A stretch of DNA of 34,267 bases from Sulfitobacter sp. (lineage in GTDB: Bacteria; Pseudomonadota; Alphaproteobacteria; Rhodobacterales; Rhodobacteraceae): contig JBFFQZ010000001.1 in NCBI GenBank assembly GCA_041573235.1, forward strand, positions 1 to 34,267. Direction: 5' to 3'. Each line of letters starts with the position of its first letter. The first letter of the stretch is position 1. The notes below the pieces were generated by a model, which worked only from the letters and a program-made list of their open reading frames with translations, did not search any database and had not been told where the DNA came from. Below are positions 1-34,267 of the stretch, in pieces. A program made the position numbers and the translations under genes.

Positions 1-1
1 G

Positions 2-313
2 CGGAATTTGCGCCGGACCCACGCGAAATCCGCGCCCCGCCGCGCGCAGCCCATCCACCACCCCCGAGCAGGCATCCAGCCCAAAGGCCGAGCCGCCCGC
101 CAGCACCAGCGCATCCACCGCAGCCACCGATTTGTCCGGCGCCAGCAGATCGGTCTCTCGGGTGCCGGGGGCCCCGCCCATGACGGCCACTGATGCGGTG
201 AACGGGGTATCCGCGACCACCACCGTGGCCCCGGATTTCAAAGCTGCGTCCTGCGCATTGCCAACGCGCAGGCCCGCGATGTCGCACAGGCTGTTGGAGG
301 GACCTGGTTTCAT
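2..313 (-). CDS. P1/S58 (DmpA-like) peptidase, N-terminal part, truncated by window edge
   Basis: Not in ORF track. Manual translation from ATG at 313: MKPGPSNSLCDIAGLRVGNAQDAALKSGATVVV...VMGGAPGTRETDLLAP...VDALVLAGGSAFGLDA; GGAPGTRETD and GGSAFGL are S58-family motifs. Co-oriented 43 nt downstream of the ABC ATPase. Confidence 0.88.
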   Translation of the reverse strand, partial: MKPGPSNSLCDIAGLRVGNAQDAALKSGATVVVADTPFTASVAVMGGAPGTRETDLLAPDKSVAAVDALVLAGGSAFGLDACSGVVDGLRAAGRGFRVGPAQIP

Positions 314-356
314 GGGCGTGCCTTTCGACTGGTGGGCGGCGGGGTTGATCGGGCGT

Positions 357-1955
357 TCATGCGGAAAGCTCCTGCAGCGTGGGCAGGACCGGCGCGGCGT
401 CGATGAGGCTTTGGGTATAGGGATGGCGTGGCGCGGAAAAAACCGCTTCGGTCCGTCCCTCTTCGACGATCTGGCCTGCCTTCATCACCAGCACGCGGTC
501 GGTGATGGTGCGCACGACGCTCAGATCGTGCGAGATGAAAAGATAGCTCAGATCATAGGCACCGCAGAGATCGGCGAGCAGGTCGAGCGTCTGCGCGCGC
601 ACCGAAACATCCAGCGCGCTGACCGCTTCGTCGAAGAGGATCAGTTCAGGCCGAATGATGAGCGCACGGGCGATGGCGATCCGCTGGCGCTGACCACCTG
701 AAAATTCGTGGATGTATTTCGTCGCGTCAGAGGGTTTCAGACCCACTGCTGTCAGCGCCTCGTCTATGGCTTTCTGGCGTGCGGCGCCGGTTGGTGGCGC
801 GTCAAGCAGGTGGAAGGGTTCGGTGATCTGCCGCGCGACGCGGTGGCGGGGATTGAAACTGCCGAAGGGATCCTGGAACACGACCTGCATGCGGCGTCGC
901 ACGGCGAGGTTCGGCCTGGTCCCGGTGAACACGGGTTCCCCCGCAAGGGTGATCGATCCCTCCTGCACCTGTTCCAGTCCAAGCAATGCGCGGGTCAGGG
1001 TGGATTTGCCACAGCCGCTCTCCCCGACAAGGCCAAGGCGCTCACCGCGCCGCAACGTGAAGCTGACGTCGTTGACGGCGCGAAAGTAGCCGGGCTGGCC
1101 GAACAGCGTCTTGCGTGGGGTGCGGTAGTCGCGGCTGACGTTCTTCACCTCCAGCAGCGGGGCGCCCATCGGCGTGTCGGGCAGCGTGACCTTATGCGCG
1201 GAGGCCGCGAAAAGCATGCGGGTATAGGGGTGGTGCATCTGCCGCAGCAATGTGTCCGTGGCGCCTTGTTCGACCACTTGGCCGTTGCGCATGACGATGA
1301 TGCGGTCGGCCATCCCGGCGACAACTGCCAGATCGTGGGTGATCATCATCAACCCCATGCCGTCCTCCCGCGCGAGGCGGGTCAGCAGCGCGAGGATCTG
1401 CGCTTGCGTCGTGACATCCAGCGCCGTCGTCGGTTCATCCGCGATCAGCAGCCGGGGATGCCGGGCGATTGCCATCGCGATGACGACCCGCTGGCGTTGA
1501 CCGCCCGACAGCTCATGCGGAAAGCGGCCCAACGGAAAGCGTTCCCTGGGCAGGCCGACACGGGCCAGCGTGTCCGCCGCGCGCTGCAACGCATCGGCCC
1601 GCGACGTCCGCGCATGAATCAGGATCGTCTCGGCCACCTGCGCGCCGATGGTCTTGACGGGGTTGAGGGCGGTCATCGGTTCCTGAAACACCATGCCGAT
1701 GTCATTGCCCCGGATCGCGCAAAGCCGTGTCTCGCTCAGCCCCGTCAGATCCTGACCATCCAGCATGATCCGGCCCCCGACCGTCGTGCCCTGCGGTAGC
1801 AATTGCATCGCCGCCAGCGCGGTCAGGGATTTTCCCGAGCCGCTTTCGCCGGTGACGGCCACGATTTCTCCCTCGGCGATGTCGAAAGTCACGCCTTTCA
1901 GGATCTCGTGCCCGTGAATCGACAGGCTCAGGTTTTCAAGCGACAGCAGCGTCAT
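357..1955 (-). CDS. Peptide/nickel ABC transporter ATP-binding protein, fused double ATPase (DppD/F-like)
   Basis: Two Walker A ([16 protein letters not shown]), two signatures ([16 protein letters not shown]), Walker B (IADEPT, LFDEAV), HPYT tails. Confidence 0.96.
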
Positions 1956-2767
1956 GTGCGCGCCACCCTCAGCCGGGGGTCGAGATGATCGCGCAGCCCG
2001 TCGCCCATCAGGTTCAGCCCCAGTACGGTCAGGATGATCGCAAAGCCCGGCATCAGCGCCATGTGGGGCGCGATGCTGACCATGGTCTGCGCATCGGCCA
2101 ACATCCGCCCCCAGCTGGGCGTCGGCGGCTGTGCGCCCAGCCCGACATAGCTCAGCCCGGCTTCGGCCAGAATCCCGAGAGAGAACTGTATGGTGCCCTG
2201 CACGATCAGCAGGTTGGTGACATTTGGCAGGATATGCTCGACCGAAATCCGTGCAGCGGATTTGCCAGAGACACGGGCGGCGAGGATGAATTCACGTTCC
2301 CACAGCGACAGGGCCGCCCCGCGCGTGATCCGCGCGAAAACGGGAATGTTGAAGATGCCGATGGCGATGATGGCGTTGATGGCGCCCGCACCGAAAACGG
2401 CAGTGATCAGGATCGCGATGACGAGGCTGGGAAAGGCGAAGACAAGGTCGTTGCCACGCATGATCACCTCATCCACCAGCGACCCGCGCCGCGCCGCCGC
2501 CCAGAGACCCAGCGGGATGCCGAGGCTCATGCCGATCCCCACGGCCACCAACGCCACGGCGATGGACGTGCGCGCGCCGACCATGATCATGCTCAGGATG
2601 TCGCGCCCGAAATGATCCGTGCCAAGCAGATGGATGGCATTCGGGCCTTGCAGCTTGGCCGGGATGTTCAGCGCTGTATGGTCGAAGGGCGTCCACAGGA
2701 ACGAAATCAGCGCCGCCGCGACAAACACGACCGACAAAAGCCCGCCGATGATCAGGTTGCGCGTCAT
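1952..2767 (-). CDS. Peptide ABC transporter permease (DppC/OppC-like)
   Basis: HLLGTDHFGRD motif, EAA-like loop EFILAARVSG, LGLNLMGDGLRDHLDPR end; 4-nt overlaps with both neighbours. Confidence 0.95.
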   Translation of the reverse strand: MTRNLIIGGLLSVVFVAAALISFLWTPFDHTALNIPAKLQGPNAIHLLGTDHFGRDILSMIMVGARTSIAVALVAVGIGMSLGIPLGLWAAARRGSLVDEVIMRGNDLVFAFPSLVIAILITAVFGAGAINAIIAIGIFNIPVFARITRGAALSLWEREFILAARVSGKSAARISVEHILPNVTNLLIVQGTIQFSLGILAEAGLSYVGLGAQPPTPSWGRMLADAQTMVSIAPHMALMPGFAIILTVLGLNLMGDGLRDHLDPRLRVART

Positions 2768-3711
2768 GTGCGCGCCATCAGACGCGGATCGACAAGCGCA
2801 TAGGCCAGATCGACCGCGAAGTTCACGAAGATCACCGCAAAGACCAGCAGCATTGTCACGCTCTCCACCACGATCAGATCACGGGCTGAAATCGACTGAA
2901 AGATGAGCCGCCCGAGGCCGGGCAGATAGAACACCTGTTCGATGATGATCCCACCCGCCAGCAAAAACGAGAATTGCAGCCCGATGATGGTCAGTACGGG
3001 GATCATCGCGTTGCGCAGCCCGTGGCGCCACAGCGCCTGCCGCGCGGTCAGACCCTTGGCGCGGGCGGTCCGCATGAAGTCTTCGCCAAGCACGTCGAGC
3101 AAGGAAGACCGCATGACGCGTGCAAGGATCGCAGCCTGCGGCAAGGCGAGTGCGATGGCGGGCAGGGTCAGGGAACGCAGCCCGGTCAGCAGCCCGTCCT
3201 CCCACCCGGCGAAACCTCCGGCGGAGAACCAGCGCATCTTGATCGCGAACAGCAGCACGAGCATCATCGCGAACCAGAAATTCGGGATCGCCACGCCCAG
3301 TTGCGTGGCGCCCATGACGGCCATGTCTCCGGACTGTCCGCGCCGCGCGGCGGCATAGATGCCAGCCGGAAATGCGATCAGCGTCGACAGCGTCAGCGCA
3401 TAGAGCGCCAGCGGCAGCGACACCCACAGCCGCTGGGCGACCATGTCCGCGACCGGGGTGCGGTAGGTGTAGGAGGTGCCGAAATCTCCGGTCAGCATGC
3501 CGGTGATCCAGCTCAGGTAGCGTTCGGGTTTGGAGGCATCTAGGCCAAGCTCGCTGCGCAGCGCGCTGAGCGTCTCGGGCTGCGCGTTGATGCCCAGCAT
3601 GAAGGACGCCGGATCGCCCGGCGCCACCTCGATCACGGCGAAGATGACCAGCGACGCGATGGCGAGGCTGATTGCAAGAGAAAGCAGTCGTTTCAACGTA
3701 TAGTGCAACAT
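2764..3711 (-). CDS. Peptide ABC transporter permease (DppB/OppB-like)
   Basis: Start reassigned to ATG at 3711 (MLHYTLKRLL); PGDPA, FMRTARAKGL, DLAYALVDPR motifs. The ORF-track extension to 3978 has no family character. Confidence 0.94.
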   Translation of the reverse strand: MLHYTLKRLLSLAISLAIASLVIFAVIEVAPGDPASFMLGINAQPETLSALRSELGLDASKPERYLSWITGMLTGDFGTSYTYRTPVADMVAQRLWVSLPLALYALTLSTLIAFPAGIYAAARRGQSGDMAVMGATQLGVAIPNFWFAMMLVLLFAIKMRWFSAGGFAGWEDGLLTGLRSLTLPAIALALPQAAILARVMRSSLLDVLGEDFMRTARAKGLTARQALWRHGLRNAMIPVLTIIGLQFSFLLAGGIIIEQVFYLPGLGRLIFQSISARDLIVVESVTMLLVFAVIFVNFAVDLAYALVDPRLMART

Positions 3712-3718
3712 TCTCAAG

Positions 3719-3747
3719 AGCGTATGCGCAGCGGCCATGCCGGTCCA
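3719..3747 (-). promoter_or_regulatory. Candidate sigma70-type promoter for the permease sub-operon (possibly leaderless transcript)
   Basis: Minus strand TGGACC-N17-TACGCT, then 7 nt to the ATG at 3711; no Shine-Dalgarno visible. Confidence 0.4.
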
Positions 3748-3946
3748 GAGGGTTCTTGACCGGCCCAGGTGATACAGTCGGGGATAGCGGTTCGGCGCGA
3801 TCGGTTGAACAGCAAGGCACCGCTGGCGTGACGGCTGCACGGACCGTTTCCACCGGTGACGAGACGCGCCGTTTCGCAGCGCAACCTGCCCGTATCGAAG
3901 GGCACGCGCGGAAATGCGCCCGCTTTTCTTTTGGTCGGATGCGTCT

Positions 3947-5095
3947 ATGTCTGGACAGGTGCAAGCGCCCCTTTTCATAGGTCATGAGATATTTCGCGGC
4001 TCCAGCTACGGTGCGTGGCATCCGTTGCGGGTTCCACGGGTGTCGACGGTGATGGATCTCGGCCGGGCGATGGGCTGGCTGCCATCGGCGCAATACATCA
4101 CTTCGCCGCGGGCCAAACCGAAGGCGCTGACCGGGTGGCATGATGCGTCGTACATTGCGGCCTTGCAACGCATCGAAGCGGCGCAGCATGCCAGTGCCGA
4201 AGACCGCGCGCGCTACAACATCGGCGGTGTGACCAATCCTGTGTTTCCGGAAATCTTTCGTCGCCCCGCCACAGCGGCCGGAGGCTCGATCCTGGCTGGC
4301 GAGCTGTTGGAGGAGGGCGGCGTGATCTACAACCCGGCAGGCGGCACCCACCACGGCATGCCCGACCGGGCGAACGGGTTTTGCTATCTCAACGACCCGG
4401 TGTTGGCGATGCTGTCGCTGCGCCACCGTGGTGTCCGGCGCATCGCCTATGTGGACATCGACGCGCATCATTGCGACGGGGTCGCGGTCGGGTTTGCCGG
4501 GGATCCCGATTGCCTGATGATCTCGGTTCACGAAGAGGGGCTGTGGCCCCGTACCGGAGCGCTTGAGGATGACGCGGGCGGCAGCGCGATCAACCTGCCG
4601 GTTCCGCGCGGTTTCAACGACGCCGACATGGCGCATGTGCGTGAGGCGCTGATCCTGCCCGCGATTGCGGCCTTCCGGCCTGACGCCATCGTGTTCCTGT
4701 GCGGCGCGGACGCGGTCGAGGACGACCCGCTTGCGCATCTGTCGCTGAGCAACAATGCCCATTGGGACATGCTGCGCGGGCTGATGGATCTGGGTGCGCC
4801 GCGCCTGCTGGTCTTGGGGGGCGGGGGCTACAACCCGTGGACGGTCGGCCGCCTGTGGACCGGCGTCTGGGGGATCCTCAACGGCCACGATCCGGCGGGC
4901 GCCATCCCGGAAAGCGCCGCGAACGTTCTGCGCGCATTGACGTTTGCGGGCAACCGGCGCGGGCGCAACCCGCCAGAGCATTGGTTTACCGCCTTGCATG
5001 ACGCGCCGCAGGAACACGCGCGCGCCTCCGCAGAGGTGGTGCGTCGCGTGGCACAGCTTGGCCGTCGTGCAGTGCTGCGGGGCCGTCGCGTTTGA
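3947..5095 (+). CDS. acuC: Zn-dependent histone-deacetylase-family protein (acetoin utilization AcuC-like)
   Basis: GGTHH, NGFC, DIDAHHCDG, SVHE, GADAVEDDPL, GGGGY motifs. Start uncertain (3914, 3947 or GTG 3959). Confidence 0.9.
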   Translation: MSGQVQAPLFIGHEIFRGSSYGAWHPLRVPRVSTVMDLGRAMGWLPSAQYITSPRAKPKALTGWHDASYIAALQRIEAAQHASAEDRARYNIGGVTNPVFPEIFRRPATAAGGSILAGELLEEGGVIYNPAGGTHHGMPDRANGFCYLNDPVLAMLSLRHRGVRRIAYVDIDAHHCDGVAVGFAGDPDCLMISVHEEGLWPRTGALEDDAGGSAINLPVPRGFNDADMAHVREALILPAIAAFRPDAIVFLCGADAVEDDPLAHLSLSNNAHWDMLRGLMDLGAPRLLVLGGGGYNPWTVGRLWTGVWGILNGHDPAGAIPESAANVLRALTFAGNRRGRNPPEHWFTALHDAPQEHARASAEVVRRVAQLGRRAVLRGRRV

Positions 5096-5130
5096 CGGCG
5101 TCAAGTGCCGCCAGCTGATCTGCAAATGCT

Positions 5131-5418
5131 TCAGAAGCGCGTGTAGGCCAGCGCGGATATGGCGATCAGCTGAAAAATTCCGATCAGGTTCAGCCTGCGG
5201 CCAAAGGGCTGTTTGCGGGTCTTGTGGCGCAAACAGCGCTGGGCGAATTTCGCGCCCGGCCAACCCCCGATCAGTGCCGCCGACAGCAGCGCGGCCTCAG
5301 AGGTACGACGCCCGCGACGGCGCGCCTGCTGCTTGTCGCGGGCAAAGGCGCAAAAGGCCGTGACGTTGACAAGAGCCAGATAGCCCATGGTCACGAAAGG
5401 TATCGTCGAGTCTTCCAT
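5131..5418 (-). CDS. DUF1294-like small membrane protein
   Basis: F-x-x-F-A-R-DKQQA, RRTSEAALL, GGWPGA, RHKTRKQPF pattern typical of DUF1294; start set at ATG 5418. Confidence 0.85.
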   Translation of the reverse strand: MEDSTIPFVTMGYLALVNVTAFCAFARDKQQARRRGRRTSEAALLSAALIGGWPGAKFAQRCLRHKTRKQPFGRRLNLIGIFQLIAISALAYTRF

Positions 5419-5447
5419 CAAGTGTGATTTCGGCTTTTGCGCACAGC

Positions 5448-5474
5448 AAAAAGGCCCCGACGGGCGGGGCCTTT
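5448..5474 (-). terminator. Rho-independent terminator after the ABC substrate-binding gene
   Basis: Minus strand AAAGGCCCCG-CCCGT-CGGGGCCTTTTT hairpin with U-tract, about 25 nt after the stop at 5500. Confidence 0.85.
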
Positions 5475-5499
5475 GACGCATGTTGGGGAACGCTTGACC

Positions 5500-6978
5500 T
5501 CAGTCCGCCCAGCTTACGGCGGTCAGATCGTTGGCCTGTGTGGGCGCGTTGGCCCACAGGCCCTGAACGCCCGCCTTTGCCACCGACAGGGCGGCAAGCT
5601 GGAACAGGTAACCGTTCACGTAGTCCTGTGAAATGATACGCTGCGCGTCGCCCATCAGCTGGCTTCTCATGTCGGGGTCCGTCGTGCTGTTCAGCTTGGT
5701 GATCAGCGCCTGGAAATCCGGGTTGTCATACTGGAAGTAATAGTCCGGATTGGCGTAGATGCCGATGTCCATCGGTTCGGTGTGGCTGACGATGGTCAGG
5801 CCAAAGTTCTTGCCCCGGAACACCGATTCCAGCCACTGCGCCCATTCGACATTGGTGATTTCGGCCTTGATGCCGACCTGCGCCAGTTGCGAGGCGATGA
5901 TCTCGCCGCCGCGCCGCGCGTAGGAGGGGGGCGGCAGGAACAAGGTCGTCTCGAAGCCGTCGGGAAATCCGGCTTCGGCCAGAAGGGCCTTTGATTTCTC
6001 GGGGTCATAGGCGCTCATGCCCGTCAGATCGACGTAGGCGGGGTTGTGCGGGGCGAAATGCGTCCCGATCGGCGTGCCGTAGCCAAACATCGCACCGTCG
6101 ATGATCGCCTGGCGGTCGATGGCATGCGCCAGCGCCTCGCGCACCTTCACGTTGTCGAAGGGCGGCATCTTGTTGTTGGTGGACAGGATGGTTTCCCCCT
6201 CGGTCGAGCCGACAAGGACCTGAAAACGCGGATCGGCCTCGAACTGGGGCAGGTTTTCCGGGGCGGGAAAGCCCGAGAAGACATCGATGTCTTCGGCCAT
6301 CATCGCTGAAAAAGCCGCCGTGGGGTCCGAAATGAATTTGAACGTCGCCTTGGCGAGTTTCGCAGGTGTGCCCCAGTAATTCTCATTGCGAGACAGTTCG
6401 ATCTTGTCGCCCTGCGTCCAGTTGTCGAATTTGAAGGCACCGGTGCCGATGGGGGTCTGCTTGATGCTGTCGATGCTTTCGGGCGCGACGATGACCGCAT
6501 CGCCCCATGCAAGGTTGAACAGCATGTTGCCGTTCGCCTCGCTCAGCTTCACCTCGACGGTGAGCGGATCGATCACGTTCACCTCGGATATCGCGGCAAA
6601 AAGCGCCTTTTGCGCGTTGGCGCTGTCCTCGGCGCCGATCCGGTCGAGCGAGAATTTCACGTCCTGCGCGTCCATCGTGGTGCCGTCGTGGAAGGTGACG
6701 CCATCGTGCAGCTTGAACGTATAGCTCAGCCCATCGTCACTGATGTTCCAGCTTTCGGCAAGGCCGGGAACGATCGACCCGTCAGACGCGAACCGCGTCA
6801 GCCCCTCGAACACGTTGGAGTAAAGCACGGAATCGATGGCTCCGGCCGCAGCGCTGGTCGGGTCCAGATGTGGCGGCTCAAGTTGCATGGCGAGCGTGAT
6901 GTCATCCTTGGCGGCGGCTGCACCGGCCAGAAGCGCCGCAGTGCTGACACCGAGTAAGAGCGAGCGGAGGTGATACAT
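5500..6978 (-). CDS. Peptide ABC transporter substrate-binding protein (family 5, DppA-like)
   Basis: Start reassigned to ATG 6978 (RBS AGGGAG upstream; signal peptide MYHLRSLLLGVSTAALLAGAAAA); family 5 signature PGLAESW..SDDGLSYTFKLHDGVTFHDG; PIGTGAF. Confidence 0.95.
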   Translation of the reverse strand: MYHLRSLLLGVSTAALLAGAAAAKDDITLAMQLEPPHLDPTSAAAGAIDSVLYSNVFEGLTRFASDGSIVPGLAESWNISDDGLSYTFKLHDGVTFHDGTTMDAQDVKFSLDRIGAEDSANAQKALFAAISEVNVIDPLTVEVKLSEANGNMLFNLAWGDAVIVAPESIDSIKQTPIGTGAFKFDNWTQGDKIELSRNENYWGTPAKLAKATFKFISDPTAAFSAMMAEDIDVFSGFPAPENLPQFEADPRFQVLVGSTEGETILSTNNKMPPFDNVKVREALAHAIDRQAIIDGAMFGYGTPIGTHFAPHNPAYVDLTGMSAYDPEKSKALLAEAGFPDGFETTLFLPPPSYARRGGEIIASQLAQVGIKAEITNVEWAQWLESVFRGKNFGLTIVSHTEPMDIGIYANPDYYFQYDNPDFQALITKLNSTTDPDMRSQLMGDAQRIISQDYVNGYLFQLAALSVAKAGVQGLWANAPTQANDLTAVSWAD

Positions 6979-7101
6979 GAGAGACTCCCTGTCTGAGTTG
7001 TGCACAAACGTTAGGCGACGATCTTGGCGAAGGCTAGGAGAAACCTTGCGGCGCTGCATCCCTTGGGGTAGTGCGGCGCTCTTTGGCGGCGGGAGGCGGG
7101 T

Positions 7102-8340
7102 ATGGCGGTTTTGGGTGTGGACTTCGGAACCTCGAATTCCGCCGCCGGCATCCCGCGCGGCGGACGTGCCCATCTGATCGCGCTGGAAGCCGCAGAGGTG
7201 ACGCTGCCGACGGCGGTCTTCTTCGATTTTGACGCGAAAAAGATGCGCATCGGTACCGATGCGGGCGCCGCCTTGCTGGCAGGCGAGGAGGGGCGCTACA
7301 TGCGGGCGCTGAAAAGCCTGCTGGGGGCGCCCCTGATGCGCGAAAAGCGCAGCCTTTTGGGAGAGCGGGTCGATTTCATCGACATTGTCGCGCGGTTCCT
7401 GGCGCAGATCAGGGCGACGGCAGAGGCCGAAACCGGCGCGCGGTTCGACCGCGCGCTGTCGGGGCGCCCTGTTCGGTTTCACGGCGATGACGCGCGCAAC
7501 GACCAGGCCGAAACGGACCTCAGGGAGGCCTATCTGCGGGCCGGGTTCTCGGACGTGCGGTTCATGTACGAGCCGGAGGCGGCGGCCCTGGCCAACCGGG
7601 ATCTGCTGGGCGCGGGCGATGTCGGCATGATCGTGGACATCGGCGGGGGTACGTCGGATTTCACGCTGTTTCGCAATTCGTCCGACGGGATCGACATCAT
7701 TGCGAGCCACGGTGTCCGCGTGGGCGGTACGGATTTCGACCGGGACCTCAGCACGTGCTTCGTGATGCCGCTTCTTGGGCGCGGGACACAGATCCGCCAT
7801 GCCTTCGGCGACGACACGCACCCGGCTCCGGCGACGCTGTTCAACGACCTGGCGACCTGGCAGAAAATCCCGTTTCTCTATGCGCCCGATAGCCGCCGCC
7901 TGGCGCGGGATCTGGCGAAATACGCGGTCGAGCCGGAAAAGCTGGGGCGGTTGGTGTCCGTGCTCGAGGACGAGTTGGGCCATGACGTGGCTTTCGCGGT
8001 GGAAGCGGGCAAGATCGCGGCGAATGAAACGGGGCAGGGGCAGATTGATCTGACCGTGGTAACGCGCGGGCTGACCGTTCCGGTGTCGGGCGCGCGGATG
8101 ACCGAAACGCTCGCCGGGCTGGCCGATAGGATCGGAGCGGCCGCGCAGGAGGTGCTGAGCCGGTCAGGTCTGGCGCCCGAGGCGGTGACCCACCTGATCT
8201 TTGTCGGCGGATCGAGCCTGATGCAGGTGATCGAGGCCGCTTTGACCCGGCGCCTGCCCAATGCCGCGGTACACCGCGGATCGGCCATGACGGCGATCGT
8301 GGACGGGTTGGCGCTGGGCGCGGAGGACGCCTTCGACTGA
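7102..8340 (+). CDS. Hsp70-family ATPase lacking substrate-binding domain (YegD-like)
   Basis: GVDFGTSNS, EPEAAA, VDIGGGTSDFT, GGTDFD, VGGSS actin/Hsp70 motifs; 412 aa; RBS GGGAGG. Confidence 0.9.
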   Translation: MAVLGVDFGTSNSAAGIPRGGRAHLIALEAAEVTLPTAVFFDFDAKKMRIGTDAGAALLAGEEGRYMRALKSLLGAPLMREKRSLLGERVDFIDIVARFLAQIRATAEAETGARFDRALSGRPVRFHGDDARNDQAETDLREAYLRAGFSDVRFMYEPEAAALANRDLLGAGDVGMIVDIGGGTSDFTLFRNSSDGIDIIASHGVRVGGTDFDRDLSTCFVMPLLGRGTQIRHAFGDDTHPAPATLFNDLATWQKIPFLYAPDSRRLARDLAKYAVEPEKLGRLVSVLEDELGHDVAFAVEAGKIAANETGQGQIDLTVVTRGLTVPVSGARMTETLAGLADRIGAAAQEVLSRSGLAPEAVTHLIFVGGSSLMQVIEAALTRRLPNAAVHRGSAMTAIVDGLALGAEDAFD

Positions 8341-8371
8341 GGCGCGCCTTTCGGCCCGGTCAACGCGGGCG

Positions 8372-9649
8372 TCAGTGTCTGATCAACAATGACTCAAGCG
8401 CCGCCCCCATGACGCAGGCGCTGTCGATCATGTCGTCGACACCGATCCATTCGTCCGGCTTATGGGCAAGCTCCAGCACCCCCGGCCCGTAGGCGATGCA
8501 GTTTTTCAACTTGCCGATCCGGTCGATGTGTTTCTGATCGTAGCTGCCGGGGGAGGCGACATATTCGGGCTCTTTGCCCATGACACTCTCGATCGCCGCA
8601 GCGACGGTTTGCACGATGGGCGCGTCGCGGTCGGTCATCGAGGGCAGGACGGAATTGAGTTCGGTCAGTTCATAGTCGAAATCGGCGCGGGTCGTGCGCA
8701 GGCCTTCCAGCAGCCCCGTGATTTCGTCGCGCACCTGGTCCAGAGGCTCTTCGACCAGAAAGCGCCGGTCGATGGTGATGCGGCAGCTGTCGGGCACGCA
8801 GTGGGCGGGCAGCCCATCAAAGTCGGCATCATTTTCCTTTTGCCCGCCGTGGATCGAATTGATGTTCATCGTCGAGCTGCGCGCCCCTTCGGGCACCACG
8901 GGCATGCTGGTGGTGCGTGCCGCCATCGCGGGAAAGAGTTTCTCTTCGAAAGTGTTCAGGACGGCCCCCATGTGGCGCACGGCGCAATCGCCGAGGAATG
9001 GCATGCTGCCGTGGGCGATCTCGCCCTTTGTCTCGATCTGGGCCCACCATCCGCCACGATGACCCAGGCAGATGCGATCCTTGTTCAGCGGTTCGGGAAT
9101 GATCACGTGCTGGACCCTTGCAGGATCGAAATAGCCCTGCTCGGCCAGGTAGGCCACGCCGCCATAGCCGCCGGATTCTTCGTCCGCGGTGCCGGAGATC
9201 TCGATGGCGCCCGCGAAATCGTCGTAGGTTTCGATGAACGCCTCTGCGGCGATGATAGATGCGGCAAGCCCGCCTTTCATGTCGCATGCGCCGCGGCCAT
9301 AGATCTTGCCGTCTATCAACTCTCCTCCGAAGGGATCGGTGGTCCAGCCCTGCCCGACCTCAACCACGTCGGTGTGGCTGTTGAAATGTACGCAGTCGCC
9401 AGGTCCGGTGCCTTCGCGGCGCGCGACGATGTTCCAGCGGGGGTATCTGTCGCTGTCTCCGGGGGTGCCGTGGGCGCGGATAAGCTGTGTTTCGAATCCA
9501 TGCGCGCCGAGGCGCCGATCAAGGTATTCGCAGATCGCCCGATAATCCTGACCGGGCGGGTTGAGCGTGGGGATGCGGATCAGATCCTGCGTGAGCGCAA
9601 CCAGATCATCACGCTTGGCTTTGATGGCATCCGAGAGGGGCGTTTTCAT
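8372..9649 (-). CDS. M20 metallo-amidohydrolase (ArgE/DapE family)
   Basis: NSHTDVV, GRGACDMKGG, DEESGG, HGSMP, AHKPDEW metal-binding motifs. Confidence 0.92.
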   Translation of the reverse strand: MKTPLSDAIKAKRDDLVALTQDLIRIPTLNPPGQDYRAICEYLDRRLGAHGFETQLIRAHGTPGDSDRYPRWNIVARREGTGPGDCVHFNSHTDVVEVGQGWTTDPFGGELIDGKIYGRGACDMKGGLAASIIAAEAFIETYDDFAGAIEISGTADEESGGYGGVAYLAEQGYFDPARVQHVIIPEPLNKDRICLGHRGGWWAQIETKGEIAHGSMPFLGDCAVRHMGAVLNTFEEKLFPAMAARTTSMPVVPEGARSSTMNINSIHGGQKENDADFDGLPAHCVPDSCRITIDRRFLVEEPLDQVRDEITGLLEGLRTTRADFDYELTELNSVLPSMTDRDAPIVQTVAAAIESVMGKEPEYVASPGSYDQKHIDRIGKLKNCIAYGPGVLELAHKPDEWIGVDDMIDSACVMGAALESLLIRH

Positions 9650-9950
9650 TGGTTCATCCTTTTGCCGAACGAATGGGCGGCTTGATGCGTTGATATGTTC
9701 AGGCGGCGCGGCGCTGTTGATCGTATCATTGCGGATCGTGACGTGTTCGCAAGACTGAAATCACTTTTGCAGCTAGTGTGGCTTGATATCCGGGCATCCT
9801 GCGCTTGTTTTGAACGAAAGGCCGCGAAGGAAACGAACATGAGCCCACTTTCCACCCCGCGCTGTCGGGCAATAACATAGGCGGTACACCGGTCGCCTGA
9901 GTGCAGGTACGAGACGGGTTTGACGTTGAAAACAGAGGGCGCCAGTTGCC

Positions 9951-10886
9951 ATGAACATTGCATACTCAAGGGTTCTGAAAATCTGGACGCCGTTTCGCGA
10001 CGGCTTTCTTCAGATCGGAGAAACCAACCTTGCGCTGATCTCTGCCGGGGTCGGGTTCTTTGGCATGTTGTCGCTGTTCCCTGCGATTGCCGCATTGATC
10101 GCGGTGCTGAGCCTGATCGTCGACCCCGCCGTTGTCATCGCGCAGTTGCAGGAGATGCAAGGTTTCCTGCCACCGGATGTCTACGAGATCTTCAATGCTC
10201 AGATCGTCAGCCTTGTCACCACGTCCAGCAGCACGTTGGGCTGGGCGGGCGTGATCTCGATCGGAGCGGCGCTTTGGTCCGCGCGGGCGGGTGTGGCCGC
10301 AATGATGACCGGTCTGAATGCGGTCTACGGTGAGAAGAACCGCGCGACGATTTCACATTATATCCGGGCAATCCTGCTGACCCTCACGCTGGTGGGTGTT
10401 GGTGTCGTGTCGTTGCTGATGCTGGTGGTCGTGCCCATCGCGCTGGCATTCTTTCCGCTGGGCGGCGTTGCCGGTATCCTGGCCGAGGCGTTGCGTTGGG
10501 CCATTGCGGTGTCGGTGCTGCTGGCGGGGGTCAGCGTCCTGTACCGCTATGGCACGAACCGGGATGAAAAGGTGCGCCGCTCAATCCGGCCGGGCGCGGT
10601 CGTGGCCGTGGTGTCATGGGCGGCGGTGTCGGCCGCATTCTCGTACTACGTGGCGAATTTTGGCAATTACAACCAGATCTACGGGTCGATCGGGGCGGTC
10701 ATCGCCATGCTGATCTGGCTCTGGATCAGCAGCTTTCTTATCCTTCTGGGCGCGGTCGTGAATGCGCAGGTGGAAAAACACGTCTACGGCATGCATCTTG
10801 CAGAGGCGGCATCCCCCTTCGAAGAAAGACCATCCGCGCCCCCCGAAGAGATCGTGGACGAGACGTCGGGCACCGCATTGCCGTAG
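9951..10886 (+). CDS. YihY/virulence factor BrkB family inner-membrane protein
   Basis: Multi-TM; SLFPAI, LNAVYG, YYVANFGNYNQIYGSIGAVIAMLIWLW, LLGAVVNA motifs. Confidence 0.92.
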   Translation: MNIAYSRVLKIWTPFRDGFLQIGETNLALISAGVGFFGMLSLFPAIAALIAVLSLIVDPAVVIAQLQEMQGFLPPDVYEIFNAQIVSLVTTSSSTLGWAGVISIGAALWSARAGVAAMMTGLNAVYGEKNRATISHYIRAILLTLTLVGVGVVSLLMLVVVPIALAFFPLGGVAGILAEALRWAIAVSVLLAGVSVLYRYGTNRDEKVRRSIRPGAVVAVVSWAAVSAAFSYYVANFGNYNQIYGSIGAVIAMLIWLWISSFLILLGAVVNAQVEKHVYGMHLAEAASPFEERPSAPPEEIVDETSGTALP

Positions 10887-10895
10887 CTTTTCGCG

Positions 10896-11624
10896 TCAGA
10901 GCAGTGGCCGCTTTCGGTGTGGGCGCAGATCCGTCGTGGCGATCTTGGCCAGGCATTCAAGGTTGTTGATCTGAAGCGTGCGGTCCGACCATGAGGCAAG
11001 CTTTCTCTCCTTGAGCTTGGCCAATGTCTTGTTGGTGTGCACCAGAGACAACCCCAGGGCCTCGGCCACATCCTGCTGCGTATACGGCAGTTCCATGGTG
11101 TTGTTCCTGACCATTCCCAACGCTTCGCCCCGCTGGAAGATCTTCACCATCGCCCAGGCAACCGCTTCGAGTGCGGCGCGCGGCCCGATGCTGGCAAGGC
11201 TCTCGCCCAGGAAATGTTCTTCCATTGCGGCGAGCCACGTGATGCCGAAGGCGCGTTCCGGGTGTTTCCTGAAAAAGCGCCAGAATTCCGATCGGTTGAA
11301 GACGCACAGGCGCATCTGCGTGCGCGCCTCGACAGAATGATCCATTTCGCCCGATAGCGCGGCTTGAAGTCCGATCAAATCGCCGGGGAAAACAAAATTG
11401 ATCACCCGCTTGGTGCGATTCTCGAAATGTCTTTCACGGATGCCCATGCCAGAGAGCGCTGTAAACATTTGCGGAGCGCGTGATCCTTGCGTCAGGATCG
11501 TCGCTCCGGGCTCTACAGGCAGTTCGCCGATCTTGAACTTTTGCATGAAATCAACTTCTTCAACCGAAAGGCGGTGAAAGATAGCCATGTGGTTCAGGTG
11601 GCAGTATTTGCATTGTGTGGTCAT
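10896..11624 (-). CDS. Crp/Fnr family transcriptional regulator
   Basis: cNMP-like domain (FVFPGDLIG) and HTH TQQDVAEALGLSLVHTNKTL; start probably ATG 11624 (MTTQCKYC), ORF track starts at 11681. Confidence 0.88.
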   Translation of the reverse strand: MTTQCKYCHLNHMAIFHRLSVEEVDFMQKFKIGELPVEPGATILTQGSRAPQMFTALSGMGIRERHFENRTKRVINFVFPGDLIGLQAALSGEMDHSVEARTQMRLCVFNRSEFWRFFRKHPERAFGITWLAAMEEHFLGESLASIGPRAALEAVAWAMVKIFQRGEALGMVRNNTMELPYTQQDVAEALGLSLVHTNKTLAKLKERKLASWSDRTLQINNLECLAKIATTDLRPHRKRPLL

Positions 11625-11939
11625 GAAAACGGTACTCTTCAAGATCGTAGTCAATAACTGTGCAGGGCATACGCGCCCCATGAGTGTCCCGCGAATTCTC
11701 CAACAATCTCGGCCGCGTTCTTCCTCTTAGCGCAATATCTGGAAATTCACGATGACATACCCGAGACGATTCTTCATTCATTTATCGGTGAAATGATCAA
11801 TTTGATCGGTAAAACTTGACAGCCGTTCTGACGTCATCGACGCGGCGTCGCCGCGGGCCGCTGTGCATCTGGTCCGCCGGGCAACCCAGTCAGACTTCGG
11901 TTGCTGTCGCCGAGGGCTCACAAGTATTTCTGATGGAAC

Positions 11940-11970
11940 AAAAAATGGCCGACCTGAAAAGGTCGGCCAT
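11940..11970 (-). terminator. Rho-independent terminator downstream of phyR
   Basis: Perfect 11-bp stem ATGGCCGACCT-GAAA-AGGTCGGCCAT (11945-11970) flanked by an A-run giving a U-tract on the minus strand. Confidence 0.85.
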
Positions 11971-12051
11971 TCATGTCGCTTGCGTCCCTCGGCACGGATT
12001 GCGCCGTTGTTCTCGCGCCGGGCCTCTGGGGTCCGCTTTCCTGACCTGATC

Positions 12052-12861
12052 TCAGGCGTGCAGGGTCTCGGTGGACGAAAAGAACATTGCCTGGCTCACC
12101 GCTGAAATGACCTGATCTTCCGTGTAGGGTTTGGATATCAGGAATGCGGGCTCCGGCTTGTCACCGGTCAGGAGCCGCTCGGGGAAGGCCGTGATGAAAA
12201 TGACCGGACGCTGGCCCAGTTCGGTCAACAGGTCGTTGACCGCATCTATCCCCGATGAATTATCGGCGAGCTGGATGTCGGCAAGGATCAGGTCGGGAAC
12301 GTCCGCGCGGCCCAATGCGACGGCTTCGTCGCGGGTCCGGGCGATGCCGGTGATCCGGTGTCCCATGTCGGCGACGATGCTTTCGATGTCCATCGCGATG
12401 ATCGCCTCATCCTCGATGATCATCACCGCCCCCGTCACGCTGTCGGCCATTTCGCGGCGGGCGATCGCGACGAGCTCTTCCGCCTCGGCGCTGTCGATGC
12501 CGATGATCGTGCCGATGTCGGCATAGGAAAACCCTTCGATCGTATACAGCAGAAGCGCTTCGCGGCTGTTGTTGGTCAATCTTGCGAGGTGCTTCTGCGC
12601 TTTCGCCCGTGCCCCGGATTCACCTTCTTCGATGGGTGCCCCGGCGCTGACCCAAATGCGATAAAGGACGCGGAACAGACCTGTCTTGACGTCCGTGCCG
12701 TCCAGCGCGGAGCGGTCGGTCAGGATCGCCTCAAGCGAAGCGGCGGCGTAAGTGTCACCGCTGGTCTGGCTGCCCGTAAGCGCGCGGGCATAGCGGCGCA
12801 GATAGGGGATGAAGGTGCCCAGCTGATCACTGATGTCGGGGCCGTTGGTGTCATCACTCAT
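12052..12861 (-). CDS. phyR: General stress response regulator PhyR (sigma-like domain plus receiver)
   Basis: IPYLRRYARALTGSQ N-terminal sigma mimic; receiver IIEDEAIIAMDI, LILADIQLAD, FITAFPERLLTG, SKPY. Confidence 0.96.
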   Translation of the reverse strand: MSDDTNGPDISDQLGTFIPYLRRYARALTGSQTSGDTYAAASLEAILTDRSALDGTDVKTGLFRVLYRIWVSAGAPIEEGESGARAKAQKHLARLTNNSREALLLYTIEGFSYADIGTIIGIDSAEAEELVAIARREMADSVTGAVMIIEDEAIIAMDIESIVADMGHRITGIARTRDEAVALGRADVPDLILADIQLADNSSGIDAVNDLLTELGQRPVIFITAFPERLLTGDKPEPAFLISKPYTEDQVISAVSQAMFFSSTETLHA

Positions 12862-12889
12862 CCGTACGAGTCCTTTTCTTAAACTTCAT

Positions 12890-12915
12890 GGAACCAAACA
12901 CCAAACCGTCGCGTT
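12890..12915 (+). promoter_or_regulatory. EcfG (ECF15)-type promoter for nepR-ecfG-kinase
   Basis: GGAAC(12890-12894)-N17-CGTT(12912-12915), the established ECF15 consensus. Confidence 0.88.
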
Positions 12916-12922
12916 TGGTTCC
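12897..12922 (-). promoter_or_regulatory. EcfG-type promoter for phyR, overlapping the divergent one
   Basis: Minus strand GGAAC(12922-12918)-N17-TGTT(12900-12897). Confidence 0.8.
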
Positions 12923-12969
12923 GAAACACGGTACAACTTTTCGAAAATAAATATGTGGTCAAAAGACGT

Positions 12970-13128
12970 ATGACGGATCAAGGGCAGAAGAAAGCACGCG
13001 AAGGGGTGATCGACGAGAATCTCCGCCGCGTGTTTGATGAAGCGATGGAAGAAGGCATTCCTGACCGCTTCAAGGATTTGTTGGCGCAGCTGAAAAAGCA
13101 GGACCAAGAGCGGGGGAAAAGTGGATGA
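12970..13128 (+). CDS. nepR: Anti-sigma factor NepR (52 aa)
   Basis: Not in ORF track. MTDQGQKKAREGVIDENLRRVFDEAMEEGIPDRFKDLLAQLKKQDQERGKSG; I..NLR.VF....EE.IPDRF.DLL..L is the NepR core; ATGA overlap with ecfG. Confidence 0.93.
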   Translation: MTDQGQKKAREGVIDENLRRVFDEAMEEGIPDRFKDLLAQLKKQDQERGKSG

Positions 13129-13682
13129 GCGATCAGGATCCGCGCGATGAGCTGGTTGAACACCTTCCGGCAATGCGCGCGTTCGCGATCTCTTTGACGC
13201 GAAACGGCTCCGTCGCGGATGACATGGTTCAGGATACGCTCGTGAAGGCCTGGACCAACATCGACAAATTTGAGCCGGGCACCAACATGCGCGCCTGGCT
13301 GTTCACGATCCTGCGCAATACCTACTATTCGTCACGTCGCAAAACCAACCGCGAGGTGTCCGACGTCGATGGTGTGTTCACCGATAACCTGGCCGAGAAA
13401 CCGGCCCATGACGGGCACTTGCAGATGCAGGATTTCCGCGCGGCCCTTGCCAAGCTCAACGTCGAGCAGCGCGAGGCGCTGTTGCTGATCGGGGCGTCGG
13501 GTTTTTCCTATGAAGAAGCCGCCGAGATGTGCGGCGTTGCCGTCGGCACGATCAAAAGCCGCACCAATCGTGCCCGGGCACAACTGGCAAAGCTGATGGG
13601 CCTGAAAGAAGATGAGGCGATGGAGATGACGGACGACGCCACGATGTCCGTGATCTCGGCATCGAAAATCTCAAGCTTTTAA
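13125..13682 (+). CDS. ecfG: ECF15 sigma factor EcfG (SigT/RpoE2-like)
   Basis: ADDMVQDTLVKAW, GTNMRAWLFTILRN, SYEEAAEMCGVAVGTIKSR; synteny with phyR/nepR. Confidence 0.95.
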   Translation: MSDQDPRDELVEHLPAMRAFAISLTRNGSVADDMVQDTLVKAWTNIDKFEPGTNMRAWLFTILRNTYYSSRRKTNREVSDVDGVFTDNLAEKPAHDGHLQMQDFRAALAKLNVEQREALLLIGASGFSYEEAAEMCGVAVGTIKSRTNRARAQLAKLMGLKEDEAMEMTDDATMSVISASKISSF

Positions 13683-13684
13683 TC

Positions 13685-15406
13685 ATGACGTCCGGTTTTC
13701 TGAGCAACCCGTTCTTCGGCGGTCTCGCCTTTCGGATCCTGCTGTTTCTGTCGCTGGCGATGCTGCCGATCGGCATGATTGCCGTCATCCAGACCCACAA
13801 GATCGCGGATCAGAGCCAGAATTCCGCCGAGCTGTCGTTGATGGCGGTGACTGAACAGGCCGTGTCCATTGAACGGACTGCGTTTCAGGAAGCGCTGGGG
13901 GCGGGGCAGGCGCTTGCGTCGATTGTCAATCTCGTTCGGGATGACCCCGAGCGGTGCTCGAAATTCCTCAATACCTACAAGCAAAGCACGGGCGCTTACC
14001 GTCTTGTCGGGTTTGTCGGGATGGATGGTCTTATGGCGTGTTCTTCCGCCTATGAGATGCTCGATTTTTCCGGCTTGCCAACCTTTTCCGAGGCGGTCGA
14101 GAAGGGGACGCGCACGGTTATTGCCGGCCCGGACGGAACGGCGGCGGAGGAAAAGACGGTTCTGGCGAACGTCCCGGTGTTTGACGAGGGCGCCATGGTC
14201 GGGCTGGTCAGCATCTCCATCGCTTTGAAAGCTCTTGAGGACTCCCGTCACGAGCAACTGGCCGTCGCGCCGGTGTCGATGATCACATTCAACGCCAACG
14301 GCGACATTCTCACGTCCATGCGCACTGCCGAGATCACACAAGGCGAATTGCCCGGTGGCTATGGCCTGAAACAGCTGACCGGCCACGAGCGACAGGTCTT
14401 CACGGCGGCGAACGGTCTGGATGAACAGCGGGTCTATGCGGTGATCCCGCTCATTTCCGGTACGGTCTACGCGATGAGCGTCTGGCCGGTCGATACACCG
14501 CTTCTGGAGACGGATTTTTCCGGTCGGCTGTCTTCCCTGCTGCCTGTCGTCATGTGGCTTGCCAGTCTGATCGTGGCGTTCTGGGCGCTGAACCGGCTGG
14601 CAATCCGGCACATTCGCAAGCTCGGACGCCAGATGCGCCATTTCGCGATCAACCGGGCGTTGCCGCGCAAGCCATTGGGTGACCGTCTTCCACATGAAAT
14701 CGTTGCCATGGAACAGTCGTTCCTCGGCATGGCGGATTCGATCCTGCAGGACGAAGCCAAACTGGAAGACAGCCTGCGTGAGAAAAACATCCTGCTCAAG
14801 GAAGTGCACCACCGGGTGAAGAACAATCTCCAGCTGATTTCGTCGATCATGAACATGCAGATCCGGCAGGCGCCGACAGATGCAAACCGCGTCGTTCTGC
14901 AACGGTTGCAGGACCGGATCCTCAGCCTCGCCACGGTGCACAAGAACCTCTATCACGACAACGAGATGACGCGCGTGAACGCGGGCGTCCTGCTCAAGGA
15001 AATCGTATCACGCAACCTTGCCGTCGGGCTTGCCGCAGGGTCCGGCATTACGGTGACCGAAGATTACGATACGATCCATATCGGTCCTGACGATGCCGCG
15101 CCGCTGACGCTTCTGGTGTCGGAGGCGGTGACGAATGCGCTGAAATACACGCCCCAGGAGCGGTCGGGCGGCAGCGTCATCGAAGTGAGTTTGAAATACA
15201 CCGGTGAAGAACGCGCCACACTCGTCGTGCGCAACACCAGTGGCGGCGAGGCATCCGAGGATGGTACCGGGCTGGGCTCGCGGTTGATACAGGCCTTTGC
15301 CCGACAGCTGAACGGAGATCTGCGTATCATGGACGAGGGCGGATTTTTCTCGCTCGAGCTGTCGTTCCCCGTGCCGCTCGCCAGTAAACTGATCTACGAC
15401 TACTGA
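13685..15406 (+). CDS. Membrane sensor histidine kinase, HisKA_2 type
   Basis: Two TM segments around a periplasmic domain; LLKEVHHRVKNNLQ H-box, EAVTNALKY N-box, GLGSRLI G-box; 2 nt after ecfG stop. Confidence 0.93.
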   Translation: MTSGFLSNPFFGGLAFRILLFLSLAMLPIGMIAVIQTHKIADQSQNSAELSLMAVTEQAVSIERTAFQEALGAGQALASIVNLVRDDPERCSKFLNTYKQSTGAYRLVGFVGMDGLMACSSAYEMLDFSGLPTFSEAVEKGTRTVIAGPDGTAAEEKTVLANVPVFDEGAMVGLVSISIALKALEDSRHEQLAVAPVSMITFNANGDILTSMRTAEITQGELPGGYGLKQLTGHERQVFTAANGLDEQRVYAVIPLISGTVYAMSVWPVDTPLLETDFSGRLSSLLPVVMWLASLIVAFWALNRLAIRHIRKLGRQMRHFAINRALPRKPLGDRLPHEIVAMEQSFLGMADSILQDEAKLEDSLREKNILLKEVHHRVKNNLQLISSIMNMQIRQAPTDANRVVLQRLQDRILSLATVHKNLYHDNEMTRVNAGVLLKEIVSRNLAVGLAAGSGITVTEDYDTIHIGPDDAAPLTLLVSEAVTNALKYTPQERSGGSVIEVSLKYTGEERATLVVRNTSGGEASEDGTGLGSRLIQAFARQLNGDLRIMDEGGFFSLELSFPVPLASKLIYDY

Positions 15407-15430
15407 GCGCCGACTTTTTCAGCGGGCGCC

Positions 15431-15456
15431 GGAACGAATTTGAACCTGCATCAGTT
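15431..15456 (+). promoter_or_regulatory. EcfG-type promoter for the downstream small ORF
   Basis: GGAAC(15431-15435)-N17-AGTT(15453-15456). Confidence 0.7.
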
Positions 15457-15488
15457 TAATCTCCGAGCACTCGGGAAAGGAGGGCACG

Positions 15489-15656
15489 ATGACGACTGAA
15501 CTCTTTGTGGGCGGCCTCATGATCCTGACGTTGGTGGCGGGGGTCGTGATCGCGATGACATCGACACGCAATTCGACGGACCGCCGGTTTGGCGATGACT
15601 ATCGATCCTCGGTGAAGGGGCAGGGCCAGCGTCGGCCGAGCCGAAAAAGCCGCTAG
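15489..15656 (+). CDS. Small single-pass membrane protein, 55 aa, unknown function
   Basis: Not in ORF track. MTTELFVGGLMILTLVAGVVIAMTSTRNSTDRRFGDDYRSSVKGQGQRRPSRKSR; strong RBS AAAGGAGGG, hydrophobic N-terminus, basic tail, fills the gap up to the convergent gene. Confidence 0.72.
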   Translation: MTTELFVGGLMILTLVAGVVIAMTSTRNSTDRRFGDDYRSSVKGQGQRRPSRKSR

Positions 15657-15657
15657 G

Positions 15658-16218
15658 TCAGAATACCGGTGGCGTCAGCGCGCTGACGATCTCGCACGGA
15701 GCATCGCCGATGTTGCGGAACCGGTGCGGCTGGCGGCTGTCAAAGAGATATCCGTCTCCCGGACTCAGGATCGCGATGGCGTCGCCAACCGTCAGCTCGA
15801 TCTGACCGCGCGTGATGATTCCCGCTTCTTCTCCCTCGTGGGCCAGGAATTCCGGGCCGGTGTCCGCACCGGGCGGATAGGTCTCGTGAAGGACCTGTAA
15901 ATTGTGCGCGCGCGCGTTGCCCAATTGTCGCAGCGACACCCCCTGAGGCCCCTGCGGGGCAAGCTCGGTGAACTCGCTCGCCTTATAGAAGATCTTTGGC
16001 GTGTCGGGGTCTTCGATGGTTGCGAAAAACTCGGCCATGGAGATGGGTATCGCGTCCAGCAAGCTTTTGAGAGAGGCGACTGACGGGCTGGTTTTATCGG
16101 TTTCGATCAGAGAGATCGTGCCGTTTGTCAGTCCCGCGCGACTGGCGAGTTCGCGCTGTGACAGGCCACGCTCGGTACGGATCTGTTTGAGGCGTTGTCC
16201 AATGTCCAATAGATGCAT
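15658..16218 (-). CDS. XRE-HTH plus cupin transcriptional regulator (PuuR/PauR-like)
   Basis: IGQRLKQIR..RGLSQRELASRAGLTNGTISLIE....SPSVASL; HEGEEAG and FDSRQPHRFRN cupin motifs; divergent from gabT. Start uncertain. Confidence 0.9.
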   Translation of the reverse strand: MHLLDIGQRLKQIRTERGLSQRELASRAGLTNGTISLIETDKTSPSVASLKSLLDAIPISMAEFFATIEDPDTPKIFYKASEFTELAPQGPQGVSLRQLGNARAHNLQVLHETYPPGADTGPEFLAHEGEEAGIITRGQIELTVGDAIAILSPGDGYLFDSRQPHRFRNIGDAPCEIVSALTPPVF

Positions 16219-16321
16219 CCTGATGCGGTAGCGCATGGCCCGGTTTAGCGGGCTTCGACGGCGGTGTCTTGCCGAGATGACCACTGCGCGAAAATTTTTT
16301 CAAGCGCTCTCATAATGCTGA

Positions 16322-16360
16322 TTGACAATTAAATTAAACAGGAAGAATGGTTTTTTAAAC
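16322..16360 (+). promoter_or_regulatory. AT-rich gabT promoter/operator region
   Basis: Perfect TTGACA at 16322-16327; TTAAAC repeated at 16334 and 16355 (21-nt period); -10 element unclear. Confidence 0.45.
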
Positions 16361-16406
16361 GCGGCACGATGCGCGTTTGATTTCTTACATTGATGGAGTC
16401 TGCCCC

Positions 16407-17792
16407 ATGGCCAGCACTGCAAAACGCGCAACCCGCAAGGGTGCAAAGACAGCCCCGAAAATGTCGATCGTCGAACCTGCGACGCCCAAGACCTATACGA
16501 ACGCCGAATTGCTGACGCGCCGTGAGGCGGCTGTCCCGCGCGGTGTGGCATCGGCGGCTCCGGCTGTTTTCGCGGCCCATGCTGAAAACGCGGAACTGTG
16601 GGACGTGGACGGAAAGCGTTATATCGATTTCGTCGGCGGCATTGGCGTGCTGAACACCGGCCACCGTCATCCCAGCGTCATCGCTGCTGCGAAAGCGCAG
16701 GAAGACCTGTACACGCATACCTCGTTTCAGGTTGTCCCATACGCCCCTTACATCGAACTGGCAGAGCGGCTGAATGAGCTGGCCCCCGGTGACGCGCCCA
16801 AGAAAACGCTTCTGGTCACCACAGGTGCCGAAGCCGTTGAAAATGCGGTGAAAATCGCGCGTGCTGCGACGGGTCGTCCAGGCGTGATCGCCTTTACCGG
16901 TGGTTATCACGGCCGCACGCTGCTGACGCTTGGCATGACTGGCAAGGTCTCTCCTTACAAAAAGAACGTCGGACCTTTCCCGGCGGATATCTTCCGGGCG
17001 CCGTTTCCGTCCCTGCGCGACGGGATCACCGTCGAGGACGCGATCACTGGCCTGCAAAACCTGTTCCTGACCGATGCGCAGCCCGACCGCGTGGCGGCGA
17101 TCATCATCGAGCCGGTGCTGGGTGAAGGTGGTTATGTCCCCGTTCCGACAGAGATGATGCAGGCCCTGCGCGAGATTTGCGACCAGTACGGCATCCTGCT
17201 GATTGCTGATGAAGTGCAGGCAGGCTTTGGCCGGACGGGCACATGGTTCGCGATCGAACATTCCGGCGTGGTTCCGGATCTGATCACCGTGGCGAAATCC
17301 ATGGCCGGCGGCTACCCGTTGGCCGGCGTGATCGGGCGGTCGGACGTCATGGATGCGATGGAACCCGGTGGACTTGGCGGCACCTATGGCGGCAACCCCG
17401 TCGCCTGCGCCGCAGCCCTCGCGGCCATCGACGCGATCGAGGACGAAGAGCTGCTGTCTCGGTCCACTGCAATGGGCGACAAGCTGAAGGCGCGCTTTGC
17501 CGAGATCGGTGCGCGGGCTGCGCCCTACCGGATGTGGGACATTCGCGGCATCGGCGCTATGGTCGCAGTCGAATTCGTCACCGATTTCGAAAGCGCGGCA
17601 CCGGATACGGCCCTTACCAAGCGTGTCATCGCACATGCGCTTGAGCGCGGTCTGCTTCTGCTGAGCTGCGGCATGCACGGCAACTCCGTGCGCGTGATGG
17701 TCCCGCTGACCGCCTCGGACGAGATCGTGGACGAAGGTCTTGCCATCTTTGAAGAAGCGCTGGTTGCCGCAGTCGCCGAGGGTGTGCTGTAA
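16407..17792 (+). CDS. gabT: 4-aminobutyrate--2-oxoglutarate aminotransferase (class III PLP)
   Basis: AVPRGV, YIDFVGGIGVLNTGH, TTGAEAVENAVKIAR, YHGRT, IADEVQAGFGRTG, AKS, GGTYGGNP; RBS GGAG before ATG 16407. Confidence 0.92.
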   Translation: MASTAKRATRKGAKTAPKMSIVEPATPKTYTNAELLTRREAAVPRGVASAAPAVFAAHAENAELWDVDGKRYIDFVGGIGVLNTGHRHPSVIAAAKAQEDLYTHTSFQVVPYAPYIELAERLNELAPGDAPKKTLLVTTGAEAVENAVKIARAATGRPGVIAFTGGYHGRTLLTLGMTGKVSPYKKNVGPFPADIFRAPFPSLRDGITVEDAITGLQNLFLTDAQPDRVAAIIIEPVLGEGGYVPVPTEMMQALREICDQYGILLIADEVQAGFGRTGTWFAIEHSGVVPDLITVAKSMAGGYPLAGVIGRSDVMDAMEPGGLGGTYGGNPVACAAALAAIDAIEDEELLSRSTAMGDKLKARFAEIGARAAPYRMWDIRGIGAMVAVEFVTDFESAAPDTALTKRVIAHALERGLLLLSCGMHGNSVRVMVPLTASDEIVDEGLAIFEEALVAAVAEGVL

Positions 17793-17814
17793 GCACACCT
17801 TACACAGTCTGACG

Positions 17815-17850
17815 AAAGGCGCGTGCAGGAGACCCTGCGCGCGCCTTTTT
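17815..17850 (+). terminator. Rho-independent terminator after gabT
   Basis: AAAGGCGCGTGCAGG-AGAC-CCTGCGCGCGCCTTTTT, 15-bp stem with one G-U and a U-tract. Confidence 0.88.
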
Positions 17851-18005
17851 GCTTTGCGACTGGTCGTGGGGGGCAACAGGCGAGGGAGTGATGAGAGAAC
17901 CCGTGATCCTGGCGATGTTAGCGACGCCGTGACCGCCGAAAAACGCTGCGCCGTTTTGGGGCGCGGGTCGGCAGATGGACATCGGTCACACCCGGGCCGC
18001 CTGAG

Positions 18006-19631
18006 CTAGACCATCCATTCGGGCGGTGCGAACGTGCTGGCACTGGCGCGCGCCCAGCGGTCCTTGTACCCCATGTGGTCGGCGGCATCCGGATCGACAA
18101 GGAACCCTTCGGGCAGGTAGGGAAACGCCTGGTTCCCTTGCACGGTGGAGCGGTCCGACTGCCGCTGCATCAGGTGGTGCGGGAGGAAATCGCAGGGCGC
18201 ATCCAGTCCCGCGGCCCCGGTCATGTCGCCCAATGCCTTGAGCGTGTTGCGATGGAACCGTGCGACCCGTTCGGATTTCTGCTTGGGGTCGAGGGCGCGG
18301 GCGCGCAGCGGATCCTGCGTGGCGACGCCGACGGGACAATGGTTGGTGTGGCAGGTCTGGGCCTGAATGCAGCCGATGGCGAACATGAACCCACGCGCCG
18401 AGTTGCACCAATCCGCCCCCATTGCCAGCGCGCGGGCGATGTCGAAGGCCGATACAATCTTGCCGGCCGCGCCCAGTTTGATCTGATCCCGGATACCTGC
18501 GCCGCGCAGGGTATTGTGAACAAACGTCAGCCCCTCGACCATGGGCATCCCGATTTGATTGGCAAATTCCAGCGGCGCCGCGCCGGTGCCGCCCTCGGTG
18601 CCATCCACGACGATGAAATCGGGGATGATCCCTGTTTCCAGCATGGCCTTGACGACGCACATGAATTCACGCTGGTGGCCGATGCACAGCTTGAAACCCA
18701 CGGGCTTGCCGCCGGACAATTCGCGCAGTTGGCCGAGGAATTCGATCATCCCGATCGGCGTCGAGAACGCAGAATGCGCCGCGGGCGAGATACAGTCCTG
18801 CCCCATGGGCACATCGCGCGCTTCGGCGATTTCCTTGGTGATCTTGGCTGCGGGCAGAATGCCGCCGTGGCCGGGTTTGGCGCCTTGCGACAGTTTCACC
18901 TCGACCATCTTGACCTGATCGCGGGCGCATTGTTCGGCAAATTTGTCGGCATTGAACGTGCCATCGTCGTTGCGGCACCCGAAATACCCCGATCCGATTT
19001 CATAGATCAGGTCCCCGCCACCCTCGCGGTGATAGCGGCTGATGCCGCCCTCGCCCGTGTCATGGGCAAAACCTCCGCTCGCAGCACCCTTGTTCAGTGC
19101 CAGGATCGCATTGGAGGAGAGCGAGCCGAAGCTCATCGCGGAGATGTTGTAGATCGAGGCAGAATAGGGCTGCTTGCAGGCATCATTGCCGATGGTGATG
19201 CGGAAATCCGTGTCTTCGATGTGCTTGGGTTGCACCGAATGAGTTACCCAACTGTATCCCGCGTCATAGACCCGCATCCGTGTGCCGAAGGGGCGCGCGT
19301 CCTCCTGTCCCTTGGCGCGCTGATACACCAGCGACCGGGCGTCGCGGCTGAACGGCTCTTCGTCCTGATCGTTTTCGATGAGGTATTGACGGATCTCCGG
19401 GCGGATGCCCTCGAACAGGAAGCGCATGTGTCCCAACACCGGATAGTTGCGCAGGATCGAATGGCCGGGCTGTCTGATGTCGTTCCAGCCCAGCGCGCTG
19501 AGTGATGCGAAGAGCGCCAGCGGCAGGGTGAACCAGCCGGACCAGATCAGTGTGGCGAGCAGGCTGGCGAAGGCAAGAACGACGACCCCCGCGAAAGTGC
19601 TGAACCGGGAGAGGTCTGAAAACTTCGGCAT
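18006..19631 (-). CDS. FMN-binding glutamate synthase family protein (stand-alone FMN domain, N-terminal TM)
   Basis: SAMSFGSLS, HDTGEGG, EVKLSQGAKPGHGG, VDGTEGGTGAAP, CIQAQTCHTNHCPVGVATQD Fe-S motif; start ATG 19631 after GGAG. Confidence 0.92.
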   Translation of the reverse strand: MPKFSDLSRFSTFAGVVVLAFASLLATLIWSGWFTLPLALFASLSALGWNDIRQPGHSILRNYPVLGHMRFLFEGIRPEIRQYLIENDQDEEPFSRDARSLVYQRAKGQEDARPFGTRMRVYDAGYSWVTHSVQPKHIEDTDFRITIGNDACKQPYSASIYNISAMSFGSLSSNAILALNKGAASGGFAHDTGEGGISRYHREGGGDLIYEIGSGYFGCRNDDGTFNADKFAEQCARDQVKMVEVKLSQGAKPGHGGILPAAKITKEIAEARDVPMGQDCISPAAHSAFSTPIGMIEFLGQLRELSGGKPVGFKLCIGHQREFMCVVKAMLETGIIPDFIVVDGTEGGTGAAPLEFANQIGMPMVEGLTFVHNTLRGAGIRDQIKLGAAGKIVSAFDIARALAMGADWCNSARGFMFAIGCIQAQTCHTNHCPVGVATQDPLRARALDPKQKSERVARFHRNTLKALGDMTGAAGLDAPCDFLPHHLMQRQSDRSTVQGNQAFPYLPEGFLVDPDAADHMGYKDRWARASASTFAPPEWMV

Positions 19632-19837
19632 GAAAAGCTCCACTATTGGTGCGGAATGGGAGGTCCTGTCGGTTAGAGCGTATTCCCGCGCCTCTTGGCA
19701 AGGCTTTCGGGATCGGCGTTCGGGGTGACGGAAAAACTGCGGCGCTTCCGAACTGCACTGAATTTCAGCACAGTTGCATCAGTAATACGCTGAATTAAAT
19801 GAGTTTTATACATTCAGCCCGGCGCGGGAGAGATTGC

Positions 19838-19866
19838 TTGCCGATCTACCCAAAGCTGCATAAGCT
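19838..19866 (+). promoter_or_regulatory. Candidate sigma70-type promoter for the TAXI transporter
   Basis: TTGCCG(19838-19843)-N17-TAAGCT(19861-19866). Confidence 0.5.
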
Positions 19867-20036
19867 ACCTTGAGATCCTGGCGGGCCGCACTTTGGCGGC
19901 GATGAAACCGGGACGGGAGGTACTGTAATACGGATGGTGGTCTGCGGCATGCGGACCATACAGTCGTACCGCCTCCCAGCGAAAACAAGCGACAGCGCAG
20001 CGCGCTGTACGTGACATAAAAATGGGAGATACCAAC

Positions 20037-21008
20037 ATGAAGATGTTCAAGTCCATGACGGTTGCAGGCGCCTTTGCCGGTGCCGTGCTGGCCAGCACGG
20101 CGTCCTTCGCGCAAGAGAAGTTCATCACCATCGGCACTGGCGGTCAGACCGGCGTTTACTTTGTCGTGGGGCAGTCGATCTGCCGTCTCGTGAACCGCGG
20201 TTCCGCCGAGCACGGGTTGAAGTGCACCGCGCCATCCACCGGTGGTTCCATTGCAAACATCAACGCAATCAGGGCTGGCGATATGGACATGGGCGTGGCC
20301 CAGTCCGACTGGCAGTATCACGCATATAACGGCACCTCGAAGTTCGAGGGCGATAAGTTCGACAATCTGCGCGCGGTCTTCTCCGTGCACGGCGAGCCGT
20401 TCAACGTGATCGCGCGCAAGGATAGCGGCATCAAGACGTTCGATGACCTCAAGGGCAAACGCGTGAACATCGGCAACCCCGGTTCCGGTCAGCGCGCCAC
20501 CATGGAAGTCGTGATGAACGCCAAGGGCTGGACGCTGGACGATTTTGCCCTGGCGTCAGAGCTGAAGCCGGCCGAGCAGGCCGCGGCGCTGGGCGACAAC
20601 AAGGTGGATGCGATCATCTACACCGTGGGCCACCCGAATGGCTCCATCCAGGAAGCCGTGTCGACCATCGACGCAGAGCTAGTGTCGGTCGAGGGTCCTG
20701 AAATCCAGGGTCTGATCGACAACAATCCGTTCTACGCCAGCGCGACAGTGCCCGGCGGTATGTACAAAGGCACCGACAGCGATGTGAGCACCTTCGGCGT
20801 GAAGGCGACCTTCGTGACGTCTGCGGATGTGGCCGAGGATGTGGTCTATGAGACCGTGAAGGCCGTGTTCGAAAACTTTGACCGGTTCAAGCGTCTGCAT
20901 CCTGCATTCGAGAACCTCAAGGAAGAAGACATGATCTCTGCCGGTCTTTCGGCGCCGCTGCACGATGGCGCTGCAAAGTACTACAAAGAGCGTGGCTGGA
21001 TCGAGTAA
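20037..21008 (+). CDS. TAXI-family TRAP transporter solute-binding protein
   Basis: Signal peptide; ITIGTGGQTGVYF, STGGSIANIN, AQSD, DLKGKRVNIGNPGSGQR, PLHDGAAKYYKE; RBS GGGAG before ATG 20037. Confidence 0.95.
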   Translation: MKMFKSMTVAGAFAGAVLASTASFAQEKFITIGTGGQTGVYFVVGQSICRLVNRGSAEHGLKCTAPSTGGSIANINAIRAGDMDMGVAQSDWQYHAYNGTSKFEGDKFDNLRAVFSVHGEPFNVIARKDSGIKTFDDLKGKRVNIGNPGSGQRATMEVVMNAKGWTLDDFALASELKPAEQAAALGDNKVDAIIYTVGHPNGSIQEAVSTIDAELVSVEGPEIQGLIDNNPFYASATVPGGMYKGTDSDVSTFGVKATFVTSADVAEDVVYETVKAVFENFDRFKRLHPAFENLKEEDMISAGLSAPLHDGAAKYYKERGWIE

Positions 21009-21032
21009 ATCCCGATCATCTGAAGAAACCAA

Positions 21033-21059
21033 TGCGGCGGGTCAGGGTGGCCCGTCGCA
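21033..21059 (+). other. Intercistronic stem-loop without U-tract (probable mRNA stabiliser/attenuator)
   Basis: TGCGGCGGGTCA-GGG-TGGCCCGTCGCA, 12-bp stem with two G-U pairs between binding-protein and permease genes. Confidence 0.55.
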
Positions 21060-21131
21060 CCGCAGGCCTCCGGCAGCTGCCGGGCGCCGCGCCCGTGCCG
21101 GGGCGGGCAGGGTTTGAACGGGGGGAATGCA

Positions 21132-23882
21132 ATGACAGAAGCTGACCAACAAAAAGCCGCCGCCGTCGAGGCGGAAGCCGCCGGGCGCGGGGGCTTGAGC
21201 CAGAACGAGCTTGATGAGCTTGTCGCCTCTTCCGACACAGGAGGGCGCTCGGTCGCCGGGCCTGTCGGGCTTCTGCTGATGCTGGTGGCGCTGGCCTGGT
21301 CTCTGTTCCAGCTCTACATCGCGTCGCCCTTCGGTCTGTTCAACGATACGCTTGCGCGGTCCATTCACCTTGGGTTCGCGGTCTTTCTGGGCATTCTTGC
21401 CTTTCCCGCTGCGCGCACGACCTTCCAGCTTGCCCTTGGCATCGTGGTGCCTTTGGCGTTGGCGGCCCTGTTCATGGTGGCGGCCAAGGATGGCGTTGCC
21501 GTGTGGTGGATCCCGATCCCCGCGGTTCTGGTGGCTGCAACCGTCGTGCTGGGCTCGCCCAAGACATCCGTCCCGGTCTGGGAGTGGGTGCTGGCAATCG
21601 CGGGCGCCGGAGCGGCGCTCTATCTTTTCATGTTCTACCGCGACATCGCGGACCGCGTTGGCGCGCCGATCACTCAGGACTATGTCGTCGCGGTCATCGG
21701 CATCACGATCCTTCTGGAGGCCACGCGCCGCGCGCTTGGCCCCGCGCTGATGATCGTGGCGTCCGTTTTCCTGCTCTACACCGTGATGGGCCCCTCGATG
21801 CCCAGCATCATCGCGCACAAGGGCAACAGCCTGAGCGAGATCGTCAATCACCAGTGGATCACGACCGAAGGCGTGTTCGGCATTGCCCTTGGCGTATCCA
21901 CGTCATTCGTTTTCCTGTTCGTGCTGTTCGGGTCGCTTCTGGATCGGGCCGGGGCGGGCAATTATTTCATCCAGGTCGCGTTCAGCCTGATGGGCCACAT
22001 GAAAGGCGGGCCTGCAAAGGCCGCAGTCGTGTCCTCGGCCATGACCGGCCTGATCTCGGGCTCTTCGATCGCCAACGTGGTGACCACCGGCACTTTCACG
22101 ATCCCGCTGATGAAGAAGGTCGGCTTCAGTTCTGAAAAGGCCGGCGCGGTCGAGGTTGCGTCATCGGTCAATGGCCAGATCATGCCACCGGTGATGGGGG
22201 CCGCGGCCTTTCTGATGGTCGAATATGTCGGGATTCCCTATCCCGATGTGGTCAAACACGCGCTGCTGCCTGCTGCGATCTCCTATATCGCGCTGGTGTA
22301 CATCGTGCACCTTGAAGCGCTCAAGGCCGGGATGGAGGGCCTGCCCCGTCCCGTTGCGCCCAAGCCCTGGGTGGCATGGCTGATGTCTCTGGCGTTCACC
22401 GTGGCGGCGATCTGCCTGCTGAGCTACCTGGTCTATTTCTTCATGGGCTGGATCCGTCCGGCCTTCCCCGAGACGGCAGGCTACGTGGTCTTTGTCATGC
22501 TGACGGTGGTCTATGCGGGGTTGTTGTTCATCGCATCGCGTGAGGCGCCGCTCAAGCTTGACGATCCGAATGCGCCGGTGACCAAATTGCCGCTGCCGGG
22601 GCCGACAGTGCGGTCGGGTCTGCATTTCATCCTGCCGATCGTGGTGCTGGTCTGGGCGCTGATGGTGGACCGGCTGTCTCCGGGTCTGTCGGCTTTCTGG
22701 GCGACGGCCTACATGATCTTCATTCTGGTGACACAGCGTCCGCTGATGGCGATCTACCGCGGTGAAAGCCGCCTGGCGTCTGACATCAAGGATGGGTTCC
22801 TGGATCTGATCGACGGCCTGGTGACGGGTGCGCGCAACATGATCGGCATCGGCATCGCCACGGCGACGGCGGGGATTATCGTCGGCGCGGTCAGCCAGAC
22901 AGGCGTGGGCGCGGCCCTTGCCGATGTGGTCGAGGTGCTGTCAGGTGGCAACATCCTGGCGATTCTCGCGCTGACCGCGGTGCTGTCGCTGATCCTCGGG
23001 ATGGGTTTGCCGACGACGGCGAACTACATCGTGGTGTCGGCATTGCTGGCGCCCGTGATCGTGACGCTGGGCCAGCAGAACGGGCTGATCGTGCCACTGA
23101 TCGCCGTGCATCTCTTCGTTTTCTACTTCGGCATCATGGCGGACGTGACGCCGCCTGTGGGGCTTGCCTCCTTTGCGGCAGCGGCGGTATCGGGCGGCGA
23201 TCCGATCAAGACGGGCGTCGTAGCGTTCTTTTACTCGCTGCGCACGGCGGCCCTGCCGTTCCTGTTCATCTTCAACACCGAATTGTTGCTGATCAACGTG
23301 ACCTGGGCGCAGGGGATATTCGTCTTTGTCATTGCGACCGTCGCGATGCTGCTCTTTGCGGCGGCGACGCAGGGCTGGTTCCTTGCCAAGAACCGCTTGT
23401 ACGAGACGGTCGCGCTGTTGCTCATCGCGTTCACCCTGTTCCGTCCCGGATTCTGGATGGACATGGTGTCGCCCCCCTATGCCGAGCAGGCTCCGACCGA
23501 GATCGCCGCGGCAGCGGCCGACACGCCGGTGGGTACGCCTTTGCGCGTACGTGTGGCCGGGACGGACAGCTTTGGCGATCCGATCGAATTCGTCGCACTG
23601 GTCGAGATGGGCGAGGGCGCCACCGGCGAGGAAAAGCTGGAGAACGCAGGGCTGCTGTTCCGCCAGGATGGCGACAAGATGATCATCGACGACGTCGGCT
23701 TCAACTCTCCCGCGGCGAATGCCGGGCTGGATTGGGATCAGGAGGTGCTGCGGGTGCTCAAACCCGTGCCACAGCCATCCAAATACCTGATGTTCATCCC
23801 GGCGCTGTTGCTGCTTGCCGCGGTGGCAATGCTGCAACGCGGGCGCAATGCGCGTGCCCCGCGCAAGACGGCGGCTGCCTGA
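21132..23882 (+). CDS. TAXI TRAP transporter fused permease (DctQM-like)
   Basis: Highly hydrophobic; GGPAKAAV, SGSSIANV, GQIMPPVMGAAAF, LGMGLPTTANY, ADVTPPVGLA motifs; C-terminal soluble extension. Confidence 0.95.
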   Translation: MTEADQQKAAAVEAEAAGRGGLSQNELDELVASSDTGGRSVAGPVGLLLMLVALAWSLFQLYIASPFGLFNDTLARSIHLGFAVFLGILAFPAARTTFQLALGIVVPLALAALFMVAAKDGVAVWWIPIPAVLVAATVVLGSPKTSVPVWEWVLAIAGAGAALYLFMFYRDIADRVGAPITQDYVVAVIGITILLEATRRALGPALMIVASVFLLYTVMGPSMPSIIAHKGNSLSEIVNHQWITTEGVFGIALGVSTSFVFLFVLFGSLLDRAGAGNYFIQVAFSLMGHMKGGPAKAAVVSSAMTGLISGSSIANVVTTGTFTIPLMKKVGFSSEKAGAVEVASSVNGQIMPPVMGAAAFLMVEYVGIPYPDVVKHALLPAAISYIALVYIVHLEALKAGMEGLPRPVAPKPWVAWLMSLAFTVAAICLLSYLVYFFMGWIRPAFPETAGYVVFVMLTVVYAGLLFIASREAPLKLDDPNAPVTKLPLPGPTVRSGLHFILPIVVLVWALMVDRLSPGLSAFWATAYMIFILVTQRPLMAIYRGESRLASDIKDGFLDLIDGLVTGARNMIGIGIATATAGIIVGAVSQTGVGAALADVVEVLSGGNILAILALTAVLSLILGMGLPTTANYIVVSALLAPVIVTLGQQNGLIVPLIAVHLFVFYFGIMADVTPPVGLASFAAAAVSGGDPIKTGVVAFFYSLRTAALPFLFIFNTELLLINVTWAQGIFVFVIATVAMLLFAAATQGWFLAKNRLYETVALLLIAFTLFRPGFWMDMVSPPYAEQAPTEIAAAAADTPVGTPLRVRVAGTDSFGDPIEFVALVEMGEGATGEEKLENAGLLFRQDGDKMIIDDVGFNSPAANAGLDWDQEVLRVLKPVPQPSKYLMFIPALLLLAAVAMLQRGRNARAPRKTAAA

Positions 23883-24020
23883 TATCGCCCGCGCGAGGAT
23901 GTCATACCCGCTATGCCGCGCCGCTGGAATACGGATGCGTTTGGCCTGTTTTACTCTGTCTCCAAAGGGCGTATGGAACGGTATAAACGGCCTGTGCCGT
24001 ATGTCCCGGAGTGAGCAGAT

Positions 24021-25142
24021 ATGACCCCTTTCGCAATCGCCGGCGTACAAATGTACGTCAATGCCCTGCAACCGAACGTCGATGGAATGATCCAGCGCCT
24101 CAACATCCTGATGGCACGGTTCCCCTGGACGCAGATGGTGCTTTTTTCCGAGTTGGCGCCCTTTGGCCCGCTCGACCGATACTCTCTGCCGCCCGAAAAC
24201 GACGCGCTTGAGCAGTTTCAGGCGGCGGCCGCACGGCACCGCGTGTGGCTGATTCCCGGATCGATGTTCATCACGGATCCCGAGGACGGGCGGATCTACA
24301 ACACCTCCGTCGTGATCAACCCCGAGGGAGAGATCATCCGGCGCTATTCCAAGATGTTCCCGTTCCGGCCGTACGAATCGGGCATCGCAGCAGGAACCGA
24401 TTTCTGTGTTTTCGATGTGCCGGACGTGGGCCGGTTCGGCCTGTCCATCTGCTATGATATGTGGTTCCCGGAAACCACGCGTCAGTTGACGTCGCAGGGC
24501 GTCGAGGTGCTGTTGCACCCGGTGCTGACCGGCACGACGGACCGTGACGCGGAACTGGCCATCGCGCGCGCCACGGCGGCTCAGTTCCAGTGCTATGTGA
24601 TTGACGTGAACGGGCTGGGGGCCGGCGGTGTGGGTAAGTCCTGCGTTGTCGATCCGACATCCATGGTGCTGCACCAATCGGCGGGGCAGGAAGACATGTT
24701 CCCGATCGAAGTCGACCTGGACATGGTGCGCCGCCAACGCGAGACGGGGATGAAGGGACTTGGACAGGTTCTGAAATCGTTCCGCGACCGGTCCACCGAT
24801 TTCTCGGTCTATGACCGGACCAGCGGTACCGACAGCTATCTCAAGACACTTGGCCCGCTTGCCATTCCGCACCAGGGGACGACTGCGGGGCTTGACGACG
24901 CTTCGCCCGCGATGCGCGTGCCGCAGGCGCCCTACCACGCCGGTCAGGACAGCATGCCGGGTTTTGCCCACAAGGTCCCGCCGGAGTTTGCACCGGAACC
25001 ATTGCCCAACCCTTCCGCCGGGACGGCCACGCCGCCCAGCGAAACCGGGTCTGCCGCGGCTCCTGCCGCCGGCATGCCTAACCCACCTGTTAAACCCGGC
25101 GCCCTGACCGGCACCACAACGAACGAGACATCCAGCGGCTAG
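24021..25142 (+). CDS. Carbon-nitrogen hydrolase (nitrilase/amidase superfamily) with Pro/Ala-rich C-terminal tail
   Basis: Glu-Lys-Cys triad contexts LFSEL, YSKMFP, GLSICYDMWFPE; RBS GGAG. Confidence 0.92.
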   Translation: MTPFAIAGVQMYVNALQPNVDGMIQRLNILMARFPWTQMVLFSELAPFGPLDRYSLPPENDALEQFQAAAARHRVWLIPGSMFITDPEDGRIYNTSVVINPEGEIIRRYSKMFPFRPYESGIAAGTDFCVFDVPDVGRFGLSICYDMWFPETTRQLTSQGVEVLLHPVLTGTTDRDAELAIARATAAQFQCYVIDVNGLGAGGVGKSCVVDPTSMVLHQSAGQEDMFPIEVDLDMVRRQRETGMKGLGQVLKSFRDRSTDFSVYDRTSGTDSYLKTLGPLAIPHQGTTAGLDDASPAMRVPQAPYHAGQDSMPGFAHKVPPEFAPEPLPNPSAGTATPPSETGSAAAPAAGMPNPPVKPGALTGTTTNETSSG

Positions 25143-25227
25143 GCCCGCGTTGTTACGGGGCAGGTCAGCGTACCTGCCCTTGTCCGCATCGCAATGGCCC
25201 GGCTGCGCATTACGCGGAGAACGACCG

Positions 25228-27978
25228 ATGCATTCGATGAGAGACTATTCGTCAGCGATCCAGCTGCGATCTGACAGGTGGAGTGCCCTGCGCGAAGCGA
25301 CAAGCGCCCTGACCCGTGGCCCCAGCGCGGGAGAGACAGCGCAACTTCGACAGACTGTCGAGAAGTTGCTGGAATCCCTCGGCACGATGGAGCCTTACTG
25401 GGCATTCCCGGGGATGCATGCCTTCAACCTGATGCGGCGGCATTTTGAGCATGGCAAGCTTGACGATCTGAGCTTTGCGGTAAACCGGGTGACCCGCGCG
25501 CTGACCACCGGCGCCTATCGCCGCCGCTCGATCCCGCTGGAGCGCGACAGCCTCGATCAGGAAGAACAGGATGATGACGCACATCACTCGCCCGAGATGC
25601 GCGCGCACATCAAACCCTACTTCGAAGTGCTGATCGTCGATAGCGTCAACGAGCATCAGGAACGTTGGCTGAAAAGCAATGTGACGTCGATGCGCCGCCC
25701 CGAAGATCAATTCGTTTACGAGGCTGTCGTGGTCCCGTCGATCGAGGATGCTCTGATCGCCGTTCTGTTCAATCACAACATTCAGGCCATCGTGGTGCGG
25801 CCCGGACTGGTGCTGGAATCCGAAAGGGCCGAAGAGATCCTGACCCGCTATCTGGCCCGTGCGGGCGGTCGCGAAGAGATCGACGCGATCGCGCCTGAGA
25901 ACTATGGCCCCGAGCTGTGCCGGATGATCGCCAAGGTCCGCCCCGAATTGGACGCCTATCTGGTCACCGAACGCTCCGTCGAGGATATCGCGGGCCTTGA
26001 TCTGGGGATCTGTCGGCGGGTGTTTTACAATTCCGAAGATTTCATGGAGTTGCACCTGAACATCCTGCGCGGGGTTCAGGCCCGCAACAAGTCACCGTTC
26101 TTCACGGCGCTGGTCGAATATTCCAAGCAGCCGACGGGTGTATTCCACGCGATGCCGATCAGTCGCGGCAAATCCATCACCCGCTCGCACTGGATCCAGG
26201 ACATGGGTGCGTTTTACGGGCCCAATATCTTCCTGGCCGAAACCTCCGCCACGTCAGGCGGTCTGGACAGCCTGCTCGAGCCGCATGGCCCGATCAAGGA
26301 AGCGCAGGAACTGGCCGCACGGGCGTTTGGATCGAAACAGACCTTCTTTGCCACCAACGGCACCTCAACCTGCAACAAGATCGTCGTGCAGGCGCTGCTG
26401 CGGCCGGGTGACATCGTTCTGGTCGACCGCGATTGCCACAAATCGCACCACTACGGCATGGTGCTTGCCGGGGCGCATGTGAGCTATCTCGACAGCTATC
26501 CGCTGAGCAAATATTCGATGTACGGCGCGGTGCCGTTGTCGGAGATGAAAGAGCGGCTGCTCGAGCTCAAGGCGCAGGGAAAGCTGGACCGCGTGCGGAT
26601 GCTTCTCCTGACCAACTGCACCTTCGACGGGTTGGTCTACAACGTCGAGCGGGTCATGGAGGAATGCCTGGCGATCAAGCCTGATCTGATCTTCCTGTGG
26701 GACGAAGCCTGGTTCGCCTTCGCGCGTTTCAACCCGACCTATCGTCAGCGTACGGCGATGAACGCCGCGAACGTGCTGCGCGCGCGGTTCAAGACGGAGG
26801 CCCATGCAGCGGCCTATGCCGCCCAGCAGGAGACTCTGAAAGACGCGGACCACGAAACGCTGATGAAGACCCGCCTTATCCCGCCGCCGACGGCGCGGGT
26901 ACGCACCTATTCGACCCAATCGACACACAAGACGCTGACGTCCCTGCGACAGGGGTCGATGATCCACGTCAACGATCAGGACTTCAAGGGCGAGGTCGAA
27001 CAGTCGTTCCACGAAGCCTACATGACCCACACATCCACCTCGCCGAACTATCAGATCATTGCGTCGCTCGACGTGGGGCGTCGACAGGTTGAACTGGAAG
27101 GGTTCGAGTTCGTGCAGCGCCAGATCGAGGCCGCGATGTCCATGCGTCGCGCGCTTAGTGACCATCCGCTGCTACGCAAGTATTTCAAGGTACTGACCGC
27201 CGGCGACATGATCCCCGAGCAGCACCGCGAAAGCGGCGTGACCAGCTATTACGATGCCGAACAGGGCTGGACCGACATGTGGGACTGCTGGGAGCGCGAT
27301 GAATTCGTTCTGGATGCAAGCCGCGTGACGCTGCTGGTCGGTGGGACCGGTTGGGACGGAGACACCTTCAAGAACAAGGTCTTGATGGACAAATACGGTA
27401 TCCAGATCAACAAGACTTCGCGCAATACCGTCCTGTTCATGACCAATATCGGCACGACGCGGTCCTCTGTGGCCTATCTGATCGAAGTGCTGGTCGAAAT
27501 CGCCAAGTCGCTGGACGAATTGAACGATGACGCCTCGGGCATGGAAAAGCTCGGCTTTGACCGGCGGGTTCACAACCTGCTGGAAAATTGCCCGCCGTTG
27601 CCGGACTTCAGCCGCTTTCACAAGGCGTTCCTCGAAAGTGGCAACAGCCATGAGGGCGACATTCGCAAGGCGTTCTTCCTAGCCTATGACGAAAAGAATT
27701 GTGACTATCTCGAGCTTAACGGCTCGCTCAAGGAAGCGATGGACCGCGGCGAGACGGTTGTCTCGGCCAGTTTCATCATCCCCTATCCACCTGGCTTTCC
27801 CATCCTTGTCCCCGGACAGGTGGTCAGCCAGGAAATCCTGAGTTTCATGCGCGCACTCGATGTGAGCGAAATCCACGGGTATCGGCCGGATCTCGGCCTG
27901 AGGGTATTCACCCAAGAGGCGCTTGAGGGAGTGGGCGCCATTCCGAAAAAAACATCAAAAAAAGCTTCAGCTAAATAG
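25228..27978 (+). CDS. Large PLP-dependent amino-acid decarboxylase, Orn/Lys/Arg decarboxylase fold (916 aa)
   Basis: LDSLLEPHGPIKEAQ, FATNGTSTCNKIV, VDRDCHKSHH, TNCTFDG, WDEAW, QSTHKT (PLP lysine), HTSTSP.YQIIASLD, PYPPGFPILVPG; RBS GGAG before ATG 25228. Confidence 0.93.
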   Translation: MHSMRDYSSAIQLRSDRWSALREATSALTRGPSAGETAQLRQTVEKLLESLGTMEPYWAFPGMHAFNLMRRHFEHGKLDDLSFAVNRVTRALTTGAYRRRSIPLERDSLDQEEQDDDAHHSPEMRAHIKPYFEVLIVDSVNEHQERWLKSNVTSMRRPEDQFVYEAVVVPSIEDALIAVLFNHNIQAIVVRPGLVLESERAEEILTRYLARAGGREEIDAIAPENYGPELCRMIAKVRPELDAYLVTERSVEDIAGLDLGICRRVFYNSEDFMELHLNILRGVQARNKSPFFTALVEYSKQPTGVFHAMPISRGKSITRSHWIQDMGAFYGPNIFLAETSATSGGLDSLLEPHGPIKEAQELAARAFGSKQTFFATNGTSTCNKIVVQALLRPGDIVLVDRDCHKSHHYGMVLAGAHVSYLDSYPLSKYSMYGAVPLSEMKERLLELKAQGKLDRVRMLLLTNCTFDGLVYNVERVMEECLAIKPDLIFLWDEAWFAFARFNPTYRQRTAMNAANVLRARFKTEAHAAAYAAQQETLKDADHETLMKTRLIPPPTARVRTYSTQSTHKTLTSLRQGSMIHVNDQDFKGEVEQSFHEAYMTHTSTSPNYQIIASLDVGRRQVELEGFEFVQRQIEAAMSMRRALSDHPLLRKYFKVLTAGDMIPEQHRESGVTSYYDAEQGWTDMWDCWERDEFVLDASRVTLLVGGTGWDGDTFKNKVLMDKYGIQINKTSRNTVLFMTNIGTTRSSVAYLIEVLVEIAKSLDELNDDASGMEKLGFDRRVHNLLENCPPLPDFSRFHKAFLESGNSHEGDIRKAFFLAYDEKNCDYLELNGSLKEAMDRGETVVSASFIIPYPPGFPILVPGQVVSQEILSFMRALDVSEIHGYRPDLGLRVFTQEALEGVGAIPKKTSKKASAK

Positions 27979-27995
27979 AATAAAAGGAGCATATC

Positions 27996-29453
27996 ATGGC
28001 TACCGTTCTTAGGAATATCTCTGAAATCCGTCGGTTCTTTCACCGAAACGAGGACCCGATCTATTTCATCTCTGCGACCAACTTCAACCTGTTGGGGCTT
28101 GATGAATGGGTGAAGAATTTCAAATACATCTGCTATATCGACTGCTACGGCGGCAAGCATCCGAACGTGTTCTGCCCGTCCGAGCAGCCGCACGCGGAAT
28201 TCCAGTCGATCGAGGACATCAACAACTACCTGCTGCAACACAAGGAAGTCATCGACTTCATCAAGAAGCGCGGTGGGAAGCCCAAGTTCGTGTTTCTGAT
28301 GTTCGATGAGGAAACAGAGCGTCTGTCCAAGGAGCTGGGTGCCGAAGTCTGGTTCCCGAAGGCCAAGCTGCGCAGCGCGATGGACAACAAGATCGAAACC
28401 GTGCGCATCGGCAACAAGGCAGGCGTGCCGTCGGTGCCCAATACGCTGGCCGAGGTGACCTCCTACGAGAACCTGCGCGAGACCTGCGAAGCGGCGGGCA
28501 TCGGACATGACCTGGTGCTGCAGTCGGCGTTCGGCGATTCCGGTCACACCACGTTCTTCATCAAGAACGAGGCCGATTTCCGCCGCCATCAGAGCGAAAT
28601 CATCGGTGAAGGTGAGATCAAGATCATGAAGCGCATCAATTGCCGCGGAGCGGCGATCGAGGCTTGCGCGACCAGGGAAGGCACCATCGTTGGCCCGCTG
28701 ATGACCGAACTGGTAGGCTTCAACGAACTTACACCCTATCGCGGGGGCTGGTGCGGCAACGAGATCCTCGCAACGGCCTTCCCGCCGAAGGTGCGTCAAC
28801 AGGCGCGCGACCTGACCTTCAAGTTCGGTGAACAGCTGCGCAAGGAAGGCTATCGCGGTTATTTCGAGCTGGATTTCCTGATCGACAAGAAGACCGGCGA
28901 TCTGTGGCTGGGGGAGCTGAATCCGCGCATCACGGGCGCGTCTTCGATGACCAACCACGCGGCTTTTGCCCATGCGGATGCGCCCCTCTTCCTGTTCCAC
29001 CTGCTTGAGTTCTCGAAGAAGAAATTCAATCTTGACGTGGATGAGCTGAACGCGCGTTGGGCGGACCCGGCAAACATTGATGGTTGGTCGCAGATGGTGA
29101 TCAAGCACACCAAGGACAGCGTCGATATCTGTACCGAAAGCCCCGAAACCGGCATCTACAAGATGAAAGAGGACGGATCGGTCGTGTTCGACCGCTTCGA
29201 CTATCACCGCCGCGCGGTGGAAAGCGAGAACGAAGCGTTCTTCCTGAGGATCCTACAGCCGGGCGATTACCGCTATGAAGGTGCCGATATCGGCATCCTC
29301 GTGACGCGCGGACGGTCGATGACGAAGGCTTTCCAGTTGAATGAACGTGCGAAAAAGTGGATTCATGGAATCAAGCGTGCGGTCGACGGTAAACCTCTGC
29401 CGGTCGCGCAAGCTGCTCCGGATCTTGCTGATCCGGCGTTCAAGATCATGTAA
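27996..29453 (+). CDS. Stand-alone ATP-grasp ligase of unknown specificity (485 aa)
   Basis: DNKIETVRI..KAGVPSVP, LVLQSAFGDSGHTTFFI loop, RGYFELDFLID...LWLGELNPRITG (E-x-N-P-R); RBS AAAGGAG; no BCCP or carboxyltransferase nearby. Confidence 0.85.
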   Translation: MATVLRNISEIRRFFHRNEDPIYFISATNFNLLGLDEWVKNFKYICYIDCYGGKHPNVFCPSEQPHAEFQSIEDINNYLLQHKEVIDFIKKRGGKPKFVFLMFDEETERLSKELGAEVWFPKAKLRSAMDNKIETVRIGNKAGVPSVPNTLAEVTSYENLRETCEAAGIGHDLVLQSAFGDSGHTTFFIKNEADFRRHQSEIIGEGEIKIMKRINCRGAAIEACATREGTIVGPLMTELVGFNELTPYRGGWCGNEILATAFPPKVRQQARDLTFKFGEQLRKEGYRGYFELDFLIDKKTGDLWLGELNPRITGASSMTNHAAFAHADAPLFLFHLLEFSKKKFNLDVDELNARWADPANIDGWSQMVIKHTKDSVDICTESPETGIYKMKEDGSVVFDRFDYHRRAVESENEAFFLRILQPGDYRYEGADIGILVTRGRSMTKAFQLNERAKKWIHGIKRAVDGKPLPVAQAAPDLADPAFKIM

Positions 29454-29478
29454 CACAAGTCTTTCAGAAAGGCCGCCC

Positions 29479-30450
29479 ATGTACTGGCGCGCGATCTCAG
29501 AGGACTTGCCCGGCCCCAAGTGGGCCGGGCTTTTCCGTGAATATTGGTCCGACTATCGGGCATGGTGGCTCAAGGAAGGCGAGACCGCCCGCCCGACCTA
29601 TGCCGAAAGTCGAAGGGCATTGGCCCTGCATATGCCCGAGATCGTCGATCTCTATGATGAGCTTTGCGAATTGGCCGGTGGCGGCGATCACGCGGCGCGG
29701 TTCCTCAGCTTTTACACCCCTCCGCCCTACCTTGCCGGGTGCAGCCAGGCCATCTGGGCGGGCAAGCAGCCGGTGATGGTGCGCAACTATGACTATAACC
29801 CCAAGGCGTTCGACAGCCTGGTGCTGCGCACCCGATGGCAGGGTCGCACGGTGATGGGCACCTCTGACGGGCTTTGGGGACTGGTCGATGGCATCAATGA
29901 CAAGGGGTTGTCGATCTCGCTGACCTTCGGGGGGCGGCGGATTGTCGGCGAAGGCTTTGGCGTACCGCTGATCCTGCGCTACGTGTTGCAGACCTGCGAA
30001 ACGGCAGCGCAGGCCGGAGAGGTCCTGGCCCGCATCCCCACCCACATGAGCTATAACGTGACGGTCCTGGACCGGCAGCGGAATTACCTGACGGTGATGA
30101 TGGCCCCGGACCGTCCTGCGCTGGTGACCCATGCGGCAGTGGCGACGAATCATCAGGAGAACGTGGAATGGGTCAGTCACGCGCGTTTCACCGCCACCGT
30201 TGAACGCGAGCGTTTCCTGTTGCAGCGCCTGCGCCTGCACCGCGACCCGGAGGAGAAATTCATCAACGCGTTTCTGAAGCCACCGCTGTATTCCACCGCG
30301 TTCGCCCACGGGTTCGGAACGCTTTATACTGCCGTCTACAGGCCCCGGAAAAAAGAGATGGAGCTGCGGTGGCCCGATGTGGTCTGGTCGCTGTCGATGA
30401 ACGAATTCGTGGAAGGCGCGCGGTATGTGGCGCTGCCGGGAGTGCCGTGA
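29479..30450 (+). CDS. C45-family Ntn-hydrolase/acyltransferase (autoproteolytic), 323 aa
   Basis: AG|CSQ putative autocleavage site (Cys88), VRNYDY, DGINDKGL, ATNH; start reassigned to ATG 29479 (MYWRAISE). Confidence 0.85.
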   Translation: MYWRAISEDLPGPKWAGLFREYWSDYRAWWLKEGETARPTYAESRRALALHMPEIVDLYDELCELAGGGDHAARFLSFYTPPPYLAGCSQAIWAGKQPVMVRNYDYNPKAFDSLVLRTRWQGRTVMGTSDGLWGLVDGINDKGLSISLTFGGRRIVGEGFGVPLILRYVLQTCETAAQAGEVLARIPTHMSYNVTVLDRQRNYLTVMMAPDRPALVTHAAVATNHQENVEWVSHARFTATVERERFLLQRLRLHRDPEEKFINAFLKPPLYSTAFAHGFGTLYTAVYRPRKKEMELRWPDVVWSLSMNEFVEGARYVALPGVP

Positions 30451-31550
30451 TGGGACCATTGGCATCGTTGAAAGTGGTCGAGTTTTCGGGCCTTGGGCCA
30501 GCACCGCTCGCGGGGCAACTGCTGGCGGATCTGGGTGCGGAGGTGATCACCGTGGACCGCAAGGCCGCACCTGCGGACCCCACCGACATCAACCGGCGCG
30601 GCAAGCGGTCGGTCGTGCTCGATCTCAAGGATCCGCGTGCGATTGAGGCGGCACGGCGACTGATCGCGGCCAGTGACGTGCTGATCGAAGGGTTTCGGCC
30701 TGGCGTGATGGAACGTCTGGGCCTCGGGCCCGCCGACTGTCCCGAAAGGTTGATCTATGCGCGGATGACCGGCTGGGGGCAGGAAGGGCCCTTGGCCCAG
30801 ACCGCTGGGCACGACATCAACTACCTTGCGCTGACCGGCGCGCTGCATGCGATGGGCGACGCCGACAGACCCCCGGTGCCGCCGCTGAACCTCGTGGCGG
30901 ATTACGGCGGCGGCACGATGTTCCTGCTGCTGGGCATCCTGTCGGCGGTAATCGAACGCGGGGTCTCTGGAAAGGGACAGGTCGTGGACGCGGCGATGGT
31001 CGACGGCGTGCCCGCGATGATGGGGTTGATTCATGCCATGCTGGCGCGCGGACAGTGGCGCGAAACACGGGCCAGCAACTGGCTTGACGGGGCGGCGCCG
31101 TTCTACCGATGCTACCGCTGCGCCTGCGGCGGGTTCATTTCGGTCGGCGCGCTGGAGCCGCAGTTCCACGCGCTGTTGCTGGAAAAAGCGGGCTTGCCGC
31201 AGGACCACCAGAAAACCCAGAACGACGCGACGACATGGCCTGACCGTGCCGCGCTCTATGCCAAGGCATTCGGTTCCCGCAGCCGCGACGACTGGGCCGC
31301 CGTGTTCGAAGGCACCGACGCCTGCGTGGCCCCCGTGCTGACGTTTTCAGAGGCGCGGTTTCATCCGCACATGGCCGCACGGCAGACGTTCGTCGCACCG
31401 GGCGGCATCCAGCAGGCCGCACCCGCACCACGTTTCAGCCGTACGGCACCGGGCACGCCGCAGGCCCCCGCCGCAATCGGCGGAGATACGCGCGCGGTGC
31501 TCGAAAGCCTTGGATACCCAGGCGGCTCACTTGATACTCTGCCGTCTTAG
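30450..31550 (+). CDS. CaiB/BaiF class III CoA-transferase (alpha-methylacyl-CoA racemase-like)
   Basis: GLGPAP..LADLGAEV, RGKRSVVLDLK, EGFRPGVMERLGLG, AGHDINY, NLVADYGGG, VDAAMVDG; TGATG overlap with the C45 gene. Confidence 0.93.
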   Translation: MGPLASLKVVEFSGLGPAPLAGQLLADLGAEVITVDRKAAPADPTDINRRGKRSVVLDLKDPRAIEAARRLIAASDVLIEGFRPGVMERLGLGPADCPERLIYARMTGWGQEGPLAQTAGHDINYLALTGALHAMGDADRPPVPPLNLVADYGGGTMFLLLGILSAVIERGVSGKGQVVDAAMVDGVPAMMGLIHAMLARGQWRETRASNWLDGAAPFYRCYRCACGGFISVGALEPQFHALLLEKAGLPQDHQKTQNDATTWPDRAALYAKAFGSRSRDDWAAVFEGTDACVAPVLTFSEARFHPHMAARQTFVAPGGIQQAAPAPRFSRTAPGTPQAPAAIGGDTRAVLESLGYPGGSLDTLPS

Positions 31551-31567
31551 CGCCAGCTTCGACGCAC

Positions 31568-31596
31568 TTAACCTTAGCAACCCGTTCGGATAGAGT
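31568..31596 (+). promoter_or_regulatory. Candidate promoter for pqi operon (possibly leaderless)
   Basis: TTAACC-N17-TAGAGT, then 6 nt to ATG 31603; no Shine-Dalgarno. Confidence 0.4.
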
Positions 31597-31602
31597 CTGC
31601 CG

Positions 31603-32250
31603 ATGACCGATGCCGTAGTTTCCCTGGAAAATACCACGCTGGACGAACTGATTGTTTGTCCGCGATGCGATGCGGCCTATCGCCTGCAACGCCCCGCGCA
31701 TGGCGAACGCGCGGTGTGCGGGCGCTGTCACAAAGTGTTGATCGCCCCGCGCCGCAAAGCAGGCGCGCAGATCATAGCTGTCTCGGTGGCGGTCGTGATC
31801 CTGATCGTCGCGGCAAGCATCTTCCCCTTTCTCCAGATTTCGGCCGCAGGTAAATCCAACGCCGTGTCGATCCTCGATGCTGCGTTCACCTTCACCGAAG
31901 GGCCGATGCTGGTGCTGGCCCTGCTCACTGCGGGGTTCATCATGTTCGTGCCGCTGATGCGGATGCTTTTGACGCTGTATGTGCTGGTGCCCGTGGTGCT
32001 TGACCGTCCGCCCGCGCGCCACGCCATTCAGGCGTTTCGCCTGTCCGAGGAACTGCGGCCATGGTCGATGGCCGAAATCTTTGCGCTGGGCTGTGCCGTG
32101 GCGCTGGTCAAGGTCGCTGATCTGGCGACGGTGAATTTTGGTCCGGCGTTCTGGATGTTCGGAGTGCTCGTCGTACTTGTCATGGTGCAAGACGGGTTTA
32201 TGTGCAAATGGTCAGTATGGAACTCACTGGAACACCCCAGGAAACGGTAA
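31603..32250 (+). CDS. pqiA: Paraquat-inducible protein A, first half-size copy
   Basis: CPRCD and CGRCH Cys pairs, FPFL, LRPWSMAEIF.LG..VALVKV motif. Confidence 0.9.
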   Translation: MTDAVVSLENTTLDELIVCPRCDAAYRLQRPAHGERAVCGRCHKVLIAPRRKAGAQIIAVSVAVVILIVAASIFPFLQISAAGKSNAVSILDAAFTFTEGPMLVLALLTAGFIMFVPLMRMLLTLYVLVPVVLDRPPARHAIQAFRLSEELRPWSMAEIFALGCAVALVKVADLATVNFGPAFWMFGVLVVLVMVQDGFMCKWSVWNSLEHPRKR

Positions 32251-32867
32251 CCGCGCGCGAGGCGGGCATCGTCGCCTGCACACGCTGCACCCGCGCCTGG
32301 CCGCTGGGCACGCCGACCTGCGGGCGCTGCGGCGCACGGCTGGTGTCGCGCGATGAACATAGCCTTCAACGGGTCTGGGCGCTGTGGCTTGTGGGGCTGA
32401 TGTGCTACATCCCGGCCAACACCTATCCGATGCTGCACACCCAGCAATTGTTCAAGACGGATGACAGTACGATCATCGGCGGTGCGGTGGACCTGGCGCA
32501 TCACGGCGCTTACGGGATTTCGGCGATCATCCTCATCGCCTCGGTTCTCATCCCGGTGGGCAAATTCTGGGCGGTGGCATTTCTGGCCATCAGCGTCCGG
32601 CAAGAGCAGAGCGGCAAGCACCACCGCCGCCTGTGGCTGTACGAGATGGTCGAATACATCGGGCGCTGGTCAATGGTCGATATCTTTGTGGTTGCGATCC
32701 TTTCCGCGCTTGTGCAACTCAAGGGGCTGGCAGCGATCACTCCTGGCCCGGCGGCGTTCTTTTTCGCCCTTTCGGTGATATTCACGATGCTGGCCGCGCA
32801 AGCGTTTGATCCCCGGATGATCTGGGACGCGTGGCATAACGAAGACGAGGCGCGCGAACATGGCTGA
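32217..32867 (+). CDS. pqiA: Paraquat-inducible protein A, second half-size copy
   Basis: CTRC and CGRCG, YIPANTYPM, STIIGG, IGRWSMVDIFVVAIL, FDPRMIWD; start uncertain (32202-32217). Confidence 0.9.
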   Translation: MELTGTPQETVTAREAGIVACTRCTRAWPLGTPTCGRCGARLVSRDEHSLQRVWALWLVGLMCYIPANTYPMLHTQQLFKTDDSTIIGGAVDLAHHGAYGISAIILIASVLIPVGKFWAVAFLAISVRQEQSGKHHRRLWLYEMVEYIGRWSMVDIFVVAILSALVQLKGLAAITPGPAAFFFALSVIFTMLAAQAFDPRMIWDAWHNEDEAREHG

Positions 32868-34267
32868 AACCCCACCCCCCGTTTCGATCAAACCTGCCCG
32901 GCAGCAGGTGTCCGGCGCGTCTTTCATCTGGGTCATTCCGCTTCTTGCGCTGGTGGTCGCATTGGGCGTCGCCTGGCAGTCGTACAACGCACGCGGTCCG
33001 ATCATCGTCGTTACGTTTCAGGACGGCTCGGGCATCTCGGCGGGCGAGACGGAGCTGAAATATCGTGAGATCACGGTGGGCAAGGTCGAATACATCGGTT
33101 TCAGCGAGGGCCTCGGCAAGGTCGAGGCGCATATCCGCGTCGAAAAGGAGATCGCGCCCTACATCGACAGCAGCTCGGTCTTCTGGATCGTCCAGCCCGA
33201 GGTGAGCGCACAGGGCGTCAGCGGGCTGAGCACGGTGCTGAGCGGTGTCTACATCGAAGGGTCGTGGGATAATGAGATCGGCATAGCTGCATCCTATTTC
33301 ACCGGGGCCGACAAGTCGCCCTTGATCAAACCGGGTGAAAAGGGGCTTCAGGTCGCCTTTCGCACGACGGACAACGGGAACCTGACCGACAATGCCCCGA
33401 TCTTGTTTCGCGGCATCGAAGTGGGTCAGGTCGGCCGTGCCCAGATCGCGCGCGGTGGTGCCTTCGCGATCGTCGAGGGGCTGATTTATGAGGAACATCG
33501 CAGCCTGATCAGCTCATCCACCCGGTTCTGGGATACCTCGGGCTTCAGCGTTTCGTTCGGGCCGCAGGGGGCTGAGATCGACTTTTCCTCGCTCGCCACG
33601 CTGGTTGGCGGGGGCATTACGTTTGACACCTTCGTGTCGGGCGGTGAGCCGGTGCAGGACGGTCACGTCTTCGACGTCTACGAGAGCAAGGAAGTGGCCC
33701 GTAACAGCCTGTTCAGCGTCTCTGAAGTCGAGCCCTTGCGGATCTCCGCGATCTTTGACGAAAACGTGTCGGGCCTGACGGTCGGCGCCCCGGTCGAGCT
33801 GAGCGGGTTCAAGATCGGAGAGGTCGACAGCCTGTCCGGCGTCGTCGATTTCAACCAGTTCGGCGACAGCCGGGTGCGCCTGAACGTGATGCTCTCGATT
33901 CAGCCCGCGCGGCTGGGCCTGCCTGTCGAGGTGACGCCAGAGGCAGCGCTAGCCTTGTTGCAGGAACGCGTGGCCGACGGTCTGCGTGCGCGGCTCGCCT
34001 CTGCCAGCCTGCTGACCGGCGGACTGAAAGTCGAACTGATCGAGGTGCCGGATGCGCCTTCCGCAGCGTTGATGCAATCGGGGCAGAACCTGCCTGTGAT
34101 GCCCGTAACCGAAAGCCTGACTTCGGACGCCTCCGCGACGGTCGAAGGGGTGATCAACCGCATCAACAACCTGCCGGTCGAGGAACTGATGCAAAGCGCG
34201 ATCGCGTTCCTCGACAGCGCCGAGACGCTGGTGTCCAGCGATGACATCCGTGAAACGCCGGGCGACC
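32860..34267 (+). CDS. pqiB: PqiB/MCE multi-domain intermembrane transport protein, truncated by window edge
   Basis: Not in ORF track (no stop in window). MAETPPPVSIKPARQQVSGASFIWVIPLLALVVALGVAWQSYNARGP; repeated MCE units (LKYREITVGKVE, ILFRGIEVGQV, VELSGFKIGEV); LRARLASASLLTG. Confidence 0.92.
   Translation, partial: MAETPPPVSIKPARQQVSGASFIWVIPLLALVVALGVAWQSYNARGPIIVVTFQDGSGISAGETELKYREITVGKVEYIGFSEGLGKVEAHIRVEKEIAPYIDSSSVFWIVQPEVSAQGVSGLSTVLSGVYIEGSWDNEIGIAASYFTGADKSPLIKPGEKGLQVAFRTTDNGNLTDNAPILFRGIEVGQVGRAQIARGGAFAIVEGLIYEEHRSLISSSTRFWDTSGFSVSFGPQGAEIDFSSLATLVGGGITFDTFVSGGEPVQDGHVFDVYESKEVARNSLFSVSEVEPLRISAIFDENVSGLTVGAPVELSGFKIGEVDSLSGVVDFNQFGDSRVRLNVMLSIQPARLGLPVEVTPEAALALLQERVADGLRARLASASLLTGGLKVELIEVPDAPSAALMQSGQNLPVMPVTESLTSDASATVEGVINRINNLPVEELMQSAIAFLDSAETLVSSDDIRETPGD

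What the first reader, a model, noticed from the sequence alone, without database searches (positions are those of the whole stretch)
24021..30450. Candidate undescribed metabolite pathway: amidase + giant PLP decarboxylase + orphan ATP-grasp ligase + C45 Ntn-hydrolase
Seen: four co-oriented genes with gaps of 85, 17 and 25 nt, each with intact catalytic motifs (E-K-C triad; STHK PLP lysine; ELNPR; G|C autocleavage). Established: Orn/Lys/Arg-fold decarboxylases make amines, ATP-grasp enzymes activate carboxylates via acyl-phosphate to form amide/ester bonds, and C45 Ntn enzymes and nitrilase-family amidases cleave or transfer acyl groups. Inference: this is a make/conjugate/release module for a small amino-acid-derived molecule, not acid resistance (no amino acid/amine antiporter) and not fatty-acid carboxylation (no BCCP or carboxyltransferase). 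From memory only, and unverified here, the decarboxylase and ligase resemble M. tuberculosis Rv2531c and Rv1722, which are unlinked in that genome and which I recall being reported as a glutamate decarboxylase and a GABA-conjugating (GABA-trehalose) ligase. If right, this operon physically links the pair in an alphaproteobacterium and nominates the C45 enzyme and amidase as the recycling steps.
Basis: partly seen in the sequence, partly recalled or inferred. Interest (0 to 1): 0.9.

Follow-up and report, generated by a model that had tools for sequence, protein, structure and literature searches.

The report
GABA operon with nylon-like amide cycle
This conserved four-gene bacterial operon likely turns glutamate into GABA, likely uses ATP to park the GABA in an amide bond (probably on a lysine of the ligase's own tail or on another GABA rather than on the sugar trehalose) and likely cuts it free again, which would be an undescribed branch of GABA metabolism and a candidate natural job for nylon-degrading enzymes.

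Summary
The four genes, their gaps (85/17/25 nt) and their motifs are real. The decarboxylase is a full-length orthologue of M. tuberculosis Rv2531c (E 2e-246) and keeps its glutamate-specificity residues, so it most likely makes GABA. The ligase belongs to NF005096 and is not a biotin carboxylase; I could not retrieve Rv1722, so that link stays indirect. Ligase, amidase and C45 co-occur almost perfectly (the same 25 of 150 genomes). The decarboxylase is optional: elsewhere it pairs with an antiporter instead. Trehalose is an unlikely general acceptor, since 21 of 35 ligase-bearing genomes lack OtsA, TreY and TreS. Two results point to amide chemistry. A lysine sits near the ligase's disordered C-terminus across phyla. 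In actinobacterial-type loci a homologue of the nylon-dimer hydrolase NylB replaces the amidase (55 of 61). Best model: ATP-driven parking of GABA as an omega-aminoacyl amide, released by two hydrolases to GabT/SSADH. The acceptor is inferred, not shown. This scan noted the operon before on other genomes (at least 8 earlier notes); my paper searches found no description of it.

The parts
24021..25142 (+). Nitrilase-family (carbon-nitrogen hydrolase) amidase, 373 aa; catalytic core about residues 1-290; its own clade, which occurs only with the ligase in the family sample
   Evidence: Pfam CN_hydrolase E 8e-30; far below every named NCBIfam subfamily cut-off; triad invariant in 99/99; same 25 of 150 genomes as the ligase
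25228..27978 (+). Long-form Orn/Lys/Arg-fold PLP decarboxylase, orthologue of Rv2531c, predicted L-glutamate decarboxylase, 916 aa
   Evidence: phmmer 823 bits over residues 13-903 to PDB 9N0N, against 205 bits for the next entry; K405/K568/R574/T604/N728 = Rv K406/K570/R576/T606/N731, kept in 107/107 loci
27996..29453 (+). ATP-grasp ligase of family NF005096/PRK06524 (labelled 'biotin carboxylase'), 485 aa, predicted GABA-activating ligase
   Evidence: 756 bits against a cut-off of 684; true biotin carboxylase models give 32 bits or less against cut-offs near 600 or higher; AF2 pLDDT 91.5, ATP-grasp fold with Z about 22 shared by urea carboxylase, PylC, PurK and BesA
29409..29450 (+). Disordered C-terminal tail of the ligase (residues 472-485) with the conserved Lys483 (codon 29442-29444)
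   Evidence: pLDDT below 50; Lys third from the end in 101/106 loci and 120/120 close homologues; Lys within the last four residues in 102/120 and 95/120 of two actinobacterial-type sets with different flanks
29479..30450 (+). C45-family autoproteolytic Ntn hydrolase/acyltransferase, 323 aa, nucleophile Cys88
   Evidence: NF040521 184 bits against a cut-off of 85; model matches isopenicillin N acyltransferase 2X1C, E 4e-12, TM 0.67
20022..23882 (+). TAXI-type TRAP transporter (binding protein 20022-21008, fused permease 21114-23882); accessory, candidate glutamate importer
   Evidence: TIGR02122 above cut-off; permease homologue present in 48 of 80 related loci; the ligand is inferred
15658..17792 (.). 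PuuR-like regulator (15658-16284, -) and GABA aminotransferase GabT (16404-17792, +); accessory, GABA catabolism
   Evidence: TIGR00700 533 bits against a cut-off of 507; lies next to the amidase when the TAXI genes are absent, e.g. L015, L028, L047

Best explanation
The decarboxylase likely converts L-glutamate to GABA, the ATP-grasp ligase likely activates GABA's carboxyl group and joins it in an amide bond to an amine acceptor, probably the epsilon-amine of Lys483 on its own flexible tail and/or the free amine of another GABA, and the C45 enzyme and the amidase likely hydrolyse these omega-aminoacyl amides to hand GABA back to GabT and SSADH. The module would be a retention route for surplus GABA (carbon and nitrogen kept in the cell), used where other bacteria pair the same decarboxylase with an exporting antiporter. 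Shown: gene content, families, catalytic residues, co-occurrence, tail lysine, substitute partners. Inferred from characterised relatives: Glu to GABA, and GABA activation. Inferred only: the acceptor, the amide linkage and the division of labour between the two hydrolases.
For: (1) Rv2531c orthology, with the proposed gamma-carboxylate-binding Arg kept in 107/107 loci while lysine decarboxylases have Ser there. (2) The ligase sits beside several different routes to or from omega-amino acids: this decarboxylase; gabD-gabT in Chondrinema; an arginine-to-guanidinobutyrate gene set; gabT/davT with a glutarate CoA-transferase; gabT with an aldehyde dehydrogenase, or a copper amine oxidase with one, in actinobacterial-type loci. 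(3) Ligase, amidase and C45 occupy the same 25 of 150 genomes, C45 one more through a paralogue. (4) In 6 of 6 fetched ligase-less genomes the decarboxylase is followed by an AspT-type antiporter; no ligase-bearing locus held at that point had one. (5) In actinobacterial-type loci a full-length homologue of 6-aminohexanoate-dimer hydrolase NylB (E 3e-73) follows the ligase within 500 nt in 55 of 61 loci. (6) The tail lysine is kept with unrelated flanking residues and at varying distance from the terminus, which suits a chemical role better than a docking motif; the 5 proteobacterial tail-less ligases all lack the amidase, in at least two separate lineages. (7) Tan, a relative of the C45 prototype, hydrolyses beta-alanyl amides (PMC1285064). 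(8) Rv1722 and Rv2531 are both listed as acquired by the ancestor of slow-growing mycobacteria (PMC3087520).
Against: The only characterised presumed relative, Rv1722, makes an ester with trehalose, not an amide, and its orthology to this ligase was not tested directly. Esterase activity of NylB-type enzymes is recalled, and the closest C45 paralogues sit beside PHB depolymerase, so both hydrolase types could act on esters. The tail-amidase link is not universal: actinobacterial-type ligases keep the lysine but have this amidase clade in 0 of 80 loci, and tail-less ones (L155-L168 group) still keep the NylB-like gene. The Chondrinema operon has an APC permease that could be an antiporter. The AF2 model leaves the tail unplaced. 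The loci are mostly close kin and include some duplicated genomes.
Confidence: 0.5

Rival explanations
1. GabtS-like ester store: the ligase esterifies GABA to whatever abundant sugar or polyol the cell holds (trehalose, glucosylglycerol or an imported sugar), the C45 enzyme cleaves the ester, and the tail lysine has a lesser role.
For: Direct precedent: Rv1722 makes 6'-GABA-trehalose, proposed as an alternative to excretion (bioRxiv 10.64898/2026.04.15.718621). C45 paralogues at 43-46% identity lie in PHB-depolymerase operons. The window's genome has a glucosylglycerol-phosphate-synthase-like gene.
Against: 21 of 35 ligase-bearing genomes, including the complete same-genus G132, have no OtsA/GgpS-like, TreY or TreS match; PF00982 is not enriched (10/25 against 33/125, p 0.22). 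No sugar gene is a conserved neighbour. It does not explain the nitrilase-family amidase or the tail lysine. TreP, TreT and sugar uptake were not tested.
Confidence: 0.25
2. Catabolic scavenging: ligase, C45 and amidase form an ATP-dependent route that funnels an imported omega-amino-acid derivative (amide, lactam or N-acyl form of GABA or 5-aminovalerate) into GabT/DavT; the decarboxylase is only co-located.
For: Three genomes have the trio without any decarboxylase, in contexts with TRAP/ABC importers, gabT/davT, a glutarate CoA-transferase, an acyl-CoA dehydrogenase or a flavin amine oxidase.
Against: No activation step is known to be needed before GabT (established knowledge); 22 of 25 family genomes keep the decarboxylase fixed inside the operon; the characterised presumed relative is biosynthetic.
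Confidence: 0.12
3. Tethered decarboxylation, as in butirosin: the ligase loads glutamate through its side-chain carboxyl onto the tail lysine, the decarboxylase acts on the tethered glutamate, and the hydrolases release GABA.
For: Precedent BtrJ/BtrK on a carrier protein (PMC11350588); Rv2531c has a very high K0.5 of about 509 mM for free glutamate; decarboxylase and ligase are adjacent in most loci.
Against: 7 of 18 decarboxylase-bearing genomes lack the ligase, and the 6 examined use an antiporter instead; the trio exists without the decarboxylase; the active-site residues are the same in both contexts; Rv1722 uses GABA.
Confidence: 0.09
4. Annotation at face value: a Lys/Orn/Arg decarboxylase for polyamines or acid resistance beside a biotin carboxylase subunit.
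For: Pfam OKR_DC_1 hit; database label 'biotin carboxylase'; biotin carboxylases are the nearest solved sequences.
Against: Scores to Lys/Arg/Orn decarboxylase models are 109-212 bits against cut-offs of 794-1310; to real biotin carboxylases 32 bits or less; Arg at the glutamate-specific position; no antiporter; Ala315 stands where the biotin carboxylase catalytic base is recalled to be.
Confidence: 0.04

Closest known systems
Rv2531c, long-form glutamate decarboxylase of M. tuberculosis (PDB 9N0N/9N0O/9N0P; PMC13506015, PMC12329521)
   Same: Full-length homology, same length class, PLP lysine and 4 of 5 named substrate residues identical
   Different: Here it lies in an operon with a ligase and two hydrolases; R718 is Lys; term searches of both papers found no gene-neighbourhood discussion
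GabtS (Rv1722), GABA-trehalose synthetase (bioRxiv 10.64898/2026.04.15.718621)
   Same: ATP-grasp enzyme annotated as a biotin carboxylase; tied to GABA; co-acquired with Rv2531 in mycobacteria (PMC3087520)
   Different: Orthology not tested directly; trehalose synthesis is missing from most carriers here; the preprint calls the product unique to mycobacteria and its breakdown unknown, whereas this family spans several phyla and travels with hydrolases
Ebony/Tan cycle of insects (Tan related to isopenicillin N acyltransferase; PMC1285064)
   Same: Works like it: an omega-amino acid is conjugated as an amide and released by a C45-type Ntn hydrolase
   Different: Ebony is an NRPS-like enzyme acting on beta-alanine and biogenic amines (recalled); here an ATP-grasp ligase, GABA and a second hydrolase
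NylB 6-aminohexanoate-dimer hydrolase (PDB 1WYB, 3VWM and others)
   Same: Homologues are the fixed downstream partner of this ligase family in actinobacterial-type loci
   Different: Not part of this operon, where the nitrilase-family amidase and C45 stand in its place; known from man-made nylon oligomers
Butirosin BtrI/BtrJ/BtrK (PMC11350588)
   Same: A ligase plus a PLP decarboxylase give a GABA unit
   Different: Uses a separate acyl carrier protein and a thioester; no such gene lies between the four genes here
Decarboxylase/antiporter systems (GadBC, AspD-AspT type)
   Same: The same decarboxylase family pairs with an AspT-type antiporter in ligase-less genomes
   Different: This operon has no such antiporter and has the ligase-hydrolase trio instead

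Membership tests
Rv2531c-type long glutamate decarboxylases | Full-length homology including the extra N-terminal domain (about 900-950 aa) | tested here: met
   823 bits, residues 13-903 against 25-905 of 9N0N
Rv2531c-type long glutamate decarboxylases | K406, PLP lysine K570, R576, T606, N731 | tested here: met
   K405, K568, R574, T604, N728; 107/107 loci
Rv2531c-type long glutamate decarboxylases | R718 | tested here: inconclusive
   Lys715 here; Lys in 105 and Arg in 2 of 107
Rv2531c-type long glutamate decarboxylases | Glutamate-specific, Mg-dependent activity | not testable with these tools
   needs an assay
Lys/Orn/Arg decarboxylases (LdcI, AdiA, SpeC/F) | Curated model cut-offs; Ser at the R576 position | tested here: not met
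   109-212 bits against 794-1310; Ser in H. alvei LdcI and 6Q6I, Arg here
GabtS (Rv1722) | Sequence orthology to Rv1722 | tested here: inconclusive
   No mycobacterial record returned; actinobacterial homologues are 49-51% identical and pass NF005096; Rv1722's membership of PRK06524 is recalled only
GabtS (Rv1722) | Host makes trehalose, the acceptor | tested here: not met
   21 of 35 carriers have no OtsA/GgpS-like, TreY or TreS match; the window's genome (73% complete) has only a GgpS-like fragment; TreP, TreT and uptake not tested
GabtS (Rv1722) | ATP-dependent GABA-O-trehalose formation | not testable with these tools
   needs an assay
Biotin carboxylase | Curated model cut-offs and the catalytic Glu after the ExNxR motif | tested here: not met
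   32 bits or less against about 600-1100; Ala315 at that position (position of the Glu recalled, motif register)
Biotin carboxylase | Linked BCCP and carboxyltransferase genes | tested here: inconclusive
   None among the annotated or Pfam-scanned neighbours; not searched systematically
Peptidase C45 (Ntn) | NF040521 cut-off, internal nucleophile Cys, IAT fold | tested here: met
Nitrilase superfamily | Glu-Lys-Cys triad | tested here: met
   99/99
Named nitrilase-family amidases (Nit1, AguB, AmiE/AmiF) | Curated model cut-offs | tested here: not met
   66 bits or less against 355-500
Decarboxylase/antiporter acid-resistance or energy modules | Adjacent amino acid/amine antiporter | tested here: not met
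   No AspT homologue in the window's genome or in ligase loci; other antiporter families not searched genome-wide
Carrier-tethered GABA synthesis (BtrIJK) | Separate acyl carrier protein | tested here: not met
   Gaps of 17-85 nt leave no room for a carrier gene in the operon; the tail could serve in cis, which is untested

The most novel reading that the evidence does not exclude
The ligase is a self-priming polyamide synthetase: it acylates its own tail lysine with GABA and extends the chain on each new terminal amine, making natural oligo-GABA (nylon-4; nylon-5-like in the 5-aminovalerate clade) as a carbon and nitrogen store. C45 trims the chain and the amidase clears the last GABA-lysine bond. 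NylB-type 'nylonases' are the natural depolymerising partners of this pathway in Actinomycetota, and GABA-trehalose is a derived form in lineages that lost the tail.
Probability: 0.2. Interest if true: 0.95.

Novelty: new variant of a known kind. Interest (0 to 1): 0.74.

Why it matters
The GabtS preprint names the breakdown route of the GABA conjugate as an open question and treats the chemistry as mycobacterial. This operon shows the ligase family is widespread (25 of 150 genera sampled in this family, plus Bacteroidota, Gamma- and Betaproteobacteria and Actinomycetota) and names the candidate releasing enzymes in harmless marine bacteria that are easy to work with. It corrects two database labels ('biotin carboxylase', 'ornithine/arginine decarboxylase'). 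It suggests a choice between exporting GABA through an antiporter and retaining it by ligation. The tight link to NylB homologues gives a directly testable idea for the natural substrate of nylon-oligomer hydrolases.

Tried and rejected
Rv1722 sequence: not among the control genomes (one search shows M. tuberculosis does not ring with PF01276), nor among cluster names or the top 120 hits of two actinobacterial queries; 'PRK06524' and 'biotin carboxylase-like protein' gave no papers. General-stress (EcfG) promoter: a loose match lies upstream of the amidase in the window, but only 2 of 86 upstream regions match loosely (about 1 expected) and 0 strictly; rejected. Promoter/terminator scan at chance level. 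The CoA-transferase overlapping the C45 stop codon (30450-31550) follows in only 9 of 80 loci and is not part of the module. The group II decarboxylase beside 14 of 61 actinobacterial-type ligases is not shown to be GadB (no NCBIfam hit at 1e-40), so it is not used as evidence. No canonical GadB in 5 genomes tested; SSADH in 5 of 5. Sequence search of the C45 protein against the PDB gave nothing and the profile only weak hits. The Atlas gave only 'putative biotin carboxylase' clusters. The ligase tree is the quick version; the careful search timed out. RNA run shares were 0.15-0.23, from one study, and are not used for habitat or expression level. L027 was dropped from the C45 alignment because of stops in the given frame. 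Supplements of the bioRxiv preprint are closed; its Table S1 and the unidentified network nodes may bear on homologue range and on oligo-GABA species.
Full report
Observation. The four ORFs are present at the stated coordinates with gaps of 85, 17 and 25 nt and ordinary codon composition. Families: carbon-nitrogen hydrolase, OKR_DC_1 decarboxylase, NF005096 and C45. Upstream lie a TAXI-TRAP transporter, an FMN-binding glutamate synthase-like gene, gabT and a PuuR-like regulator. The window's genome is a 73%-complete assembly; its nearest named relatives are Sulfitobacter.

Decarboxylase. It matches Rv2531c over its whole length (823 bits; next PDB entry 205). In PMC13506015 (parts 1-3 of 7 read) Rv2531c is a Mg-dependent glutamate decarboxylase with K0.5 about 509 mM, and K406, T606, R576, R718 and N731 are named as substrate residues. 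Here these are K405, T604, R574, K715 and N728. All but R718 are invariant in 107 of 107 loci (close kin and some duplicate genomes included), while lysine decarboxylases have Ser at the R576 site. Term searches of this paper and of PMC12329521 (passages only) found no neighbourhood analysis.

Ligase. It passes NF005096 and fails every real biotin carboxylase model. The AF2 model (pLDDT 91.5) has an ATP-grasp fold at 9-16% identity to solved enzymes, with urea carboxylase, PylC, pyruvate carboxylase, PurK and BesA tied near Z 22; residues 472-485 are disordered. The preprint 10.64898/2026.04.15.718621 (parts 1, 5, 6, 7 of 7 and passages read; supplements closed) shows that Rv1722, annotated as a biotin carboxylase, joins GABA to trehalose with ATP, that breakdown is unknown, and it surveys only mycobacteria. 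I could not obtain the Rv1722 sequence, so the link rests on the shared annotation, on recall, and on PMC3087520 (passages), which lists both Rv1722 and Rv2531 as acquired by the ancestor of slow-growing mycobacteria.

Co-conservation. In 80 GTDB loci the C45 gene is found in 80, the decarboxylase in 79 and the amidase in 78, always in the same order; the misses are short contigs. In a sample of 150 family genomes, one per genus, the ligase and the amidase occur in the same 25, C45 in these plus one genome with a paralogue, and the decarboxylase in 22, all among the 25. In 400 phylum genomes the ligase occurs in 11 and the decarboxylase in 18; all 11 have both. The genes stay together when reordered in other classes (L104-L107) and in Bacteroidota, where gabD and gabT lead the operon. 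The core is therefore ligase plus hydrolases. Three genomes have the trio and no decarboxylase, beside gabT/davT with glutarate catabolism or a flavin amine oxidase. One plasmid places ligase and C45 inside an arginine-to-guanidinobutyrate gene set, with the decarboxylase far away on the same replicon. Of the 7 genomes with the decarboxylase but no ligase I fetched 6, and in all 6 an AspT-type antiporter follows it; no ligase-bearing locus had one. An APC permease in the Chondrinema operon is a possible exception.

Acceptor. Of 35 ligase-bearing genomes, 13 match the OtsA model loosely, 4 TreY and 3 TreS; 21 have none. About half of the 13 share the score pattern of the window genome's own hit, which is GgpS-like, so probably about 7 make trehalose. 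PF00982 is not enriched among carriers. An earlier scan note (e1-4113202) pointed to a tail lysine, which I tested. It is third from the end in 101 of 106 loci; 98 of these have the amidase and 3 are cut contigs; the 5 tail-less ligases all lack the amidase, also in their replicon or genome apart from one weak partial hit. The three rhizobial tail-less copies nest inside a tail-bearing clade in a quick tree. In two actinobacterial-type sets a lysine lies within the last four residues in 102 and 95 of 120 proteins, against about 10-14% expected from lysine frequency, with unrelated flanks. In 80 metagenome loci of that type this amidase clade is absent (0), C45 is present in 8 and the decarboxylase in 8. 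There a serine hydrolase follows the ligase within 500 nt in 55 of 61 loci with enough DNA; the copy tested is a full-length homologue of 6-aminohexanoate-dimer hydrolase NylB (E 3e-73), which PMC10858056 groups among nylon-hydrolysing serine hydrolases (passages). Against a strict tail model: these loci keep the tail without this amidase, and tail-less ones keep the NylB-like gene.

Hydrolases. The C45 protein has invariant Cys88 and the isopenicillin N acyltransferase fold. Tan, a relative of that enzyme, cleaves beta-alanyl amides (PMC1285064, passages). Its nearest paralogues lie with PHB depolymerase, which leaves esters open. The amidase has an intact triad but fits no named subfamily; that the nitrilase superfamily includes biotinidase, which cleaves an acyl-epsilon-lysine bond, is recalled.

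Mechanism. Most likely (0.5): glutamate to GABA, ATP-dependent ligation of GABA into an omega-aminoacyl amide on the tail lysine and/or another GABA, release by C45 and the amidase, then GabT and SSADH (gabT in the window; SSADH in 5 of 5 genomes). Rivals: a sugar or polyol ester as in GabtS (0.25), catabolic scavenging (0.12), butirosin-like tethered decarboxylation (0.09; PMC11350588 passages), face-value annotation (0.04).

Expression. RNA-run contigs from one seawater study touch all four genes, and one spans 29382-29555 across the ligase/C45 gap. Contigs show neither strand nor a single transcript.

Novelty. Two components have characterised or presumed relatives from 2025-2026. Searches for the operon or its term combinations found no paper, nor a link between NylB and an ATP-grasp or GABA partner, nor a natural GABA polyamide, in the listings (titles and abstracts only; subscription journals are not covered). 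The scan itself has noted the operon on at least 8 other genomes; these notes are leads, not support. I class it as a new variant of a known kind, interest 0.74, with a 20% chance of the bolder reading, a natural self-primed nylon-4-like store with NylB-type enzymes as its native hydrolases.

Noticed in passing
L137:4267-6914, L138, L139, L142, L143 (G468, G405, G542, G450, G540): Stand-alone C45 paralogues (43-46% identical to the operon's C45) form a conserved three-gene unit with a ribbon-helix-helix regulator (PF17723) and a PHB depolymerase (PF10503); a C45 enzyme in polyester breakdown is not something I know of.
   Followed up: partly
L144-L149: Rv2531c-type decarboxylase followed directly by an AspT-type antiporter (PF06826) in ligase-less genomes, some with a second AspT and a class I/II PLP enzyme: a likely Glu/GABA exchange module.
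   Followed up: partly
L193:7073-11149 and 55 of 61 loci among L152-L231: Actinobacterial-type ligase followed by a NylB homologue, in 14 of 61 also by a group II PLP decarboxylase of unknown specificity.
   Followed up: partly
L083, L084, L087 (Sinorhizobium and Rhizobium plasmids): Tail-less ligase with decarboxylase and C45 but no amidase, beside a glutamate dehydrogenase-family gene; in L084 the C45 gene is cut short by an IS30 element and fix-type electron-transfer genes follow.
   Followed up: partly
L113, L115, L116, L117: A second ligase clade (44-48% identity) with C45 and amidase but no adjacent decarboxylase, in 5-aminovalerate/glutarate-like or amine-oxidase contexts; G506 carries both clades.
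   Followed up: partly
L021:10482-11783 and about 20 other loci: A class III aminotransferase of family PRK07483 often follows the C45 gene directly; its substrate is unknown.
   Followed up: no
window 9951-15406: From the translations, a PhyR/ECF-sigma/histidine-kinase general stress locus with a Crp/Fnr-type gene and a YihY-like membrane protein (labels recalled, not scanned); no conserved promoter link to the operon.
   Followed up: partly
window 23945-24020: Many homologous amidase leaders share a GGCGTA element about 70 nt upstream and an inverted repeat ending at the ribosome-binding site (seen by eye); possibly a promoter element and a leader hairpin.
   Followed up: no
window 18006-19643 (-): FMN-binding glutamate synthase family protein between gabT and the TAXI genes; present in only 4 of 80 related loci.
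   Followed up: no
window 357-9649: Peptide ABC transporter genes around a histone-deacetylase-family hydrolase (3914-5095) and an M20 peptidase (8372-9649).
   Followed up: no
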